From assembly GCA_050872145.1 (NCBI GenBank), contig JBNMGG010000005.1, positions 12,140 to 76,139 of the forward strand: DNA of 64,000 nucleotides, in the 5' to 3' direction. The notes beneath the pieces are model-generated. The model was not told where the DNA came from and made no database searches. It worked only from the letters and a program-made list of their open reading frames with translations. Shown one piece after another: positions 1 through 64,000 of the stretch; within the stretch, counting starts at the first letter, position 1, and each line of letters starts with the position of its first letter. This DNA is from Candidatus Enteromonas sp. Its GTDB lineage: Bacteria > Bacillota_I > Bacilli_A > RFN20 > CAG-826. The translations under genes were made by a program, and so were the position numbers.

Positions 1-1
1 C

Positions 2-964
2 GCCCAATCCAAACTTTGCGACGTCTCTTACGCCCTCATCGCTTATCCCGGCGACGTCAGCAACGCCCGTCAGCTCGTGACCCTCGTCCAAAACGACATG
101 AAGCGCTGCAAGGAACTCGGCAGCGGATACTTGGTTGACCAAAGCGGCTCTGCCCCTCGAAAAGCCAAACGCAGCGAATTCGTCACCTTCTTGCTTAAAG
201 AAGCCATCGAGAAAGAGAAGATGCGCGCCTTCCTCCAACCGATCGTCGACGGGAAGACCCTTCGTCCGATCGTCGGTGACATCCGCGCCGCCCTCTACGG
301 CCCCGACAAGAGCGAAATCGCCCCGGCCGAATTCATCCCGCTTGCTGAGAAGGCCGGGCTTGTCTCCCGCATCGACGTTTCCTCCTTCCAAGCCATGGGC
401 GAGCTTTTCTCCCAATATGGCTACACGATTTTCCGGAACGTCGGCTTGACTCACCTCGCCATCTATTTGTCCTTGGATTCGCTTCTGGACCAAAGCTTCC
501 CGGGGCAAGTCAAGAAAGCCTTCTCCCAATACCATTTCCCCAAAGGATATGTCCAATTCGAAATCAAAGCCGCCTACCTTTCCAAGAACGCTGAAGCGGT
601 GAAGAAACTTCAAACTTCGCTTTCTTCCCTCGCCCTTGAATGGGTCGCTTCCGAGTTCAATTACGAACGCGGCGAATTCGATACCTTGAAGGAGTTCGGC
701 ATCAAGACGATCAAAACCGATCGCTTGGTGGTTGCCAACGCCGTTTCTTCTCCTCGCGACGGGACTTCCTTCGCCCGGTTCTGCTCCGATGCCCAAAAGG
801 CCGGAATCGCAATCGTGGCCACCGGAGTTGAAACCGAGGAGCAGTGCAAGTTCCTCTCCCATCTTGGCGTCTACGCGATGGAAGGTTATTACTTCGGCCG
901 TCCGATGAACGAAGAAGACTTCATCAACTACGTTGCTTACGGTTCCGATCCGAATCGAAGATAA
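2..964 (+). CDS. GGDEF-EAL family protein (EAL c-di-GMP phosphodiesterase-type domain); 5' end outside window
   Basis: The frame is open from nt 2. Residues upstream of the tracked GTG (SYALIAYPGDVSNARQLVTLVQNDMKRCKELG) look like the tail of a GGDEF domain. EAL hallmarks follow: LKEAIEKEKMRAFLQPIVD, EFIPLAEKAGL, KTDRLVV, GVETEEQCKFLSHLGVYAMEGYYFGRP. Confidence 0.75.
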   Translation, partial: AQSKLCDVSYALIAYPGDVSNARQLVTLVQNDMKRCKELGSGYLVDQSGSAPRKAKRSEFVTFLLKEAIEKEKMRAFLQPIVDGKTLRPIVGDIRAALYGPDKSEIAPAEFIPLAEKAGLVSRIDVSSFQAMGELFSQYGYTIFRNVGLTHLAIYLSLDSLLDQSFPGQVKKAFSQYHFPKGYVQFEIKAAYLSKNAEAVKKLQTSLSSLALEWVASEFNYERGEFDTLKEFGIKTIKTDRLVVANAVSSPRDGTSFARFCSDAQKAGIAIVATGVETEEQCKFLSHLGVYAMEGYYFGRPMNEEDFINYVAYGSDPNRR

Positions 965-984
965 AGCCAATTTCTTGGATTTTC

Positions 985-1009
985 GCCCCGGAAACGGGGC
1001 TTTTCTTTT
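985..1009 (+). terminator. rho-independent terminator after the EAL gene
   Basis: GCCCCG-GAAA-CGGGGC hairpin followed by TTTTCTTTT. Confidence 0.8.
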
Positions 1010-1106
1010 GACGATGAAAAACCACAAAAACGGCTCTCTGAGGCAAAAACGCTTTTTCATTGAGTTCTCTATGCAGAAAAGGGAAAACGCCTCTAATGGC
1101 CGTTAA

Positions 1107-1256
1107 AACATTTCTTTTTCGAAACATTACTCTATCTTAAAAAACATTACTCTTACGATAAAGTAACATTACGCTTTGCGCAAAGGAATGTATGAAATAA
1201 CAATATCTTTATTAAGAGTAATGTTGTTTCTTTTAGAGCAATGTTAAAGTAATGTT
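1107..1256. repeat. array of AACATTAC / GTAATGTT motifs (candidate operator array)
   Basis: Forward copies: AACATTACTCT at 1123 and 1143, AACATTACGCT at 1165, and a weaker AACATTT at 1107. Inverted copies: AGAGTAATGTT at 1215 (exact reverse complement of the 11-mer), AGAGCAATGTT at 1235, AAGTAATGTT at 1247. The array sits in AT-rich DNA directly upstream of the 1274 start. Confidence 0.6.
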
Positions 1257-1273
1257 AATTGAGGAATTTTGAC

Positions 1274-2563
1274 ATGGGCATTCAAATTCAGCAAATCTTA
1301 CCGGAAGCCCCTTGGGGAAACTTCGATGCGCTTTATTTTCCAAAAGGTGATCAGCCAGAGAAAAACAGCGCGATTAAAGCCTTGGCGAGCTTTGCTAACA
1401 CCCGGGGCGGAATCGTTTTCTTCGGCGTCAACCCCAATGGAGAGGCCGATGGTTTGGAAATCGATGAGATTGCCGAAATCAAATCGGTGCTCACTGCCTC
1501 TTGGGAACATGATATTTTCCCAAACGTTCCTCTTCGCTTCTTCATGCGCAGCCTGGACGATATGGCGGAGAAATACGTTTTGGGTGCCGCGGTGGACAAA
1601 TCCTCTGAACTCTTTTACTACCAAGGGAAGGCCCTTCGTTTTGAACAAGGGCAGGAATTGCCTTTTGCAGATGAAAAAGAAAATTGGAACGATTTGGCTT
1701 CCCCCAGCAAAGCCCCTTTCCGGGCTAGCGCTTATTCGAACCTCGCTTCCTTCCTTTCCCCTTTGCCGCTGAACCAAACCTTGCTTGATAACGGTATCCT
1801 GCTAACTCCGACTTCCTGTCGGACGGCTTTGGCCTTATTCAAGGATTTGTACAACGGCAAAAACACTTCGGTTGTGATTCGCGTGTTCGATTCGGAAGGT
1901 CAAATCCCTTTGGCCCAAAAAACCGTTTTAGGGCCCCTCCAGGACGTTTTCTCCGAAACGATTGATTTCCTCTTCATCAGCCCTTCCTCCTTCCTCAGCA
2001 AAGCCTTTTCAGACGATTTGAATGCCAAACGTGAGCTCCAGCAGGCATTGGCCCTTTGCTTTTTGAAAAGGGATTACGAAAGCGATTCGCCCATCGAAGT
2101 TTCCCTTGCCCCAACCCGAATCCAATTCGCCTGCCCGGGGCGTTTGCAAAAGAAAAGCGGGGAAGAACACCTTCTCCGCTTGCTTTCCCTATGTTCCTTC
2201 TGCGAAGAGTATGATCCCCTTTTGAATTGCTTGTCCTTGAACCCGGATTCGCCTTTCCACGGCAAAGCGATTCGGCTAAAGGAGGGCGGATTCAAATTGT
2301 CCCTGTCCTTGGGGGAGGAGGAGAGCTACGCTCGTCCTTTGTTCCGAAGGAAGAAAAAAGCGGACGCGGCGATGAGGGAAAAGATCCTCGAGGCCTTGTC
2401 CCAAGGCGACATGGGGGTGGCCGACTTGCAGAAGGTCACGCCCTTCTCTAGCCGGGCTTACTTCCTAAAAGCCCTCATCAATCCCATGATGGAAGAAGGG
2501 CTCATCGAAAAGGTCGGGGACAAGCACTCCCCCGTCTGCGTTTTCCACCGAAAGAATCAATAA
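1274..2563 (+). CDS. AlbA_2/Schlafen-type putative DNA-binding regulator with C-terminal winged-helix-like region
   Basis: The N-terminus FPKGDQPEKNSAIKALASFANTRGGIVFFGVNPNGEADGLE matches the AlbA_2 pattern. The C-terminus (REKILEALSQGDMGVADLQKVTPFSSRAYFLKALINPMMEEGLIEKVG) is wHTH-like. The ATG at 1274 has GAGG 9 nt upstream, and the tracked TTG at 1259 is less likely. Confidence 0.6.
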   Translation: MGIQIQQILPEAPWGNFDALYFPKGDQPEKNSAIKALASFANTRGGIVFFGVNPNGEADGLEIDEIAEIKSVLTASWEHDIFPNVPLRFFMRSLDDMAEKYVLGAAVDKSSELFYYQGKALRFEQGQELPFADEKENWNDLASPSKAPFRASAYSNLASFLSPLPLNQTLLDNGILLTPTSCRTALALFKDLYNGKNTSVVIRVFDSEGQIPLAQKTVLGPLQDVFSETIDFLFISPSSFLSKAFSDDLNAKRELQQALALCFLKRDYESDSPIEVSLAPTRIQFACPGRLQKKSGEEHLLRLLSLCSFCEEYDPLLNCLSLNPDSPFHGKAIRLKEGGFKLSLSLGEEESYARPLFRRKKKADAAMREKILEALSQGDMGVADLQKVTPFSSRAYFLKALINPMMEEGLIEKVGDKHSPVCVFHRKNQ

Positions 2564-2573
2564 GAATCCGTTT

Positions 2574-4061
2574 TTAACGGCTGTGATAGAGCTTCTTCGT
2601 CTCGTAGAAAGGGTCGCTCGTGTTTTCAATGCCGAGCTTCCGAAGGGTTCCATTGTCCATTTCCGAGAGAATCACCGTGCTGTGAGATTGGCATCCGCGA
2701 AGCTTCGGCAATTGCTCCAAGGCCATCTCGGCCAAAGGATTAGTGACCGCGGAGATGGAAAGGGCCAAAAGGATTTCGTCCAAGTGGAGGCGGGGGTTGT
2801 GCCCGCCCAAGGATTCGGTTTTCAGTTTGCAGATCGGCTCCAAAATTGCCTTTGGGATCAATAAGACCGAATCGCGGATCCCGGCAAGATGCTTTAAGGC
2901 GTTTAGAATCATGGCGCTGTTGCAGCGGAGCAAGGGGGAATTCTTCCCGGTGATGATGGTTCCGTCATCGAGTTCGATCGACGCCGCGGGCCCTTGGGTC
3001 TTCTCGGCTTTCATCCTCGCTTCGGCGATGACGCGGCGCTCTTTCTCCTCAATCCCGTTGTTGTTCATGATGGAGGCGATTTTGGCGATTTCGCCCTCGT
3101 TGTTTTGCCCTTGTTTACGCTTGACCAAGGCCTTGAGGTAACGACGGATGATTTCCTGACGGGAAGCTTTTTGGCAGACCTCGTCGTTGCAGATGCAGAA
3201 CCCGGCCATGTTGACGCCCATGTCGGTCGGGGAGCGGTAGGGGGAAGAGCCGAAGATTTTGATGAACACCCGGTTCAGGACGGGGAAGATTTCGACGTCG
3301 CGGTTGTAGTTGACCGTGCTGACGCCATAGGCCTCCAAATGGTAGGGATCGATCATATTGACGTCGTCCAAGTCCGCGGTCGCGGCTTCATAAGCCAAAT
3401 TGACGGGGTGTTTTAAAGGAAGATTCCAAACCGGGAAGGTTTCAAACTTCGCATACCCGGATTTCACCCCGCGCTTGAAATCGTGGTAAAGCTGGCTGAG
3501 GCAGGTGGCCATTTTTCCGCTTCCCGGCCCGGGGGCGGTGAGGACGACTAAGGGGCGGGTGGTTTCGATGTAATCGTTTTTGCCTAAGCCCTCTTCGGAG
3601 ACGATTTTGTCCACGTCGTAGGGATAGCCATCGATTTTGTAGTGACGGTAGGTCTTCACGCCGAGCTTCTGCAAAAGCTTCTCGAAGACTTTGGCCCCTT
3701 TCTGGTTTTGGAACTGGGTCAAAACGACCGAACTTACGTATAAGCCGGCCTCGGCGAAGGCGTCGATCAGACGTAGAACCTCCTGATCGTAGGTGATTCC
3801 CAAGTCCCCACGGGTTTTGGCTTCCTCGATCGTTTGGGAGTTGATCGCGATGACGATTTCGGCCTCGTCTTTCATTTTGAGGAGTAGCTGCAGCTTCGCG
3901 TCGGGGACGAATCCGGGCAGGACGCGGGAGGCGTGGTAATCATCGAAGAGCTTGCCCCCGAATTCGAGGTACAGCTTGCCCCCGAATTGGGCGATCCTCT
4001 CTTGGATGTGCTCGCTTTGCATCGCGAGGTACTTCGCATTGTCAAAACCGATTTCGGGCAT
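2574..4061 (-). CDS. DUF1846 / UPF0371 family protein
   Basis: The N-terminus MPEIGFDNAKYLAMQSEHIQERIAQFGGKLYLEFGGKLFDDYHASRVLPGF is characteristic of the family. The length of 495 aa is typical. Confidence 0.85.
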   Translation of the reverse strand: MPEIGFDNAKYLAMQSEHIQERIAQFGGKLYLEFGGKLFDDYHASRVLPGFVPDAKLQLLLKMKDEAEIVIAINSQTIEEAKTRGDLGITYDQEVLRLIDAFAEAGLYVSSVVLTQFQNQKGAKVFEKLLQKLGVKTYRHYKIDGYPYDVDKIVSEEGLGKNDYIETTRPLVVLTAPGPGSGKMATCLSQLYHDFKRGVKSGYAKFETFPVWNLPLKHPVNLAYEAATADLDDVNMIDPYHLEAYGVSTVNYNRDVEIFPVLNRVFIKIFGSSPYRSPTDMGVNMAGFCICNDEVCQKASRQEIIRRYLKALVKRKQGQNNEGEIAKIASIMNNNGIEEKERRVIAEARMKAEKTQGPAASIELDDGTIITGKNSPLLRCNSAMILNALKHLAGIRDSVLLIPKAILEPICKLKTESLGGHNPRLHLDEILLALSISAVTNPLAEMALEQLPKLRGCQSHSTVILSEMDNGTLRKLGIENTSDPFYETKKLYHSR

Positions 4062-4194
4062 AGTCCCACCCCTCCGAAAATATCGTTCTAAAGTCTAGCA
4101 AAAAAGGCCCTATCGCCTCTAGATGGAATAGGCAAAATAGGGCTAAATTCGGCAAATGGGAAACGTTTTGCGGACTTTTTGAACAAAACCACTC

Positions 4195-4220
4195 AAAAAG
4201 GGCCCCCGAATGGGAGCCCT
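4195..4220 (-). terminator. terminator after the nuclease gene
   Basis: On the minus strand, an AGGGCTCCC-ATTC-GGGGGCCCT hairpin is followed by TTTTT. Confidence 0.7.
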
Positions 4221-4234
4221 GGAAGAAGCGGAAC

Positions 4235-6313
4235 TCAGTCCGCGAGGTTGAGGAGGATGGAAGAGAAAGCCAAGTAGCCGCCTTCTCCCGCGACTTTGAA
4301 GGAGAAGGTTTTTCCGTTGACGGGCATGCTGACCTTAACGGTCTCGTTGTCCTTCACTTCAAGCTCGGTGTCTTTGCCCCAGCAGGAATAGGTGAGGCCG
4401 GAGATGGTTTTCCCGGATGAGGAGGGAACGGCTTTGTACTCGAACTCGACGCTGGCGATGTTGCCTTCGCTGGCGGTGAATTCCATGCCGCCGTTAGGAT
4501 AGACGAGGATCGTTTTGTCGGATTTGTTGTAATGGCAGGCCGAGGTGCCCTTCTTCATCTTCACCTGGATGGCTCCGCCACCAATGCTAAAGCCTTCGGG
4601 CTCGGTCACTTTGGTGAATTGGAAGATGCTGGCGTTGAGGACTTCCGCATTTTCCCCGTTGGGGGTGAGCTCCGGGATGTCGATGGAGGGTTCGTCGACG
4701 TCGGGGATGTCGATTCCGTCGAAGGTCTTGGTGCGGATTCCGTCGAAGTCCCAGATTTGGTTGGCGTATTCGGGGTGATCGACGAAGGGGTTTCGGCCAT
4801 ATCCGTGCGCGGCGAGGTACTCGTTGATTTGCTTCTCCATCGCGGTAACGGGGTATTTGGCGTTCCACTTCAGAAGCTCTTTAAGGGTTCCCATCGTGTG
4901 GGCGGTGGTGGCGTCGCTGGGGTTGTTGGAGAGCTCGAGCGGCTCATTTCCTTTGCTGGATCCGCCTTCGCCGCAGGTGCCGTAATAGGCCGTGGCGGCG
5001 TAGAACATGATGCGCGCGGATTCCCCGCGGGCGGCTTCGTAGCCGCAGGAAGCGGGATCCCAAGTCGCAGATTCGGTTCCGTAGAAGTTATTCCCGCGCC
5101 CGGAGTTTTCCGCTTCAAGGGTCGGGCGGATAATGAAGGGATCGCAGCCCGGTCCGGTTTCGCCGCATCCGCGGGAATTGGGCCAAGTGTGCTCGCGGTT
5201 GATGCTTTCATTACCGTTGCGGTTGACCGTGTAAGCCCCCTTTCCGGTGACGCCTTCGCTGACGTTGGGGGCGGCGTGGTAGAAGGGGACGAAGGTATCC
5301 GATCCTTCGGGGTAGGAAGCGGCCGACATGCCGATTTCCTTGCACTCGCTATAGGTGGCGGAGTTGGTCTTGTAACGGGAGGCGATGAGCTGTTTCAGGG
5401 CGCCGCGGAAGGAATTGCCATAGGTGTTGAAGTTCAAGCCTTCCCAGTGGGTGCTGTCGGTGGTTCCGCCGTAGTTGAGGTCGGAGTCGTCGATTTTGGG
5501 GACGTCGGGGGTGTCCGGAGTGGGAACGGAGATTTTGCCGGGGACGTAGAAATAGACGTAGGCGTTGTCCTTGTGGGCTTCGCTGGTTCCGCAGAATGAG
5601 CTCGAATAATACTGAAGGTAGACGTTTTTGGAGGAGAGGGCCTGAGCTTTGCCTTCCTCATCGAAGGTGATGGTCCAGTCGGTGCCTTCTTTGCCCGCTT
5701 CGACGCCGATGCTGTAGTGGGTGCCGCTGATGTAGCTGTGGAGGTCTTTGCCGTCGACGGTGAACTTAAAGGTGGATTCTCCGAGTTTGGTCACGTCCCA
5801 AATGGCGGTGTTGGAGATGGTCGCGACGTCTTTGTGGTCGTTGGCCTCTTTGAGGGCTTCCCCGGTGATGTACCAAGGCAGGTCTTCGCGCTTCGGGGTC
5901 GCGGTCATGCCGAAGAGGTCGGCTTTGTTGTAGGCCCCGATGATGACTTTGCTGGCGGAGGCGAGCTCCTCAATGCTTTCGATGCGGCGGTAGCCGTCGA
6001 CGAGGTCGGGATCTTCTTCAGAGGAGGAACTCTCGGAAGAGGACTCGCTGCTGGAGGAAGCCGGTTCTTCGGAAGAGGAGGCGTCCTCGTAGGTGGAGGA
6101 CTCACTGGAGGGAGCGGGTTCCTCGGAGGTGGAAGAATCGGAAGTCGGATTGGAAGAAGGGGCCTGGGTGTCGGGAGAACTCACCTGGCTTTGGGAGTTT
6201 TCCGGCTCGGAGGTGGTTTCACTGCTAGAGGCGGGGGTGTCGTTTGCGCAGGAGGCGATCCCCATCGCGGCCAGAGACAGCACGAAAAGCATGCTGACTT
6301 TTTTGGACTTCAT
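4235..6313 (-). CDS. secreted lipoprotein, endonuclease I (EndA/NucM) family, with Ser/Glu/Pro-rich linker and extra N- and C-terminal domains
   Basis: The internal ATG at 6313 gives MKSKKVSMLFVLSLAAMGIASCAN (signal peptide plus lipobox). A low-complexity S/E/P tract follows. The motif NREHTWPNSRG plus NPFVDHPEYANQIW is typical of extracellular endonuclease I. The tracked upstream extension has no signal peptide logic. Confidence 0.7.
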   Translation of the reverse strand: MKSKKVSMLFVLSLAAMGIASCANDTPASSSETTSEPENSQSQVSSPDTQAPSSNPTSDSSTSEEPAPSSESSTYEDASSSEEPASSSSESSSESSSSEEDPDLVDGYRRIESIEELASASKVIIGAYNKADLFGMTATPKREDLPWYITGEALKEANDHKDVATISNTAIWDVTKLGESTFKFTVDGKDLHSYISGTHYSIGVEAGKEGTDWTITFDEEGKAQALSSKNVYLQYYSSSFCGTSEAHKDNAYVYFYVPGKISVPTPDTPDVPKIDDSDLNYGGTTDSTHWEGLNFNTYGNSFRGALKQLIASRYKTNSATYSECKEIGMSAASYPEGSDTFVPFYHAAPNVSEGVTGKGAYTVNRNGNESINREHTWPNSRGCGETGPGCDPFIIRPTLEAENSGRGNNFYGTESATWDPASCGYEAARGESARIMFYAATAYYGTCGEGGSSKGNEPLELSNNPSDATTAHTMGTLKELLKWNAKYPVTAMEKQINEYLAAHGYGRNPFVDHPEYANQIWDFDGIRTKTFDGIDIPDVDEPSIDIPELTPNGENAEVLNASIFQFTKVTEPEGFSIGGGAIQVKMKKGTSACHYNKSDKTILVYPNGGMEFTASEGNIASVEFEYKAVPSSSGKTISGLTYSCWGKDTELEVKDNETVKVSMPVNGKTFSFKVAGEGGYLAFSSILLNLAD

Positions 6314-6554
6314 TCTGTTTTCTGTTTCCTTTTCTGGGCTTTCGCCCGAACTCCAAGGAAGTCCTTGGTAGGGTATTCTAAACCCGCAGAAGCGGAAATT
6401 GATGGACTTTTCGTCAATCCTTGACCATAAATTGACACAAAGCGCTTCCAACTTTTTCCATGTTGGCCGACCTTGGGAATGAGTTTTAATCTATTGCATT
6501 AAGATTCGGATTTTTTGAAGGAAAACGCCCTTTTTTATGAAAAAAAGCCAGGGG

Positions 6555-7154
6555 TTAGAACCCCAAGCTCGTGAGATAGGCGTTGATTTCTTCTTGCGAA
6601 GTTCCGATGGAGAAACGCTTTCCTTCATGCCAAGTCCCAGTATTGGAAGCAAGGTGGCTGGCACTATTCCCAATCGGAGAGGAAGCGGAAGTGCAGAAGG
6701 GGTAAACCTGTTGCCCTTCGAAGGATTGGCTTTCCACGAAGGTGTAGAGGATTTTCGGGGCTTCTCCCCACCAAAGGGGATAGCCGAGGAAAACCGTCGA
6801 ATAGGAATCCAAAGAAATTGAATTTGCGATTTCCGGCCGGCAGGAGGGATCCGCGTTTTCTTTTGAGGTCCGCGAAGTGGGGGAGGAGTAGTTAAGATCC
6901 TCCGCGGTATAAGGGTCCTTGGGCTCGATTTCGATGGGCGAAAGGGCTAGATGCGAGGCGATTTTCTCGGCGACGGACTTGGTATGTCCCGTCGCGGAGA
7001 AATAGACCACGACGATCGAAGAGCTTTCCTCGCTTCCGGGGATCGATGTTTCGAACTGGCTGCTTTCTAAGGAAGAGCTTCTCTCGTTCGAAGGGGAGAC
7101 GGAGCAAGAGGCTAAGGCAAGGGAAACCAAGCAAAGGGAAAGGGCCTTTCTCAT
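6555..7154 (-). CDS. flavodoxin-like lipoprotein (exported)
   Basis: MRKALSLCLVSLALASCS lipoprotein signal, then VVVYFSATGHTKSVAEKIA and GYPLWWGEAP flavodoxin-fold motifs. The start overlaps the upstream stop (ATGA). Confidence 0.7.
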   Translation of the reverse strand: MRKALSLCLVSLALASCSVSPSNERSSSLESSQFETSIPGSEESSSIVVVYFSATGHTKSVAEKIASHLALSPIEIEPKDPYTAEDLNYSSPTSRTSKENADPSCRPEIANSISLDSYSTVFLGYPLWWGEAPKILYTFVESQSFEGQQVYPFCTSASSPIGNSASHLASNTGTWHEGKRFSIGTSQEEINAYLTSLGF

Positions 7155-7900
7155 TTGCTTTCCTTGAGCTTCGCGTAAGAGGCGTCGTCGACTTCTTCAA
7201 GCCACTCGGTGGAAGTCTCTTCCCCGGGGACTTCGATGGCGAGGTGGGAGAACCAGCTGTCGGCGGTGGCGCCGTGCCAATGCTTGACGTTGGCGGGGAT
7301 GACCACGACGTCGCCTTCCTTCAGTTTGCGGGGTGCTTTCCCTTCTTCGGCGTACCACCCTTCGCCCTCGACGACCAAGAGGATCTGCCCTCCGCCGGAT
7401 TTGGCGTGGTGGATATGCCAGGCGTTGCGGCAACCAGGCTCGAAGATCACGTTGGAGATATGGAGATTGTCCTTGGGCCCGGTGAGGGGCTTCAAATAGG
7501 ATTTGCCGATGAAATACTTCGCGTAGGCGACGTTCTCCTCCCCCATCCCGAAGATCCCTCCGTGGACAAGTGGGGTGTCGTCGTCTTTGTAGACTTCCTT
7601 CGCTTGGCGGAAGGCGGCCCAGGCGTTGGGCCAGCCCGCGTAGAAGGCGATGTGGGTCAAAAGTTCGGCCATCTCTTGTTTGGTGACCCCATGCTCCTTG
7701 GCACTTTGCAGATGGTAGGTCAAAGAAGAGTCGACGATGCCTTTCCCGATCAGGGCGCTGACGGTGATGAGGGAACGGTCGCGGAGAGACAATTCCGCCT
7801 CCCGCGACCAAACCTCGCCAAAGAGAACGTCGTCGTTGAGCTCGGCGAATTTCGGGGCGAATTCCCCCAGGGCATCGTGCCCGGCTGTTTGCTTTTTCAT
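7151..7900 (-). CDS. carboxymuconolactone decarboxylase-family domain fused to a cupin domain
   Basis: The ATG at 7900 is preceded by AGGAGG. The N-terminal half (VWSREAELSLRDRSLITVSALIGKG...HIAFYAGWPNAWAA) is CMD-like. The C-terminal half (GGGQILLVVEGEGWYAEEGKAPRKLKEGDVVVIPANVKHWHGA) is cupin-like. Confidence 0.7.
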   Translation of the reverse strand: MKKQTAGHDALGEFAPKFAELNDDVLFGEVWSREAELSLRDRSLITVSALIGKGIVDSSLTYHLQSAKEHGVTKQEMAELLTHIAFYAGWPNAWAAFRQAKEVYKDDDTPLVHGGIFGMGEENVAYAKYFIGKSYLKPLTGPKDNLHISNVIFEPGCRNAWHIHHAKSGGGQILLVVEGEGWYAEEGKAPRKLKEGDVVVIPANVKHWHGATADSWFSHLAIEVPGEETSTEWLEEVDDASYAKLKESK

Positions 7901-8340
7901 TTTTCTTTTCCTCCTGAAATCCCCTCTTGCATGAGGGTTTGCTTCATCTTCTTCAGATTTTGGATGAAGTCCTTTTGCGAGAACGGCAGCGATTCGTAAA
8001 CTCGCTTTTCCAAGGCATAGAGATCCTTCAAGGCCGAATCCGCGAACTTCTTTCCCTCCGCGTTGAGGCAGATGGACATTTGCCTTTTCTCGCCGGGGAT
8101 TTGTTCCATGATCAGATAGCCCTTGCTGAACAACTCTAGAACCAGCGTGTTCACCGTGGTCTTGGGCATTTCCCAGTCTTTGGCGATTTGGATTTGGCTG
8201 TGCTTCTTCCCATCGTTCAGCGCGTAGAGGACCCAAAGCAAATTGCCCTTCACGTTCTTCGATCGCGCGTAATCTTCGTAGAGGCCGTCGATCGCGTAGA
8301 GCTCTTTGCCAAATTCATAGAAGAATGTCCTGCTGTCCAT
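7897..8340 (-). CDS. MarR family transcriptional regulator
   Basis: 147 aa with a wHTH core (HSQIQIAKDWEMPKTTVNTLVLELFSKGYLIMEQIPGEKRQMSICLNAEGKK). There is a 4-nt overlap with the downstream gene. Confidence 0.8.
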   Translation of the reverse strand: MDSRTFFYEFGKELYAIDGLYEDYARSKNVKGNLLWVLYALNDGKKHSQIQIAKDWEMPKTTVNTLVLELFSKGYLIMEQIPGEKRQMSICLNAEGKKFADSALKDLYALEKRVYESLPFSQKDFIQNLKKMKQTLMQEGISGGKEK

Positions 8341-8409
8341 TTTGAAATCCCAATTCGTATTTTAAAAGGGAACTCCGACTTTGCAACCCCCAAAGAAAAA
8401 GGGGAACGT

Positions 8410-8751
8410 TCATTCCCCCGTGATTTCGGTAATCTCGAATTCGAACCCCTTTTCGATGGGACAGTCCTTGCATCCGCATTTGGGGCAGGTGGTTTGCCCA
8501 TGCTCAGGGTGGAAGACTTCCCCGCATTTGGGGCAGCGGGCGGAGGAGGGGAGGTATTCGATCTCCAGTTTCGCCCCTTCAAGCCTCGTCCCTTCGGAAG
8601 CCGGTCCCCAGCAATCCTGCATAAAACGCGGCAAAACCCCCGTAACCTCTCCGACTTGCAGCTTTATTTTCTGAATTTTATGCAAACCCTCTTCGTCCAT
8701 CAGGTTCTCGAGGGTCCGCACCATTTCGGTGCAAAGGCTGAGCTCGTGCAC
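8410..8751 (-). CDS. hypA: HypA/HybF-type nickel metallochaperone-like zinc-ribbon protein
   Basis: A GTG start at 8751 lies 2 nt after the upstream stop, with GGAGGGAG in front. The product is VHELSLCTEMVRTLENL...KIKLQVGEVTGV...CPKCGEVF...CPKCGCKD..IEKGFEFEI, which is the canonical HypA layout at 113 aa. Confidence 0.7.
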   Translation of the reverse strand: MHELSLCTEMVRTLENLMDEEGLHKIQKIKLQVGEVTGVLPRFMQDCWGPASEGTRLEGAKLEIEYLPSSARCPKCGEVFHPEHGQTTCPKCGCKDCPIEKGFEFEITEITGE

Positions 8752-8753
8752 GG

Positions 8754-9746
8754 TTATTCTCCCTCCACGGGCATCGGCTTCTTTTTCTTGGCCAGGCGGA
8801 TGAGGAAGAATACCCCAACCGCGCCCAACACGAAGAGGACGGCACCGATGATGTAATCCCAAGTTTGAATGGAGCCGGAGATGTACTTGGGGTAGATGTC
8901 GGAGTTGATGAACATGGAAACCAACGAACCCAAGATCAAACCCAGGATGCCGTAGAAAGTCGGGACCCTTTTCTTTTCCAAAAGCTTCCCCATGACTTTA
9001 GAGGAAACCACTAACCCGGCGACGGCCCCAAGGACCAATAGGAGCAAAAGGGCGATCCCGGTTCCGATGAAGGCGGAATCCCCATTCCCCCAAAGGCTCA
9101 AAGCAACCTGTTCGGGATTGCCTTTATCCGCGGGCATGAAGGTGTAGAGGATGGGGTAATACATCCCTAGGACCATCAAAGTCATGGATCCCGAAATGCC
9201 GGGGACGATGAAAGAGAAGGCAGCCAAAAAGCCGCAGACAGGAACTAGAAGGTACATCCACCACGTCCGGTTGAGGAGCTGCTCCCCCAAATTGACTTTG
9301 CAGAGGGCCGTGAAGACCCCTAGTCCCGCAGCGAGAAGGAAGCAAAGGAAAAAGCAGAGGACGTAGATTGCTATTTGCTTTCCGCTTTCCCCTTTCTTCA
9401 ATTCGGAAACGGCCACGGGGAGGGAACCAAACACCAATCCCGCAAAGAGTCCCGTCAAAGTGAACGGGGCAACGGAATAGCCTTTTTTGATGCCGACGAA
9501 AGCCCCCAAAGCCCCCAAAGCCAAACCAAGCAAATAGGGGAGGAGGAACAAAAAGGATTTTTTAAAGTTTTTTCGTAGCGAAGAAATCGCCTGAATCAGG
9601 GAATCGTAGCACCCCTCCACGACGGCGATGGTGCCCCCGCTTAATCCCGGGATGGCGGCGGACACGCCTAAGCTGGCGCCCTTGGCGAGGTCCAAAAAGA
9701 AGCCGCCCGCGCCGCGTTTTTCGTTTTTTGTTTGCTGTTTTTGCAT
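8754..9746 (-). CDS. DUF368 family membrane protein (family implicated in undecaprenyl-phosphate translocation)
   Basis: Polytopic protein. The duplicated motifs AIPGLSGGTIAVV and IVPGISGSMTLMVLG are typical of DUF368. Confidence 0.75.
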   Translation of the reverse strand: MQKQQTKNEKRGAGGFFLDLAKGASLGVSAAIPGLSGGTIAVVEGCYDSLIQAISSLRKNFKKSFLFLLPYLLGLALGALGAFVGIKKGYSVAPFTLTGLFAGLVFGSLPVAVSELKKGESGKQIAIYVLCFFLCFLLAAGLGVFTALCKVNLGEQLLNRTWWMYLLVPVCGFLAAFSFIVPGISGSMTLMVLGMYYPILYTFMPADKGNPEQVALSLWGNGDSAFIGTGIALLLLLVLGAVAGLVVSSKVMGKLLEKKRVPTFYGILGLILGSLVSMFINSDIYPKYISGSIQTWDYIIGAVLFVLGAVGVFFLIRLAKKKKPMPVEGE

Positions 9747-9838
9747 AGGCCAAGTTTAGTCGATGGATTTTTCTTTGTATAGGATAGGGGTTTTGCCTTT
9801 TGTAAATTCTTCATTCGGGGGCTTGACAAAACAAAATT

Positions 9839-9853
9839 TTGGTAGCGCTTACA
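9839..9853. promoter_or_regulatory. cre-like (CcpA-type) palindromic site
   Basis: TTGGTAGCGCTTACA has one mismatch to WTGNAANCGNWNNCW and is intergenic. Confidence 0.35.
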
Positions 9854-9889
9854 TCTTTCCCTTTTCACCGATTTCTTCCTCGCTATAAT

Positions 9890-10115
9890 GGTGGTGCTGG
9901 AGGGAAATCTCCAGTCCGCCAAGAGGGATTTGTCCCCCTACATTGCGAACGTTTCGGGAATCCTGATCGCGCTCGCCCGTTGTTGAAAGCCCATCTTGAA
10001 TGGGAATCCTGAAGGCAGACGAGGATGCCCACCTCTTGAAAAAGAGGGACTACTCGCGCCTCTTGGCTAGTTTGCCTCCTTTCAGCCCTGGGTGCCTCCT
10101 TCCCAGGGCTTTTCC
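9890..10115 (+). ncRNA. candidate structured RNA or cis-acting leader of unknown class
   Basis: An ORF-free, GC-rich stretch follows a TATAAT at 9884-9889. Visible elements:
- local hairpin CTGGAG-GGAAAT-CTCCAG;
- long-range complementarity GCCAAGAGG (9919-9927) / CCTCTTGGC (10059-10067);
- duplicated GGGAATCCTGA;
- hairpin CCTCTT-GAAAA-AGAGG;
- closing hairpin AGCCCTGG...CCAGGGCT (10084-10110) plus a short T tract, 60 nt before the 10172 start. Confidence 0.4.
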
Positions 10116-10171
10116 TTCGCCTTGATAAATAGAAGGAATTCTTTGAAAATGGAGCGGAAAGGTGGTTTCCC

Positions 10172-11104
10172 ATGATTTTTGGATTAGAACCCGTTCAAGC
10201 TCTTCTTCTGTATTTGTTCCTCTTCTTAACCGGCTGCATGCTCGGATACCTTCTGGAAGTGTTCTTCCGGCGCTTTTTCACCGCGAAGAAATGGGTTAAC
10301 CCCGGCTTCATGAGGGGCCCTTGGCTCCCGCTTTATGGCTTTGGGGTGGTCATCATGTTCACCGTGGTCATCCTTTTGCTTTATTACCTGACTTCCTGGC
10401 CTTTCTATAACCCCTTCGGCTTCTATGATTTCCTCGGCGAAGCCAGGGGCCCGAGCTATGCCGACCTTTTGCCGATCGCCATCATGGGCTGCTCGATGAT
10501 CGCCCTCGAATTCGTCGCCGGGCTCATCTTCGTGAAAGGGTTCAAAGTCAAGCTTTGGGACTACACGAACATGAAGGGGAACATCATGGGCATCATCTGC
10601 CCCCAGTTCAATCTTATTTGGTTCGCTTTGGCCATCGCCTTCTATTACGGTCTCAACCCCTTCGTCTATAAGCTTGCCCAAGAAGCTTATGCTTATATGT
10701 TCGGCGTCTCCGGGGTAAGGGAAGCCCACTTCGGCTTCATCTTCATTCTCGGGATGGTCTATGGGGTCATGCTCATCGACTTCGTTTTGTCCGCGGGGGT
10801 GTTCACCCGCGTCTCCAAATGGGCAAAGAAATCCGGCATGAAGCTCCGTTACGACGAAATGAGAATTAAATACAAAGAGGGGCTGATCTCCGCCCGCCTC
10901 AAACTGCAGGAAGCCTTGCCCGCCCCGGTGAAAAACGTGATCGAAAATCACAAGGAAAAAATAAAAGAGGGGGATTCTGCGCCGCAAAAGGCCGCCTCTT
11001 GGGTCTCAAAGCTGATTTTCATCGATCCGAATAAATCGAAGGACACCGCCTCCAACTATGACGAAAACGGCCGCCCCATCTCTATGGAAGAGCCGAAAAA
11101 GTAA
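10172..11104 (+). CDS. DUF1113 / putative ABC-transporter type IV (CmpB-like) membrane protein
   Basis: CMLGYLLEVFFRRFFTAKKWVNPGFMRGPWLPLYGFGVVIMF matches the family N-terminal pattern. The protein is polytopic, with AAAGGTGG upstream of the ATG. Confidence 0.6.
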   Translation: MIFGLEPVQALLLYLFLFLTGCMLGYLLEVFFRRFFTAKKWVNPGFMRGPWLPLYGFGVVIMFTVVILLLYYLTSWPFYNPFGFYDFLGEARGPSYADLLPIAIMGCSMIALEFVAGLIFVKGFKVKLWDYTNMKGNIMGIICPQFNLIWFALAIAFYYGLNPFVYKLAQEAYAYMFGVSGVREAHFGFIFILGMVYGVMLIDFVLSAGVFTRVSKWAKKSGMKLRYDEMRIKYKEGLISARLKLQEALPAPVKNVIENHKEKIKEGDSAPQKAASWVSKLIFIDPNKSKDTASNYDENGRPISMEEPKK

Positions 11105-12743
11105 TCGTGATCGTCGTTCCCTTTCCGAGTTTGGAAAGAAGTTTGATTTCCCCGTTCCGCGCTTCGCAGATGTGCTTGACGATGGCTAACCCAAGCCCCG
11201 TCCCTCCGCTTTCCCGAGAACGGGATTTGTCCACGCGATAGAAACGCTCAAAGACCCGTTTTTGGTCCTTGGACGCGATGCCGATGCCGTTGTCTTGGCA
11301 AGAGAATCCGTTCGGGAAGAGGATGAGCTTGGCCCATCCTCCTTTTTTGTTGTAACGGATCGCGTTCTCCAAAAGATTCTTCAAAACCGAATAGGCTTCC
11401 TGCGGGGACAAAGGAAGGGAGCCTTCTCCGGAAACGGAGAGGGCGACGTCCTTTTCCTGCGCGAAGGCGGAGAGGTCGGAGAGGGCTTCCTCGGCGATGG
11501 GGGCTAGGGGCGTGGGGGAGGCTAGGGGCGGAAGCTCCTCGGATTCCATTTTCGAAAGCGAGAGCATCTCGCTGACGAGCCCTAGCATGCGCTTGGCCTC
11601 TTTGGCGATGGAGGAGGAATAAGCGAGGACGTCGGGGTCTTTTTCCTTCAGGGCGATGAGCTCGTTGAAACCCATGATGGAAGTCAGGGGCGTTTTCAAT
11701 TCGTGGCTGGCGGAATCGAAGAACTCCTTCCTCATTTTGCTTTGCTGCTTTTCGGCGGTGACGTCGGTGAAGACGAGAAGCCGGATTTCGGGCGAGGAGG
11801 TATACGTCAACAAGAAGGTTGATCCCCCTTTTTCAAATTCGGCGTTGGAGCTAGGCCCTTTCTTAAAAAGGGAATCCAAAAGGGAGCCGATCCCGAGGTC
11901 TGCATCGCGGTGGGGAAGGTCTGGATTCAAATCGAACAAAGAAGAAGCGGAGGGATTGCAGAAAAGGATGTTCCCTTTCTCGTCCAAAGCCAAAATCCCG
12001 TCTTGGACGTGATCCAAAACGAGCTTCAGGCGATTTCGTTCCTCTTGGAAGGAACCCATTGTTTTCTGAAGCTGTTCGGCAAGGGAGGAAATGTCGGCGA
12101 GGATCGGCTGAAAATCCGGGTCCTTGGAAATTTCCTCCGGGGGGAGGGGCTTCCCGGAAAGGACATCGTCCAATTGGCCTTTGACTTTCTTTAAAGGCTC
12201 GGTGGATTTGCTCACAAGCAAAAAGGACAGCCCGATGGAGGCACCTAAAGTCAGCAGGAAAACCAAAATCATCCAAGGGACGTAGGAATTCAAAAAGGAA
12301 GCGAAAGAAGAAAGCCTTAAGGCGACGCGGAGGTAGACAAAACCCCGCGGATCGGAAGAAGAGGGGACTTTTACGGCGTAATAAAGGTAATCAATCCCGA
12401 TGGTTTCCGAACGCCGGGAATAGATTTTCCCCTTTGTTTCGCCCACGAAAGGAGCGGTTTGGATCTCCGGACGGCTTAGGTGGTTTTGGTCGGAAACGGC
12501 TTGGGAATCCAATAAGACGGTCCCATCGGAGGCGATGATCGTTTCGCGGACGGAAGGGTCGCTGACGGTTAGCTTCGTCGAACTTTCCCTATATCCCTGC
12601 GCGTAGGCTTCCGTGAGTTGGTAAAGAGAGGATTCAGCTTGGGATTTGATGGTGGTGGAAGCGGCTCCGATCCCGCACCCCAGCATCGTCGAAAGGGAGA
12701 GGGTGATGATCAATACGCTGAAGCCGATGGTTTTCTTTTTCAT
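11082..12743 (-). CDS. phoR: sensor histidine kinase, PhoR-like
   Basis: The ATG at 12743 overlaps the regulator stop (ATGA). It has an N-terminal TM segment, the HisKA box FFDSASHELKTPLTSIMGF, and HATPase motifs (NLLENAIRYNKKGG, DNGIGI, GGTGLGLAIVK). It is the last gene of the pst-pho operon. Confidence 0.8.
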   Translation of the reverse strand: MKKKTIGFSVLIITLSLSTMLGCGIGAASTTIKSQAESSLYQLTEAYAQGYRESSTKLTVSDPSVRETIIASDGTVLLDSQAVSDQNHLSRPEIQTAPFVGETKGKIYSRRSETIGIDYLYYAVKVPSSSDPRGFVYLRVALRLSSFASFLNSYVPWMILVFLLTLGASIGLSFLLVSKSTEPLKKVKGQLDDVLSGKPLPPEEISKDPDFQPILADISSLAEQLQKTMGSFQEERNRLKLVLDHVQDGILALDEKGNILFCNPSASSLFDLNPDLPHRDADLGIGSLLDSLFKKGPSSNAEFEKGGSTFLLTYTSSPEIRLLVFTDVTAEKQQSKMRKEFFDSASHELKTPLTSIMGFNELIALKEKDPDVLAYSSSIAKEAKRMLGLVSEMLSLSKMESEELPPLASPTPLAPIAEEALSDLSAFAQEKDVALSVSGEGSLPLSPQEAYSVLKNLLENAIRYNKKGGWAKLILFPNGFSCQDNGIGIASKDQKRVFERFYRVDKSRSRESGGTGLGLAIVKHICEARNGEIKLLSKLGKGTTITITFSALP

Positions 12744-13420
12744 CGGAGAACGTAGCCAATCCCGCGCACGGTGTCGATGCCGGCTTGGGACCCTTGGATT
12801 TTGGCGCGGATTTTCGAAACGTGGATGTCGATGGTCCGGGTTTCGATTCCGGAAGAGGCAATCCCCCAAACCGCGGAGAGGATTTCGTCTTTGGAAAGGA
12901 CCTTATTGGGGTTTGAGATGAAATAGGACAGAAGGGAAAACTCTTTCTTCGCTAAGGAAAGAGGGACCCCATTTAGGCAAATTTCGTGGGCTTTGGAGTC
13001 GCAGGAAAGGTCTTTGTAAACCTTCTTGGAGGAATTGTCTTCCCGTTGAGCGCGACGGAGGTTCGCTTTGATTCGGGCCAGCATCTCCGCGACCGAGAAA
13101 GGCTTGGAGATGTAATCGTCGGCCCCGAGGTTCAATCCCTTCACCTTGTCGACCTCCCCCGTTCGGGCGGAGACGATGATGATGGGGATGGATGAGCATT
13201 TCGGATCCTCCTTCAAGTCGGCAAGCAATCGGAAACCATCCTCCCCTTCGAGCATCAAATCCAAAAGAATCAGGTCGATTTTCTCTTCGCGGAGGGCTTC
13301 GAAGAGCTCCTTGCCGCTTTTTAATGGGACCGGGGTAAATCCACCCAAAGGCAAAGCGGCCGCGTAGAGATCGCGGATGGAGGCTTCGTCGTCGACGCAG
13401 GCAATGTGGGGCTGTGACAT
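12740..13420 (-). CDS. phoP: OmpR/PhoB-family response regulator (PhoP-like)
   Basis: Receiver domain (IACVDDEASIRDLY...DLILLDLMLEGEDG) plus a winged-helix output domain (LSKDEILSAVWG...RTIDIHVSKIRAKI..IDTVRGIGYVL). Confidence 0.85.
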   Translation of the reverse strand: MSQPHIACVDDEASIRDLYAAALPLGGFTPVPLKSGKELFEALREEKIDLILLDLMLEGEDGFRLLADLKEDPKCSSIPIIIVSARTGEVDKVKGLNLGADDYISKPFSVAEMLARIKANLRRAQREDNSSKKVYKDLSCDSKAHEICLNGVPLSLAKKEFSLLSYFISNPNKVLSKDEILSAVWGIASSGIETRTIDIHVSKIRAKIQGSQAGIDTVRGIGYVLR

Positions 13421-13432
13421 AACTTCCTTATT

Positions 13433-14080
13433 TTACCGCGGAGGGAGCTCCCCGGTGGAGACGTAATCGACCCACTCCCCCAAATTGACCGCGTGATCCC
13501 CAATCCTTTCGAGGTATTTTGCGATCATCATGAACAAAATCGCCTGCTCGGAGTTCTCCTCTTTCTCACGGATCAGGCGGATGAGCTCTTTTTTGATTTG
13601 ATAGTAATCCTTGTCGACTTGGTCGTCGTCCCGGTCGAGGGTTTTGGCTTCCTCCGGATCCTCGTTGACGTAGCAACGGATGGCTTTGTTCACCATCTCG
13701 ATGACTTCCTCCCCAATTTCCGGGAGGGAAGGGGACAAACGCAAATAAGGCTCATTGGGGAAAGTGAGAACTTCCTCGGCGATGTCGACCGCGTAATCGC
13801 CGATCCTTTCCAAATCGGTGATCATCTTCAAGGACGCCGAGACATTGCGAAAATCCTTCGCGACCGGGGCGTCCAGCAACAAAATCCTCAACGCTTTGTC
13901 CTCGATGCTTTTGTTCAGCGCGTCGACTTCCCGGTCCCCGTCGATGACTTCCTTCGCCAAAGCGAAATCCTTTTTCTCAAAGGCGCGGAGCGATTTTCGG
14001 ATCTGCTCCATCGCCAAATAGCTCATTTTGGTGAGGCTGGCTTTGACCTCTTTGATTTCTCCGTCGAATCTTCTTTCCAT
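13433..14080 (-). CDS. phoU: phosphate signaling complex protein PhoU
   Basis: 215 aa with two PhoU repeats (ERIGDYAVDIAEE, ERIGDHAVNLGEW). It lies between pstB and the two-component genes. Confidence 0.9.
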   Translation of the reverse strand: MERRFDGEIKEVKASLTKMSYLAMEQIRKSLRAFEKKDFALAKEVIDGDREVDALNKSIEDKALRILLLDAPVAKDFRNVSASLKMITDLERIGDYAVDIAEEVLTFPNEPYLRLSPSLPEIGEEVIEMVNKAIRCYVNEDPEEAKTLDRDDDQVDKDYYQIKKELIRLIREKEENSEQAILFMMIAKYLERIGDHAVNLGEWVDYVSTGELPPR

Positions 14081-14082
14081 GA

Positions 14083-14844
14083 TTATCCGAACCTCCCGGT
14101 GATGTAATTTTCCGTTTCTTGCTTCTTCGGCGTCGAAAATAGCTCCTCCGTGGGGGCGAATTCGATGAGTTCCCCCAGCAGGAAGAAAGCCGTTTGGTCG
14201 GCGATGCGGGAAGCCTGCTGCATGTTGTGGGTCACGATGACGATGGTGATGCTGCTTTTCAGCTCGGAGATCAGCTCCTCGATTTTCGCGGTGGAAATGG
14301 GGTCGAGAGCGGAGGTGGGCTCATCCATCAGCAAGATTTCCGGCCCGGCGGATAAGGCCCGGGCGATGCAAAGCCGCTGCTGCTGCCCGCCGGAAAGGGA
14401 GAGGGCGCTGGCGCGCAAACGGTCCTTCACCTCTTCGTAGATAGACGCCTTTTGCAGGGAGGCGACCACGATTTTGTCGAGTTCGTCCTTTTTTCGGATC
14501 CCGAAAGTTCGGGGGGCGTAGGCGATGTTGTCGTAGATCGACATGGGGAAGGGGTTGGGTTTTTGAAAGACCATCCCAACCCTTTTCCGGAGCAAATTCA
14601 CGTCCACGCCCTTTTGATAAATGTTCTTCCCCTCGATGAGAAGTTCGCCTTGGATATGGCAGTCATCGATGAGGTCGTTCATGCGGTTGATGCATCGCAG
14701 GAACGTCGATTTTCCGCATCCGCTGGGTCCGATTAACGCGGTGCATTGCTTGCTGGGAATCACCATGTTGATGCCCTTCAGAGCCTCGTTTTTCCCGTAG
14801 TAAAGGCGAAGGTCTTTCGCTTCGATCGCACAGTCTTGGTTCAT
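14083..14844 (-). CDS. pstB: phosphate ABC transporter ATP-binding protein PstB
   Basis: The ATG at 14844 overlaps the pstA stop. Motifs: [48 protein letters not shown]. The tracked 518-aa ORF is an upstream run-on. Confidence 0.95.
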
Positions 14845-15695
14845 TGTTTGCCCTTTCTCCTTTCCAATATCTTTCCCAATGCGAACGCCAATAAATCGAT
14901 GCAGAGGACGAACAAAAGCAAAACGAAGCTCGTGGCCGCTGCTTCTTTTTGATGGCCGTAGGAAGAGAAGTAGTAAATGTCGAGCGCCAAAGACGTCCCT
15001 GGGGACAAAGGAGTCTCCGGAACGTTTCCGACCACCATGCCGATGGTCATCAAAAGGGCCGCTGATTCGGAGACCACCCTTCCCATGGCCAAAATCAAGG
15101 ATGTGAGGATCCCCGGAGCGGCGCTGGGGAGGGCGACGGTGAAAATGACCCTCACCTTGCTGGCCCCCAAGGCGTAAGCCCCTTCCCGCAAAGAGTTCGG
15201 AACCGAATTCAAAGCTTCTTCGACGTTTCTGACAATCAGAGGCAAAATCATGATCGCGAGAGTCAACGACCCCGCCAAAATCGAATACCCCCAATGCAGG
15301 GAAACCACAAAGCAGAGATTCCCGAATAACCCATACACGATGGAGGGGATGCCGGATAAGGTCTCCGTCGCCAAGCGGATGAGGCGGACCGGAAGCGAAT
15401 CGGTGGAGGTGTATTCGGCGAGGAAAACCGCCGCCCCAACCCCGATGGGGAAAGCGAAGAGAAGCGACCATCCCAATAGCTGCAAAGTCCCCAAAATCGC
15501 GGGCCCGATGGTGGGGGAGGCCTCCCGGTAATCGCCGAAGAACAGATTCCACGACAAACCCGATGCCCCGTCTTTGCAAACGAAGATGAGAATCGCAAAC
15601 AAGGCCACCAACCCCAGCAACGTGGCAAGGTAAGCGCATCCTTTCGCGGAGGAATAAAACAAGCGTTTCCTTTTGTAAGGGGTGAAGCTAAACAT
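14841..15695 (-). CDS. pstA: phosphate ABC transporter permease PstA
   Basis: Polytopic permease with an EAA-type loop ([21 protein letters not shown]), positioned between pstC and pstB. Confidence 0.9.
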
Positions 15696-16578
15696 GCTGG
15701 CCCCTCCTTCCTTTGATCAGGGCGAAAATCAGATTGATGGCCAAAGCGAAGACAAACAAAACGACCCCCGTTGCGACCAAAGAGAGTTTGGCGTCCCCGT
15801 TCATCTCCGTCGCCGACAAGGCGATGTTGGAGGTCAACGTGCGGACGGATTGGGTCAAAGAAGTCGGCATTTGCGGGGAATTCCCCAAAACCATGATGAC
15901 CGCCATCGTTTCGCCCATCGCCCGGCCAATCGTAAGGACTAAAGCCGCAAAAATGCCGTTTTTCGCCGCGGGGAGGACGACTTTGAACGTTGCCATTTCT
16001 TTCGTGGACCCCAAAGACAAAGCCCCTTCATAGTAGGAGGGGTTCACCGCGGAGAGGGCATCGTAACTGACCGAAGCCATCGTCGGCAAAACCATGATGG
16101 ACAAAATGATCGACGAGGAAAGCAAACCGTACCCATTCCCATTGAGGGAAATGTAATCCCGAACGAAAGGGACGACGAAGGTGATGCCGAACAACCCGAA
16201 GATGACGGAGGGGATCCCCGAGAGCAAGTCGATCAAGGCTTTGATGGGCTTGACGATTCTTCTGGGCAGGAAGCGGAACAAAGCGATGGCGACCAATAGC
16301 CCAATCCCGCCCCCTAAGACAGTGGAAAGCGCGGTCAGGTAAAGGGTGGCGACGATCATGGGGAAAATCCCGTAGGTTGGGTTTTCGGCCAAAGGCGCCC
16401 ACTCCACCCCAAACAAAAAATGCCCCCAGCCGATCCGGTTCAGGAAAGGGATGGCGGTGGCGAAAAGATAAACCAAGATCAAAAGAAGCGACAAAAGGGA
16501 GAAGGAGGCCGCGGCGAAGAAAGCCCCCTTCATTCCCTTTTCGCGGAGATTGATCCAAGAAGCGCGGCTGACCTTCAT
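15688..16578 (-). CDS. pstC: phosphate ABC transporter permease PstC
   Basis: Polytopic permease (YEGALSLGSTKEMATFKVVLPAA loop). It overlaps both neighbours. Confidence 0.9.
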   Translation of the reverse strand: MKVSRASWINLREKGMKGAFFAAASFSLLSLLLILVYLFATAIPFLNRIGWGHFLFGVEWAPLAENPTYGIFPMIVATLYLTALSTVLGGGIGLLVAIALFRFLPRRIVKPIKALIDLLSGIPSVIFGLFGITFVVPFVRDYISLNGNGYGLLSSSIILSIMVLPTMASVSYDALSAVNPSYYEGALSLGSTKEMATFKVVLPAAKNGIFAALVLTIGRAMGETMAVIMVLGNSPQMPTSLTQSVRTLTSNIALSATEMNGDAKLSLVATGVVLFVFALAINLIFALIKGRRGQHV

Positions 16579-17447
16579 TCCTTGAAACTGGCCCAGGTTA
16601 GGATGTGCTCGCCCTCCCCGTTGCCGTAGATGGACTTCAACTGGTCCATGGTGATCGATTCCACGGGGTTGTCTTTGCTGACGATGACGGCGATCCCGTC
16701 TTTGGCGACCGTGAGGCTGGTGCAGCTAGGCGCATCGGTTTGAACGAAGTTCTTGGAAATCATCCCGAAATCGGAAGTCCCGTTCTCCGCATCGGACAAA
16801 CCTGTCCCCGATCCCCCGCCGGAGACGTTGACGGTGACGTTGGGCTGAACCTTTTTGAACTCCTCGGCGATCAGCCCCATCAAGGGCTGCAGGGAGGTCG
16901 ATCCGGAGATGTTGATTTGGCCTGCCAATTCGGGAGAGGGCTGATATTCCTTCGCCCCGTCGACGATGGAAACGTAGCCATTGTCGCCGATGATTTTTTG
17001 AACTTGGCTGGAGGAGAGGAAAGCCAAATAAGAGGAGAAGACAGAAGAAGCCTTGATGGTGGCTTCCTTATAGACGACGCTGAGAGGGCGGGAGATCGCG
17101 TAATCCCCGGTTTTGCAGTTCTCCAAGGTGCAGGGCACCCCATTGACGGAGAGCTTCTTGACGTCTTCGGTGACGTATCCTAAGGAATCGTAGGCGATCG
17201 CGTAGGGGTTTTGCTTCACCCCCTGAAGGACGGCGGCGGTGGAGTTTTGGATGATCGCGCCTTTGACGTCCCCTTTTTGTCCTTTCAAGCCGATGATTTC
17301 GAGGAAGGCCGCTTTGGTCCCGGAGCCGTCCTCGCGGCAGATCACCGAGATCTGGGCTTCGTAGTTAAAGCCCCCTTTCGCCCCTCCACAGGAGACAAGC
17401 AGCGCCGCGGATGCTAGGGCGCCAACGAATACGATTTTTCTGTTCAT
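16575..17447 (-). CDS. pstS: phosphate-binding lipoprotein PstS
   Basis: MNRKIVFVGALASAALLVSCGG lipoprotein signal. ISGSTSLQPLM and GGGSGTG motifs are typical of PstS/PBP-type binding proteins. It is the first gene of the operon. Confidence 0.9.
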   Translation of the reverse strand: MNRKIVFVGALASAALLVSCGGAKGGFNYEAQISVICREDGSGTKAAFLEIIGLKGQKGDVKGAIIQNSTAAVLQGVKQNPYAIAYDSLGYVTEDVKKLSVNGVPCTLENCKTGDYAISRPLSVVYKEATIKASSVFSSYLAFLSSSQVQKIIGDNGYVSIVDGAKEYQPSPELAGQINISGSTSLQPLMGLIAEEFKKVQPNVTVNVSGGGSGTGLSDAENGTSDFGMISKNFVQTDAPSCTSLTVAKDGIAVIVSKDNPVESITMDQLKSIYGNGEGEHILTWASFKE

Positions 17448-17509
17448 TTCTTTTTTCCTTTGTACGGAAAAACTTTAGGAGGTCCCCTTTTTTGCAAAAA
17501 CCATGAGAT

Positions 17510-17537
17510 TGGAAATTGGATGTAAAGAAAATGTAAA
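17510..17537 (-). promoter_or_regulatory. Pho-box-like direct repeats upstream of pstS
   Basis: The minus strand reads TTTACA-ttttc-TTTACA-tccaa-TTTCCA. These are three hexamers with exact 11-bp phasing (17537, 17526, 17515), 62-90 nt upstream of the pstS ATG. This matches the Bacillus-type PhoP box TT(A/T/C)ACA with a 5-bp spacer. Confidence 0.6.
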
Positions 17538-17596
17538 GCGTTGGGTTTGCCCTTCTTCTTTCCGCCCCGTAAACTGATTGCCAGGAGGATTTTGCA

Positions 17597-17941
17597 ATGA
17601 AAATCGCAATCGCATATGAAAACGGCATGGTGTTTCAGCACTTCGGAGAAACCCCCGCGTTTCTTTTAGCTGAAGTGGAAGGGGAGACAATCCTGTCCCA
17701 ACAAATCCATGAAAATGGAGGAGTTAGCCACGTGGGGCTTGTTTCCCTTTTGAAGGAACTTGGGGTGAACGCCCTTCTCTGCGGCGGCATTGGGGGAGGG
17801 GCTTACTCTTTCCTGAAAGAAGCGGGGATCGAGGTTTACGCTTCCCTCTCTGGATCTTGCCAAGACGTTTTGAATTCCTTTCTAAAAGGCGAACTTACCC
17901 CTTCAGACGGCCCGACCCATCAGTGCTCGTGCCATCATTAA
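17597..17941 (+). CDS. NifB/NifX-family (dinitrogenase FeMo-cofactor-binding-like) small protein
   Basis: MKIAIAYENGMVFQHFGETPAFLL...LLKELGVNALLCGGIGGGAYSFLKEAGIEVY matches the family pattern. GGAGG lies upstream. Confidence 0.7.
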   Translation: MKIAIAYENGMVFQHFGETPAFLLAEVEGETILSQQIHENGGVSHVGLVSLLKELGVNALLCGGIGGGAYSFLKEAGIEVYASLSGSCQDVLNSFLKGELTPSDGPTHQCSCHH

Positions 17942-17947
17942 TCGAGA

Positions 17948-17961
17948 CGTAAGCGCTTACG
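17948..17961. promoter_or_regulatory. perfect 14-bp palindrome CGTAAGCGCTTACG (cre-core-like)
   Basis: The sequence is self-complementary and shares the GTAAGCGCTTAC core of the optimal cre. It is intergenic, upstream of prs. Confidence 0.35.
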
Positions 17962-18031
17962 CGCGAACCCCCCTCGAAGTCAAAACTCATAGGGCTTAAA
18001 CTAATTTAAAACTTAGGGAGGAAAAGTCTTC

Positions 18032-19024
18032 ATGTTCGAGAACGCCGTCGTCTTCTCGCTTTCGGCCAATCAAAAATTGGCGGAGGCAATCGCCAAGAAA
18101 CTCAACATCAAGTTGGGCGAAAGGGTCGTCAAGAAATTCCCCTCCGGCGAGACGCTGGTCGAGCCGATCGACTCCGTCCGCGGGAAGCAGATCTTCATCG
18201 TCGAATCCACCTGCCCGCCGGTGAATGAGCATTTGATGGAAACCCTCATCTTCATCGACGCCCTCCGCCGCTCCTCGGCGAAGGAAATCAACCTCGTCTG
18301 CCCCTATTTCGGCTACGCCAGGCAGGACCGCAAAGCCCATGCCCGCCAGCCCATCTCCGCCGCCCTTGTCGCCCATTTGCTTTGCACCGCCGGGCTCGAC
18401 CGCATCATCACGGTCAACCTCCACGCCGCGCAGATCCAAGGCTACTTCTCCTGCTTGGCCGATGACCTCACCGCCGTCCCGCTTCTAGGCGGGGCCTTAT
18501 TGCAGGCCAAACCCGACCTCGCTAATCTCGTCATCGTCTCCCCCGACCACGGAGGCGTGGGCAGGGCGCGCGACTTGGCCGAGCAATTCAACAACTGCCC
18601 GATCGCCATCATCGACAAGAGGCGCAACGCCACCGGGGCCCCCGAGGTCATGAACCTCATCGGGGACGTGGAAGGGAAAGACTGCATCTTGGTCGACGAC
18701 ATGATCGATACCGGGCGCAGCGCCGTCAACGCCGCTGCCGCCCTGCGTAAATTCGGCGCAAAATCCGTTCGCATGGCCGCCGTCCACGCCGTCTTCTCCG
18801 ATCCCTGCTACGACTTGATCAAGGACGGTAAAGCCTTCGATGAGATCATCGTCACCGATTCCATCCCCTTGCCCGAACGCTTCGCCGCCCTTCCCTTCGT
18901 GAAGGCCATCTCCCTCTCCGACATGCTTGGGGAATGCATCTGTCGCATCGTCAACAACCAGCCCCTTTCCTCCGTCTACACCGCCTTCCAGGATTCCCAC
19001 ACCCTGATGGTGAAGTACAAGTAA
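18032..19024 (+). CDS. prs: ribose-phosphate pyrophosphokinase
   Basis: [38 protein letters not shown] and [14 protein letters not shown] are canonical Prs motifs. Confidence 0.95.
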
Positions 19025-19041
19025 GGAACCCGTTAAACGTC

Positions 19042-19069
19042 AGTCCTCCTCCGGGAGGACTTTCTTTTT
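19042..19069 (+). terminator. terminator after prs
   Basis: AGTCCTCC-TCCG-GGAGGACT hairpin followed by TTTCTTTTT. Confidence 0.8.
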
Positions 19070-19120
19070 ATCTTTTTACCGAAAAGAGGCGATGCCGTCG
19101 AATAAATAGTTTCCTTAACT

Positions 19121-19135
19121 TTGGTAGCGCTTTCT
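19121..19135. promoter_or_regulatory. cre-like site upstream of pflB
   Basis: TTGGTAGCGCTTTCT has one mismatch to the cre consensus. It shares the 13-mer TTTGGTAGCGCTT with the site at 9838. Confidence 0.35.
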
Positions 19136-19200
19136 TATGCACTTTCCTTGTTGTCACCTTTCCCATCCTTTTTAATTTCCCTGTAGCAAGGAGAATGCAC

Positions 19201-21444
19201 ATGACTGAAAACGCTGCCTGGTCCGGATTCTCGGGCCGCAAATGGAAAGAAGACTGCGACGTCAGAGACTTCATCCAGAACAACTACCTCCCGTATGACG
19301 GCGACGAGTCCTTCTTGAAAGGGCCCAGCCAAGCCACCGAAAAGCTTTGGAATGAGCTTCAGAAGCTTCAGAAAGAGGAGCGCGCCAAGGGCGGCGTCCT
19401 CGACATGGAGACTTCCGTCGTCTCTTCTTTGACTTCCTATGGCCCCGGCTATTTGGACAATGACCTCGAGAAAGTGGTGGGCCTTCAGACCGATAAGCCG
19501 CTGAAGCGCGCTTTCATGCCCTATGGCGGGATCAAGATGGCCGAAACCGCTTTGTCCACCTATGGCTATACCGTCGACCCGGAAATCCACAAGGCTTTCC
19601 ACCTCTATAAGAAAACCCACAACGACGGCGTCTTCGACGCCTATACCCCGGAGATGCTCAAATGCCGCCACAACAAAATCCTCACCGGCCTCCCCGATAC
19701 CTATGGCCGCGGCAGGATCGTCGGCGACTACCGCCGCGTCGCTCTCTATGGCATCGATCAATTGATCGCCTGGAAGGATGAAGACAAAGCCAATTGCGGC
19801 GACGGCACCATGACCGATGACGTCATCCGCCTCCGCGAAGAGCTCTCCGAGCAGATCCGCGCCCTCCAGGGGATGAAGGAAATGGCCGCTTCCTACGGCT
19901 TCGACATCTCTAAGCCCGCGAACAACGCCAAAGAAGCGGTGCCGTGGCTCTACTTCGGCTACCTCGCCGCCATCAAGACCCACAACGGCGCCGCCCTGAG
20001 CGTCGGCCGCATCTCGACCTTCCTCGACATCTACATCAACCGCGATTTGGAAAACGGCACCCTCACCGAAGAAGGTGCCCAGGAGCTCATCGACCACCTC
20101 GTCATGAAGTTCCGCATGGTCAAGTTCGCCCGCATCCCCTCCTATAACGCCCTCTTCTCCGGCGACCCAGTCTGGGCCACCTTGGAAGTGGCCGGCATGG
20201 GCCAAGACGGCCGCAGCATGGTCACCAAAAACGACTTCCGCTTCCTCCACACCTTGGAGAACATGGGCCCCTCCCCGGAGCCGAACCTGACCGTCCTCTG
20301 GAGCTCCCGCCTCCCGGAGGCCTTCAAGAAATACGCCTCCAAGATTTCCATCACCACCTCCTCCATCCAGTACGAGAACGACGACGTCATGCGCCCGATC
20401 TGGACCGATGACTATTCCATCTGCTGCTGCGTCTCCGCGACCCAGACCGGCAAGGAAATGCAGTTCTTCGGCGCCCGCGCCAACCTCGCCAAGTGCCTCC
20501 TTTACGCCATCAACGGCGGCAAGGACGAGAAGTCCTTCCAGCAAGTGGGCCCCGAGTATTCGCCCATCACCAGCGAGTACCTCTCCTACGAGGAAGTCCT
20601 CCACAAATTCGATTTGATGATGGACTGGCTCGCCGGCATCTACGTCAACACCCTCAACCTCATCCAGTACATGCACGACAAGTACTACTATGAGGCTGCC
20701 GAGATGGCCCTCATCGACACCAACGTCCGCCGCACCTTCGCTACTGGCATCGCCGGATTCTCCCACGTCGTCGATTCCCTCTCCGCCATCAAATACGCCA
20801 AAGTCAAAGCCATCCGCAACGAGCAGGGCATCACCACCGATTTCCAAATCGAGGGGGACTTCCCCAAATACGGCAACGACGATGACCGCGCTGACGAAAT
20901 CGCCGTCCAGCTTCTGAAGACCTTCATGGGCAAGATCGCCAAGCATCACACCTACCGCGATTCCGAGCCCACGACCTCCATCCTCACCATCACTTCCAAC
21001 GTCGTTTACGGCAAAGCCACCGGGGCCCTTCCGGATGGCCGCAAAGCCGGCGAGCCGCTTTCCCCGGGCGCTAACCCCTCTTATGGGGCGGAGCAGAACG
21101 GGTTGCTGGCTTCCCTCAACTCGGTTGCCAAGCTTCCGTATGAATATGCTCTCGACGGCATCTCCAACACGCAGACCATCGCCCCGGACGCGCTTGGCCA
21201 CAGCGAAGAGGAGAGGAAGAACAACCTCGCCCAGGTCTTGGACGGCTACTTCGACCAAGGCGCTCACCACCTCAACGTGAACGTCTTCGGCAAGGAGAAG
21301 CTCATCGATGCGATGAACCACCCCGAGAAGCCCGAATACGCGAACTTCACCATCCGCGTCTCCGGCTATGCGGTCAAGTTCATCGACCTCACCAAAGAGC
21401 AGCAGATGGACGTCATCTCCAGAACCTGCCACCACTCTTTATAA
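19201..21444 (+). CDS. pflB: formate C-acetyltransferase (pyruvate formate-lyase)
   Basis: The ATG at 19201 lies 7 nt after AAGGAG. The product runs [29 protein letters not shown]... It has the internal CCVS active-site pair (YSICCCVSA) and the C-terminal glycyl-radical motif TIRVSGYAV. Confidence 0.95.
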
Positions 21445-21456
21445 GGAGAAAAAACA

Positions 21457-22194
21457 ATGGGGACGTTAGGCTATTACCAATCCATCGAATCCTTCGCCCT
21501 CGTGGACGGACCGGGGGTACGGTCCGTCCTTTTCCTTCAGGGCTGTCCGTTCCGTTGCCTTTTCTGCCATAACCCCGATACTTGGCCGTTTCTGAAGACC
21601 AACCCCATCTCCCCGGAGGAGGCCTTCGCCAAACTGTCCCGCTTCAAGCCTTATTGGAAGAACAACGGCGGAATCACCGTCTCCGGCGGAGAGCCCCTTT
21701 CTCAACTCGATTTCCTGGTAGACTTCGCCAAGATTTGCCGCAAAAACGGCGTATCTTTGGCCATCGACACGGCGGGAGGCCCCTTTCATCGGGATGAGAA
21801 ATGGCTGCAGAAGTTTGACGCTTTGCTTGAAAATAGCAGCTTGTTCCTTTTGGACATGAAGGTCTTTGACCCTAAAATCCATAAAGAATTGGTCGGGGCT
21901 GACAACGCGAACGTCTTGGACCTCTTCCATTACCTCGCGGAGAAGAAGTTCCCCATTTGGGTCCGGCGCGTTTTGGTCCCCGGATGGAACGATGATCCCA
22001 AGATCCTCGCCCAAGAAGGGGAGTTCCTCTCTAGCCTAGGGAATGTGAAGAGAATCGAAGTTCTCCCTTACCACACCCTCGGGACGTTCAAATACAAAAA
22101 GCTCGGCATCCCCTATCGCCTGGAAGGGGTCAATCCTCCCAGCGAAGAGCAAGTTAAAGAAGCCGAGAAATTGCTCCGCGTCTCCTCTTACTAA
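21457..22194 (+). CDS. pflA: pyruvate formate-lyase activating enzyme (radical SAM)
   Basis: DGPGVRSVLFLQGCPFRCLFCHNPDTW (CxxxCxxC) and GGITVSGGEP. It lies directly downstream of pflB. Confidence 0.95.
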   Translation: MGTLGYYQSIESFALVDGPGVRSVLFLQGCPFRCLFCHNPDTWPFLKTNPISPEEAFAKLSRFKPYWKNNGGITVSGGEPLSQLDFLVDFAKICRKNGVSLAIDTAGGPFHRDEKWLQKFDALLENSSLFLLDMKVFDPKIHKELVGADNANVLDLFHYLAEKKFPIWVRRVLVPGWNDDPKILAQEGEFLSSLGNVKRIEVLPYHTLGTFKYKKLGIPYRLEGVNPPSEEQVKEAEKLLRVSSY

Positions 22195-22230
22195 AAAAAC
22201 GTGCCCCGGGTTTCCGGAGCACGTTTTCGT
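22194..22230. terminator. bidirectional terminator between convergent genes
   Basis: AAAAAAACGTGCCCCGG-GTTT-CCGGAGCACGTTTTCG, with an A run on one side and a T run on the other. Confidence 0.7.
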
Positions 22231-22236
22231 TAGGCC

Positions 22237-23169
22237 TTACTTCAGCAGTTCTTTCAAGTCGTCGATCAAGGCAAGCAGGATCTTGATTTTGTCCTTGCAG
22301 AACTCTTCGTCCTTCCCGTCCAGCAAGAAGGCTTGGTAGAGCCCGGAAACAAGGGAGGCAAGCGAAGAGACGATGGCTTGGACGTTGGCTTTCTTTTGCT
22401 CCGGCGTCCAGCCTTTTTTGCTTTCTTGAATCAAGGTGGCCTTCAAGGGCAAAAGGGCTTGGACATCCTCTTTGGTCAAAGCAAGGAACGCCTCGGTGCC
22501 TTTGCTTTGGTCATTGCAGTAGGGGAGCCCGTTTTCCCCGGTCAGTAAGAAACCCAAGCAGGAAGCGACTTTGTCCTGCCCTTCGCCTAAGAGGGCTTTC
22601 GCGCTGCAAAGGGCGCATTTCCCTTCGACTTTCTGATTCAAAATCTTGAAGTATTCCCCAAGGGCAGCTTTGACTTCCTCGGTGTACTTCATGCCGGAGA
22701 AAAGGGAAACCGTCAGCGTGCGGAAATTGGCTTCCAATTCCTTTTCATAGTTGGACAAGGCTTCTTTGTTCCCAAACAAGGCCAAAGAGAGGGCTTCTTC
22801 GGATTCGCTGGAATTCGCGTATTCAAAGGAATCGTTGGCCAGATAATAAAGCGCGAAGGCGACCTTCTTCGCCTCGACGTCGAGCTCTTTTTTGGCTAGG
22901 TCGGCCAAAGGCTCTTCCTCTTTCTTCTCGGGGTTGACCTCCAAAAGCCTCGCTTGGTCTTTGGCAAGTTCCTTCTCCAAGGATTCGGTGCGCGACTTTT
23001 TGACGGAGTTGCCAATGTTCTTGCCGAACTTCTTGAAGATGCTCTCCTTCTCCTCGTGGGCGACTTCTTTATTGTCCTCGATGCCCTTTTGGATGAGCTT
23101 GATGTCTTCCTGCAAACGGAAGGATTCGCTTTGGATAAGCAAAACGTCTTTGATGGATGATTCGTTCAT
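22237..23169 (-). CDS. hypothetical protein (alpha-helical, charged N-terminal half)
   Basis: A 310-aa ORF with protein-like composition and GGAGG upstream. No family recognised. Confidence 0.5.
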   Translation of the reverse strand: MNESSIKDVLLIQSESFRLQEDIKLIQKGIEDNKEVAHEEKESIFKKFGKNIGNSVKKSRTESLEKELAKDQARLLEVNPEKKEEEPLADLAKKELDVEAKKVAFALYYLANDSFEYANSSESEEALSLALFGNKEALSNYEKELEANFRTLTVSLFSGMKYTEEVKAALGEYFKILNQKVEGKCALCSAKALLGEGQDKVASCLGFLLTGENGLPYCNDQSKGTEAFLALTKEDVQALLPLKATLIQESKKGWTPEQKKANVQAIVSSLASLVSGLYQAFLLDGKDEEFCKDKIKILLALIDDLKELLK

Positions 23170-23261
23170 GGTTTTTCCTCCGCGTTGATTTTAGTCTTCT
23201 TTTCCCGTTGGCGCGAAACTTGATTCGCGAATCGATAAGAGAGATCAACGTCCCTCAAATT

Positions 23262-23276
23262 TAGAAAGCGCTTCCA
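23262..23276. promoter_or_regulatory. cre-like site
   Basis: TAGAAAGCGCTTCCA has one mismatch to the cre consensus. It is intergenic, upstream of the uracil-type permease. Confidence 0.3.
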
Positions 23277-23289
23277 AGAGGAATCATCC

Positions 23290-23436
23290 CCCTTCCCAGC
23301 ATCCTCATCAGGCCTTAAACTTAAGTCCCGGAGCAAGCGAAATGATGCAAACCGGGAAAGGAAATATCGTCGCCAACATGGGCCGATTCTTCCCCTCCCG
23401 TCGTTTGTTTTGAGGCCTTAGGGCCTTATTTTTTTG
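23290..23436 (+). promoter_or_regulatory. candidate transcription-attenuation leader of the permease gene
   Basis: A terminator-like hairpin AGGCC-TTAG-GGCCT plus a T7 run (23413-23435) ends about 30 nt before the start codon. The palindromic AGGCCT(TA) occurs three times (about 23310, 23413, 23421), which allows alternative pairings. There is also a TCCCGG...CCGGGA hairpin at 23326-23355. Confidence 0.35.
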
Positions 23437-23466
23437 CCCGCATCCAGGAAAGGAAGGTTCCCATCA

Positions 23467-24984
23467 ATGAGTGGAAACAAAAACGGCGCCGCTGCAAACG
23501 AAGCGCTACAACCCCATCCGAACGGAATGCTGCTTGAGGTCGACGAAGCCCCCAAGAAGCCAGGAAAGTGGATCATCCTGGCCATCCAGCACGTCTTGGC
23601 CATGTTCGTGGCCTGCATCACGGTCCCGATGATCGTCTTCGCTGGTTCGACCGTCACCCTGAACGGGGCGGAAGTCAGCTTGGCTGCCGTCATGATCGCC
23701 CCGACCCTCTTCAGCGCCGGCATCGGCACGATCTTCTACCTCGTCGTCACCAAATTCAAATCGCCGATGTTCCTCGCCTCTTCCTTCGCCTACATGGCGG
23801 CGATGAGCGAGGCCATCAAAATCGACGCCGCCGCGGGACAAGTCAACCTCTGGATCCTCCCGGTTGGCATGGCCATGGTCGGCGTGGTGTATTGCCTCGT
23901 CGCCTTCCTCATCAAAATTTTCGGCGTCAAATGGCTCAATAAACTCCTTCCGACCATCGTCGTCGGACCGGTCATCATCGTCATCGGACTTTCCCTTGCC
24001 GGAAGCGCCATCTCCAATTTGACCACCGGATGGACCGGCGGGAATTACAACTGGTGCGCCATCCTCTCTGGGCTCGTGGCAATGCTGGTCACCGCCCTCT
24101 GCGCCCACTACGGGAAAGGGACCGTCTCCTTGGTCCCCTTCGTCCTCGGCATGGCTAGCGGCTACGTCGTCGCGGCCCTGTTCACCCTCATCGGCTACTA
24201 CGGCTGCGGTGCTGAATATTGCCACGTCATCAACTTCGACCCGCTCGTTGGCTTGTTCGCAACGAAGCAAATGGATGGGTCTTGGGTTGCCCACGTCACC
24301 GTCCAATCCTTCATCGACTATCCGAAGTTCCTCTTCCTCGTCGCTTCTCAAAGCAGCAACGTGGTTCCCCTCACCGGCTCCGCGGTCGGGCAGGCGGCCC
24401 TCATCTTCATCCCCGTCTCCTTGGTCACCATCTGCGAGCACATCGGCGACCACAAGAACATGTCCGGCGTCCTTCAGCGCGACCTTCTTGAGAAGCCTGG
24501 CTTGACCCGCACCTTGATCGGCGACGGCGTCGCTACGGCCATCTCCGGCATCTGCTGCGGCGCGGCCAACACCACCTACGGGGAGAACGTCGCCGTCATC
24601 GGCGTCACCAAAATCGCCTCCACCAAAGTCATCTTCCTCGCTTGCTTGTTCTCCATGGCCCTCGGGTTCTTCAGCCCCTTGATGGGCCTTGTCCAGACCA
24701 TCCCCGCCTGCGTCACCGGCGGCGTCTCGATGATCCTCTACGGCTTCATCGCCTCCTCCGGCGTCAAGATGCTCATCAATGAGCGCGTCAACATGGCCAA
24801 GACCAAGAACATCTTCGTCACCTCGGTCATCCTCGTGGCCGGCATCGGCGGATTGGTCTTTAGCTTCGCCATCGGCAGCTTCGCCGTCTCCATCACCTCC
24901 GTCTCCGTCGCGATGATCCTCGGCATCGTTCTCAACGCCATCCTCCGCGAAAAGAAAGCGGACCCGGCTGCGGAAGCGAAGTAA
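23467..24984 (+). CDS. NCS2-family nucleobase permease (uracil/xanthine type)
   Basis: WIILAIQHVLAMFVACITVPMIV near the N-terminus, the ICEHIGD and ENVAVIGVTK motifs, and a polytopic profile. The ATG at 23467 (MSGNKNG) is preferred over the tracked 23434. Confidence 0.8.
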   Translation: MSGNKNGAAANEALQPHPNGMLLEVDEAPKKPGKWIILAIQHVLAMFVACITVPMIVFAGSTVTLNGAEVSLAAVMIAPTLFSAGIGTIFYLVVTKFKSPMFLASSFAYMAAMSEAIKIDAAAGQVNLWILPVGMAMVGVVYCLVAFLIKIFGVKWLNKLLPTIVVGPVIIVIGLSLAGSAISNLTTGWTGGNYNWCAILSGLVAMLVTALCAHYGKGTVSLVPFVLGMASGYVVAALFTLIGYYGCGAEYCHVINFDPLVGLFATKQMDGSWVAHVTVQSFIDYPKFLFLVASQSSNVVPLTGSAVGQAALIFIPVSLVTICEHIGDHKNMSGVLQRDLLEKPGLTRTLIGDGVATAISGICCGAANTTYGENVAVIGVTKIASTKVIFLACLFSMALGFFSPLMGLVQTIPACVTGGVSMILYGFIASSGVKMLINERVNMAKTKNIFVTSVILVAGIGGLVFSFAIGSFAVSITSVSVAMILGIVLNAILREKKADPAAEAK

Positions 24985-25002
24985 TTCCTCATCCTATCCC
25001 AA

Positions 25003-25026
25003 GGCGGCTTAACGGCCGCCTTTTTT
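25003..25026 (+). terminator. terminator after the permease gene
   Basis: GGCGGC-TTAACG-GCCGCC followed by TTTTTT. Confidence 0.8.
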
Positions 25027-25033
25027 CGTCGAC

Positions 25034-25059
25034 AAAAAAACGTTCCTTCCTCAGGAACG
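25034..25059 (-). terminator. terminator after the nitroreductase gene
   Basis: On the minus strand, CGTTCCT-GAGGA-AGGAACG is followed by TTTTTTT. Confidence 0.75.
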
Positions 25060-25068
25060 CTTTGGCTT

Positions 25069-25620
25069 TTATAAAGCGAAGATTCTTCCTTGGCTCGATT
25101 TGGGGTGGCACGAGGATTGGGATTTGTCTTCGTACCCCACGATGAGGTTCCCAATCCCTTCGTAATCTCCAGCAATCCCGGCTTTCGCCAAGATGGCCTT
25201 GCCTTCTTCGGTGGAGAAACTTTCCTTCGCGCGGTGGATCCAGCAGCAGCCTAATCCCAAAGCGGTGGCTTCGAGCATCATATATCCCAGCGCGATGGAG
25301 CCGTCGTAGACTCGAGTCGTCGTCTGCTTGCTGGCCAATACGACGATGACCTCCTTCGCCCCATAGAAGGGATCCCCGTTCGGATTTCCGGTGAAGGAGG
25401 CGTTGATCCGAGACAGTTCCCGAATCGTTCGCTCGTCCTTGATCGCGAGGAAAATCGTGTTCTGGCGGTTCATCCCCGTCGGGGACAAAATCCCGGCCTC
25501 GATGATTTTTTCGATTTTCTTCTCCTCAACGGGTTTGTCCAAATAAGCCCGGCAGGAATGGCGATCCTTCATTAAATCCATTAATTCCCTTTCTTCCATG
25601 GTTAAAACCTCCAGTGGCAT
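25069..25620 (-). CDS. nitroreductase family protein
   Basis: LMKDRHSCRAYLDKPVEEKKIEKIIEAGILSPTGMNRQ is the typical nitroreductase N-terminal signature. Length 183 aa. Confidence 0.8.
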   Translation of the reverse strand: MPLEVLTMEERELMDLMKDRHSCRAYLDKPVEEKKIEKIIEAGILSPTGMNRQNTIFLAIKDERTIRELSRINASFTGNPNGDPFYGAKEVIVVLASKQTTTRVYDGSIALGYMMLEATALGLGCCWIHRAKESFSTEEGKAILAKAGIAGDYEGIGNLIVGYEDKSQSSCHPKSSQGRIFAL

Positions 25621-25643
25621 TTTAGGCCGTTTTCAAAAGATGG

Positions 25644-26215
25644 TTATTCGAATTTGCGGAATTCCAAAAATCCTTGAACAAGCTTAAAGCAAGCGGTCAA
25701 CAAAATCGGGAGGAATCGGCATGCGTAAGCGGCCCAATCGAAGCAGAAACTGAATCCGGCGACGGGTCTGAAAATCGCCATGAAGACGGGGCATACAGCC
25801 AAAACGAAAGAGACGCAGCAAAGCAAGGCGAAGCGGATTGCCTGATGGTGAAACGGATGCTGTTGAGCCTTATTAGGCGAATGGGGAAGGCTCTTTTCTC
25901 TTTTTCGGCGGATAAGATATCCTTGGCCCATTGGGCGAAAAGAAGGAAGAAAATATGGTTAAAAAGTCAGGATTAGCAAGCTTGCAGCGTGAAAAGGAGG
26001 GATAGAATCGGGTCTATGGCCTGGACGGGGTGAAGAAACTCGCCATTTCGGCAGGAATCACGGTGTTTCCTCGCTTTCTAATTATGGTGGTGGCCTTGAT
26101 TGAATCCGAGTCTTCAAAGGTTTCGTTTTTTAAACGTTGCTCATGGATGAACATCTTCCACTCCAAAAGCAATTCTGCCGAACGATTTTTGGTGGGCGAG
26201 GAAAGACGCTTATCC
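25644..26215 (-). pseudogene. decayed FtsX-like ABC permease remnant (paralogue of 27442-28591)
   Basis: The C-terminal fragment FRPVAGFSFCFDWAAYACRFLPILLTACFKLVQGFLEFRKFE aligns with FRAIAGFSFYFGWNAYLCLLLPVLLTACFKLVQGNVEFRKFK of the 27442 ORF. Similarity continues upstream in shifted frames (AQWAKDI.., TVIPAEMASFF vs SLIPEEMANFL, DSDSI vs DQDSL) with stops and frame changes. Confidence 0.6.
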
Positions 26216-26330
26216 TAAACTACGTTATTTTCTAAGGGTCGGTTAATGAGTGATATAAAAGTTTCTTTCTGTGCGAAAAAGCAAATGATTTGGAAGAAAA
26301 TTGAGGTCGCCTTTGACTATAATTTTTTAT

Positions 26331-26993
26331 ATGAAACAACCCTATGTCATCAATTTTCTTGGCGACTCAATCACGGAAGGGATCGGAGCGGACTGTCCTG
26401 AAAACGTCTATTCCACCGTGTGTTGCCGTTTGGCTAAGGCAAAAGAAGGGAATTACGGTCTCAGCGGTTCTCGCATTGCCAAGCAACGCGTTAACGCCAA
26501 AAACAACCCGGATGAGGAGTTTATCCTTCGTGCGAGATGGATGAATTCGTGCGATTTCTTATTCGTGTTTGGTGGGACCAACGATTTCGGCCATGGAGAT
26601 GCGGAATTGGGCCAAATGGGCGATGTCACCCGATGGACTTTCTATGGCGCGCTTCACGAGCTCATCCAATATCTATTGACTAAGAAAGAGCTTAGGCGAG
26701 AACAAATTTGCTTTATCATCCCCACTCCGCGCCAAGACGAAGACAGCCCCTATGGCGACGGCAGCAAATGCTGGAAGGAATTCCCTGTTTTGGAAGAATA
26801 CCGCAACGCGATTCGCAGGGAGTGCGACGCTTTCGGAATTGATTACTACGAAAGCAAGCTGCCAGCCCCACCAAAAGGGTTCGAAGGCCCGAGTGAATTT
26901 TTTGTCGATGGTTTGCACCCCAGCACAAAAGGGCATATCCAATTGGGCACGGAGCTCTACGAATATCTAAAAAAGAAAGGCCTTGCGGAATAA
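26331..26993 (+). CDS. SGNH/GDSL-type hydrolase
   Basis: MKQPYVINFLGDSITEGIG (block I GDS), FGGTNDF (block III) and DGLHPSTKGH (block V DxxH). Confidence 0.75.
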   Translation: MKQPYVINFLGDSITEGIGADCPENVYSTVCCRLAKAKEGNYGLSGSRIAKQRVNAKNNPDEEFILRARWMNSCDFLFVFGGTNDFGHGDAELGQMGDVTRWTFYGALHELIQYLLTKKELRREQICFIIPTPRQDEDSPYGDGSKCWKEFPVLEEYRNAIRRECDAFGIDYYESKLPAPPKGFEGPSEFFVDGLHPSTKGHIQLGTELYEYLKKKGLAE

Positions 26994-27093
26994 AAAACTG
27001 ATAGAGAAATGAACTGGATCTCGTAATTCGGGCGGTTTGAAAAAGCTTATCAAAATGATTGCCTCCGATTGCAATGCCGTCGGAGGTTTTCTT

Positions 27094-27300
27094 ATGTCAG
27101 TCAAGTTGCTAAGCGAAGGGCAAATCTCTCTTTTGACGGCGAATCCGAGAAAAAGGGGCCCCATGACGCGCGAGCCGACCAAGGACGAGATAATAGCCTA
27201 GCAACAAGCGAAGATGGACGTGCTCACTCAGGAGAACGGTTTTCTCCGCCGAATACGAAGGCTGGAACGACGTCACCAGCCTTCAAAATCCCCTCTCTGT
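27094..27300 (+). mobile_element. short remnant of an IS3/IS150-type orfA
   Basis: MSVKLLSEGQISLLTANPRKRG resembles the N-terminal (L/F)T.E.I..L..NP pattern of IS3-family OrfA proteins. After a stop, LTQENGFLRRIRRLERR resembles the leucine-zipper end (ENxFLKKLxxL). No orfB or inverted repeats were found. Confidence 0.35.
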
Positions 27301-27417
27301 GATTTTGCTTATTTTTTCTTGTTCGATGGGCTTATTCAAAATAGGCCCGGAAGGAATGTCTTCTTTTCAACAAATCGATCAGTTCGTTTTCTTCCACGGG
27401 AAAACCTCCCTTGGCAT
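27300..27417 (-). pseudogene. N-terminal remnant of a second nitroreductase gene
   Basis: The DNA aligns by eye with 25503-25620, the 5' end of the intact nitroreductase. The remnant reads MPREVFP.. then, in a shifted frame, VEENELIDLLKRRHSFRAYFE-stop, against MPLEVLTMEERELMDLMKDRHSCRAYLDKP. It is truncated where the IS-like remnant begins. Confidence 0.55.
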
Positions 27418-27441
27418 TTTGGGGTAGAAATTAAAAGAGGC

Positions 27442-28591
27442 TTATTTGAATTTTCGGAATTCCACATTCCCTTGGACAAGCTTAAAGCAAGCGGTCAGCA
27501 GAACGGGGAGAAGCAAGCAAAGATAGGCGTTCCAGCCGAAATAGAAGCTGAATCCTGCGATGGCGCGGAAAATCCCCATGAAGATGTGGTAGGCAATCAG
27601 GACGATGGAAGCGGCGCAAAGCAAGGGCAGCGCGGATTGGAAGAGCATCCCCAACGCGAAGCGGCTTCCGCTCATGCCCATTAGGCGCAGGCACTGGCGT
27701 TCTTTTCTTTCTTTTTCGGGGACAACGATGTCTTTGGCCCACTGGGCGAAAAGAAGAAAGGCGGACACGGTCAAAGACAAAGTCAGAATCAACGTGCTTA
27801 TGGCGTGGAAAGGGGGATAGAAGCGCGAATAGGGGCGGGAGGGGTAAAGGAAATTTGCCATTTCCTCGGGGATGAGGGATCCGCCCCCGTAAAAGGTGAG
27901 GTTCGTGTAGTAAAGGGAGTCCTGATCGGTGAGTGGTTGCTTCAAACCGTAGGAGGCTATAGGTATAGGAAACGGAGGAGGGGAGGGTGTCCCAAGACAT
28001 CACAAAGAGAACGGATTCTTGTGACAAAGGGTCGAAGGGCATCTCCACGCCGGGGGAGCGCCTTTGCTCCGCTTCCAAGGAGAAATGAGCGGAGTCGGAA
28101 TCGATCTGCGAATAGAAAAAAGTGTTCAGGCCGATGGCTGGGCTCGCTTCGATGTCGTAAAGCAAAACGGAGTCTCCTTCTTTGGGGATGAAGAAGCCAC
28201 CCGTTAAAGGCATTTTTCCGAGCAGGGAAAGGTCGTATCCCGATGGACCGGCCAAAACGTAGGTGCCATCCTCTGCTTTAAGCAGGCCGATTTCGCATCG
28301 GGAAGACGATTTTTCTTCCACGCGGCTCAGGCATTGATGGGCAAAGCGCTTCGCCTGCTCTCGCGTTTGCTCTGCGCTTAATGGGCTTTGGCTTATCTCG
28401 CTCCCTGAAAAAACCATCGTTGCCTGATCGTTTGGGAGATAGGAATTTTGATGCTCGTAGTAAGGACGGAAAAAGGAAAGAAGGGCGAAGGAAAAGGCGA
28501 TGAGGGAGAAAATCCCTAAGCCCGTTTTGAAATAAGAACGCCTCGCGCCTTTCTTGGCTTTCCAATAAGCGAGCTCAAGATTCCTCTTCAT
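27442..28591 (-). pseudogene. FtsX-like ABC transporter permease needing a frameshift between 27945 and 28002
   Basis: The N-terminal part (MKRNLELAYWKAKKGARRSYFKTGLGIFSLIAFSFALLSFF, TM1 plus an extracytoplasmic domain) is in one frame. The FtsX domain (LILTLSLTVSAFLLF...LRLMGMSGSRF...two further TMs) is in the +1 frame. That frame is closed by a TGA at 28000-28002. Confidence 0.6.
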
Positions 28592-29237
28592 TTTGGGAAA
28601 GTGCTCCGTTTTTCAAGTAATAGACTTTGTCGAATTCGTCGATCAAGGTTCGGTCATGGCAGGCGCAGAGGACGATGGAGGAATTCTTTCGGGCTTCTTC
28701 GCGCAGCAAATGGATGACCGCTTTCGATAAATCCGCATCGAGGTGGCTTGTGGGTTCATCGGCGATCAGCACCTTTTTCTTCAATAGCAACGCCCGGGCG
28801 ACGGCTACCCTTTGCTGCTCGCCGGAAGACAAAGAGGAAGCGGGGGATTTGAGCAGGGGATCTAGCAGCAAAGCCCCGCAAATGGAATCGAAGTCTTCTT
28901 GGGAATAAGGAAGCTTTTGCAGGGATAAAGGAAAAAGAATGTTCTCCTCCGCGGTTAAAGGGGATAGGAGGTTCGCCTCAGGGGAAATATAGGAGAAGTT
29001 GGCGATTCGGAAATCTTCCCGCTTCGCCCTCCCTAGGCTCGAATAGGAGAAGCCATTGAGGGATAAGTTTCCTTGATCGGGTTTCAACAATGTGGAAACG
29101 ATGTTCAGCAAAGTGCTTTTGCCCGATCCGGACTCCCCGAAAACGGAGACGAACGCTCCATCCTCCACCGAAAGGGACAAATGGTCCAAAATCGTGCGGC
29201 TTCCAAAACTTTTGCAGATTTGCTCAATCTTCAGCAT
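28575..29237 (-). CDS. ABC transporter ATP-binding protein
   Basis: Walker A GESGSGKSTLLN, signature LSSGEQQRVAVARAL, Walker B VLIADEPTSHLD. It overlaps both flanking permease genes. Confidence 0.9.
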   Translation of the reverse strand: MLKIEQICKSFGSRTILDHLSLSVEDGAFVSVFGESGSGKSTLLNIVSTLLKPDQGNLSLNGFSYSSLGRAKREDFRIANFSYISPEANLLSPLTAEENILFPLSLQKLPYSQEDFDSICGALLLDPLLKSPASSLSSGEQQRVAVARALLLKKKVLIADEPTSHLDADLSKAVIHLLREEARKNSSIVLCACHDRTLIDEFDKVYYLKNGALSQNEEES

Positions 29238-30292
29238 AACGATTTCCTTTCTTCTTTTTCCGGAAAAAAGAGGCCTTGCAAAACGAAGAGGAATGAATCA
29301 AAACAGCCAACATCACATAGCACAAAACGATGGCTTGCCCAATCAGCAGCGCCGGGATGAATTCCGGCAAAGAAGAGGCCATGATGGGAAAGCAGACGAC
29401 GAAAGAGAAGCAGTAACCGAATAAGGCCTCAAACGTTCGGCGAAGCAAGAGCAATCCGTAGCATTTCCGGTAGGGGACTCCGATTAAGCGAAGGGAATAG
29501 ATCTCCGAGGCTGCCTTGTGGTCTAAAGAAGAGATGATGCCAAACACAACGACGAGATTGACGATGAAAGGCAGCAGCAGCCCGACGTAGAAGACGCTGG
29601 GGATTTGTTTTCTTCCTTCTTGATATTGGCGGTTGAGCTGACTGCCAGGGGCCCAGTTAGGGTTTGACGGATTGAAATTTGGATAGGAGATGACAAAACG
29701 CCCGGATAAGGAGGAATCTTCCTCTGGACTAAATAACGCTACCAGGGAATAAGAGGAGAAGCCAAGCGCCTCCAACTGCTCCATGGCCGGCCTGTTCTCT
29801 AGAAGAGAGCCGGTTCCAACGAGGGGATAAGAGATCCCCTCATCATCGAAATATTCCGATTGCGGATTTTTCACGTTGTAAGCGATGGAGTATCTGCCGC
29901 TTTTCGGAAGAGCGAAGCTCGGGGAGGATTCCGGCATGAAATAAAGGCGCGAAGTGACAAGAAAGCCCAAAGGCGTCTTCGCGCAGGCCTGGGTGGCTCT
30001 TACCTGATAAGTGATATTGTGCCCATCTTCTTGGATTTTCGCCTTCCCCGTTCCGCCTTGATATTCCAGGGGGATATTGGAAAAAGCTACGTTTTCGTTG
30101 ATGGAGGAATAGTAGCAGTCAGAAAGGAACCCGGGGCTATAAAAAAAGAAGGAATTCACGGCGGAGGTGCCAAATCCAAGTAGAGCTTGAAGAGATATGA
30201 AAAGCGCAAAAAACACAAAAAAGGAGGCAATGTAATTCTTTTTTTTCGCTTTTTATGCTTTTCCTCAAATAAGTGGATAACTTCGTTTTCAT
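29224..30292 (-). pseudogene. FtsX-like ABC transporter permease interrupted at an A8 homopolymer
   Basis: The ATG at 30292 gives MKTKLSTYLRKSIKSEKK. After the A8 run (30239-30246) the reading must shift to continue NYIASFFVFFALFISLQALLGFG (TM1) and the rest of the 330-aa tracked ORF, which includes LRLIGVPYRK and C-terminal TMs. Removing one A restores a single frame. Confidence 0.6.
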
Positions 30293-30439
30293 GGCTTAAG
30301 GTAAAGGTTTGGCTTTCCGCTTTGCTCTGCAGGGTATGGACAGCACCGCCAAAGAAAGGAGACAGCCGGCCAGACGCCTAGAGGGCCTAATTTTTTCATA
30401 TATCTATGTTACTCCCTTCAGCAATGGTGGTTACTAAAA

Positions 30440-30845
30440 TTTTACGCTTTTAGAAATATTGCAATTTCGATTTTCACGTCGCTAATCCATTTCAGTTGAC
30501 AGTGGGTTTTGCACATTCCTTGATTCAAAGCAATTGCAAAAAGCGTCTCGACTGATAGCGCTTTTCGATTCTAATTTGGATGCTCGACCCGAATTTCACT
30601 CCACGCATCGCTTTGATTCGTTTGGCGGATGGCCGTGAAAAAGCGAATCAAAATTCTTTCATCATTAAGAAATCCTTCAAAGAGATGGGACGGACGGTAC
30701 TGGTCGAATAGTCTATTTCATCTGTGGTTATCAACATTTTCTGTGACAGGGGATCGGCGCGGATAAAATCGTCGAATTCCCTTTGGCACACTTTTTCTAC
30801 TTTCAATAATATTGTTCACTACTACTGAACACTTTTACGCTTTTA
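30440..30845. repeat. direct 13-mer repeat TTTTACGCTTTTA (30440-30452 and 30833-30845) inside an AT-rich ORF-free segment
   Basis: Exact 13/13 match, 393 bp apart. The same segment also has TGGTTATCAA twice (about 30725 and 30960) and the inverted repeat TGTTCA-N7-TGAACA at about 30813-30831. Confidence 0.5.
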
Positions 30846-30984
30846 TGCAAAACTGTTCACTAGAGGAGAGGTTTCTGCCGGACGAGAAATGACGTTCATC
30901 CTAAGCCACGCCGTTTTTGTGGGCCGATAATGGTCAATATAAAACTCCTCTTTCTTTGATGGTTATCAAATCAGAACCCTTCAA

Positions 30985-31010
30985 CGAAAAAAGCCCGCCG
31001 AAGCGGGCTT
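30985..31010 (-). terminator. terminator after apt
   Basis: On the minus strand, AAGCCCGC-TTCG-GCGGGCTT is followed by TTTTTT. Confidence 0.85.
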
Positions 31011-31026
31011 AATGCCGAATGCTATT

Positions 31027-31548
31027 TCAATGAGAATCGGAGAGAGTCATCAAACTCTCGCAGGGAAGGTCAACGGCCTTTTCGCCGTGGAGCTCCTCAA
31101 GGTTGATGACCGTAAGGCAGGCGACGGCTTGCCCCCCGGCCAAAGCGATGAGCTTCTTCAACGCCGCGAAGGTTCCTCCGGTCGCCATCAAATCGTCGAT
31201 CATTAAGACGCGGTCGCCTTTTTTGAAGGAAGAGGCGGGGATCTCCATGCTGGCGGTGCCGTATTCGAGCTGATAACTGACCTTCATGGTCACGCCGGGA
31301 AGTTTTCCCGCTTTGCGGGCCATGACGAAGCCGATGCCCATTTTATAGGCCAAAGCCGATCCGAAGATGAAGCCCCGGGACTCGGGCCCGATGATGACGT
31401 CGGGGTGGTATTTCTCCGCCAATTGGGCGAGTCGGTCGATTGCTTCGCGGAATGCCTCCGGATCGCGCAGAAGGGGGGAGACGTCTTTGAAGGAGATGCC
31501 CTTTTTCGGGAAGTCGGGGGTAACGCCGATGTACTTTTCTAAATCCAT
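31027..31548 (-). CDS. apt: adenine phosphoribosyltransferase
   Basis: DFPKKGISFKDVSPLL, IIGPESRGFIFG and VLMIDDLMATGGT are canonical Apt motifs. Length 173 aa. Confidence 0.95.
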   Translation of the reverse strand: MDLEKYIGVTPDFPKKGISFKDVSPLLRDPEAFREAIDRLAQLAEKYHPDVIIGPESRGFIFGSALAYKMGIGFVMARKAGKLPGVTMKVSYQLEYGTASMEIPASSFKKGDRVLMIDDLMATGGTFAALKKLIALAGGQAVACLTVINLEELHGEKAVDLPCESLMTLSDSH

Positions 31549-31635
31549 GAAACTGTAGATTGCCTTTCGGGGAAATTATAAACGGGAGCAGCCTTTTTGG
31601 CTGCCCCCGCAGGAAGAATTTAGGAAAGAATTCAA

Positions 31636-33201
31636 CTAGCCGGCGATGCCGGTGGCGTATTTGACCACGTAGATGGCGATGAAGGCGGCCGCGCAGCAAG
31701 CAACGGCGATGTCGTCCTTCTTGAAACGCCCAGCGCAGAGGGTCATGACGGTGTAGGCAATGAAGCCCCAGGCGATGCCGTCGCTGATCGAATAGGAGAC
31801 GCACATGACGATGACGGTCAGGAAGCCGCTGCCGACAGCGACCCAATCCTTCCATTCAAGCCTCTCGAGGTTCTTGAACATGCAGATGCCGACGTAGACG
31901 AGGGCAAGGCCGGTGACGGCGCTGGAGGAGAAGGCGCTCAAAGCGGGGTAGATGACCAAGCTGAGGGCGAACAGAAGTCCGGTGACGACGGCGGCAAGGC
32001 CGGTGCGGGCCCCAGCGGCGACGCCGGTGGTGGATTCAACGAAGGAAGTGACGGTGGTGGTGCCGCAGATGGAGCCGAAGACGGTTCCGACCGCGTCGAC
32101 GATCATCGCGGGCTTGTCGTCCACGGTGATGCGGCCGGCATCGTCAACCATGCCAGCCCCGGCTTCAACGCCGACCAAGGTGCCGGTGGTGTCGAAGAAG
32201 TCAACGAAGAGAAGGGCGAAGGTGAAGGCATAGGCCATCGGCTGGGTGTAGACGTCGAAGCCCATGAAGGCCGCGCCGAAGAGCTTGCCGAAGTTGCCAA
32301 TCTGGGAGATGTGGTAGTTCTCGTTGTAGAACGGAGAGAAACCTTCGACTCCGCTGGAGCCCAAGGACCCGCAGATGATGGCCATGATGACGATGGTGAT
32401 GATGACGGAGAACGTGGTGATCCAGAAGAAGGCTTTGTTCTTCTGAGGCAAAGCGGAGAGAGCCAAGACGAGGATGATGCCAAGCAACCCGATGAGGACC
32501 GGCAGGCTCTTGAAGTTGCCAAGGCCGACCAAGGTGGCGCTGTTGTCGGCGATGATGCCCATGTTCTGGAAGCCGATGAAGCAGATGAAGAAGCCGATAC
32601 CCGCGGAAATCGCGAATTTCAAGGACTTCGGGATGTGGCGAACAATCCAGCCACGGAGCGGGGTGATGGAGATGATCAAGAAGAGAACGCCATCGACCAT
32701 GACTAAGCACATGGCTTGGGCGAAGTTCCAACCCATGCCGAGCATGACGTTGAAGGCGACTAAGGAGTTCAAGCCAAGGCCGGAAGCAAGGCCGACGGGG
32801 AGTTTGCCATAGAAGCCCATGAAGATGGTCGTGACGGCCGCGGAGATGGCGGTGGCGGCGAAGACGCCGGCGTAGACCTCCATCGCATTGGCCCAAGTAT
32901 CGCCGTAAAGAAGGATTTGACGGACCGCGTTGGCTCCTTCGCCGATGATGCGGACGTTAGCGGTGTTGCCGCCGGGGATGTTGGCCCAGTTGGTCGAAAG
33001 CATGCCCGCGTTCAGCGGAAGGATGTAGAACATCGCCAGGAAGATAACAAGTCCCCCGATGAGTTCCTTGAGGATCGAGGATCCCCTGCTGCTGATGCCG
33101 AAGTAGTTGTCGAGCCACCGGCCGAATCCGGTTTTCGGTGACCAACCATTCGGTTGCTTGCTCTCTGGTGAGGTTTCTACAGTGGATACTGTTTCAGCCA
33201 T
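31636..33201 (-). CDS. NCS2/AzgA-type purine (guanine/hypoxanthine/adenine) permease
   Basis: The ATG at 33201 is preceded by AAAGGAGG. WLDNYFGISSRGSSILKELIGGLVIFLAMFYILPLN is the typical AzgA/PbuG-type N-terminus. The protein is polytopic and lies downstream of a purine riboswitch. Confidence 0.85.
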   Translation of the reverse strand: MAETVSTVETSPESKQPNGWSPKTGFGRWLDNYFGISSRGSSILKELIGGLVIFLAMFYILPLNAGMLSTNWANIPGGNTANVRIIGEGANAVRQILLYGDTWANAMEVYAGVFAATAISAAVTTIFMGFYGKLPVGLASGLGLNSLVAFNVMLGMGWNFAQAMCLVMVDGVLFLIISITPLRGWIVRHIPKSLKFAISAGIGFFICFIGFQNMGIIADNSATLVGLGNFKSLPVLIGLLGIILVLALSALPQKNKAFFWITTFSVIITIVIMAIICGSLGSSGVEGFSPFYNENYHISQIGNFGKLFGAAFMGFDVYTQPMAYAFTFALLFVDFFDTTGTLVGVEAGAGMVDDAGRITVDDKPAMIVDAVGTVFGSICGTTTVTSFVESTTGVAAGARTGLAAVVTGLLFALSLVIYPALSAFSSSAVTGLALVYVGICMFKNLERLEWKDWVAVGSGFLTVIVMCVSYSISDGIAWGFIAYTVMTLCAGRFKKDDIAVACCAAAFIAIYVVKYATGIAG

Positions 33202-33338
33202 AGTCTTTTCCTCCTTTTGTTGATTAAGACTTTTTGTCGTTGGGGGTACTGTGGCTGGAGACGGAATTCCGAAGCAAAGAAGAAAAACGCAAAAATGAGA
33301 GCAGCTTCCGCGTGGTTTTCTTGTTTGCTTCCTTTCCT

Positions 33339-33408
33339 GGCTCGTAGTGCCCGGCTTTTTGGACCGGACGTAGAGACTGTCGGACCCTATCTCCGACATA
33401 TACGACCC
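33339..33408 (-). promoter_or_regulatory. purine riboswitch, guanine/hypoxanthine class
   Basis: The minus strand reads GGGUCGUAUAUGUCGGAGAUAGGGUCCGACAGUCUCUACGUCCGGUCCAAAAAGCCGGGCACUACGAGCC.
- P1 is UCGUA/UACGA.
- P2 is GUCGGA/UCCGAC.
- J2/3 is AGUCUCUAC (compare AGUUUCUAC in B. subtilis xpt).
- P3 is GUCCGG/CCGGGC.
- The J3/1 reading ACU places a C at the specificity position. Confidence 0.85.
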
Positions 33409-33544
33409 ATCGACGTTAAATAAATATAAGGCATTGCAACGGCTGAAAAAGATGAAAGCGGTTTATCGATATAAACTCATTTTTTGGGGTTCATCTAAGA
33501 GACGTCCATGATAAAATAACGGGCTAGAAAGAAGGTTGTTCCCT

Positions 33545-34192
33545 ATGGACTTGTCCGCTTATCCGAACGTCGTTTTGCTTGAGCACCCTTTGCTGAAGCA
33601 CAAAATCTCGATCCTCCGCAACAAAAACACGCCGACCAGCGAATTCCGCTCCGTCGTCAAGGAAATCGCGATGATGGAAGCCTATGAAGCGCTCCGCGAC
33701 CTCCCGACCGTTCCGACCGAAATCGAAACCCCGATTGAGAAGACCGTCCAGCCGATGGTCATCGGCCACAATCTCTGCTTCGTCCCGATCCTCCGCGCCG
33801 GGATGGGGATGGTGGATGGGTTCACCGAGCTCATCCCCACGGCCCACGTCGGCCACATCGGGCTTTACCGCGACGAAGTCACCCATGAGCCTCACGAATA
33901 TTACTGCAAGCTCCCCAAAGGGCTTGAGGACATGGAGGTTTACCTCCTCGATCCGATGCTCGCCACCGGGGGAAGTGGAATCGACGCCATCAAAATGCTC
34001 CGCAAACACGGGGCCAAGCATCTCCACTTCGTCTGCATCATCGCCGCTCCCGAGGGCGTGAAGGCCTTCTGCGAAGCCAATCCCGATGTTCCTCTCTACA
34101 TCGGATCCCTCGACCGCCAGCTCAACGAAAACGCCTACATTTGCCCAGGCTTGGGCGACGCCGGCGACCGCATCTTCGGCACCCAGAACTAA
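33545..34192 (+). CDS. upp: uracil phosphoribosyltransferase
   Basis: LEHPLLKHKISILRNKNT, LLDPMLATGGS and PGLGDAGDRIFGT. The ATG at 33545 (9 nt after GAAGG) is preferred to the tracked TTG at 33536. Confidence 0.95.
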   Translation: MDLSAYPNVVLLEHPLLKHKISILRNKNTPTSEFRSVVKEIAMMEAYEALRDLPTVPTEIETPIEKTVQPMVIGHNLCFVPILRAGMGMVDGFTELIPTAHVGHIGLYRDEVTHEPHEYYCKLPKGLEDMEVYLLDPMLATGGSGIDAIKMLRKHGAKHLHFVCIIAAPEGVKAFCEANPDVPLYIGSLDRQLNENAYICPGLGDAGDRIFGTQN

Positions 34193-34245
34193 GATATATA
34201 AGGATAAGAAAAGGCTCCCCGCGGAAACGCGGAGAGCCTTTTACG

Positions 34246-34815
34246 TTAGATGGCTTTGTCTTGGTCGAGCAGGGCGTCCATTTCCTGGATGTCCTTCTCT
34301 TCCGGGACGTAGACGTAGGGGATTTGCCTTTCCAACTCGCGGTAATCAAGCCCGAATCCCACGAGGAACTTGTTTTCCTTCAGCACCATCCCGGCGAAAT
34401 CGACTTGGATTTCTTCCTTCCGCATGGCCTGCTTGTCGAAGAGGGCGCAGATGAGGATGCGCTTGGGTTTGTAATGGGCTTTGAGATAGGCGACGAGGTA
34501 TTTCATCGAAAGCCCCGTATCCACGACGTCCTCAACGATCACGACCGTCCTTCCGTCGGGGTTGAAGTAGAGGTCTTTGGTGAGGGTGACTGTCCCGGTG
34601 GATTGTGTTCCTTCGTAAGAAGAGGTTTCCACGAAATCGGTGAAGATCTTCATCTTCACATTGGGAATCAGGGAATAGAAGAAGTTGAGCGCGCCTTTCA
34701 TGACCCCGACGAAGAGGGGAATCTTCTCCTCGTGGATCAAAGCCTGGGTCAATTGGCTCCCGAGCTTTTGGCAAACGGATTGAATCTCGTCCTGGGACAT
34801 TACCATTTCTTTCAT
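34246..34815 (-). CDS. hpt: hypoxanthine phosphoribosyltransferase
   Basis: The ATG at 34815 gives MKEMVMSQDEIQ. Motifs: FVGVMKGALNFF, VVIVEDVVDTGLSM and GFGLDY. Confidence 0.9.
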   Translation of the reverse strand: MKEMVMSQDEIQSVCQKLGSQLTQALIHEEKIPLFVGVMKGALNFFYSLIPNVKMKIFTDFVETSSYEGTQSTGTVTLTKDLYFNPDGRTVVIVEDVVDTGLSMKYLVAYLKAHYKPKRILICALFDKQAMRKEEIQVDFAGMVLKENKFLVGFGLDYRELERQIPYVYVPEEKDIQEMDALLDQDKAI

Positions 34816-34981
34816 GGGGTCTCTCCTAATGCGGGTCGAATGATATTTGACAATGTTAACAACGCAGCCTTCCGGGGGCAACCTCAAAAAAAGTGGAAGG
34901 AAAAGAAAGCGCTACGATGAAAAGAAAGGGCAAAACCTGATATCCTATAATGAATTATCGGTTTTCTTCCGGAGGTAACCC

Positions 34982-36115
34982 ATGAAGTTAGAAAACATTC
35001 CCGTCGGCTTGACCTATGACGACCTGCTTTTGATTCCCCAAAAATCGGAAGTGGTGCCCGCCGAGGTTTCCACCCAAGCCTACCTCACCCCCAAAATCCG
35101 CCTCAACGTCCCCGTTGTTTCCGCGGCCATGGACACCGTCACCGAGCATGAAATGGCCATCGCCTTGGCCCGGGTCGGCGGCATCGGCATGATTCACAAG
35201 AACATGTCCATCGAACGTCAAGCCGAGGAAGTCGCTTTGGTCAAGAAAGCCAGCGCGGAAGGCTTCGCGAACGCCGCCAAAGACAATCAGGGAAGGCTCC
35301 TTTGTGGGGCCGCCGTCGGAGTCGGGGCCAACACGATGGAAAGGGTTGCCGCCCTGTTGCAAAGCGGGGTCGACGTCATCACCGTCGATTCGGCCCACGG
35401 CCATTCCGCCAACATCCTCAAAGTCGTCGCCCAAATCCGCTCGCAGTATCCTGACCTCCAATTGATCGCTGGGAACATTGTCACTAAAGAAGCGGCGGAG
35501 GATCTGATCAAAGCCGGCGCCAACGCCGTCAAAGTCGGCATCGGGCCCGGCTCCATCTGCACGACCCGCGTCGTTTCCGGGGTCGGCATGCCCCAGGCTA
35601 GCGCCGTGGACGAAGTGGCTTCCTTCTGCAAAGGGAAGGGCGTCTGCGTGATCGCCGATGGCGGGCTCAAGTATTCCGGCGACATCGTCAAAGCTTTGGC
35701 TTTGGGCGCGGATACGGTGATGCTCGGGTCTCTGCTTGCCGGATGCTTGGAATCCCCGGGCGAGGTGAAGGAAGTCAATGGAAAGAAATTCAAGACCTAC
35801 GTCGGCATGGGATCCCTTGCTGCGATGAAGAGGGGATCCGCAGATCGCTATTTCCAAAAAACGACCACCGCGGTGGAGAAGCTCGTCCCCGAGGGGATTG
35901 AAGCTCGGGTCGCTTATTCTGGAACCGTGGAAGAAAACGTCTATCAGCTCGTCGGAGGATTGCGCAGCGGCATGGGCTATTGCGGCGCCAAGGATTTGAT
36001 GGCGTTGCGCGAAAACGCCCACTTCGTTCGCATCACCAACGCCGGGTTGCGCGAATCCCACCCCCACGACGTCGATATGACCGTCGCCGCCCCCAATTAC
36101 TCCCACGGGGAATAA
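34982..36115 (+). CDS. guaB: IMP dehydrogenase lacking the CBS/Bateman subdomain
   Basis: LTYDDLLLIPQKSEV, VSAAMDTVTE, GIGPGSICTTR, the flap MGSLAAMKRGSADRYFQ, and GGLRSGMGYCG..ESHPHD. After HKNMSIERQAEEVALVKK only a linker of about 15 aa (ASAEGFANAAKDNQG) precedes RLLCGAAVG. B. subtilis GuaB has about 115 aa of CBS pair at this point. Total length is 377 aa. Confidence 0.85.
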   Translation: MKLENIPVGLTYDDLLLIPQKSEVVPAEVSTQAYLTPKIRLNVPVVSAAMDTVTEHEMAIALARVGGIGMIHKNMSIERQAEEVALVKKASAEGFANAAKDNQGRLLCGAAVGVGANTMERVAALLQSGVDVITVDSAHGHSANILKVVAQIRSQYPDLQLIAGNIVTKEAAEDLIKAGANAVKVGIGPGSICTTRVVSGVGMPQASAVDEVASFCKGKGVCVIADGGLKYSGDIVKALALGADTVMLGSLLAGCLESPGEVKEVNGKKFKTYVGMGSLAAMKRGSADRYFQKTTTAVEKLVPEGIEARVAYSGTVEENVYQLVGGLRSGMGYCGAKDLMALRENAHFVRITNAGLRESHPHDVDMTVAAPNYSHGE

Positions 36116-36131
36116 ATCTACTTCAAAAATG

Positions 36132-36162
36132 AGCCAGTCCAACCAAAGGGCTGGCTTTTTTG
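36132..36162 (+). terminator. terminator after guaB
   Basis: AGCCAG...CTGGCT hairpin followed by TTTTT. Confidence 0.7.
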
Positions 36163-36310
36163 CTCTATTAAATCGAAGAGACCAACTCATTAGAGCTGTG
36201 AACTTGATGGGGATAAGCAAATGGCCACCTCCATCGAACTCATGGGGCCTTTCTTAAAAAGCAGAAGGGACGTGCATGAATATTTTAAAAGGGGCTGAAG
36301 CCCCTTTGGT

Positions 36311-37846
36311 TTATTCAAGCTCGATGGTTGCCGGCGGTTTGGAGGTGAAATCGTAAAGGACGCGGTTCACCCCATCGACCTCGTTGACGATGCGGTCGGC
36401 GATGCGCGTGATGAGGGAGTAGGGCAGCTCAACCGGCTTAGCGGTCATGAAGTCGTCGGTGGAGACGGCGCGCAGGACAATCGCGTAGTCGTAGGTGCGG
36501 CTGTCGCCCATGACCCCGACGGAGCGCATGTTGGACAAAGCGGCGAAGAATTGCGAGGATTTTTCATCAAATCCGCTGCGCTTCATCTCCTCACGGTAAA
36601 TCGCGTCGGCCTCTTGGACGATTTTGACTTTCTCCGGGGTGACTTCTCCAATGATGCGGATGCCTAACCCCGGCCCGGGGAAGGGCTGACGGAAGACAAG
36701 ATCCCGCGGCAAGCCAAGCTCTAAGCCGACCTCGCGGACTTCGTCTTTGAACAAATCCTTCAAGGGCTCGACGATGCCTTCAAACCCCGTGTCTTTGGGC
36801 AGCCCGCCGACGTTGTGGTGAGATTTGATCTTCGCCGAGATCCCCAGCCCGGATTCGATGCGGTCCGGGTAGATGGTCCCCTGGGCGAGGTATTCGCAAT
36901 GGGGGATAGATTGGGAGACTTTGTTGAAGACGTCGATGAAGGATTTGCCGATGATTTTTCTTTTTTGCTCTGGCTCGGTGACCCCGCTCAGCCTTTCGAA
37001 GAAGAGACCCGAAGCATCCACGGGGATGAAGTTGAGATGGTATTTGTTCTTATCGCCGAACAGGGCTTCGACCTGCTTGGCCTCGTCTTTCCTCAAAAGC
37101 CCATGGTCAACGAAGACGCAGGTGAGGTTTTCCCCGATGGCTTTGTCTAGCAAAGCCGCGGTGACGGAGGAATCAACGCCCCCGGAAAGCGCGCAGAGGA
37201 CCTTTTTGTCGCCGACTTGCTCACGGATTTTTTTAATCTGGCTTTCGATGAAGGAAGAGGTTTGCCAATCCGCTTTGCAGGAGCAGATCCTCAAAACGAA
37301 GTTCTCGATCATCCTTTGCCCGTAGTCGCTGTGCTCGACTTCGGGATGGAACTGAGTCGCGTAGAGCTTTTTGCTGGGATTCTCGAAGATCGCGTTTTCG
37401 CATTCTTTGCTGCTCCCGGTTACGAAGAAGCCTTCCGGAAGGAGGGTGACCCGGTCGTTGTGGGACATGAAGACGTTGCTGACTTCGGGGACCCCTTCGG
37501 TCAATGCAGAACGGCCCGTTAAGCGGACTTCCGTGTTCCCGTATTCGCTTTTTTGGGTGGGCTCGACTTTCCCGCCCAAGGTATAGGCCATCAGCTGGGC
37601 CCCATAGCAGATCCCGAGGATGGGCTTGCCCAAATCGAAGATCGCTTTGTCGATGTGGGGGGAGGAGGGTTCGTAGACGCTGTTGGGCCCGCCGGTGAAG
37701 ATGATGCCTTTGACTTCTTCGGAAGCAAGTTTCTCCAAAGGGGTCGTGAAAGGCAGGACCTCGCTGTAAACGTGGCATTGCCGAACGCGCCGGGCGATGA
37801 GCTGGTTATACTGACCGCCAAAGTCCAAAACGATGATTTTTTCCAT
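36311..37846 (-). CDS. guaA: GMP synthase (glutamine-hydrolysing)
   Basis: IIVLDFGGQYNQLIARRVR, GICYGAQLM, ALSGGVDSSV and C-terminal KPPATIELE. Length 511 aa. Confidence 0.95.
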   Translation of the reverse strand: MEKIIVLDFGGQYNQLIARRVRQCHVYSEVLPFTTPLEKLASEEVKGIIFTGGPNSVYEPSSPHIDKAIFDLGKPILGICYGAQLMAYTLGGKVEPTQKSEYGNTEVRLTGRSALTEGVPEVSNVFMSHNDRVTLLPEGFFVTGSSKECENAIFENPSKKLYATQFHPEVEHSDYGQRMIENFVLRICSCKADWQTSSFIESQIKKIREQVGDKKVLCALSGGVDSSVTAALLDKAIGENLTCVFVDHGLLRKDEAKQVEALFGDKNKYHLNFIPVDASGLFFERLSGVTEPEQKRKIIGKSFIDVFNKVSQSIPHCEYLAQGTIYPDRIESGLGISAKIKSHHNVGGLPKDTGFEGIVEPLKDLFKDEVREVGLELGLPRDLVFRQPFPGPGLGIRIIGEVTPEKVKIVQEADAIYREEMKRSGFDEKSSQFFAALSNMRSVGVMGDSRTYDYAIVLRAVSTDDFMTAKPVELPYSLITRIADRIVNEVDGVNRVLYDFTSKPPATIELE

Positions 37847-37953
37847 GTGAAGTTCCTATTGGTTGATTGTCGGACATTTTTCCTCTTTTGGATAGGGGAA
37901 AACGCTTTCTCTTCCTTTTGGAAGATGGCCTCGGGGATGGTAGGATACTTGCC

Positions 37954-39279
37954 ATGGACCAAGCAAACCTTTTTGGGGAAGAAAACAAGGAACCCTTAGC
38001 GGCCAAACTCCGCCCGCAGAGTCTGGGGGAGTTCGTCGGCCAAGAGCATTTGCTGGGCGAAGGAAAAATCCTCCGGAAGCTCATCGAATCCGACCAAGTG
38101 TCCTCCATGATTTTTTGGGGGCCTCCGGGCGTAGGCAAAACAACCCTCGCCCAAATCATCGCCAATAAGACGAAGGCCACCTTCATCAACTTCTCCGCGG
38201 TCACCTCGGGGATCAAGGAAATCAAAGAAGTGATGGAAAAGGCGGAGAAGAACCGCCAATACGGGGAAAAGACCATTTTGTTCGTGGACGAAATCCATCG
38301 GTTCAACAAAGCCCAGCAGGATGCCTTTTTGCCCTACGTCGAAAAAGGATCCATCATCCTGATTGGGGCCACGACGGAGAATCCCTCCTTTGAGGTCAAT
38401 TCGGCTCTTCTTTCCCGGTGCAAGGTCTTCGTGCTGAAACCCTTGGGCGAAGAGGATTTGCTCCGCTTGCTCAAAAACGCGGTTTCCTCTCCGAAAGGCT
38501 TCGGCAATAGCGTCATCCACTTCGAACCCGGCGCCTTGGAAGCAATCGCCGGATTCGCGAATGGGGACGCGCGGAAAGCTTTATCGACTTTGGAGATGGC
38601 GGTTCTCAACGGGGACGCCAAATCCGATGGCAGCATCTTCGTCGGCAAAGAGGACGTTTCCCAATGCACGTCCAAGAAATCCCTCCTCTACGACAAGAAA
38701 GGCGAAGAACATTACAACCTCATCTCCGCTTTGCATAAGTCGATGCGCAACAGCGACGCCGACGCCGCCATCTATTGGCTGGCCCGGATGCTGGAAGCGG
38801 GGGAGGATCCCCTTTACATCGCCCGGAGGATCGTGCGCTTCTCCTCCGAGGACGTCGGTATGGCTGATCCCCACGCGATGGAAATCGCCGTGGCCGCCTA
38901 CCAAGCCTGCCACTTCATCGGAGTCCCCGAATGCAACGTCAACCTCACCGAGGCCGTGGTCTACATGGCTTTGGCCCCCAAGTCCAACGCGATGGAGGTT
39001 TCTTACGATGCTGCCGCAAAGGACGCTTTGGAGACGGTCTCCGAACCCGTTCCGATGGATATCCGCAACGCTCCGACGGCTTTGATGAAAGACTTAGGTT
39101 ATGGGAAGGGGTACCAATACGCCCACGATGCTCCCGAAAAGGTCACCAATGAAGTCTGCCTGCCGCCCAAACTCGTTGGCAGTGAATACTACAAACCGAC
39201 CGAACAGGGTTTGGAAGCTCGCTACAAAGCTAGGAACGACCAAATCAAAAAATGGAAGGAAGAGCACCGGAAAAAGTAG
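37954..39279 (+). CDS. rarA: replication-associated recombination protein A (AAA+ ATPase)
   Basis: The ATG at 37954 gives MDQANLFG...LAAKLRPQSLGEFVGQEHLLG. Motifs: FWGPPGVGKTTLA, ILFVDEIHRFNKAQQD and DADAAIYWLARML. Confidence 0.9.
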   Translation: MDQANLFGEENKEPLAAKLRPQSLGEFVGQEHLLGEGKILRKLIESDQVSSMIFWGPPGVGKTTLAQIIANKTKATFINFSAVTSGIKEIKEVMEKAEKNRQYGEKTILFVDEIHRFNKAQQDAFLPYVEKGSIILIGATTENPSFEVNSALLSRCKVFVLKPLGEEDLLRLLKNAVSSPKGFGNSVIHFEPGALEAIAGFANGDARKALSTLEMAVLNGDAKSDGSIFVGKEDVSQCTSKKSLLYDKKGEEHYNLISALHKSMRNSDADAAIYWLARMLEAGEDPLYIARRIVRFSSEDVGMADPHAMEIAVAAYQACHFIGVPECNVNLTEAVVYMALAPKSNAMEVSYDAAAKDALETVSEPVPMDIRNAPTALMKDLGYGKGYQYAHDAPEKVTNEVCLPPKLVGSEYYKPTEQGLEARYKARNDQIKKWKEEHRKK

Positions 39280-39303
39280 CGGTGTAGAATAAGAGGCACA
39301 GTT

Positions 39304-40461
39304 ATGGATGAAGAAATCAAAAAAGAACCCAAAGTGATGCTCACCGGGGACCGCCCGACCGGAAGGCTCCACATCGGCCACTACGTCGGCTCGCTGCGGA
39401 GGAGGGTCGAGCTCCAAAACCAAGGCGATTTCGATGAGATGTACATCATGATCGCCGACACCCAAGCTCTCACCGACAACGCGGGCAACCCCCAAAAGGT
39501 CCGCGACAACGTGGTTGAGGTTGCCTTGGATTATCTCGCCGCGGGGATCGATCCGAGCAAAGTGACGATTTTCGTTCAGTCCCGGGTTCCCGAGCTTTTT
39601 GAGTTCACCTGCTATTTCATGGATCTTGTCAGCTATTCTCGCTTGGTGAGGAACCCCACCGTGAAGTCGGAACTTGCCATGAGAAAATTCGGGGATTCGA
39701 TCCCCGTTGGGTTCATGACCTATCCGATTTCCCAAGCCGCGGACATTTTGATGTTCGGCACGACCGTCGTCCCCGTGGGGGAAGACCAAGAGCCGATGGT
39801 GGAGCAAACCAACGAAATCGCCCGAAAATTCAACTCGCTTTACGGGAATGTCTTCCACGAAGCTTCGATTTTGCTGCCCGATAGCGAAGCCGCCAAACGC
39901 CTCCCCGGAACCGATGGGAAAGCCAAGATGAGCAAATCCCTCGGGAACTGCATCTATCTCAGCGACGACGCCAAAACCGTGGAAAAGCAGGTCCTCTCCA
40001 TGTTCACCGATCCGACCCACCTCCAGGTTTCCGATCCGGGCCATACCGAGGGGAACCCCGTGTTCACCTATTTGGATGCCTTTGCCACGGATGAAGACTT
40101 CGCCCGTTATTTGCCCCAATACAAAAACCTCGAAGAACTCAAAGCCCATTACCGCCGCGGAGGCCTCGGCGACATGGTCGTCAAGCGCTTCTTGGTCAGC
40201 GTCATCAACGGCGTTCTCGATCCCATGAGGCAGAGACGTCACGAGTTGGAGAAAAACATCGCAGGCGTGTATTCGATTTTGGAAGAAGGATCCAAAAAGG
40301 CGGAGCAGAAAGCCGCTTCGATCGCCTTCCGCGCCAGAAGGGCGATGGGCATCAACTACTTTGAAAACAAAAAGCTCATCGAAAAGCAGCAAAAGGCCTA
40401 CAACCGGGCCCATGAACAGCAAAAAGCTTTGGCCGAATACCTTGCCAAGAGCAAGAAGTGA
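39304..40461 (+). CDS. trpS: tryptophan--tRNA ligase
   Basis: GDRPTGRLHIGHYVG (HIGH), KMSKSLGN (KMSKS) and IADTQALTDN. It has a lysine-rich C-terminal extension of about 45 aa. Confidence 0.9.
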   Translation: MDEEIKKEPKVMLTGDRPTGRLHIGHYVGSLRRRVELQNQGDFDEMYIMIADTQALTDNAGNPQKVRDNVVEVALDYLAAGIDPSKVTIFVQSRVPELFEFTCYFMDLVSYSRLVRNPTVKSELAMRKFGDSIPVGFMTYPISQAADILMFGTTVVPVGEDQEPMVEQTNEIARKFNSLYGNVFHEASILLPDSEAAKRLPGTDGKAKMSKSLGNCIYLSDDAKTVEKQVLSMFTDPTHLQVSDPGHTEGNPVFTYLDAFATDEDFARYLPQYKNLEELKAHYRRGGLGDMVVKRFLVSVINGVLDPMRQRRHELEKNIAGVYSILEEGSKKAEQKAASIAFRARRAMGINYFENKKLIEKQQKAYNRAHEQQKALAEYLAKSKK

Positions 40462-40488
40462 GGGAGGGGTTCGCCCCTTCCTTTTTTC
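40462..40488 (+). terminator. terminator after trpS
   Basis: GGGAGGGG-TTCG-CCCCTTCC hairpin followed by TTTTTT. Confidence 0.8.
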
Positions 40489-40531
40489 TTCTTCCCGTTA
40501 TGCTATGATTGCCGAGCCAGATTTCTGGCAA

Positions 40532-40637
40532 CAGCCTTCTTGAGTAGAAAGTTCGCGTTAAGTGCCTTGCGGATGGGAGGTCGCCCAAGGACGAAGGGGG
40601 AACCCGCGGTGGACTTTCGCTGCCGCTTGGTGGGCTG
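40532..40637 (+). promoter_or_regulatory. THF (tetrahydrofolate, folT-motif) riboswitch
   Basis: GAGUAGAAAGUUCGCGUUAAGUGCCUUGCGGAUGGGAGGUCGCCCAAGGACGAAGGGGGAACCCGCGGUGGACUUUCGCUGCCGC closely parallels the remembered Eubacterium siraeum THF aptamer (GAGUAGAUGAUUCGCGUUAAGUG...AUGGGAUGUCG...ACGAAGCGAGAGCGCGGUGAAUCAUUGCAUCCGC). It lies directly upstream of folT. Confidence 0.85.
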
Positions 40638-40665
40638 AGCCTCCCCATCGCGAAAGGAAGTTTTC

Positions 40666-41235
40666 ATGGGGAATCACGATTCGATTGTCCGGCGCTTATG
40701 CGTGGATGGGATGCTTACGGGCCTATTTGTGGTGCTGACGCTAGTCAACATCAAAATCGGGCCGATGGTGAGGATCAGCTTCGGCTCTTTGCCGGTGGTC
40801 TTCGCCTCTTTGCTTTTCGGCCCATTGGATGGCTTCGCCGTGGCCTGCATCGGCGAATTCATCACCCAAACCATTAATTACGGAATCAGCCTCACGACGC
40901 CCCTTTGGGTTCTTATTCCGGGGGTGCGGGCGCTCATCATCGGCTTCGTTTCTTCTTTGTTCAAAAGGAAAGGCCAGGCCTTGGAAAAGCACAAAATCGC
41001 TTATTTTGCGACCCTTGTTTTCGCCTCTTTGGCCGTGACCGTTGCCAACACGGGGGTGTCCTTTTTGGACGCTTTCCTTTATGAATATCCCTTTTCCTTC
41101 GTTTGGATCACCAACCTCATTCGGGCTGGGATTTCCATTTTGACTTCCGTTGCGATTGGGCTGGTTTGCATCCCTTTGATCAAAGCGGTCGGCTCCCTTG
41201 TTTACCCCGGGAGCAAAACGCCCTACCAAAAATAG
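40666..41235 (+). CDS. folT: ECF transporter S component, folate family
   Basis: 189 aa with about 6 TMs, an N-terminus of the form VRRLCVDGMLTGLFVVLTLV.IKIG, and a THF riboswitch upstream. Confidence 0.75.
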   Translation: MGNHDSIVRRLCVDGMLTGLFVVLTLVNIKIGPMVRISFGSLPVVFASLLFGPLDGFAVACIGEFITQTINYGISLTTPLWVLIPGVRALIIGFVSSLFKRKGQALEKHKIAYFATLVFASLAVTVANTGVSFLDAFLYEYPFSFVWITNLIRAGISILTSVAIGLVCIPLIKAVGSLVYPGSKTPYQK

Positions 41236-41237
41236 GA

Positions 41238-41792
41238 TCAACGTTGCTTCCAAAGCGCGAAGGCTTTTCGGAAATTCTCTTGCCGGAGCGTGAAGCAAAG
41301 GATATTGATACTCTCATTCTTCTTTTCAATGAGCATGTTTTCCTTCCGCCCGGACTTTTCGAACCCAAGCGCTTCTAGCAGGGCGTGAGATCGAACGTTT
41401 CTTTCATCGGACTCCGCATAGCCGAACTGGTATCCTCCCTGCGAAAAGCAATAATCCAAGGCGTGAAAAATGGCTTCCTTCATATACCCATGCCCCCAGC
41501 TCTTTTGCTTGGAAATCATGCCAAGTTCAAAGCCATTTCCCGGCAAATCCTTGATGATTTGCACTTCCCCAAGGACTTCCCCGTCCTTTTCTACGGCCCA
41601 GGAATAGTTTCTTCCCTTCTTAATCCAATTGGCGAGCAGCTTCTTTGTCACTTCGATGTCGCGGTTGGGGTACCACCAAAGGTAACGGGTCACCTCCCAA
41701 GAGGAGGTCCATTCGTAGACATCGTTTGCATCGCCCATTTCAAAAGGGCGGAGCAGGAGTCGAGGGGTTTTAATGACGGGGGTTTCTTTCAT
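41238..41792 (-). CDS. GNAT family N-acetyltransferase (RimJ/RimL-like)
   Basis: The ATG at 41792 gives MKETPVIKTPRLLLRPFEMGDANDVYEW (typical RimJ/L-type start), with WGHGYMKEAIFHALDYCF further on. Confidence 0.8.
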   Translation of the reverse strand: MKETPVIKTPRLLLRPFEMGDANDVYEWTSSWEVTRYLWWYPNRDIEVTKKLLANWIKKGRNYSWAVEKDGEVLGEVQIIKDLPGNGFELGMISKQKSWGHGYMKEAIFHALDYCFSQGGYQFGYAESDERNVRSHALLEALGFEKSGRKENMLIEKKNESINILCFTLRQENFRKAFALWKQR

Positions 41793-41843
41793 GGAAATGC
41801 GTGGGGGTTGCTTTATAATTTTAGGCGTTTTGGAGAAAGAAGA

Positions 41844-43052
41844 ATGGATGCAAAAGAACTGGCTCTTCCTTGCCTCGGCTGTCCGAACCCCCTCTGCGAG
41901 AAGTTCTGCCCGGCTGGGGATCGGATTTCGGAATTGAACGGGAAGATCAAATCCGGAGATCTCCAAGGCGCGGCTGAGGTTTTATACTCCACCAATCCTT
42001 TCCCCGAAATCACTTCCTCCCTCTGCGACTTCAAAAGGCAATGTCTCCGCTGCGTGAAGGGTCTGAAGGGCGAACCCGTGCAAGTGCCCCAAATCGAATC
42101 CTCTTTGGCTTCTTCCTTCCCTAGAGATTTATCGAAAAAAGAAAGCTGCGGCAAGAAAGCCGCTTTGATCGGCGCCGGAATCGCTAGTCTTTCCGCCGCT
42201 TGGTTTTTGGCCAAGGAAGGATGGGGCGTTGAGGTTTTCGAAAAGAACAGAGAACTGGGCGGGACGATTGTTACCGGCATCCCCGCCTTTCGCTTCGACA
42301 AAGCCCCGTTGCGAAACATTGAGCGGGACCTCTCTTCCCTGGGCGTGGTTTTCCGTTTCCAAACTCCGGTTGGAACGAAGATCCCTCTTTCTTATTTGCT
42401 AGAAAACTTCGACGCGGTTTTGGCTTCCGTTGGGGCGGAGAAGGATAACCCCGGGCCTTTTCCTTGCCAAAAAGGAATCATCCCAGGCTTAACGCTGCTT
42501 CACGCCTATAACGGAGAAGGGGAAACCTTCCCCGAATATACCTCCTGCTTTGTTTGGGGAGGCGGGAACGTGGCCATGGACTGCGCTCGCGCGTTGAGAA
42601 AACTTGGCAAAGACGTCACCGTTCTTTACCGAAGGTCCCAAAAGGAAATGCCCGCCAACGAATGTGAAATCCTCCAAGCCCAGAAAGAGGGCGTTTCCTT
42701 CTTTTTCCTTCATAACGTATCCGGGATCGTCACGGACGAAAACGGGGCTCTGAAAGCTTTGAAAGTCGTCGCGATGGAACTCGGCGAGAAAGACGAATCC
42801 GGCCGCGCGAGCTTCCATGAAATCCCGAACTCGGAAACCCAGATTCCCTGCGATTTGCTCGTTCCCGCGATTGGGCAGAAGATCGATTTCTCGAACTTGG
42901 GGACTTCCTTCGAAAAAGGGGAATCCCACAAAACGAGTCTCCCGAAGCTTTACCTCGCGGGAGACTGCTATTTGGGCCCGAAAAACATCGCCGCATGCAT
43001 AAAAGACGGCCGCGAGGCCGCCTTCGAAATCATGGAAGACCAAGTCGATTAA
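41844..43052 (+). CDS. GltD/PreT-like FAD/NAD(P)-dependent oxidoreductase with N-terminal Fe-S cysteine motifs
   Basis: The ATG at 41844 gives MDAKELALPCLGCPNPLCEKFCP. There are dinucleotide folds KKAALIGAGIASLSAAWFLAKEGWGVEVFEK..LGG and VWGGGNVAMDCA, and a C-terminal LYLAGDC. Confidence 0.7.
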   Translation: MDAKELALPCLGCPNPLCEKFCPAGDRISELNGKIKSGDLQGAAEVLYSTNPFPEITSSLCDFKRQCLRCVKGLKGEPVQVPQIESSLASSFPRDLSKKESCGKKAALIGAGIASLSAAWFLAKEGWGVEVFEKNRELGGTIVTGIPAFRFDKAPLRNIERDLSSLGVVFRFQTPVGTKIPLSYLLENFDAVLASVGAEKDNPGPFPCQKGIIPGLTLLHAYNGEGETFPEYTSCFVWGGGNVAMDCARALRKLGKDVTVLYRRSQKEMPANECEILQAQKEGVSFFFLHNVSGIVTDENGALKALKVVAMELGEKDESGRASFHEIPNSETQIPCDLLVPAIGQKIDFSNLGTSFEKGESHKTSLPKLYLAGDCYLGPKNIAACIKDGREAAFEIMEDQVD

Positions 43053-43777
43053 CGTTTCGAGAGGATTTCCCTCACCCTTGAAGGATCGATGAACTGGAAC
43101 GTGACCATGTCGGAACAGTTTTTCGCGCGTTTCAATTCCTCTTCGGTTTGAATCGTCCACGCGTTGACGATCCCGCCTTTTTTCCGATAGGAGAGAACCT
43201 CTTTTCTTTCTAGAAGCGCTTGGTCCAAATCCAAGGCATCGTAGAGCCCGTTGAGTTTGAACGTCCAATCATGCTCCTTGCAGACCAAAAGCTGAGTGAC
43301 GAAGCGCTTGGAGCAGTGGAGCAAAGCCCGGGGGTCGAAGGAAATCAAGACGATGGATTTGCTGTTTTTAATTCCTTCTAGTGCTTTCATAAGAGCCTTT
43401 CGGAGGGGCTTGTAGTTCCCTTTATGGACTTTCAGTTCCACAACGATGGGGACTCTTTCTTGGTTCAGGCCCAAGACCTCTTGAAACAAAGGAACCTTTT
43501 CTCCATCGAGGAGGCGGTATTCTTCGATTTCCTTTGAGGTGAGCTCTTCGATGATCCCCTCTTTCCCCGTCGTGCGGAGGAGACTGTCGTCATGGCAGAC
43601 ATAAAGGACTCCGTCTTTGCTGAGGTGGACGTCCAATTCGAAGGCCATGTCGTTATCGACGGCCATTTGGAAGGCCTTTAGCCCGTTTTCGGTGATGCCG
43701 TTCCCGTGCAATCCCCGGTGGGCGATGCCCTGAAAAACTCGGGGGTCATAATCTTCGCGATGGTTCTTTTTGCTCAT
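43049..43777 (-). CDS. glycerophosphodiester phosphodiesterase family protein
   Basis: GIAHRGLHGNGITENGLKAFQMAV..FELDVHLSKDGVLYVCHDDSL are canonical GDPD motifs. Confidence 0.85.
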   Translation of the reverse strand: MSKKNHREDYDPRVFQGIAHRGLHGNGITENGLKAFQMAVDNDMAFELDVHLSKDGVLYVCHDDSLLRTTGKEGIIEELTSKEIEEYRLLDGEKVPLFQEVLGLNQERVPIVVELKVHKGNYKPLRKALMKALEGIKNSKSIVLISFDPRALLHCSKRFVTQLLVCKEHDWTFKLNGLYDALDLDQALLERKEVLSYRKKGGIVNAWTIQTEEELKRAKNCSDMVTFQFIDPSRVREILSKR

Positions 43778-43839
43778 GGCTTCATTATGCTCTTGGGGAA
43801 AGTGGTTGTAATTCTTTTCTTATCGATGACAATAGCCCT

Positions 43840-45135
43840 ATGAAGAAAGCGAAGAACTATTTTTTGGAAAACGCCTCCCTGATCGACGTCGAATCTGGCC
43901 GCGTGCTGGAGGGGGCATCCCTGCGGATCGAAAGCGGGAGGATCGTCTCCTTTGGGAAAGGGCTTAGCAAAAAGAAGGGCGATAAGGCGATCGACCTGAA
44001 AGGGACATACCTATCCCCGGGCCTTATCGACGCCCATTGCCACCTCTTCGGAAACGGCGTCCCCAAAAAAGCCATCGCCAGCAAAGGGAAGGGACAGGAC
44101 TTTTTGAAGAAGCTCATCCCCACCAAAATCGGACTGGCCTATCTTCATCACGAGGCTAAAGCCTCTCTTCAACAAGCCCTCTATTCCGGAATCACGACCG
44201 TCCGCAGCTTGGGCGATATCCGTTACTCCGACATCTGGGCGAAAAAGAAAATGGAGGAAGGCAAATTCCTCGGGCCCTCTTTATTGACCTCCGGCTACGC
44301 GTTGACAAGCCCCGATGGGCATGGGGTTGGCACAATCTCCATCGGCTGCGCTACCCACGAGGAATACCTCGCCCAAATGGAGAAGAACATCGAGCAAGGC
44401 TGCGACTGGATCAAAATCATGGCCACTTCCGGGGTGATGGACGCGACCGATTCCAACCACCCCGGGGAAGCGAGGATGAAATACGAGGACATCAAATTCG
44501 TCGTCGATCAAGCCCACGCCCGGGGGAAGAAAGTCTCTTCCCATACCGAATGCAGCCAAAGCGTTACGGATTGCCTGCAGGCTGAGGTGGATACGATTGA
44601 GCATGGCGCAGCTTTGAACCAAGACAACATCGCTCGCCTCCAGCAAGGAAGGAGCCACATCGTCGTCACTCTTTCGCCTTCTTATCCCACGGTTGCTTTG
44701 CCCCCGGAGGATTCCAAATACAGCCCCGAGCAAATCAAAGCGACAAAAATCGTTTACCAAGGCATCGCCTCCGCGGCGAAGACCTGCTATGAAAATGGCA
44801 TCCCCGTGGGATTAGGCACCGACGCCTCCTGCCCCTTTTCTCTCCATTCCACCATGTGGCGGGAAGTTTGCTTCTACCAAAAAGTGGTGGGTTGCACCAA
44901 CGCGGAAGCTTTGCGCGCCGTTACTTTGGGAAACGCCGAGATCCTGGGAATCGCCAAGGATACGGGGTCGATCGAAATCGGAAAGCAAGCCGACCTCGCC
45001 ATTTATCAAAATAACCCCCTCGAAGACCTCAAAACCTTGGGGAATCCGGTGGTGGTATTTGCCAAAGGGAATCTTTGCAAAAAGAAAAAGAAGCGCTTCA
45101 AGAAAGTCGAGGCGCTTCTGGATTCCCTGCTTTGA
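43840..45135 (+). CDS. amidohydrolase family (metal-dependent hydrolase)
   Basis: PGLIDAHCHL (HxH), later VSSHT..IEHG and GLGTDA, with a composite beta-sandwich N-terminus. Confidence 0.75.
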   Translation: MKKAKNYFLENASLIDVESGRVLEGASLRIESGRIVSFGKGLSKKKGDKAIDLKGTYLSPGLIDAHCHLFGNGVPKKAIASKGKGQDFLKKLIPTKIGLAYLHHEAKASLQQALYSGITTVRSLGDIRYSDIWAKKKMEEGKFLGPSLLTSGYALTSPDGHGVGTISIGCATHEEYLAQMEKNIEQGCDWIKIMATSGVMDATDSNHPGEARMKYEDIKFVVDQAHARGKKVSSHTECSQSVTDCLQAEVDTIEHGAALNQDNIARLQQGRSHIVVTLSPSYPTVALPPEDSKYSPEQIKATKIVYQGIASAAKTCYENGIPVGLGTDASCPFSLHSTMWREVCFYQKVVGCTNAEALRAVTLGNAEILGIAKDTGSIEIGKQADLAIYQNNPLEDLKTLGNPVVVFAKGNLCKKKKKRFKKVEALLDSLL

Positions 45136-46359
45136 TTATTGGTCTTCTGCGGCCTTTGACAAGGAATCGCGGGCTTTTTGCAGGATATTCTTCTTTTTCG
45201 TGGTCTTGTTGATTTTCCGGTAGGAGGCGTCGAGTTTTTCGGCGATCTTCCTTTCCTCCTCGCTGGCGGTGGGCCGCTTGGGGTCGGGCGGATTGACGAC
45301 GATTTGGTTGTAGGGGATGAGGATGTCGTTCTTCACGAACATCTGATAGAGCTCGCGATTTAAGTCGCGGGTGGTCTGGAAGCGGTTCTCCTCCAAACAA
45401 GTCGCGATGAAGAAATACTCGACTGCGGCATCGTCGAACCCTTTGATGCCCCGGTACGTTGGGCCGCTGATGAGGGCGGGGATTTTCTCTTTGATCTTCG
45501 GCAGTTCTCTCGCGATCACCGCTTCCACGTGCTCGACGTCTTCGTTGTAGGAAGCGCCGACGCTGATGGTGACCAAACTCGGCGCCCGGGTGAGGTTGGT
45601 GACGGTGGTGATAGTGGAGTTGTTGATGGCTTTGATGTTGCCCCCGTCGTCTTTGAGCTTCGTCGACTTCAAGCCGATGTCGGTGACCACCCCGCGGAAG
45701 CCATCGATGATGACGATGTCCCCAACGTCATAGAAATCATCAATCACGATGAAGAGCCCAGCGACGACGTCGTTGATCAAACTTTGGCATCCAAGGCCGA
45801 TGATCAAGGTCAGGATTCCCAGGCTCGCCACGATGGAGGCGACGTTGACCCCCCAAGCCGTGAGGATGACGGCGATGGTGATGAGGATCACGACATAGCG
45901 GATTAAGCTGCGGACCAAGGAACCGATCGTTTTGCTTCGTTTCCCCCTCCAAGTGAAAAGGCCGATGATGAAATTGGTGAGGAAGGTCACGAAGAAGGCC
46001 ACGGCGATGGAGGACAAAGTGACAAGCCACGCGTTCCCGGTGCTGACGATCTTCTCGCCCAAGAATTCCCAACCATTTCGATAGAGAGAACCGTCGCTTC
46101 TCACGCCGAAAGCGATTTTTGCGATTTCGTCCCCAAACAAATCACGCGCGTAGATCCAAAGGAAAATCCAAACCAAAACCGCAGCGAACAGAACACAGGA
46201 GACGATGAACGAGGTCTTTTGGCTCCGCGTTTTGCTATTCCACCAGGTCTTGTTCTCCTCGCGGATTTCTTTTGCTTCTTTCGCCTTCTTTTGGAGGACA
46301 GCCTCGTTTTTGCTTTCGAGTTCCTCCAAAGTCGGCTGCCTCATTTGCGGTTTTTTCAT
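45136..46359 (-). CDS. mechanosensitive ion channel (MscS family)
   Basis: The ATG at 46359 overlaps the upstream stop (ATGA). N-terminal TMs are followed by GCQSLINDVVAGLFIVIDDFYDVGDIVIIDGFRGVVTDIGLKSTKLKDDGGN, typical of the MscS beta-domain. Confidence 0.85.
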   Translation of the reverse strand: MKKPQMRQPTLEELESKNEAVLQKKAKEAKEIREENKTWWNSKTRSQKTSFIVSCVLFAAVLVWIFLWIYARDLFGDEIAKIAFGVRSDGSLYRNGWEFLGEKIVSTGNAWLVTLSSIAVAFFVTFLTNFIIGLFTWRGKRSKTIGSLVRSLIRYVVILITIAVILTAWGVNVASIVASLGILTLIIGLGCQSLINDVVAGLFIVIDDFYDVGDIVIIDGFRGVVTDIGLKSTKLKDDGGNIKAINNSTITTVTNLTRAPSLVTISVGASYNEDVEHVEAVIARELPKIKEKIPALISGPTYRGIKGFDDAAVEYFFIATCLEENRFQTTRDLNRELYQMFVKNDILIPYNQIVVNPPDPKRPTASEEERKIAEKLDASYRKINKTTKKKNILQKARDSLSKAAEDQ

Positions 46360-46847
46360 TCGATTTCTCCTTCTTCGCTGATGCGGAATAGGGTCTGGCT
46401 CGTTTCGTAGTCGAAGCCGTTGGTGACGTTCCATTTCCCTTCGTAGGCGATGCCCTTCTTGATGCCTTCAACCGTCCCTGCATAATCCTGCGGGGTCGAA
46501 ATGTCGAGGGTGAACAAAGGCTCGGACGCCTTATCGGCCTGAACCAAGAAGGTCACTTGGAATTTCCCTTCGTTTTGCAGGGAAAACGAGTAGGTTAAGA
46601 CTTCGTTTTCGTAGGTGAAGGAAGGGGAAGACAAGACGGGGGTCCCCTTAAGGAAGGGGTTGAAATTGGCTGCCCCCAACGCCCCTCCGGCCACCACGAG
46701 CAGCGAAGTGGCCGTCACGGCGATCTGAGTTGCCCTTTTCCCTTTGGCGTAGTGCGTGTCTTTGCCCACACCATAGACGGAAGAGGCCGAAAGCTCGTCG
46801 CTGGTGGCGATGTTGTCGGTGGATAAGTCGTTTCCTTCCATGCCCAT
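46356..46847 (-). CDS. hypothetical membrane-anchored protein
   Basis: 163 aa with a single TM (QIAVTATSLLVVAGGALGAA), then a beta-rich domain. It is translationally coupled to the MscS gene. Confidence 0.5.
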   Translation of the reverse strand: MGMEGNDLSTDNIATSDELSASSVYGVGKDTHYAKGKRATQIAVTATSLLVVAGGALGAANFNPFLKGTPVLSSPSFTYENEVLTYSFSLQNEGKFQVTFLVQADKASEPLFTLDISTPQDYAGTVEGIKKGIAYEGKWNVTNGFDYETSQTLFRISEEGEIE

Positions 46848-46919
46848 GGCTTTGTTATACCAAAAGGAGGGGAGCTTTAGTAGCGGGAAAGGCCTTTAAG
46901 GCCTTATAATTCACTCGTT

Positions 46920-47570
46920 ATGGAACGCGTTGCACTGATTTTTGATTTGGACGGCACCCTTTGGGATTCTAGCAAGCAAGTGGCCGAATCCTGGAGCGAG
47001 GTCGGGAAGAAATACTTTGGTCCCTCTTTCTCCATCTCCGCGGATGAAGTCCGCGCCCAAATGGGGCTGATGATGGAGGAAATCCAGCAAAACATCGCCC
47101 ATTCTTCCCCCAATTATCAAAAAGGACTGCTTTGGGCCAAAGAAGCTTTCGATTACGAGATCGAATATCTAGGGACTCACCCGGGCGACAAATTCCCGGA
47201 GGAAGAAGAAACCTTGCTCGAACTTAAAAAGAGAGGGTACCTCCTCTTGATCATGTCCAATTGCCAAAAGGGCTATATCGAGGATTACTTGGCTTCCTTA
47301 AAGCATCCGGAGATTTTCTCGGGCCATCTTTGCTATGGGGATACCTTACTCCCCAAGCATGGATCGATCGCCAAGCTCGTGAAAGACTACCGTATCGACC
47401 GCGCCGCCTATGTGGGGGATACCGCCTCCGACGAAAAGCAGACTCGCCTCGCCGGATTGAAGTTCATCCATGCTTCTTACGGATTCGGCGCCTCCGTTTC
47501 CCCCGACGCCTCTTTGAAGCGCTTCTCCGACATGCTGGAAGCCTCGGAGAAGGTCTTGCCTTTGAAATGA
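46920..47570 (+). CDS. HAD-superfamily hydrolase
   Basis: ALIFDLDGTLWDS (motif I DxDGT), MSNC (motif II region) and YVGDTASD (motif IV). Confidence 0.85.
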   Translation: MERVALIFDLDGTLWDSSKQVAESWSEVGKKYFGPSFSISADEVRAQMGLMMEEIQQNIAHSSPNYQKGLLWAKEAFDYEIEYLGTHPGDKFPEEEETLLELKKRGYLLLIMSNCQKGYIEDYLASLKHPEIFSGHLCYGDTLLPKHGSIAKLVKDYRIDRAAYVGDTASDEKQTRLAGLKFIHASYGFGASVSPDASLKRFSDMLEASEKVLPLK

Positions 47571-47626
47571 ATTCTTGATGGGCTTCCGAGCTGAATTAAA
47601 ATGAAACCAGAAGGAGGAGACGCACC

Positions 47627-48031
47627 ATGGCAGAAGAGCAAAAGAAAAACGGTCTTCCCGAGAATCCGGACTTCGAAGTGAAAAATTACCTTTCCTCCGC
47701 CCAAATCGAAATCGTCAAAGGCGTGAAGAAAAGCGGCGCGGACGCGAGCGTTTTGGATTTGATCGACAATTTCGTTCGGGCCAATGGCAAATTGGATGCC
47801 AAATACGATGCCATGCTTCAAATCGCCAAAGACGCTTTAAACGTCGCGGGTCATCTCCCGGAATATCCTCAAACCGTCCAAGAAACGGCTCCCTTCCTCC
47901 TTTCGGTGGCGCTGCTGGATTTCTTCGTGCTCGTCGGAGTGGTGGACGAAGAGGAGGTACAGACGATGAAGGAAAGCGCCATAAAAGGCGCGGGATTCGG
48001 ATTCGACGATCCCAAAAACAACCAAGCGTGA
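47627..48031 (+). CDS. hypothetical protein, cassette gene 1
   Basis: 134 aa with GGAGGAG 8 nt upstream of the ATG. The N-terminal part is acidic and helical, and there is a hydrophobic segment APFLLSVALLDFFVLVGVV. No family recognised. Confidence 0.55.
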   Translation: MAEEQKKNGLPENPDFEVKNYLSSAQIEIVKGVKKSGADASVLDLIDNFVRANGKLDAKYDAMLQIAKDALNVAGHLPEYPQTVQETAPFLLSVALLDFFVLVGVVDEEEVQTMKESAIKGAGFGFDDPKNNQA

Positions 48032-48041
48032 GGTGCTGAAA

Positions 48042-48320
48042 ATGGGAAAAGCGAAAAAGGCTTGGGCAGAAAGAACGGAGAAAATCGAAGGGGACGTCCT
48101 TGATCTTTCAAAATCTCTCGATGAAAGCACCGCTTCGGAACTGAGCCTCCTCGCCCAATCCCAACAAAGGCAATTGGAGCAAATGACGCGCTCGGTTTCC
48201 ATTTACGAATCCTGCCAGGAAAAGCTGGGCGGGAAGGCCCTCGCGGAAATGGACGAAAAAGCCGCCACGTCCCTCGCCAATTGCTATTTTTCCCTTTTTG
48301 TAGGAGAGAAAGATGAATAA
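48042..48320 (+). CDS. hypothetical protein, cassette gene 2
   Basis: The ATG at 48042 lies 6 nt after GAGGTG, which spans the gene-1 stop. The product is 92 aa, charged and coiled-coil-like. The tracked GTG at 48033 is an alternative start. Confidence 0.5.
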   Translation: MGKAKKAWAERTEKIEGDVLDLSKSLDESTASELSLLAQSQQRQLEQMTRSVSIYESCQEKLGGKALAEMDEKAATSLANCYFSLFVGEKDE

Positions 48321-48492
48321 GCCCGCCATCGAAAAGGAAATCGCCGAGCGCGATGCCAAGATTGAAGAATCTTGTCTTGAACTGGCGAAGCGCCGGGCCG
48401 AGGAGCTTCGGAAAGAAGGGATTTCCCTCGGCGAGGTTTTCCTTTCCCAAACCAAAGAGTTGGGCCGCGCGTTCCAAAAGGAGGAGAAATGA
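48313..48492 (+). CDS. hypothetical small protein (59 aa), cassette gene 3; below the ORF-track cutoff
   Basis: My own translation is MNKPAIEKEIAERDAKIEESCLELAKRRAEELRKEGISLGEVFLSQTKELGRAFQKEEK. AGGAGAG lies upstream. The start overlaps the gene-2 stop by 8 nt, and the stop overlaps the first ATG of gene 4. Confidence 0.45.
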   Translation: MNKPAIEKEIAERDAKIEESCLELAKRRAEELRKEGISLGEVFLSQTKELGRAFQKEEK

Positions 48493-50345
48493 GAATGGCA
48501 GACATCGAAACGCCCCAAGTTCCTTCTCCTTTGCTCAGCGATCCCGAGACGCTGCCTCCTTTCCCAAATCCCTCCCTTCGCTTTCCGGAGACGGAAAAAG
48601 CCATTGGGGAATTGGAGAAGCAAAATAAGCAACTCCTCTTGCTGAAATCCCGCGTTTTGGAAACGAAACGAAAAGAGAAGGAAAACCGCGAGAATTGCGC
48701 AAAAATCATTTCCTTTTCGAATATTTGGGGCAAAACGGCCCTGCAAATTTCCTCTCTTTGCCATGAAAAGAAATACGCAAAAGCCGCTGAGTTGGCCGCT
48801 TCGCTACCCCTTAAAATCGAGGGTTCTCCCTATCCTTTAAAAGTCGAGAAAGAAGCTACGACCATCCGCCCTTGGCTGATCTGCCGATTAACCTCCCTTT
48901 CTTTCGAGGAAAAAGAAAAGCGCCATGAAAGCATTGGCAAGGACGAAGCCGAAAGGCATTATCAGCGTTGCCTCTCTTTGCCCGTAGGGTTAGAAGAGCA
49001 AAGCGAAGAGGAAAAGCTGATCGATGCCGCGAAAGGCTTTTTGTATTCTTCCTGCTCCAGCCTGCTTGAAAGCGGCGTCTCCGAGGTGAGCCTATTCTTG
49101 CCTCTCCTCCCGTTTTGGCGGATGGGCTTATCGGATAAAGTCGAAAGCGAAGCCACCAAGGCTAAGAAAGAGCGCTTCGGCCAACTTTTGCTTAACTGCT
49201 ACAACTCCTTGAGCGAAGTCTGCTTCAAAAAGAAGCGGGACTTGGAGTCGGCATTGACCCTTTTCCGCTTGAGGAACCTCTTCCCCAAAAGCGAAATCCG
49301 CCTCGCGCCTTTCCGCTACGCTTACGACGAGAAAGAGCTGAAACTCTATTTCTACGAATCAGAGGCCATCGAAAGCAAACCTGAGGAATTCGCGACCCGT
49401 GTATCGGAATTCGCTTCTTCCGTCTCTTCCCCCGATGACTTCTATTTCCTCGTATTGGCACACCTTTTGGCCCTGCAAGGCATGGAAAAAGACCGCTTCA
49501 ACGCGGTGGTCAAGGCAATCCGCCCCTTCTCCTTTGAACTGAAAATCGAATTGCTCGCCGCTTCAATCGCCTTGGGGATGGAACCCCTTCATATGCGCGC
49601 CGTGCTCGAGGAAATCGAAAGGACTCATCCCAAAAGAGGGAATTTGGAGAAATTGGGCAAGCCCCTTTTGTTTATCAAGGAGCATCTGAACGAAGCCTTG
49701 TTACTCCGCTTCAACCCCTTGCTGGAGGATTTGCTCCGCTCGCCCCACGCGCACAAAGTCGCCGAAAAAAGCAATGAGCTTGCTTTCACTTTGCTCTATG
49801 GCCACGCTCCGGAGCAATATCGCCCCCGCCTTGGCAGCAAAGCCAAACGCCCCAACATCCGCAGCTGGGGAAAAGGGACTTGGGCCTGCTATTTGGTCTT
49901 CGGGTTTTCCCTTCCCATTGTCGCCTGCTTGCTGTCTGGGGTCTTCATTTACCTTTATCGGGGCATTCCCGATCGCTATGCCTCTTACTGGATTCTGATT
50001 CCCTTCTTCTCTCTTTTGCTTTTCCTTTTCGCGACCGTCTCCGGGTGGTCCGGCAGGGATGAGCGCGGCGGGGCATATCTCCGCAGCGCCCTTTTGGGCG
50101 ATGCGATTTGGAAAGCCTGCTTAGCCGCTTCCTATTTCATCGTCCCCGCCTCGCTTCTTGGCTTCGCGCGGATTCGCTACGCACTGCTGATCGCCCCGAT
50201 TGCGGAGGGGCTTTTGGCTTTCTTCTACTGCAAACCCAGCAAGAAAACGGCCCTTTTGGATTATTTCCTCTTCGGGGCTCTCTTCGTCTCCGCCTTTTTG
50301 GCCACCGTGTTCATGGTGCTGGACATGATGTGGGGCCTCTTGTGA
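48489..50345 (+). CDS. hypothetical large membrane protein, cassette gene 4
   Basis: 618 aa. It has a Pro-rich N-terminus, a coiled-coil stretch (AIGELEKQNKQLLLLKSRVLETKRKEKEN), a long helical middle, and about 5 C-terminal TM segments. An alternative ATG at 48495 lies 9 nt after GGAGGAG. No family recognised. Confidence 0.55.
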   Translation: MRMADIETPQVPSPLLSDPETLPPFPNPSLRFPETEKAIGELEKQNKQLLLLKSRVLETKRKEKENRENCAKIISFSNIWGKTALQISSLCHEKKYAKAAELAASLPLKIEGSPYPLKVEKEATTIRPWLICRLTSLSFEEKEKRHESIGKDEAERHYQRCLSLPVGLEEQSEEEKLIDAAKGFLYSSCSSLLESGVSEVSLFLPLLPFWRMGLSDKVESEATKAKKERFGQLLLNCYNSLSEVCFKKKRDLESALTLFRLRNLFPKSEIRLAPFRYAYDEKELKLYFYESEAIESKPEEFATRVSEFASSVSSPDDFYFLVLAHLLALQGMEKDRFNAVVKAIRPFSFELKIELLAASIALGMEPLHMRAVLEEIERTHPKRGNLEKLGKPLLFIKEHLNEALLLRFNPLLEDLLRSPHAHKVAEKSNELAFTLLYGHAPEQYRPRLGSKAKRPNIRSWGKGTWACYLVFGFSLPIVACLLSGVFIYLYRGIPDRYASYWILIPFFSLLLFLFATVSGWSGRDERGGAYLRSALLGDAIWKACLAASYFIVPASLLGFARIRYALLIAPIAEGLLAFFYCKPSKKTALLDYFLFGALFVSAFLATVFMVLDMMWGLL

Positions 50346-50348
50346 GAT

Positions 50349-50675
50349 TTAATTGTCGAATTCGTCGTACTTTTTGCTGGATCCCTTGGATTTGCTAACG
50401 GGGTATTTCTCTTCGTTTTTCTTGTACTTATCCAAAACGATCTGGTCCACGTCAAAGCCATACCGATCGGCGAGCATGTAGCAGTAGGAGAGGACGTCGG
50501 CGAGCTCTTCTTTCAGCCTGTCCACGGATTTGGCCTCATGCCCCCATTGGAACAGTTCTAAGAGCTCCCCGGATTCGATGGCGATTGACTTGGCAAGATT
50601 CTCACCCGTGTGGAACTGATCCCAATCCCTCTCCTTGTTCATTTTCCGGATTTCTTCGATGACTTTCTGATTCAT
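50349..50675 (-). CDS. MazG-like all-alpha nucleotide pyrophosphohydrolase (small, YpjD-type)
   Basis: The ATG at 50675 gives MNQKVIEEIRKMNKERDWDQFHTGENLAKSIAIESGELLELFQW....LKEELADVLSYCYMLA. This is the EExxE/D-type MazG core. Length 108 aa. Confidence 0.75.
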   Translation of the reverse strand: MNQKVIEEIRKMNKERDWDQFHTGENLAKSIAIESGELLELFQWGHEAKSVDRLKEELADVLSYCYMLADRYGFDVDQIVLDKYKKNEEKYPVSKSKGSSKKYDEFDN

Positions 50676-50819
50676 AGGCGCCTCTTTTTCTCTTTTCTTC
50701 GGCCTATTTTGCTGCCAAGGGGAACGCCTCTCAAGGACCCTAAGGGCCAAAGGAAGGCGTTTCTACTATGTAGAAAAGATGGCGGCGGGTTTTCCGCTGT
50801 GCCATAATGTCGAAGTTTC

Positions 50820-52226
50820 ATGGACAATCTTTTCGACAGCGTAAATGAAAAAATGTTCTCCGTCCTCACTTCGGAGGACAAACGGGGCAATTTCGAATTG
50901 CTCCGCATCCTTTACCACCTCTCCGAATCCATCGATTACGGGGACTTCATCCCCAAGGAAGAGGCGGTTGGCGCCCTTTCGGCGTTTTTGGAAGACCACT
51001 CCGGAGAAGTGAAAGACGACGGGGAAGGCGGGGACATCACCCGAAGAAGCGCCCGCGACAAAGCCCAGGTCAAATTGCGCCAGTTCCGAAATTTCGGTTG
51101 GATCAACGAAGAGTCTTTGGGCGGGTACAACGCCCTGGTTTCCTTCACCTCCGCGGGCAAGGCCACGATGGAGTTTTTGGTCAACTACACCGAACGGGCC
51201 GAAAAACCGTTGGAATACACCGGGTACGTCTACGTCATCTATTCCACCCTGCAAAGCTTCGACTTAAGCAAATCGACCGCGATCCTTCAGCAGGTTTACC
51301 GTTTGACGAAGGAACTCATGAACTCCCTTTCCCGCCTTTCCAGCGAGATCAAGGAATTCCTCGACACCCTCACCGACAACCCCGACTTGTCCCCGCGTGA
51401 GATCCTCTCCACTTTGGTGGGCAAATATCAAAGCCAGGTCATCCTCCGCGTTTTCAATAACCTCCGCATGAGGGACAACCCCTCCCGTTATTCTTCCCAG
51501 ATTATCAATATCCTCCGCGATTTGCTCCGCGATCACATGGAGGAGCTCGTCGCCAACTCGGTTATGACCGAGGACGTCAAAGATTTGACGAAAGAACGTT
51601 ATGAGGCCATCGAAGGCGAAATCCGCGACCAAGCCGGATACGTGATTTCCTCTTTCGAGGGCATTGAGAAATACCTCGATGTCTTGGACGCCCAAAACGC
51701 GAAGTACCTTTCCTCGGCGAAGGCCAGGCTTGACTTCCTCCTTACGTCCACCAAAGACGTCACCGGGAGAATCAACGATTGTCTCAAGGCCATCGCCGAT
51801 GTCCCCGACGATTATCCTTTCGAGAATTTGATCCGCATCGAATCCTCAGGGATTCTGGACGCCAGAAGCCTTTCTAGCCCCCGCTTCCAAAGGGAGAAGC
51901 CGGTGGAAGTGGAAGTTCCGGTCCCAGAAGGGGATGCCTCCGAAGTCGAGAAGGGATTGGACCGCATCTTCGGGGAAGACCCCTATTCCAAAGAGAACAT
52001 CAACGCGGCAGCCCTTTCCTTTTTGGGGGAGAAGGAGCAAATGCCCTCCATCGACATTCCAACGCAAGAGCAAGGCGACCTCATCATGCTGATGATGATG
52101 CAACTCATCTCGCAGGATCGGAAGCTCGATTACAGTTTGGACTTCAAGGAAGACCGCTACGTCCGAATCGGGCATGAACTAGAAGAATTCCAACTGAAGA
52201 AAAAGGAGAAACGCCATGGCAGATAA
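50820..52226 (+). CDS. jetA: JetA/MksF-like (kleisin-type) subunit of an SMC-like complex
   Basis: First gene of a three-gene overlapping cluster, 468 aa and helical. The call rests on size, position and operon partners. I cannot confirm the family from motifs. Confidence 0.5.
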   Translation: MDNLFDSVNEKMFSVLTSEDKRGNFELLRILYHLSESIDYGDFIPKEEAVGALSAFLEDHSGEVKDDGEGGDITRRSARDKAQVKLRQFRNFGWINEESLGGYNALVSFTSAGKATMEFLVNYTERAEKPLEYTGYVYVIYSTLQSFDLSKSTAILQQVYRLTKELMNSLSRLSSEIKEFLDTLTDNPDLSPREILSTLVGKYQSQVILRVFNNLRMRDNPSRYSSQIINILRDLLRDHMEELVANSVMTEDVKDLTKERYEAIEGEIRDQAGYVISSFEGIEKYLDVLDAQNAKYLSSAKARLDFLLTSTKDVTGRINDCLKAIADVPDDYPFENLIRIESSGILDARSLSSPRFQREKPVEVEVPVPEGDASEVEKGLDRIFGEDPYSKENINAAALSFLGEKEQMPSIDIPTQEQGDLIMLMMMQLISQDRKLDYSLDFKEDRYVRIGHELEEFQLKKKEKRHGR

Positions 52227-52854
52227 AAACGAAATCGCCGAATCCTTCGTGGACGAATATCGGCGCATGGGGGATGGTGAGAAGCAGGAATTTGCCCGCG
52301 TCGTTTCGAAGTTCCTGAACGAAACCTTCATTCTGAAGAACAAGAAAATGGACGCCTACGATTTCTACTTCGTCCAAGAAAGGAAATCGCTGTTCACTTC
52401 TTATTTTGCTTTGACCGATTACGTTTTGGAGTTCGACCAAGAACGCGGCTTCTTCTACCCCTCCACCGAAGAAGACCGCTCCCGCGTTCGCCTCAACAAA
52501 TTCGAGACGGTCCTCCTTTTGATTCTCCGTTTGAAATACTACGAGAATTCCAAAACCGCTTCCTCGCCGGAAGACAACGCCATCGGCGTCGAAGAGCTCG
52601 TGGAGAAGGTGAACCAAACCAACATCTTCCATCCCATCAAAAGGATGACCGAATACGATCTCGCCTTGAAAAAGCTCCGCCGGAGCAAAATCCTCGATTT
52701 CAAAGGCAGCAAGCTCGAGGCTTCCACCCGCATGGTCATTCTGCCCACCATTTTGGTCGTAATGGGCCAAAGCGACATCGATTTGATCGCTGCTGAACTG
52801 GCGGCCTATTCCAAGAAAGAAGAAGGAGGGAAGAGCGATGCAGAAGCTGATTAA
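52216..52854 (+). CDS. jetB: JetB/MksE-like (DUF4194/MukE-like) subunit
   Basis: 212 aa, overlapping jetA by 11 nt, with AAGGAG upstream. LFTSYFALTDYVLEFDQERGFFYPSTEE and RLNKFETVLLLILRLKY fit the DUF4194 pattern as I remember it. The tail is acidic. Confidence 0.55.
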   Translation: MADKNEIAESFVDEYRRMGDGEKQEFARVVSKFLNETFILKNKKMDAYDFYFVQERKSLFTSYFALTDYVLEFDQERGFFYPSTEEDRSRVRLNKFETVLLLILRLKYYENSKTASSPEDNAIGVEELVEKVNQTNIFHPIKRMTEYDLALKKLRRSKILDFKGSKLEASTRMVILPTILVVMGQSDIDLIAAELAAYSKKEEGGKSDAEAD

Positions 52855-55800
52855 AATCAAGCTCATCAACTGGCAGAGCTTTTACGACAACACCGTCTCC
52901 GTGTCTGGGAACATCCTCGTCACGGGCGAAAACGGGGCGGGGAAATCCTCCATGCTCGACGCGCTTTATTTCGTTTTGGCCGGAGGGTCCAGCAAATTCA
53001 ACCTCGCCGCCACCGACGAAACCTCGCGCTCGGTCGAGACCTACATGCGTGGCACTATCGGCGCCGAGGGCAGGGAATGCCTCCGCCCGGGGCCAAACCT
53101 CATCTCCCACGTCGCCTTGGAATTCGCAAACCCCAACGGAGAATCCTTGGTTTTGGGATGCGCTTTGGAAATCCGCGACGCCGCCCCGAAGGCGGACCAA
53201 TCCTTTTACTTGATCCGCCAAGGCCACATCCAAGACGATCTTTTCTTCACTTTGGACGGGGACAAGAAAAAGGCTTTGAACGCCAAATTGCTCCAAGAAA
53301 GGGCCAACGCCCTCTTTGGGGAGAGAAGTTTTGTTCCCGTGAAAGGGACGAAGACCGAGATCAAATCGCAAATCGCGCGTGCTTTGGGGCTCGCCAGCAG
53401 CAAATACTACGAGCTCCTCCCCAAGGCCATCGCTTTCAAGCCGATCCGCGAGGTCAATGACTTCGTCTTCGACTTCCTTTTGCCCGAGCACAACGTCGAC
53501 ATCGCCTCCATCCGCGCGTCCATCCATTCCTACATGGAAATCCGCAAGGACGTCGAAATCGACGAAAAGAAGAAGGAACAGCTGGAATCCATCGTCTCCA
53601 TGAATTCGGACTATGAGGACAAATCCCTGCAGAAATCCCTTCTTCAAGCGTTAAGCGTCCGCAAAGGTAAGGCTTCCACGGAGAAGAAGATCGCCTCTTT
53701 GGAAGCCACCATCAAGACCAACGCTTCTCTCATCGGGGACGAGGCCGACAAGCGCAGCGTCATCGTCGCCCAAATCGAGGAAGTCCAGCGCAAACTCTTC
53801 GCCCTCTCGGGGCAAGATTGGTACAAAGCGTTGGAAGAGAACCAACGCAACCTCCTCCAGGCCCAGAAATCCGTCAACGATTTGATGCCCTTGCTCTCGC
53901 GCTTCAACCGCGCCATTTTGGAGGAGAGCGAACTGGCCCGCTCCCTTTCCCTCAAAGGCGATTTTTCCTCCTACATCAAATCCGAGGACTTCGCCGGCTT
54001 CCAAACCGCACTCTCCAGTTATGACGAGGCCTTTGAAAGCCGCCGGAACGCCCTCAACGAATCGATGGCCCTTCGCTGGGGCGAGCTCAATGAGGCCAAG
54101 CAAAGGCAGCAGGGCCTCCAAGTCAAACTCGACGCCCTCCGCCGTGGCCTTCCTCAATACGATTACAACGCCACAACCCTCATGAAAATCATCCACCGGG
54201 GATTCGTGGAAGAGGAAGGGCACGACATCGAAGTCCATCCTTTCTGCGAGCTCATCGACATCGCCCCCGGGGAAGAAAGCTGGAGGAATGCGGTGGAAGG
54301 GTATTTGAATACCCGCCGCTTCGACCTCTTCGTCAAAGAGGAATATTACGACAAAGCCCTTTCCCTTTACGAAAGAAACAAAGGCCCTTACCACATCCAC
54401 TCCGTCGGCTTGGTCAATGTCGCTAAACTCGACGACCGGCAGGCCCGCCCCAATTCCTTGGCCACCAAAGTCGTGACCAATGACCCCGACGCCCAACGCT
54501 ACGTCAATTACGTTTTGGGCGACATCATCTGCGTCGATTCCGAGCAGGAGCTCAAATACTACGACGCCTCCATCACCAAAACCGTGATGGTCTACCGCAA
54601 CAAAGCTTCCCGCGCCACCCGCCCGGAAATTTACGCGACCCCCTATATCGGCAAAGGCGCTTACTCCGCCCAACTCGCCTCTTTGCAGAAAGACCTGCAA
54701 AAAGCCAACGAAGAAGTCACTGAACTCAGCCAAGGCGTCGCCGAAGTTCGCAACAAGCTCAACAAAGCCTCCGATTCCAAGAGGAAGCAGCTTTTGGATT
54801 CGCCCAACTATTGGCGACAATACGCCGACCTCCTCGCTAGGCAAAACGCTTTGTCGATCGAAAGGAAGAAACTCGAGGAAGCCTCCAAAGAAGGCGGCCA
54901 CGGGTCCGGGGAGGATTATGCGAAGGAGAAAGCGGAGCTCGAAAAGGCCCGCGACGCCTCCTTGGAACTGCAAACCCGCCTGCAAGCCGAATCCGATCTG
55001 GCCGCGCGCCAGATCCGCGATCTCCAGGAAAGTTTGAAGGAATCCTCCGAGGAGCTTTCCCTGAAAACCGCCGATCCCAGGGTCGCCGAGAAACTCGAGG
55101 AATTCGCCAAGAAGAACTCCTCCCTCTCCCCGGCGGAAATCGCTAAGCAAATCGCTTCTCTGACCCCGCAGATCTCCTCTCTTGAAAGGGCCATCATCTC
55201 CGCGATGGCGACCTACATCAACGAGTTCCGCTTCGACTCCGCTGCCTCGATGGAGAACATCTCCGACTTCCTCACCGAGCACAGCAAAGTCGTTGGACGC
55301 GAGCTGGGGCAATTCAAAAAGGACCTCGAAAGGGCCCAAGCCGAATGCGCCAACGCCTTCAAGGAAAACTACATCGCCCAGATTCGCAAGCACATCCTCG
55401 ACGAGAAGGCCAACATCCGCAAACTGAACAAAGTCCTCGCGGACAAGCCCTTTGGCAACGATGGGGAAGTTTACCAATTCGTCATCACCCGCAGCAAAGA
55501 CCCCTCCTTCGGCCCTTATTACGACATCTTCACTTCCAAAGACGAAATCTCCTCCAAAGACCTCTTCCTCGATTCCTTGGACTCCAACGATTCGGCTTTG
55601 ATGAAGGACCTCTTCAACCGCCTCACCGCCACCAGTGGGGACGAAAAGCAAGAGAAGCTCCTCCGCCTCTACACCGATTACCGGATGTTCATGAACTATG
55701 ACATCCAAATCACCAACCGGGAAGGCGAGATTTCCTTCTTCTCCAAAATCTCCCGCGGCAAATCCGGGGGTGAGACCCAAACCCCGTTCTACGTCATCAT

Positions 55801-56068
55801 TGCCGCCTCCTTCGACCAAATCGTCCACGAAGGAAGCTTCGACAAAGAGGCGGGCTGCATCGTCATCCTCGACGAGGCCTTCAACAAGATGGACGCCTCT
55901 CGTATCTCGGCGACCATGTCTTACTTCAATGATTTGTCGATTCAGTTGATCATCGGCTTGCCGAGCAACAACGCGAAGATCTTGATGCCTTACGTCGATA
56001 CGACGATCGGCATCGTCAAAAGCAGGGACCGCAGCTACATCCGTACGGATACCAAGTTGGCTCAGTGA
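52838..56068 (+). CDS. jetC: JetC/MksB/MukB-like SMC-type ATPase
   Basis: 1076 aa.
- N-terminus: IKLINWQSFYDNTVSVSGNILVTGENGAGKSSMLDALYFVLAGGSSKFNLAATDETSRSVETYMRG (Walker A plus the FN.AA...R...Y.RG pattern).
- Middle: long E/K/L/Q-rich coiled-coil region.
- C-terminus: SRGKSGGETQTPFYVIIAASF and CIVILDEAFNKMD (signature-like and Walker B). Confidence 0.8.
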   Translation: MQKLIKIKLINWQSFYDNTVSVSGNILVTGENGAGKSSMLDALYFVLAGGSSKFNLAATDETSRSVETYMRGTIGAEGRECLRPGPNLISHVALEFANPNGESLVLGCALEIRDAAPKADQSFYLIRQGHIQDDLFFTLDGDKKKALNAKLLQERANALFGERSFVPVKGTKTEIKSQIARALGLASSKYYELLPKAIAFKPIREVNDFVFDFLLPEHNVDIASIRASIHSYMEIRKDVEIDEKKKEQLESIVSMNSDYEDKSLQKSLLQALSVRKGKASTEKKIASLEATIKTNASLIGDEADKRSVIVAQIEEVQRKLFALSGQDWYKALEENQRNLLQAQKSVNDLMPLLSRFNRAILEESELARSLSLKGDFSSYIKSEDFAGFQTALSSYDEAFESRRNALNESMALRWGELNEAKQRQQGLQVKLDALRRGLPQYDYNATTLMKIIHRGFVEEEGHDIEVHPFCELIDIAPGEESWRNAVEGYLNTRRFDLFVKEEYYDKALSLYERNKGPYHIHSVGLVNVAKLDDRQARPNSLATKVVTNDPDAQRYVNYVLGDIICVDSEQELKYYDASITKTVMVYRNKASRATRPEIYATPYIGKGAYSAQLASLQKDLQKANEEVTELSQGVAEVRNKLNKASDSKRKQLLDSPNYWRQYADLLARQNALSIERKKLEEASKEGGHGSGEDYAKEKAELEKARDASLELQTRLQAESDLAARQIRDLQESLKESSEELSLKTADPRVAEKLEEFAKKNSSLSPAEIAKQIASLTPQISSLERAIISAMATYINEFRFDSAASMENISDFLTEHSKVVGRELGQFKKDLERAQAECANAFKENYIAQIRKHILDEKANIRKLNKVLADKPFGNDGEVYQFVITRSKDPSFGPYYDIFTSKDEISSKDLFLDSLDSNDSALMKDLFNRLTATSGDEKQEKLLRLYTDYRMFMNYDIQITNREGEISFFSKISRGKSGGETQTPFYVIIAASFDQIVHEGSFDKEAGCIVILDEAFNKMDASRISATMSYFNDLSIQLIIGLPSNNAKILMPYVDTTIGIVKSRDRSYIRTDTKLAQ

Positions 56069-56108
56069 TGCAAAAAAGGGGGTGACCGCTTCGGCCGCCC
56101 CTTTTCCT

Positions 56109-56759
56109 TTATTCTTTTTCCGTCAGTTCCTGACCCTTTTTGCCATATCGGATCAAGACGTAGCAAATCAGCCAAAGAAGCACCAAGGCCCCGACGGCGT
56201 AAAGAAGGGTGATCCACCAGGAATTCACATGGAAGTCCAAGAAAGGGTAGACGGGTTTGACAATCCCACAGGCGGAGAGGGGGATCATCGCCGCGGCATA
56301 GGCCAAGACGGGGATGAAACCGAATCCGCCGTCGGTGTAGCGATAATCGGATTTTCCCAAGAAGAAGTAGTGGTTGGCTAAGGCGAGAAGCGGGCAAAGC
56401 AGATGCAGGAAGGGAAACGCCCCCGCGTAAAGAAGCCCCGGGCCCTGCAGCCACACCAAAAGCAAGCAAACGGTGAGGAGGGTGATGGTCTCGCAGACCG
56501 TTCCCACGTAATGGAGCACGTAGGCCCAGCGGGGAAGCTTCGTCTTCTTGGCGAGGCAAACGGTTTCCATGACCAATAGAATCAAGGCGACCAGCGCGTA
56601 GAAGGCGTTGCCCAAAATGGTGAAATAAAGGTAGGAGTCCCCTTGCTGAAGGAAGGAAAGGCCCAATCCTAGGCCCTCCCCCAAAATGGCGGCGATTAGA
56701 ATCGCGATGGAGATTCCTCTTTTCGTTTGAATGCTCATGTGGGCATTATATTCCAACAT
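56109..56759 (-). CDS. hypothetical polytopic membrane protein
   Basis: About 6 TM segments. It is convergent with jetC. The start is either 56759 or the ATG at 56738 (MSIQTK). Confidence 0.5.
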   Translation of the reverse strand: MLEYNAHMSIQTKRGISIAILIAAILGEGLGLGLSFLQQGDSYLYFTILGNAFYALVALILLVMETVCLAKKTKLPRWAYVLHYVGTVCETITLLTVCLLLVWLQGPGLLYAGAFPFLHLLCPLLALANHYFFLGKSDYRYTDGGFGFIPVLAYAAAMIPLSACGIVKPVYPFLDFHVNSWWITLLYAVGALVLLWLICYVLIRYGKKGQELTEKE

Positions 56760-56799
56760 CGCCGCTTCGTCTTGCCCGCGTTGCCGTATAATTTGCCCC

Positions 56800-57345
56800 G
56801 TGAAAATCGCCTTGGCCTCCTGCCCCGACTTGCTTTATTCCCGGGAGGAGGCGCTCCTAGAAATTCTTCGTTACCTGCCTTACGCCCATAAAGCCGGTTG
56901 CCAAGCCTTGTTTTTCCCTCCTTCAATGCTAGGGAACGACGAAGGAGAGGAAGACCGGGCCCTTCCGATTTTGAAGGAAAGAGCCGCTTTTTACGGGATT
57001 TGCCTGGGCTTTGGCTATTTCAAAAACGGGGAAGAAGGCTATTTCGTCTTTTCCCCGGATCCGGAGTGGCACTCCCTGAAACAACCCTCTTCTTTTCTTC
57101 TTTGCGGGCAAAAGTGGGCCCTTCTTCCTTCGGAGAAAGAAACCTTGCCCGATGCGTTTTCCCTGTGCTTTTTGAAAGGAAACGATTTCTCTTCCTTCCA
57201 TCCGAACCCCAAAGGGGAGAAGGACTGCGCCTGCTTTCTGTCCGACCCGAAGCGCTTCAACGTTGGGGTCTTCCGCGGGGGAAAGCTGCTTTGCCAGCTG
57301 AAGCCGGGGCTAGAAGCCTTGCTCGTGAAGGAAATCGATTTATGA
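56800..57345 (+). CDS. hypothetical protein, weakly carbon-nitrogen-hydrolase-like
   Basis: A GTG at 56800 gives VKIALASCPDLLYSREEALLEIL, which resembles the first strand/helix of nitrilase-superfamily proteins. No clear Glu-Lys-Cys triad is visible. A TATAAT lies at 56787-56792. Confidence 0.35.
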   Translation: MKIALASCPDLLYSREEALLEILRYLPYAHKAGCQALFFPPSMLGNDEGEEDRALPILKERAAFYGICLGFGYFKNGEEGYFVFSPDPEWHSLKQPSSFLLCGQKWALLPSEKETLPDAFSLCFLKGNDFSSFHPNPKGEKDCACFLSDPKRFNVGVFRGGKLLCQLKPGLEALLVKEIDL

Positions 57346-57896
57346 GCGAAACGAAAAAGCAGAGGAAAGCAAATCACCGCGCCCGGGTGGAGGGAAACCT
57401 CGTCGATCTTTTGTTCCTCTATGGCGAGGACATCCTGCGTTCGGAAAGCTTCCAAAAAGAGAAACAATTCCGCCAGCACGGGGGATATTCGGTTTACGAC
57501 CATTCCTTGGCCGTTTGCCTCTTCGCATTGCGCCTTGCTAAAAAAGCCAAATGGAAAGTCGATGCCCAAAGTTTGGTGAGGGCCAGCTTGCTCCACGATT
57601 ACTTCCTTTACGATTGGCATAAGAAGCCTCATCCCAAACACCACGCGAACCTCCACCCCGAATACGCTTTGGAGAACGCGAAAAGGGACTTCGGGCTAAA
57701 TGAGCTTGAGGAAGAGGCCATTCGCTGCCACATGTGGCCTTTTCATCTTTTCAGTTTTCCCCGCAGCAAAGAAGCTTGGCTTCTCAATTACGCGGACACC
57801 CACAGCGCATTGAGGGAGACCCTCGGCAAAAAATGGCTCCGCAAAGAGCTCAGCCTAATCGAAAAACGACTTTCCTCAATCAATAAGGATAAATAG
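57342..57896 (+). CDS. HD-domain phosphohydrolase
   Basis: The ATG overlaps the upstream stop (ATGA). YDHSLAVCLFALRLAKK...ASLLHDYF carries the H..HD motif. Length 184 aa. Confidence 0.7.
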   Translation: MSETKKQRKANHRARVEGNLVDLLFLYGEDILRSESFQKEKQFRQHGGYSVYDHSLAVCLFALRLAKKAKWKVDAQSLVRASLLHDYFLYDWHKKPHPKHHANLHPEYALENAKRDFGLNELEEEAIRCHMWPFHLFSFPRSKEAWLLNYADTHSALRETLGKKWLRKELSLIEKRLSSINKDK

Positions 57897-58341
57897 GTTT
57901 CGCTTTCCTTTTGCTCCGCACGAGAACCTTCGTCATTTTGATGTGGGGCACCCCCTCATCCATGATGACTTCCCCGTTGGGGTTGGGACGGAATCCGATT
58001 CGATAGTAAAACCCCTGCTTGTCTAGTTGGGCGAGCAGGACTGCTTTCCTCGCCCCCAGGCTGATGGCTTTGTTGCAAAGGAATTTGACAACATAGGTTC
58101 CAACGCTTTGCCCGCGGAAGGGTTTTCGAACGCAGATCCGCCCGATTTGGTATGTCTCGGGATCGACCTCATAGACCCTCCCCGTCGCGATGGGGGTTTG
58201 GTCCAAATACAAAACAAGGTGCCAGCTGCGGTCGTCGATTTCATCGAATTCGTTTGCAAAACCCTGCTCTTTCACGAACACTTCTTCGCGGATTGCTTTG
58301 GCCTCTTTCGGGAGGCGGAACTGGAAAACGGGTTTGACCAT
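57880..58341 (-). CDS. GNAT family N-acetyltransferase
   Basis: IREEVFVKEQGF...RVYEVDPETYQIGRICVRKPFRGQSVGTYVV is a typical GNAT core (Q/RxxGxG/A-like RGQSVG). Confidence 0.8.
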   Translation of the reverse strand: MVKPVFQFRLPKEAKAIREEVFVKEQGFANEFDEIDDRSWHLVLYLDQTPIATGRVYEVDPETYQIGRICVRKPFRGQSVGTYVVKFLCNKAISLGARKAVLLAQLDKQGFYYRIGFRPNPNGEVIMDEGVPHIKMTKVLVRSKRKAKPIYPY

Positions 58342-58376
58342 GGCGGGATATCACCTTTGGGATTATTATAGCCACC

Positions 58377-58982
58377 ATGAGCAAAAACAAAATTCTCGCG
58401 GTTACCTTTCTCTCCTTGGCATGTCTGTTTTTCTTCGGCTATTACCTCTATGCGGAAATTCAAACTTCCTTCACTTTTTTCCGCTCCTCGGACTGGATCA
58501 CCATCCTTTATTTCGTTCTCGATGCGATCATGTATTTGATTTTGCTTCTGGCCAACATCCGCAATGACGATTTTGCCTACACGGGCATCGCCCTTTTCGT
58601 CTCCATGGAGACCTTCTCTTATTTGCAGAAGCTTTTCTATGGGCAGATGTCCTTCGTGAACATCCTCTACAGCGGATCCCCTCTCCTCATCCTTCTTGGA
58701 ACGTTCTACATCCTCTTCTTAATGGGTGAAGCGGGGGTTGGAATCGCTTTGTACGTCCTCGTCGTGCGCTACCAAAGGGGCTATCCCCATTTCAAGCCCA
58801 TCCGCATTTTGGGGATTCTCTTCGCCTGCTCCATCGCTTTGGCTTCCCTTACTTACGTCGGCTTAATCGCCGGCTCCGGGCTTGGCGCGGGAACGATTTT
58901 CGCTATTTTAGCAACGCCTCTGGCAGAGGTGTTTGCTTCCGTGGGCATCGTTTTCACCTTGGAAAGGCTCCGCAGAATCTAA
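58377..58982 (+). CDS. hypothetical polytopic membrane protein
   Basis: 201 aa with about 6 hydrophobic segments. No family recognised. Confidence 0.5.
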   Translation: MSKNKILAVTFLSLACLFFFGYYLYAEIQTSFTFFRSSDWITILYFVLDAIMYLILLLANIRNDDFAYTGIALFVSMETFSYLQKLFYGQMSFVNILYSGSPLLILLGTFYILFLMGEAGVGIALYVLVVRYQRGYPHFKPIRILGILFACSIALASLTYVGLIAGSGLGAGTIFAILATPLAEVFASVGIVFTLERLRRI

Positions 58983-59040
58983 CCCCGCCGGCTTTCTTTT
59001 TCTTGATGAAGGGGGGAGGATTGTCTATATTATTACTCGC

Positions 59041-59116
59041 GCCGACATGGCTCAGTTGGTAGAGCAATTCACTCGTAATGAATAGGTCGCAGGTTCGATT
59101 CCCGCTGTCGGCACCA
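59041..59116 (+). tRNA. tRNA-Thr (anticodon CGT), CCA encoded
   Basis: A cloverleaf can be drawn by hand:
- acceptor GCCGACA/TGTCGGC;
- D arm GCTC-AGTTGGTA-GAGC;
- anticodon arm ATTCA-CTCGTAA-TGAAT;
- T arm GCAGG-TTCGATT-CCCGC (one A-C mismatch);
- ACCA end. Confidence 0.85.
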
Positions 59117-59126
59117 ACGAAAAACC

Positions 59127-59151
59127 GCCCGATGATGAATCGGGCTTTTTT
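59127..59151 (+). terminator. terminator after tRNA-Thr
   Basis: GCCCGAT-GATGA-ATCGGGC followed by TTTTTT. Confidence 0.8.
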
Positions 59152-59255
59152 GTTCCCGTTCGAAGGTTTGTTTTATCAACGGAAAGCGGCAAACCCTGGG
59201 AAGCGGGTTGACTTGTCATTCGCCTTCTTTAGGATGGGAGAAAAGGAAAGAAAAA

Positions 59256-59699
59256 ATGGAAGAAAAAGCGCAAAAGCCCAGTAAAGTGAAGAAAGTTCTG
59301 AACTTCTTTTTCAATATCTTTTGGGCTCTTTTCTGTGGCATTGAGCTGGCCATCGGATGCCTTTTCGCCGGCTTCCTCAGCTGCCTCCTCATCCTTCCGA
59401 TTTTCTTCGGCGTCCCTCTGGTTTACTGGAAACTGATGGCTTTGGTTTTCGCCCCGGCGGGGAAGAGGGTCGTATTGAATTTTGAAGCCCATCCCGTCCG
59501 CAACGTTTTCTATTACATTTTCGGAGGCGGATACAAAATCGCCCAGATTTACGTTTACGGGGCCCTTCTTTGCTGCACGCTCATCGGGATTCCGCTGGGG
59601 CTGCAGGTATTCAAATTCGGAAAATACTTCCTCGCCCCCTTCGGCGCGGAAGTCTACGACGAAGGGGAAATCGTTTTGCGGGATACGTTGAAGAAATAG
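59256..59699 (+). CDS. YccF-domain (DUF307) inner membrane protein
   Basis: The ATG at 59256 gives MEEKAQ. NIFWALFCGIELAIGCLFAGFLSCLLILPIFFGVPLVYWKLMALVFAPAGKRV and a second GIPLGLQVFKFGKYFLAPFG repeat fit the YccF duplication. Confidence 0.7.
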   Translation: MEEKAQKPSKVKKVLNFFFNIFWALFCGIELAIGCLFAGFLSCLLILPIFFGVPLVYWKLMALVFAPAGKRVVLNFEAHPVRNVFYYIFGGGYKIAQIYVYGALLCCTLIGIPLGLQVFKFGKYFLAPFGAEVYDEGEIVLRDTLKK

Positions 59700-59886
59700 G
59701 TCAGGGGAGGGACCGAATCGAAACGCCGCCTCGAAAACTAAGGTCCTCCATACGCGATTTCTTCGCTCGGAATCGGTTCTTTTCCGCTGAAATTCATCGG
59801 AAAAGAAGATTGAAAATTCCCCTTGCGGTCCTTCTTGCCCCTTCCTATAATAAGCAAGCCGCGATGAGCGGCCTCGCAGGACTCAT

Positions 59887-59962
59887 GGGTGTTTAGCTCA
59901 GCTGGGAGAGCACCTGTTTGACGTACAGGAGGTCACAGGTTCGATCCCTGTAGCACCCACCA
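59887..59962 (+). tRNA. tRNA-Val (anticodon GAC), CCA encoded
   Basis: Cloverleaf drawn by hand:
- acceptor GGGTGTT/AGCACCC (one G-T pair);
- D arm GCTC-AGCTGGGA-GAGC;
- anticodon arm CCTGT-TTGACGT-ACAGG;
- T arm ACAGG-TTCGATC-CCTGT. Confidence 0.9.
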
Positions 59963-59973
59963 CGCGAGAACCT

Positions 59974-59999
59974 AACCGCGGACCAGCCCGCGGTTTTTT
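59974..59999 (+). terminator. terminator after tRNA-Val
   Basis: AACCGCGG-ACCAGC-CCGCGGTT followed by TTTT. Confidence 0.8.
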
Positions 60000-60043
60000 G
60001 TTCTTCGCGGAGTTTCGTATTAGAATTGCACCAGGAGAAAAAC

Positions 60044-60775
60044 ATGCCTTATCCCCACGTGAAACGATCCGGTCTCGCCTTTGTCCTTCTTGGCATCCTT
60101 ACCTTAGGGATTTACCCCGTCTGCGTCCTCTCTTCCGTCCGCAAGGAAGTCGCTTCTTTGCTGGATGGGAAGGGTATCGATAAGCAGATGCCCTTCGTTT
60201 GGGCTTACCTTTTGGGCTTTTTGACCCTCGGGATCGCCCCTTTGATTTGGATTTGCCGAATGGCCAACAAAATCCAAATGGCTGCCTTGGAAAAGAAAAT
60301 CAGCAAGCCGCGGCTTTCCGGGGCGTATATGTTCTGGCTTGGCTATGTCGGGGCGGTGGTGCTCGTCGGCCCCTTCTTCGCCTTCCATCGCTTTTTCAAA
60401 CTTCTGAATCTTGTGGAAGCGCGCGCCAACGAAGACACGAAGGAAAGCCTCGCCAACAGCGAAAGCAAAAAGGAAATGGTGGAGGAAGTCCGCCGGGCTG
60501 GCCTCGGGGAGCAGGCTTTGGAAGGGAAACAGAAGCTCGCCCCTCGCGAAACGCCCTATCCCCATTTGCCTTTAGAAGAGAAAAAAGAAGAAGAAAAACT
60601 GGAAAAACCTTGGACTCAAGCCGAGGAAAAATCTCCTTCCGGCCGCAAGTGGATCGTCCGCGTGGGGAAAAAGGAAGCCAAGGTTTTCGCCAGCAAAGAA
60701 GAAGCCCTTTCCTATGCCCGTTCCTTGTTGGCTGAGCGGAAGGCCCTCGCGGAAGAGAAGGCAAAGAAAGAGTAG
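60044..60775 (+). CDS. DUF4234-type membrane protein with charged C-terminal extension
   Basis: The ATG at 60044 lies 7 nt after AGGAG. The duplicated LLGILTLGIYPVCVL / LLGFLTLGIAPLIWICRMANKI segments are typical of DUF4234. The tail GRKWIVRVGKKEAKVFASKEEALSYARSL looks DUF2188-like. Confidence 0.55.
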   Translation: MPYPHVKRSGLAFVLLGILTLGIYPVCVLSSVRKEVASLLDGKGIDKQMPFVWAYLLGFLTLGIAPLIWICRMANKIQMAALEKKISKPRLSGAYMFWLGYVGAVVLVGPFFAFHRFFKLLNLVEARANEDTKESLANSESKKEMVEEVRRAGLGEQALEGKQKLAPRETPYPHLPLEEKKEEEKLEKPWTQAEEKSPSGRKWIVRVGKKEAKVFASKEEALSYARSLLAERKALAEEKAKKE

Positions 60776-60824
60776 ACAAGCCAAGCGCTTTTTGTATAAT
60801 AGACCTCGCCGAAAGGCGAAGCTT

Positions 60825-60898
60825 GCACCCCTAGTTTAGTGGTAGAACACTAGCTTCCCAAGCTGGATATACGGGTTCGATTCCCGCGGGGTGCTCCA
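60825..60898 (+). tRNA. tRNA-Gly (anticodon CCC), CCA encoded
   Basis: Cloverleaf drawn by hand:
- acceptor GCACCCC/GGGGTGC;
- D arm GTTT-AGTGGTA-GAAC;
- anticodon arm CTAGC-TTCCCAA-GCTGG;
- T arm ACGGG-TTCGATT-CCCGC (one A-C mismatch);
- TCCA end. Confidence 0.85.
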
Positions 60899-60909
60899 GA
60901 AAACCATTG

Positions 60910-60929
60910 CCCAGCCTCGCTGGGTTTTT
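60910..60929 (+). terminator. terminator after tRNA-Gly
   Basis: CCCAGC-CTC-GCTGGG followed by TTTTT. Confidence 0.75.
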
Positions 60930-61004
60930 CTTTTTCGAGCATGATGGTTGTATTATCTAGTATTAAAAACTAGAATAACGCCGCACACATTAAGGAGGTA
61001 TTTT

Positions 61005-61901
61005 ATGGGAGTTAGCGTATTCACCGATGCCGGGAGCAATCTGTTCTCCTCTTACTTGAAGGAGAACGGCCTCTCCATTTACGTTCTGCCGATGCCTCTT
61101 CAGATCGGCGGGGAGAACTATCTTTGCTACGAAGACAACGTCGACGCCGAGAAACTGTCCGAGCACGTCTATGCCGAAATGAAGCAAGGGAAGGCCGTGA
61201 AGACCTCCTTGCCGAGCCCCGGGCTTTTGGAAGAGAAAGCCCGCGAGGAAATCGAAAAGGGCAACAAGGTTGTCTTTATCTCCCTCTCCAGCGGCATCTC
61301 CGGATCCTGCCAAAGCGGGAAGCTGATTGCTTCGAGCCTCAATGAGGAAAAGGGACAGGACGTGATGGCCACGATCGATTCCAAGACCGCCGGATTCGGG
61401 GAAGGGATGATCGCCATTTACGCCGAAAAGCTCGCAAAAGCGGGTCTTCCTTTCGAAGAAATTGTTGCAAAAACAACGGATTACGTCGAACGCATCCGAA
61501 GCGAATTCACCGTCGACAGCCTGAAGTATTTGGCCGCGACGGGCAGAATTTCCAACCTCAAAGCCGTCTTGGCCGGCGCTTTGATGATCAAACCTCTGCT
61601 CTATGGTTCGGAAGAAGGGAAAATCGTCGTCACTTCCAAAGCCGTTGGGCGCAAAGCCGCCATCAAACGCCTCGTTCAGCAAGTCGCCGACAACATCGAA
61701 GACAAAGCCTCGAAAGTCTACATAACCCACGCTGCGGCGAAGGAAGAGGCCGAGTCGATGAAGGAGGCGTTGAAGGAAAAAGGCATCGAGAACGTCGAAA
61801 TCACCTTCTACGACCTCATCACGGGAGCCCATGTCGGCCCCGGCACCTTGGCGGTTTTCTACGAAGGCAAAAACCGCGAGGTGAAGCGCTCTTTGCTCTG
61901 A
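61005..61901 (+). CDS. DegV family fatty-acid-binding protein
   Basis: The ATG at 61005 follows AAGGAGG. VFTDAGSNL...LPMPLQIGGENYLCYED, TSLPSPG and ISLSSGISGSCQS are the typical DegV layout. Confidence 0.85.
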   Translation: MGVSVFTDAGSNLFSSYLKENGLSIYVLPMPLQIGGENYLCYEDNVDAEKLSEHVYAEMKQGKAVKTSLPSPGLLEEKAREEIEKGNKVVFISLSSGISGSCQSGKLIASSLNEEKGQDVMATIDSKTAGFGEGMIAIYAEKLAKAGLPFEEIVAKTTDYVERIRSEFTVDSLKYLAATGRISNLKAVLAGALMIKPLLYGSEEGKIVVTSKAVGRKAAIKRLVQQVADNIEDKASKVYITHAAAKEEAESMKEALKEKGIENVEITFYDLITGAHVGPGTLAVFYEGKNREVKRSLL

Positions 61902-61922
61902 GGCTTTCCTTTCGTTCAATTT

Positions 61923-61945
61923 GGGGCGTCATCCGCCCCTTTTTT
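61923..61945 (+). terminator. terminator after degV-family gene
   Basis: GGGGCG-TCATC-CGCCCC followed by TTTTTT. Confidence 0.75.
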
Positions 61946-62035
61946 GTCGTTTTTGAAGCGGGCAAAAAGTTTCTTTCTAACCCTCGAGTTGCTATACTCT
62001 TTTTTGGAGATGGCCTTTAGGCCAAGATTCCCGCT

Positions 62036-62857
62036 ATGAATTGCCCCTTCTTCGAAATCAATCTTCCTGTCAATTACCTTTCCCTGATATTCATCCTCCT
62101 CCTTTTCGGAGTCATGGATTTCGCCTTTTGGTTCCTTTTCCGCCGCCTGGTAGCCAAAATCGTCCTTTATTCCACCCAGATCACCGCGCTTCTGCTTTGG
62201 GGGTTCGGCCTCTCCCTCCCAGCAATCCTTTGCTTCATCGCCTTGGGGATCGAAGCGATCGTCCTTTTCTTGGCCAACCCCAATGAGAACCGCGATTTGA
62301 TTTCCAACAACATGACGGGCAAAGCCTCGAAGTTCAAATGGTTCAAACGTCAGAAAAACGGGCCCGAGGCTCTCTTCGATCGGGATGCGGTGTACCGCAA
62401 AGTCGAAACCGCCGTCATCTCCATGAGCAAGAAGAAAGTCGGCGCCATCATCACCTTCGAGAAAAAAGATTCCCTGGATGAGGTCATGAAATCGGGAACC
62501 CGCATCGACGCCCCGGTTTCCGCCGAATTGCTGGAAACGATTTTCTACCCCGGAACCCGCCTCCACGATGGAGCGGTCATTATCCGCAACGACACGATCG
62601 TCGCCGCCAGCGTCTATTACACCCCGACCACCCGTCCGCTCACGGGCAAATTCGGATCCCGGCACCGCGCCGCCATCGGCATCAGCGAAACCACCGATTC
62701 GGTCACGGTCGTCGTCTCCGAAGAGACCGGCCGCATTTCCATCGCTCACGAAGGCGAGCTCCGCACAGTAGGGCCCGATGAGTTCTTCTCCACCTTCGAG
62801 GATTACATGGCCCTCGTCGAAGCCCCCCACGAGAAAAAAGAAGAAACCAACAATTAG
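62036..62857 (+). CDS. cdaA: diadenylate cyclase CdaA (membrane-anchored DAC domain)
   Basis: Three N-terminal TMs, then GAIITFEKKDSLDEV, LHDGAVIIRNDTIVAA, GSRHRAAIGISETTDSVTVVVSEETG (the DGA and RHR motifs). Confidence 0.9.
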   Translation: MNCPFFEINLPVNYLSLIFILLLFGVMDFAFWFLFRRLVAKIVLYSTQITALLLWGFGLSLPAILCFIALGIEAIVLFLANPNENRDLISNNMTGKASKFKWFKRQKNGPEALFDRDAVYRKVETAVISMSKKKVGAIITFEKKDSLDEVMKSGTRIDAPVSAELLETIFYPGTRLHDGAVIIRNDTIVAASVYYTPTTRPLTGKFGSRHRAAIGISETTDSVTVVVSEETGRISIAHEGELRTVGPDEFFSTFEDYMALVEAPHEKKEETNN

Positions 62858-62868
62858 GAGGATATTTT

Positions 62869-63585
62869 ATGCCGACACCCCACATTTCCGCCCAGAAAGG
62901 CGATTTCGCCAAACTCGTTTTGATGCCCGGAGACCCGCTCCGCGCGAAGATGATCGCCGACAATTTCCTCGTCGATGCCAAACTCGTCACCAGCGTCCGC
63001 AACGTCTATGGCTATACGGGCAAAACCAAAAACGGAACCCTGATTTCGGTCATGGCTTCCGGCATGGGGCAGCCGAGCCTTGGTATTTATGCCAATGAAC
63101 TCTTCTCCCAGTATGGCGTCGAGGCCATCATCCGCATCGGCACCTGCGGCACTTACCAAAAAGAGTGCGCGGTCGGCGACATCATCCTTGCCCAAGCCAG
63201 CTGCACCGATTCCAACTGGATGGGGGAGTACGACCTCCACGGCGGCGTCTATAGCGGCATCGCCGATTTCCCTTTGCTCCTTTCCGCCTACGAAGAAGGG
63301 AAGAAACTCGGCAAAAAGATCCACGTTGGGAACGTCCTCGCCGCCGATCACTTCTATTGCAAAGACCCCGACGAATGGAAAAAATGGGCGCAACTTGGCG
63401 TCCTCGGCGTCGAAATGGAAAGCTACGCCCTTTATTGCATCGCCGCGAAATACCACAAAAAGGCTTTGACGATTTTGACGGTTTCCGACTCGTTCTTAGG
63501 CGCGGAGGCCATGACCTCGGAAGAAAGGCAGAAGAACCTCACCGATATGATCGAAACCGCCATCGCCGTCGCCGATCATTTCTAA
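62869..63585 (+). CDS. deoD: purine nucleoside phosphorylase, DeoD type
   Basis: MPTPHISAQKGDFAKLVLMPGDPLRAKMIA..VRNVYGYTG..SGMGQPSLGIYANEL..GVEMESYALY. Confidence 0.95.
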   Translation: MPTPHISAQKGDFAKLVLMPGDPLRAKMIADNFLVDAKLVTSVRNVYGYTGKTKNGTLISVMASGMGQPSLGIYANELFSQYGVEAIIRIGTCGTYQKECAVGDIILAQASCTDSNWMGEYDLHGGVYSGIADFPLLLSAYEEGKKLGKKIHVGNVLAADHFYCKDPDEWKKWAQLGVLGVEMESYALYCIAAKYHKKALTILTVSDSFLGAEAMTSEERQKNLTDMIETAIAVADHF

Positions 63586-63586
63586 A

Positions 63587-64000
63587 ATGGCCTATCCCGT
63601 TGAGCTTTGCTTATTCATCGTTTGCGCCATCTTCGTCGGTGCGGTTTTCCTGATTCTTTTCTTCGGCCCAATCGTGAAGCGATTCCTTTATCGGAAAAGA
63701 ACGATCCAGATGTATTACAAAAGGATCTATAAAGTCGCCTTGGACCAGGATTTCTATTTGATCAACTCTTTCTCCAACAAAACCGCGGACGAAGAGGAAT
63801 TCCACATCGATCACATCCTCATCGGCGACAAATTCATCTACTGCATCCGCGACCGTTACTACGAAGGGGCCATCAAAGCCAAGGAAAACGATCCGAGCTG
63901 GGTCTATTACTCCAAGAAGAACAAAGCCGGAACCGTTATCCAAAATCCTCTGCGGATCAACGAGATCCGCGTTCAGAGGATGTCTTTGATGTCTGGGCTC
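63587..64000 (+). CDS. NERD-domain membrane-anchored protein, 3' end outside window (not in ORF track)
   Basis: My own translation from the ATG at 63587 is MAYPVELCLFIVCAIFVGAVFLILFF (TM) ... EEFHIDHILIGDKFIYCIRDRYYEGAIKAKENDPSWVYY. This is the NERD pattern (H.DH..I....I..IE.K). The frame is open to the end of the window. Confidence 0.6.
   Translation, partial: MAYPVELCLFIVCAIFVGAVFLILFFGPIVKRFLYRKRTIQMYYKRIYKVALDQDFYLINSFSNKTADEEEFHIDHILIGDKFIYCIRDRYYEGAIKAKENDPSWVYYSKKNKAGTVIQNPLRINEIRVQRMSLMSGL

Follow-up and report, generated by a model that had tools for sequence, protein, structure and literature searches.

A conserved four-gene cassette of unrecognized proteins with a predicted membrane-anchored member in uncultured gut and rumen Bacillota

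RESULTS

Gene organization of the cassette

Four consecutive genes on the forward strand, designated g1 to g4, lie directly downstream of a HAD-family hydrolase gene in the 64,000-nucleotide stretch of DNA analyzed here (the window; Table 1). The original prediction, which described same-strand open reading frames (ORFs) of 134, 92, 59, and 618 amino acids, proved accurate in this respect, and all four genes were also called by independent gene callers. The ribosome-binding site of g2 spans the end of g1, whose TGA (48029-48031) falls inside GTGAGGTG; the Shine-Dalgarno (SD) sequence GAGGTG lies 6 nt 5' of the g2 ATG, and an alternative in-frame GTG start is found at 48033. The proposed 8-nt overlap between g2 and g3 (ATGAATAA) was likewise present, with the SD sequence and start codon of g3 encoded within the last codons of g2. 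At the next junction, the g3 stop codon overlaps an ATG at 48489 as ATGA, and the sequence GGAGGAG (48480-48486) stands 2 nt from this ATG and 8 nt from a second one at 48495; both candidate g4 starts named earlier exist in the sequence. The second is the likelier start because, in the ortholog alignment, Met3 of the 618-amino-acid form never varies and corresponds to Met1 of its relatives.

Table 1. Coordinates of the cassette, its predicted elements, and its neighbors in the window
Feature	Position	Strand	Description
HAD-family hydrolase	46920-47570	+	Directly 5' of the cassette
Promoter-like site	47575-47602	+	TTGATG-16 nt-TAAAAT in the HAD-g1 gap; consensus scan, pattern only
g1	47627-48031	+	134 aa; ORF with SD sequence
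g2	48042-48320	+	92 aa; acidic helical protein
g3	48313-48492	+	59 aa; heptad-like helical protein
g4	48495-50345	+	616 aa; 618 aa if ATG 48489 is used
g4 motif DLLRSPHAHKVAEKS	49728-49772	+	Residues 412-426 (616-aa numbering); ranks first in conservation within the family
g4 C-terminal membrane domain	49878-50342	+	Five predicted TM helices (AF2 and hydropathy)
g4 motif GRDERGG	50052-50072	+	aa 520-526, TM2-TM3 loop; second most conserved segment
MazG-like gene, convergent	50349-50750	-	Gene callers: 108 aa, 50349-50675
JetA	50820-52226	+	Strong match to type I Wadjet model
JetB	52216-52854	+	Strong match to type I Wadjet model
JetC	52838-56068	+	Strong match to type I Wadjet model

A -10 box of the TAAAAT/GATAAT type was matched as a pattern just 5' of g1 in every related locus, and on this basis we count the cassette as an autonomous unit. 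No Rfam RNA element was found within or beside it, and the gap between g4 and a PhoH gene in one relative (L016) gave only weak pattern matches for a terminator or promoter. On the downstream side, the original description was borne out for the MazG-like gene, whose stop codon begins 3 nt past that of g4, and for the JetABC-like cluster placed at 0.5 kb, JetA beginning 475 nt downstream of the cassette; the three tRNA genes placed "a few kb" away are actually 8.7-10.5 kb distant. No JetD was detected in the window when g1-g4 and the ORFs after JetC were compared with Pfam, NCBIfam, and PADLOC, and no Pfam match was obtained for the remaining large ORFs of the window that lack an assignment.

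Conservation and coupling across related loci

Each of the 13 independent loci that have upstream sequence contains the g1-g2-g3-g4 array, an outcome that answers positively the check on co-occurrence proposed with the original prediction. The array persists as g4 identity falls to about 20-25%, and it is kept in two distant loci (L014 and L015) whose g4 is about 25-27% identical. A 4- or 8-nt overlap of start and stop codons joins g2 to g3 in 13 of 13 loci, and the g3/g4 junction measures -11 to +2 nt in every locus, revealing stop and start codons that overlap or abut, with internal SD sequences, as a feature conserved across relatives. Tight spacing between g1 and g2 (8-15 nt) is limited to the window, L002, L014, and L015, whereas most relatives carry a 49- to 68-nt spacer with a conserved promoter-like element. 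The proposal of a tightly coupled four-gene cassette therefore holds as a general feature for g2-g3-g4 but not for the g1-g2 junction.

Among unsaturated pairs, dN/dS was 0.08-0.2 for the four genes; gene by gene, the values ranged from 0.08 to 0.24 for g1, 0.14 to 0.17 for g2, 0.09 to 0.2 for g3, and 0.02 to 0.16 for g4. By this sequence-based measure, all four genes, including the 59-amino-acid g3, are under purifying selection. The reality of g3, which falls below the length cutoff of the ORF track, was upheld by its preservation as an ORF in all loci. The agreement of gene callers, the recurrence of the array in 13 of 13 loci, the retained overlaps, and the low dN/dS values place the arrangement far beyond chance. 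From the conserved g2-g3-g4 overlaps, it is a reasonable inference that the proteins would be co-produced stoichiometrically as a membrane-anchored complex.

Neighborhood and inheritance

The cassette is confined to one group of uncultured gut and rumen Bacillota (Firmicutes), in which the labels of the relatives' metagenome-assembled genomes conflict (Bacillales, Firmicutes, Lachnospiraceae, Erysipelotrichaceae, Bacteroidales, and Parasutterella) and are unreliable; gene content fits anaerobic Bacillota. Its neighbors include TrpRS, MgsA, GuaA, GuaB, Prs, PFL, MscS, and HAD, and MscS together with a 163-amino-acid membrane protein flanks it in the window as well as in the distant L014. HAD also lies upstream in L001-L004 and in L015, a distant locus; L005-L010 and L014 lack it at this position, and the upstream flank switches from HAD/MscS to a 63- to 65-amino-acid gene with UDP-glucose dehydrogenase. 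MazG occurs in just some relatives. Adjacency to JetABC is limited to the clade of the window; RnfC takes this place in L014 and an exonuclease-like ORF in L015, these two being the only distant loci whose sequence extends downstream. In at least eight loci, the cassette is contiguous and co-directional with PhoH-JetABC, leaving room for a tie to the SMC genes.

Ranked by identity across loci, g4 parallels JetA, JetC, and the flanking genes, and since its divergence ranks match those of its neighbors, horizontal transfer is disfavored; the GC content of the cassette is unremarkable and native, and inheritance looks vertical. The cassette proteins evolve much faster than their neighbors, with g4 being 39-84% identical where JetC is 81-96% identical. 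A conflict-related role would be consistent with such fast divergence as well.

Homology and fold searches

None of the four proteins matched a Pfam, NCBIfam, PADLOC, PHROGs, or PDB model, and the earlier statement that no family or catalytic motif is recognizable was sustained by the libraries, the PDB sequence search, and Foldseek alike. Homology to a characterized complex, named at the outset as a refuting result, did not come to light. An HMM search with g4, exhaustive over 1.84 billion representatives, returned a closed family of 41 full-length representatives, all at E < 1e-10, and nothing else. A profile search with an alignment of 44 g4 sequences reached close relatives only, given its word prefilter, and a metagenome scan with a nine-sequence subset yielded three loci; no relative was found on viral contigs. 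Scanned singly against the family libraries, neither the 44 g4 family members nor 13 g1 family members pointed to a consistent family, and no repeat family was matched by more than one of the 44 at E <= 0.1. The g2 protein had no family match in Pfam, NCBIfam, PADLOC, PHROGs, or the PDB profile search, and g1 had neither a family match nor a fold match (Pfam, NCBIfam, PHROGs, PDB profile), its model finding nothing in the PDB with Foldseek. Searches of the literature for UBA1624, for PhoH with JetABC, Wadjet, or MksB, and for MksBEF with Firmicutes and a membrane protein found nothing relevant.

The matches that did arise were of a generic kind. PDB profile searches with the g1-g4 alignments gave just coiled-coil compositional matches (HR1, HA2, and designed bundles), those of the g3 profile being solely of this type (coronavirus HR1), and the best E-value among them came from a chain containing the segment in repeated form. 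A weak match to LptF (E 0.009) in these profile searches was judged spurious. Foldseek comparison of the g4 model with the PDB and BFVD gave generic solenoid matches only, the best being TPR, HAT, and solenoid proteins at E >= 7e-3 with query TM-scores of at most about 0.2; partners of the solenoid included APC/C Cut9, the SART3 HAT domain, and BamD (9n2d_F; TMt 0.44). As for a possible WXG100 (PF06013) or T7SS-LXG partner, g1-g3 had no Pfam match and the locus tables contained no FtsK/EssC-type gene.

Predicted architecture of the proteins

In the AF2 model of g4 (pLDDT 78, pTM 0.52; 618-amino-acid numbering), a disordered Pro-rich N-terminus (residues 1-30) is followed by a 60-residue helix (33-92), a TPR-like alpha-solenoid consisting entirely of helix pairs (96-436), a low-confidence linker (442-463), and five TM helices (464-617), in agreement with the original description of a Pro-rich/coiled-coil N-terminus, a helical cytoplasmic region, and about five C-terminal TM helices. 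Hydropathy and the positive-inside charge pattern of the loops suggest an N-in/C-out topology. The segment DLLRSPHAHKVAEKS forms the last cytoplasmic helix ahead of the membrane domain, with K425 invariant and R415 and S416 nearly so, and the positive-inside rule predicts a cytoplasmic location for the TM2-TM3 loop that holds GRDERGG; this loop and the conserved linker are exactly where the AF2 model is of low confidence. The family-wide forms of the two motifs are LLRSPxAHKxxxKS and GRDERGS, and none of K425, D522, and E523 varies among 44 sequences spanning 18-84% identity. LLRSPxAHK and GRDERGS probably sit on the cytoplasmic side, at the membrane surface. With K, D, and E invariant in such a position, catalysis or transport could be meant instead of scaffolding.

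The g1 protein is acidic (pI 4.5) with predicted disordered tails, and its AF2 model is a five-helix bundle (pLDDT 72) in which residues 86-109 constitute a very hydrophobic helix by KD hydropathy. Residues Y21, L22, Q26, N53, D57, G104, and A134 are invariant among the orthologs of 13 loci, the last of these being the final Ala of a C-terminal N-x-A tail. The coiled-coil-like character earlier ascribed to genes 1-3 thus fits the short heptad-like helices of g2 and g3 but not g1, with its predicted bundle. Both g2 and g3 end in conserved tails (LGDxxE and acidic/Gly, respectively), which we considered as TPR-binding peptides and rejected, because the codons concerned also encode the SD sequence and start of the next gene, which confounds the evidence. 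Among the C-terminal tails, N-x-A of g1 alone escapes this confound.

DISCUSSION

In our preferred, still tentative, reading, the four genes make up an autonomous, lineage-restricted operon that is inherited vertically, and their products form a heteromeric membrane-anchored scaffold with a housekeeping role in cell-envelope or cell-cycle organization on the cytoplasmic side of the membrane. The case for a housekeeping scaffold is argued entirely from context and architecture. The scaffold architecture is suggested by the AF2 models, the positive-inside pattern, the coiled-coil composition, and the generic TPR-, HAT-, and BamD-type folds, while a housekeeping rather than a mobile nature is suggested by the flanking genes, the identity ranking, the GC content, the lack of a PADLOC or PHROGs match, and the lack of a viral relative. 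Transcription would begin at a promoter just 5' of g1, and g2, g3, and g4 would be made in fixed ratios by coupled re-initiation at their overlapping stop and start codons. The short heptad helices of g2 and g3 could then pack into a bundle with the N-terminal helix (60 residues) of g4, whose alpha-solenoid would offer a docking surface, possibly for the g1 bundle or its C-terminal N-x-A tail. The five TM helices of g4 would anchor this assembly, and R415, S416, and K425 of LLRSPxAHK together with D522 and E523 of GRDERGS may constitute a functional site at the membrane surface.

The presence of invariant K425, D522, and E523 in the two best conserved segments of the family (44 sequences) could instead reflect an active or gating site, in which case g4 would be a membrane enzyme, transporter, or channel, acting for example on a lipid or envelope precursor, with g1-g3 as regulators and HAD/MscS as functional neighbors. 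The HAD hydrolase directly upstream in the clade of the window and in the distant L015, as well as MscS beside the cassette in the window and L014, would suit this explanation, which we nevertheless consider unlikely: no enzyme or transporter family was resembled in sequence or fold searches, the membrane domain is small (about 150 amino acids, five helices), HAD is not beside the cassette in L005-L010 and L014, and protein-protein interfaces also often have conserved charged loops. About as improbable, in our view, is that the cassette serves as an accessory of a JetD-less, MksBEF-like JetABC and a PhoH-like ATPase, providing a membrane tether or regulator in place of the JetD nuclease. The window lacks JetD, small coiled-coil proteins with a membrane anchor would suit a tether, g1-g2-g3-g4-PhoH-JetA-JetB-JetC occupies a single strand in L006-L010 and L016/L017 with spacers of about 66-68 nt, and the downstream adjacency is kept in 10 of 10 genome loci while the upstream flank changes. 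However, all adjacent loci belong to one clade, so that shared ancestry explains the adjacency; in L014 and L015, the cassette is followed by genes other than JetA; in the window, the convergent MazG splits the two units and PhoH is absent; and the evolutionary rates of g4 and JetC are far apart. A more elaborate form, in which g1-g4, PhoH, and JetABC make up an unrecognized JetD-less SMC system, probably essential, membrane-tethered, and chromosome-organizing, with PhoH lost and MazG gained in the lineage of the window, seems more doubtful again.

The original prediction also hinted that a place near JetABC, MazG, and the tRNAs might mark an accessory or defense module, and a new anti-phage or anti-plasmid (abortive-infection) module with g4 as membrane effector would find some encouragement in the adjoining type I Wadjet-like JetABC, in the Abi_2 gene and MNT/HepT toxin-antitoxin pair a few kb upstream in L016/L017, in a Schlafen/AlbA_2 gene in the window (though about 45 kb off), and in the fast divergence of the cassette proteins. 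PADLOC-DB 2.0, however, gave no meaningful match, with none at E <= 0.1 for g2, g3, and g4 and an evidently spurious one for g1 (Type I specificity subunit, E 0.014), and the cassette holds a stable chromosomal place among housekeeping genes even in L014 and L015. Its divergence ranks are congruent with those of its neighbors, which speaks against horizontal transfer, as do the low dN/dS, the native GC content, and the lack of a viral copy against a defense role. The JetABC itself, which has no JetD and ranks with the best conserved genes of the region, matches a condensin more closely than a defense island. With adjacency restricted to one clade, MazG patchy, and the flanks of housekeeping type, we regard a defense module as very unlikely, and the housekeeping envelope or division role emerges as the better of the two options first offered.

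If the scaffold complex is real, it would comprise four new protein families without a counterpart in curated libraries or solved structures, among them a closed family of 41 clusters of membrane proteins of about 620 amino acids with invariant juxtamembrane K/D/E residues, and would represent lineage-specific cell biology (envelope, division, or chromosome-membrane organization) invisible to current annotation. The clade-specific co-directional array with a PhoH-like ATPase and JetD-less JetABC also provides a lead on the re-use of Wadjet-type SMC proteins for housekeeping. On present evidence, the cassette is a conserved operon of hypothetical proteins and a well-delimited experimental target, with no demonstrated new mechanism.

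Comparison with known systems

The cassette resembles the Wadjet system JetABCD (MksBEFG) in location, lying 475 nt from JetABC and co-directional with it in several relatives, whereas none of g1-g4 resembles JetD/MksG (a Toprim nuclease) or any other Wadjet component. The weak scores of the g3 profile and the N-terminal helix of g4 recall heptad-repeat bundle formers (coronavirus HR1, influenza HA2, SNARE-like proteins, and designed coiled coils), but these matches are short, compositional, and confined to coiled-coil segments, and are not homologous. In Escherichia coli, MatP-ZapB-ZapA links MukBEF-organized DNA to the envelope, and a loose analogy may be drawn with coiled-coil proteins of about 60-110 amino acids that are encoded next to a MukBEF-type condensin, or work with one, and provide a link to a structure bound to the envelope. 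The cassette differs in having no DNA-binding protein and no divisome link in evidence, and g2 and g3 differ from ZapA and ZapB in having no Pfam or NCBIfam match, with PDB profiles giving compositional coiled coils only. A likeness may also exist to LapB/YciM and BamD-type TPR scaffolds, since helices stacked in pairs are predicted for the cytoplasmic portion of g4. In contrast to these scaffolds, the 44 g4 members gave no match to Pfam TPR, Sel1, or HAT models, g4 carries no rubredoxin or other known partner domain, and its anchor would be a C-terminal five-helix domain with invariant motifs of its own rather than a single N-terminal helix. In LapB, a platform of helical repeats is coupled to a membrane anchor, as it would be in g4 of the proposed scaffold.

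RESULTS

Anatomy and gene starts of the cassette

The four genes of the cassette (g1 to g4) were found as consecutive forward-strand ORFs both in the raw sequence and in the table of ORFs, as originally predicted, and two Logan contigs with an identical g4 also carried the 134-, 92-, 59-, and 618-aa genes as called by independent gene callers. In the raw sequence, a Shine-Dalgarno (SD) element preceded each gene at normal spacing: AAGGAGGAG 7 nt upstream of g1, GAGGTG 6 nt upstream of g2 and, as predicted, across the g1 stop codon, AGGAG 6 nt upstream of g3 within the g2 coding sequence, and GGAGGAG ahead of g4. The predicted 8-nt overlap of g2 and g3 (ATGAATAA) was read there as well. Of the two starts proposed for g4, the second was favored, with the SD element lying 8 nt from the ATG at 48495 (2 nt beyond the g3 stop codon) and merely 2 nt from the ATG at 48489. 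Because residue 3 (Met) was invariant in an alignment of 15 g4 orthologs and aligned with Met1 of the relatives, 48495 is the likelier start.

Features of the window, of related loci, and of the g4 protein (window positions unless a locus or residues are named)
Feature	Position	Strand	Remarks
g1	47627-48031	+	134 aa
g2	48042-48320	+	92 aa; in-frame GTG at 48033 would yield 95 aa
g3	48313-48492	+	59 aa
g4	48489-50345	+	618 aa; 616 aa from ATG at 48495
MscS-type channel gene and overlapping gene for 163-aa bitopic membrane protein without known family	46356-46847, 45136-46434	-	pair
JetA, JetB, JetC	50820-56068		
216-aa polytopic membrane protein, no family	56109-56759	-	follows JetC
Homolog of 216-aa membrane protein	L013 2009-2535	+	directly after g4
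PhoH-like ATPase	L016 12797-13579		between g4/MazG and JetA, as in L003-L010
63-65-aa repeat protein	L016 9660-9857		
g1-g2 spacer	L005 9419-9481		
Purine riboswitch	33325-33425	-	
Xanthine/uracil-permease-family gene	31636-33399		
THF riboswitch	40538-40630	+	
ECF transporter S component	40666-41235		
Schlafen/AlbA_2 gene	1259-2563	+	434 aa
Endonuclease I gene	4235-6451	-	738 aa
g4, disordered, Pro-rich	residues 1-30		AlphaFold2, 618-aa form
g4, single 60-residue helix	residues 33-92		AlphaFold2, 618-aa form
g4, run of paired helices	residues 96-436		AlphaFold2, 618-aa form
g4, linker, low confidence	residues 442-463		AlphaFold2, 618-aa form
g4, five long hydrophobic helices	residues 464-617		AlphaFold2, 618-aa form

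Family extent and selection

When 5.8 billion proteins were searched by word index, only 15 g4-related clusters emerged, all of ~615-619 aa and 41-84% identical. A g4 profile run exhaustively with HMMER against 1.84 billion representative proteins returned 41 representatives, all with E below 1e-10 and nearly all full length (about 590-640 aa), and no twilight-zone matches; the family is closed. Each of the 10 loci recovered by scanning one genome per GTDB species (L001-L010) had orthologs, identified by position, of g1 (127-134 aa), g2 (90-93 aa), and g3 (56-65 aa) ahead of g4. These near-identical syntenic MAG loci were labeled Bacillales, Firmicutes, Lachnospiraceae, Erysipelotrichaceae, Bacteroidales, Paludibacteraceae, and Parasutterella, and such public taxonomic labels of the bins are unreliable. 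A metagenome scan using distant g4 members added three further loci (L013-L015). L014 (GC content, 45%) and L015 (59%), whose g4 is just ~25-27% identical to that of the window, carry g1-like, g2-like, g3-like, and g4-like genes in unchanged order; the sequence of L013 ends immediately upstream of g4. The same gene order across all 13 independent loci that include upstream sequence agrees with the anticipated co-occurrence of the four genes. Pairwise, unsaturated comparisons gave dN/dS values of 0.08-0.11 (g1), 0.14-0.17 (g2), 0.09-0.20 (g3), and 0.08-0.10 (g4). The four genes, the 59-aa g3 among them, encode proteins and are under purifying selection. The original prediction of g3 as a conserved ORF was thereby upheld.

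Junctions and promoter-like elements

The start-stop overlap of g2 and g3 was 4 or 8 nt in 13 of 13 independent loci, and the g3/g4 junction ranged from -11 to +2 nt. The g1-g2 spacer was short (8-15 nt) in the window, L002, L014, and L015, the first two having 8-10 nt, and measured 49-68 nt in L001 and L003-L010, so the universally coupled unit is g2-g3-g4, of which g1 is the constant upstream partner. The tight coupling predicted for four genes thus held for g2-g3-g4 in every locus but not for g1-g2, which is loose in L001 and L003-L010. The long spacers share a CTTGAACG-N-TGTCAAAAT element that hardly varies and is missing in the window and L002. It matches a -35 box and an extended -10 box set 17 nt apart, which suggests that g2-g4 have an internal promoter in these relatives. 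Pattern matching also placed a TAAAAT/GATAAT-type -10 box right upstream of g1 in every locus, which suggests that the cassette forms a transcription unit by itself instead of extending that of the HAD gene upstream. In L005-L010 and L015, only ~6-11 nt separate this -10-like box from the g1 ATG, without a visible SD element; with the box nearly touching the start codon, the mRNA may be leaderless there. The window g1 has a 25-nt leader and a strong SD element.

Predicted properties of the four proteins

No recognized family was found for the window g1-g4 in Pfam, PADLOC, NCBIfam, or PHROGs, and no family was matched by more than two members when 44 g4 and 13 g1 relatives were scanned singly. 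Profiles of g1-g4 against all PDB sequences yielded nothing beyond compositional coiled-coil matches, such as coronavirus HR1 for g3 and influenza HA2 and designed bundles for the g4 N-terminus. The original view that the proteins are unrecognizable therefore stood, and the search for homology to a characterized complex found none. The prediction that g1 is coiled-coil-like did not hold, as AlphaFold2 modeled this acidic protein (pI 4.5) as a 5-helix bundle with disordered tails (pLDDT 72), for which no fold match was found. Its helix at aa 86-109 equals a membrane helix in hydropathy, and its C-terminal residue is Ala in 13 of 13 loci, mostly as N-x-A. Both g2 and g3 are short, acidic, helical proteins. 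Their conserved C-terminal residues were considered as protein motifs and rejected, since the same codons form the SD element and start codon of the next gene.

The AlphaFold2 model of g4, built from the ortholog alignment, reached an average pLDDT of 78 (pTM, 0.52), and hydropathy was consistent with five membrane helices. Basic residues are concentrated before TM1 (7 K/R) and in the TM2-TM3 and TM4-TM5 loops; by the positive-inside rule, the TM2-TM3 loop would be cytoplasmic, as would the large domain N-terminal to the membrane helices. Foldseek (PDB, BFVD) matched g4 only to generic TPR/HAT/solenoid proteins (E >= 7e-3; query TM-scores <= ~0.2). Among 44 g4 sequences (18-84% identity), the two most conserved segments were DLLRSPxAHKxxxKS (aa 412-426 of the 616-aa form) in the last cytoplasmic helix and GRDERGS in the TM2-TM3 loop. 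K425, G447, D522, and E523 were invariant, R415 and S416 almost so, and the solenoid and N-terminal helix were the least conserved parts. This pattern suggests that the family has its functional center in a cluster of charged residues on the cytoplasmic surface of the membrane rather than in the solenoid or the N-terminal helix.

Genomic neighborhood

The window is ordinary chromosomal DNA of an anaerobic Bacillota-type organism (PFL, PRPP synthetase, GuaA, GuaB, TrpRS, MgsA, DegV, DUF1846, ECF and ABC transporters), with GC content flat over the cassette. It also has a purine riboswitch ahead of a xanthine/uracil-permease-family gene and a THF riboswitch ahead of an ECF transporter S component. 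At the far window end are a Schlafen/AlbA_2-domain protein and a protein with a C-terminal Endonuclease I domain, possibly nucleic-acid-directed accessory genes. The stop codon of the convergent MazG-like ORF begins 3 nt after that of g4 and JetA starts 475 nt downstream, both as predicted; the three tRNA genes, said to be a few kb off, are 8.7-10.5 kb away.

MscS, the 163-aa membrane protein, and HAD form the upstream flank in the window and L001-L004; homologs of the first two also adjoin the cassette in distant L014, and HAD does so in distant L015. The flank differs in L005-L010 and L016/L017 (63-65-aa repeat protein, UDP-glucose dehydrogenase, BacA), with Abi_2 and MNT/HepT further upstream. 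The 63-65-aa protein, with an internal repeat (…GYI.TKPNGDKV.T.F.G..LGYYRK…TD..GR.LYYGDM) and no recorded Pfam match, lies directly 5' of g1 in L005, L006, L008, L010, and L016/L017, standing in HAD's place in one subclade. JetA-JetB-JetC followed by the 216-aa membrane protein lie downstream in 10 of 10 genome loci, and this membrane protein, whose homolog comes right after g4 in distant L013, may be the ancestral neighbor of the cassette.

The Jet proteins strongly match type I Wadjet models, and JetD, the nuclease of complete Wadjet, was not found within the 64-kb window. Across loci, JetA/B/C were 81-98% identical, compared with 39-84% for g4, 64-87% for HAD, and 70-93% for MscS. The identical divergence rank order of the loci for g4 and its neighbors is consistent with joint vertical inheritance in which g1-g4 have diverged rapidly and JetABC very slowly. 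Given its strong conservation and the lack of JetD in the window, JetABC seems closer to an essential condensin of the MksBEF type than to a defense system. Right upstream of JetA, L003-L010 encode a PhoH-like P-loop ATPase (256-265 aa, 67-87% conserved), which is missing from L001, from L002, and from the window in its entirety.

DISCUSSION

Our leading explanation, held tentatively at a little under even confidence, is that the cassette is an autonomous, lineage-restricted, vertically inherited operon for a membrane-anchored complex with a housekeeping role at the membrane. Coupled translation would produce g2, g3, and g4 in fixed ratios; g2 and g3 would probably form a bundle with the long helix at the N-terminus of g4, whose solenoid would serve as a docking platform with g1 as a candidate ligand, and the conserved juxtamembrane charged cluster would be the functional site. 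The invariant K/D/E cluster could also be expected of an enzyme, transporter, or channel, yet g4 completely lacks fold or sequence similarity to such proteins, and we consider this reading rather unlikely.

The original prediction held accessory or defense and housekeeping roles to be equally possible. Housekeeping is now more likely, given the stable housekeeping synteny reaching distant relatives, the low dN/dS, the native composition, the absence of relatives among 2.9 million viral contigs, and the lack of any defense-model match for g2-g4, g1 having one weak, evidently spurious match; a new defense module seems very improbable. The cassette could be tied functionally to the JetD-less module of JetABC and PhoH, a view that draws on gene contiguity within one clade, where g1-g4, PhoH, and JetABC form eight co-directional genes with spacers of ~66-68 nt (L006-L010, L016/L017). 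However, the genes after g4 in distant L014 (RnfC) and L015 (an exonuclease-like ORF) show no JetA similarity, and MazG, limited to the window and L001-L005, interrupts the arrangement in the window. The tie is thus unlikely, and the context link to JetABC and MazG drawn in the original prediction was not sustained. That the cassette, PhoH, and JetABC together form a membrane-tethered JetD-less SMC machine is doubtful, although it would be of considerably greater interest if true; we found no paper linking PhoH to JetABC, Wadjet, or Mks.

For the favored housekeeping operon, candidate processes would be envelope, division, or chromosome-membrane organization. It is novel in the manner of a "conserved hypothetical operon," and the mechanism is a proposal. 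The cassette is neither a component of Wadjet nor a member of the catalogued defense systems, and its proteins are not relatives of WXG100/T7SS or ZapA/ZapB. Membrane-associated TPR/solenoid scaffolds are architecturally the nearest known kind, but g4 fails sequence-level membership and its fold matches to them are generic; by their distance from known families, g1-g4 constitute four new orphan families.

Follow-up and report, generated by a model that had tools for sequence, protein, structure and literature searches.

We lean towards the explanation that the jetABC cluster in the window (the whole 64 kb stretch of DNA that was analysed) is an intact operon derived from a type I Wadjet system, that its jetD was lost in the ancestor of an uncultured gut Bacilli lineage, and that it was kept as a nuclease-free, MksBEF-like SMC complex. 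Judged from its sequence, a machine that once served defence now probably does routine work in the cell, for example in chromosome organisation. The unusual feature is the stable nuclease-less form rather than the host, which the original prediction had framed as unusual. In Firmicutes, JetD-bearing type I Wadjet is common; most of the 61 JetD-positive loci that our scan found belong to Lachnospiraceae, Clostridium, Erysipelotrichaceae-type genera, and Enterococcus.

The cluster had been described as three genes with overlaps of 11 nt (jetA/jetB) and 17 nt (jetB/jetC), and this layout was reproduced from the ORFs, all on the + strand:

50820-52226, + strand: jetA, 468 aa, kleisin subunit (Pfam and PADLOC)
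52216-52854, + strand: jetB, 212 aa, KITE/MukE-like subunit (Pfam and PADLOC)
52838-56068, + strand: jetC, 1076 aa, MukB-like SMC ATPase (PADLOC and PDB match)
52925..52948, + strand: JetC Walker A, G30-ENGAGKS37 (read from the translation)
55763..55780, + strand: JetC ABC signature, S976-GGETQ981, invariant in 25 JetC sequences, JetD-positive and JetD-less
55859..55876, + strand: JetC Walker B, I1008-VILDE1013, followed by AFNKMD; DEAF invariant in the 25 JetC sequences

In the profile checks of the three proteins, PADLOC returned type I Jet models for each, and on the sequence matches the ORFs were confirmed as full-length type I Wadjet JetA, JetB, and JetC proteins. The first gene, placed as the kleisin by its position, matched Pfam JetA (PF18982, 6.7e-70, covering profile positions 12-434 of 434) and PADLOC JetA1 over its full length (3.2e-72). 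The DUF4194/MukE-like character proposed for the second gene was borne out by Pfam DUF4194 (6.8e-20) and MksE (1.7e-8) and by a full-length match to PADLOC JetB1 (2.3e-38). The third gene, called as MukB/JetC-type, matched PADLOC JetC1 (2.1e-243, residues 1-1070), E. coli JetC in the PDB (8as8/8bfn), and the Pfam families SbcC_Walker_B, AAA_29, and, weakly, MukB-N (3.4e-6), and it carries the Walker A, signature, and Walker B motifs. These ATPase motifs were invariant in alignments A1 and A2, with G30, N32, G33, G35, K36, and S37 of Walker A invariant in A1. The profile of the JetC C-terminal head matched MukB (9gm6/7nyw) at 1e-14 against 3e-6 for E. coli JetC, whereas the C-terminal fragment of JetC, searched against the PDB as a single sequence, gave no match. 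An exact-protein look-up with the window JetC returned no recorded identical protein.

The place that jetD canonically takes is filled in the window by a short gap; the original prediction had put the stop of a convergent membrane-protein gene (56109) within 40 nt of the jetC stop at 56068, and this was reproduced:

56069..56108, no strand: gap of 40 nt separating the stop codons of jetC and of the convergent membrane-type ORF (216 aa), canonical jetD place

By comparison, jetD begins at or just past the jetC stop in the 61 JetD-positive loci. The prediction that no JetD lies near the cluster held, as tblastn, a JetD HMM, and a six-frame search were all without a match within 64 kb. Two JetD proteins submitted to tblastn against the window gave nothing beyond one chance match (2598-2726, E = 0.12), located inside an unrelated 495-aa ORF (2574-4061), and the HMM, built from 65 JetD proteins, matched none of the window ORFs. 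The six-frame search of the JetD-less loci (447 kb) with the same HMM resulted in a best E of 1.4 and no jetD remnants; no jetD pseudogene traces were found in the gaps after jetC in these loci either. Within the sequence read, 64 kb of the window genome and up to 20 kb around the locus of each relative, neither the window operon nor that of any close relative is accompanied by a JetD Toprim nuclease (PF09983 JetD_C).

The same arrangement extends beyond the window. In a set of eight GTDB species representatives and other assemblies, jetABC without jetD was found at the same chromosomal position in every relative with a JetC 58-99% identical (99, 97, 81-87, 60, and 58%), and the window clade had a bootstrap support of 200/200. 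On this sequence evidence, the JetD-less state is old and vertical, not a local accident. The three jet ORFs are full length, without frameshifts or stops, in relatives down to 58% identity. Of the proteins encoded around the locus, JetA, JetB, and JetC were the best conserved: they were 83-90% identical, compared with 67-69% for CdaA, 78-79% for PNP, 65% for DegV, and 70-82% for MscS, and in the relatives at the 58% level the JetABC proteins were 58-69% identical, compared with 48-58% for the host genes. Their dN (0.09-0.15) was the lowest in the neighbourhood at a comparable dS, although dS is saturated (>1), so that dN/dS is approximate. On the same contigs, JetC and GuaA identities were 97/94, 87/85, and 83/83%; at similar dS, the Jet proteins had diverged more slowly than CdaA or PNP, and their divergence was not faster than that of GuaA.

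The low dN at comparable dS argues against recent transfer, and the housekeeping-level constraint with intact ORFs contradicts a decaying relic. By these sequence measures, purifying selection on jetABC was shown to be as strong as on GuaA, and the operon has the properties of a stable, chromosomal, core-like gene set under purifying selection. That the complex is needed follows from conservation of this strength; what it is needed for does not. Among the readings offered in the original prediction, the nuclease-less accessory condensin is the favoured one, given a syntenic and intact operon (58-99% JetC) with a constraint above that of its housekeeping neighbours.

Two elements upstream of jetA bear on its expression:

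50760..50776, + strand: perfect 7-3-7 palindrome TTTCTAC-TAT-GTAGAAA, operator-like (putative)
50800..50808, + strand: extended -10 element TGcCATAAT (TGCCATAAT), 11 nt before the jetA ATG

The letters upstream of jetA (…TGCCATAATGTCGAAGTTTCATG) hold no SD, whereas AAGGAG precedes jetB and AGGAGG precedes jetC, which agrees with the predicted restriction of SD sites to the second and third genes. The TGcCATAAT element is present as predicted, and TG-N-CATAAT with its 11 nt spacing is kept in all relatives with a JetC at least 81% identical, in all of which an SD before jetA is absent as well. The two-hexamer promoter scan did not call the extended -10, as there is no -35 match. The element is present with either phoH or a mazG-like gene upstream, and its retention whatever the upstream gene suggests that jetA has its own promoter. 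The proposal of a near-leaderless jetA mRNA thus gains support from the conserved -10, spacing, and SD absence, the transcript itself still being a predicted one.

The palindrome, centred approximately 47 nt ahead of the probable start of transcription, has a single exact copy in each of 12/12 window-clade loci, which in every case lies shortly before jetA, and no exact copy in the 77 other loci. In the window, one exact site was found against 0.17 expected by chance (up to 2 mismatches). Its half-sites are invariant and the 3-nt spacer varies (TAT, TTT, TTA); we infer that it may act as an operator.

In the mechanism that we propose, the JetD Toprim nuclease would have been lost in the ancestor of this uncultured Bacilli lineage, and the JetA kleisin, a JetB KITE dimer, and a JetC SMC ATPase dimer would still form the usual dimer-of-pentamers. 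The assembled JetABC would extrude DNA loops, consuming ATP, and, as a stalled motor would find no nuclease to recruit, the outcome would be DNA compaction or organisation instead of cleavage. The missing nuclease and this outcome suggest that selection acts on a routine function in the cell, most likely the organisation or segregation of the chromosome. Expression would start from the operon's own extended -10 promoter on a nearly leaderless mRNA, probably under control via the invariant upstream palindrome, and the overlaps of 11 and 17 nt, together with the SD sites of jetB and jetC, may couple the translation of these two genes.

The cluster could instead belong to a complete Wadjet with jetD, or an equivalent Toprim nuclease, in trans, so that JetABC senses small circular DNA and triggers cleavage. 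We consider this unlikely, though it deserves serious attention, as the visible genome amounts to 64 kb only and jetD can separate from jetABC: in locus L077, a jetD fragment lies at a distance of 7.4 kb from a jetABC that lacks a jetD next to it. This case stands against the 61/62 loci with JetD in which jetD directly abuts jetC, and JetD was absent within 10 kb on either side in all of the approximately 20 JetD-less loci examined, as in the 64 kb window. Docking of the nuclease provides a further comparison:

55565..55567, + strand: JetC F910, equivalent of E. coli JetC F919 (profile alignment to 8as8_A, 'dlF' on 'arF919')

In E. coli JetC, F919 is the docking residue for the JetD aCAP domain (bioRxiv 10.1101/2023.11.03.565488). 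No decay of the JetD docking surface was seen in the JetD-less clades: the Phe at F910 and the JetB N-terminal segment, equal in length to that of JetD-positive relatives, are kept in all of them, which would fit a nuclease in trans. However, the profile comparison found the same Phe in MukB, a nuclease-free protein, so its retention gives no sign of a partner, and the intact docking elements appear neutral as evidence for JetD. The housekeeping-level conservation and fixed synteny are also atypical of defence genes. The same objection weakens a nuclease-independent defence, in which JetABC entraps or compacts plasmids or small circles, or disturbs their segregation or expression, without cutting. 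All loop-extrusion parts are intact, and compaction of circular DNA by loop extrusion is a possible SMC restriction mode (PMC10586767); however, the characterised type I systems require JetD nuclease activity for restriction (PMC10586767; bioRxiv 10.1101/2023.11.03.565488). No mobile-element or defence-island surroundings were seen around the window operon. Defence genes are usually patchy in presence and fast in turnover, whereas this operon is syntenic and conserved like GuaA, and we therefore regard defence without cutting as improbable.

A JetABC sensor paired with a different effector, another suggestion of the original prediction, received no support in cis. Candidates for such an effector are encoded next to jetABC: a PhoH-family ATPase, whose gene abuts jetA in the relatives, and, in the window, a MazG-like pyrophosphohydrolase and a convergent membrane protein. 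The PhoH-family gene (256-278 aa) is co-oriented and lies approximately 66 nt upstream of jetA in all window-clade loci spanning the region, the window and its 99% twin L001 being the exceptions, and with 64-70% identity within the clade and in L091 the PhoH protein is well conserved. Nevertheless, the window and L001 have no phoH remnant, yet their jetABC is under equal constraint; in the related host L091, phoH lies 7.6 kb from jetABC, and no PhoH was found near the other JetD-less clades. PhoH was thus rejected as an obligatory partner. The jetA promoter is kept whatever gene lies upstream, and L004 lacks the gene for the 216-aa membrane protein. Against the PADLOC defence models, the neighbours (PhoH, MazG-like, and membrane proteins) showed no match beyond generic P-loop similarity, NCBIfam gave no support for an alternative effector, and no common neighbour was found among the other JetD-less clades, which makes an adjacent effector very unlikely. 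The Wadjet relic that had also been considered, with jetD deleted and jetABC drifting to loss, would fit the missing JetD and the inability of a type I complex to cleave DNA alone, but it was rejected in view of full-length ORFs in all relatives down to 58%, invariant ATPase motifs, and the lowest dN in the neighbourhood.

The window operon can be compared with the closest known systems. Smc-ScpAB, the usual Firmicutes condensin (PMC10197239), has the general SMC-kleisin-KITE architecture in common with JetABC but is a different family, JetC scoring 16.8 bits against the SMC_prok_A / TIGR02169 equivalog, below its cut-off of 729.4. Type I Wadjet (E. coli GF4-3 JET, PDB 8as8/8bfn) is alike in gene order, overlaps, protein sizes, and ATPase motifs; however, it has JetD, and the constraint on the window JetABC is far stronger. 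The window locus has a fixed housekeeping context, whereas the JetABCD of L007 adjoins a type I R-M system. MksBEF nuclease-less condensins are placed in Proteobacteria or Actinobacteria; the P. aeruginosa MksBEF and mycobacterial MksB systems likewise have a three-gene kleisin-KITE-SMC operon, without a nuclease as in the window-clade loci over the sequence read, a likeness to which the MksE match of the window JetB adds. In contrast to MksBEF, the window system appears to be derived independently from type I Wadjet in uncultured Bacilli, is known here from sequence alone, and has a clade-specific palindrome and a predicted near-leaderless promoter. MukBEF, also a nuclease-free chromosomal SMC, resembles the JetC group in the C-terminal head; however, MukB has approximately 1480 aa against 1076 aa, its kleisin is MukF instead of JetA, and we know of no MatP or topoisomerase IV context for window-type JetABC.

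Chromosomal MukBEF and MksBEF have been proposed to descend from Wadjet-like defence systems after nuclease loss, a proposal whose main support is a single Pseudomonas example and likeness in sequence. The window clade would add a case in which a clearly type I-derived JetABC, whose closest relatives still have JetD, lost it and then came under lineage-wide, housekeeping-level constraint. The JetD-positive and JetD-less systems, approximately 41% identical, form natural before-and-after pairs for asking which changes make a plasmid cutter a benign DNA organiser. JetD-less loci of this kind would be missed by PADLOC and DefenseFinder or, under relaxed settings, mislabelled as defence.

Several further, independent jetD losses seem to have occurred in neighbouring uncultured Bacilli. 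Apart from the window clade, the JetD-less lineages are L018-L021, L082/L032, L046/L052, and L091; a minimum of three or four such lineages, separate from one another, stand among the JetD-positive type I systems. The hosts of all of them are uncultured Bacilli or Mollicutes-like, and the other lineages adjoin the housekeeping genes rpsO, typA, ogt, uvrA, or cdaA. It is conceivable, but rather doubtful, that nuclease-free JetABC was repeatedly recruited from the type I anti-plasmid system as the principal chromosome-organising SMC of such reduced lineages, where it might supplement or replace Smc-ScpAB. If true, the defence-to-condensin transition proposed as the origin of MukBEF and MksBEF would have been replayed several times in present-day lineages, and the palindrome would serve a dedicated regulator of jetABC. 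A single ancient jetD loss uniting all JetD-less loci was rejected (0/200 bootstrap replicates) in a tree built by neighbour-joining only, with poor resolution of the nodes around 40% identity. JetC identity to the nearest JetD-positive systems is approximately 41%. In the same tree, the JetD-positive L017 clustered with the JetD-less L018-20 in 167/200 replicates. L091 joined the window clade in 9/200, and its JetABC is much more diverged than its host genes.

The original prediction had described three genes with overlaps of 11 nt (jetA/jetB) and 17 nt (jetB/jetC), and their positions and sizes were reproduced exactly. When the three proteins were submitted to Pfam and PADLOC, all of them were placed in type I Wadjet, with full-length matches to the PADLOC models.

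Genes of the jetABC operon
50820-52226, + strand: jetA, 468 aa; Pfam JetA PF18982 (6.7e-70, full length); PADLOC JetA1 (3.2e-72)
52216-52854, + strand: jetB, 212 aa, preceded by AAGGAG; Pfam DUF4194 and MksE; PADLOC JetB1 (2.3e-38)
52838-56068, + strand: jetC, 1076 aa, preceded by AGGAGG; Pfam SbcC_Walker_B, AAA_29 and MukB-N; PADLOC JetC1 (2.1e-243)

These matches agree with the roles first proposed from the sequence, namely gene 1 in the kleisin position, gene 2 as DUF4194/MukE-like and gene 3 as a MukB/MksB/JetC-type ATPase. The translated JetC carries Walker A (G30-ENGAGKS37), signature (S976-GGETQ981) and Walker B (VILDE1013) motifs, and its ATPase motifs are invariant across the aligned JetC sequences. 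Shine-Dalgarno motifs precede jetB and jetC, and nothing similar precedes jetA, as predicted; the convergent gene, a 216-aa ORF, likewise stops at 56109, just past the jetC stop at 56068. No NCBIfam equivalog was found for the three proteins, and JetC reached 16.8 bits against the bacterial SMC model, whose cut-off is 729. The only solved-structure relatives of JetC found in the PDB were the E. coli and P. aeruginosa JetC. A profile of the C-terminal head (JetC ~827-1076) of the Firmicutes-type JetC group matched MukB (9gm6/7nyw) at 1e-14 and, more weakly, the type I JetC of E. coli and P. aeruginosa (3e-6 to 2e-4).

In the nearest complete systems (loci L007/L008, L009 and L017; JetC ~41% identical to the window), JetD has 397-412 aa, belongs to PF09983 and is encoded by a gene overlapping the jetC stop. 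Neither tblastn with these JetD proteins nor an HMM built from 65 JetD proteins found a JetD in the 64-kb window, which extends the earlier claim of no JetD among the nearby ORFs. One tblastn match (E = 0.12) was rejected as chance, and it falls inside an unrelated ORF. In the JetD-less loci (447 kb), a six-frame search likewise gave no jetD remnant. There is no GC-content break at the cluster. Outside it lies ordinary chromosomal DNA, with the pst operon, guaA, trpS and a pyruvate formate-lyase gene as well as three tRNAs and the purine and THF riboswitches.

The same jetABC arrangement without jetD was found in relatives sharing the synteny HAD hydrolase … jetABC … GNAT … cdaA-PNP-NERD-gltX, and the clade was recovered in 200/200 neighbour-joining bootstrap replicates.

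JetD-less relatives of the window by JetC identity
99%: L001
97%: L015, partial; NCBI name 'Bacillales bacterium UBA1624'
81-87%: L002/L003 and seven more GTDB species representatives (L010-L014, L016, L022)
60%: L090
58%: L004-L006

The lowest dN of the neighbourhood was that of jetA, jetB and jetC (0.09-0.15, Nei-Gojobori). In the same comparisons, JetA/B/C were 83-90% identical, against 67-69% for CdaA, 78-79% for PNP, 65% for DegV and 70-82% for MscS; since dS was comparable, though saturated, the high JetABC identity points to constraint and not to recent transfer. At the deepest split, JetABC identity (58-69%) was equal to or higher than that of host genes (48-58%), and JetC and GuaA identities ran in parallel on the same contigs (97/94, 87/85 and 83/83%). 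By these comparisons, jetABC has long been without jetD in this clade, is inherited vertically and is under constraint. Together with the invariant ATPase motifs, the comparisons practically exclude the decaying Wadjet relic that the original prediction had considered.

The named GuaA relatives are all 'Bacilli bacterium'. The names deposited for L010-L016 and L022 (JetC 81-87%, GuaA 83-85% to the window) are mutually incompatible (Lachnospiraceae, Erysipelotrichaceae, Bacteroidales, Parasutterella excrementihominis), so NCBI labels cannot be relied on for these 'cleanbin' assemblies.

Among 83 evaluable loci, 61 had an adjacent jetD, 21 had none and one (L077) had only a distant fragment. The JetD-less loci fell into separate groups, namely the window clade, L018-L021, L082/L032 and L046/L052. 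No replicate contained a node uniting them (neighbour-joining bootstrap, n=200), and the JetD-positive L017 grouped with L018-20 in 167/200. All their hosts are uncultured Bacilli, 'Mollicutes' or Haloplasmataceae-type assemblies. The JetD-less loci adjoin housekeeping genes (rpsO, typA, ogt, uvrA and cdaA among them), whereas the JetD-positive L007 adjoins a type I restriction-modification system.

Another JetD-less locus, L091 (ENA ERZ12298797, contig NODE_77, jetABC at 5973-11216), comes from a host about as distant from the window as L004 (CdaA 54%, GNAT 53%, PNP 58%, PhoH 70%). However, identity to the window falls to 33% for JetA, 37% for JetB and 43% for JetC, and the three genes lie on the opposite side of the GNAT-membrane-cation ATPase block, which indicates a different lineage. 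Thus, one chromosomal region houses two different JetABC lineages in related hosts, both of them JetD-less.

In L077 (MAG Eubacterium sp. RGIG2473), a C-terminal JetD fragment at the very edge of the locus (2-415) precedes jetABC (7874-13279) by 7.4 kb, with helicase-like genes and others in between; it may belong to another system or reflect a split one.

Of the neighbours, a PhoH-family ATPase (256-278 aa), co-oriented and ~66 nt upstream of jetA, occurs in every spanning locus of the window clade except in the window and in L001 (JetC 99% identical), where a MazG-like gene replaces it.

Genes at the phoH position
L002, 7138-7920: phoH
L004, 7116-7925: phoH
L090, 5128-5922: phoH
Window, 50349-50750, - strand: MazG-like pyrophosphohydrolase (PF12643, 1.6e-20)

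No phoH remnant was found in the window or in L001, the orthologous phoH of L091 lies 7.6 kb from jetABC, and no neighbouring gene matched a defence model. PhoH is therefore a regional neighbour, or at most a dispensable associate. An alternative effector, as once suggested for this cluster, is improbable among the neighbouring genes.

In the window, a 618-aa ORF with a hydrophobic C-terminal part (48489-50345, + strand) is preceded by small ORFs (47627-48031 and 48033-48320) and had no match in Pfam, NCBIfam or PADLOC. The block keeps its synteny in relatives down to 60% JetC identity, is absent in the 58% lineage (L004) and evolves fast (40-48% identity where JetABC has 83-90%).

We consider it somewhat probable that the window carries a domesticated, nuclease-free JetABC, maintained by selection for an everyday task, for example MksBEF-like chromosome organisation; it would have kept DNA loop extrusion and lost cutting. 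MksBEF has itself been suggested to derive from JetABCD through JetD loss (PMC10586767). The nuclease-less condensin of the original prediction is the best-supported reading; the locus is old, vertical and constrained, and its work as a condensin, like every functional statement made here, is inferred. The literature searched contained no account of type I systems in Bacilli that form a lineage without JetD.

A JetD encoded elsewhere in the genome is rather unlikely; the sequence covered was 64 kb of the window genome and ~20 kb per relative. In E. coli JET, JetC F919 is the docking site of the JetD aCAP domain (F919E is inactive), and the JetB N-terminal helix is predicted to contact JetD (bioRxiv 10.1101/2023.11.03.565488). 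The equivalent window residue, F910 in the profile alignment, and the JetB N-terminal segment are kept in every JetD-less clade. However, MukB has the same Phe, so its retention speaks neither for nor against a nuclease in trans. Restriction of small circles by nuclease-independent means is doubtful.

The jetABC cluster appears to have its own expression signals.

Signals upstream of jetA
50760-50776: perfect palindrome TTTCTAC-N3-GTAGAAA
50800-50808: extended -10 TGCCATAAT, ending 11 nt before the jetA ATG

The palindrome occurs once, in the same place, in 12/12 loci of the window clade and in 0/77 others. Downstream of it, TG-N-CATAAT and the fixed 11 nt to an ATG lacking a Shine-Dalgarno are conserved in relatives whose JetC is at least 81% identical. 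The arrangement is the same whether phoH or mazG lies upstream, which argues for a jetA promoter of its own, probably regulated and near-leaderless; of the earlier near-leaderless proposal, the -10, its spacing and the missing Shine-Dalgarno held, and we infer the leaderless step from them. The only other near-match to the palindrome in the window (two mismatches), TTTCAACAATGTGGAAA at 29082-29098 (+ strand), lies inside an ABC-transporter ATPase ORF and is probably chance.

The window's RNA features are as follows.
33325-33425, - strand: purine riboswitch (62 bits), upstream of a 587-aa ORF
40538-40630, + strand: THF riboswitch (62 bits), upstream of a 189-aa membrane-type ORF
59041-59116, + strand: tRNA Thr-CGT
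59887-59962, + strand: tRNA Val-GAC
60825-60898, + strand: tRNA Gly-CCC

The three tRNA genes are unclustered and alternate singly with small membrane-protein genes (YccF-like, DUF4234).
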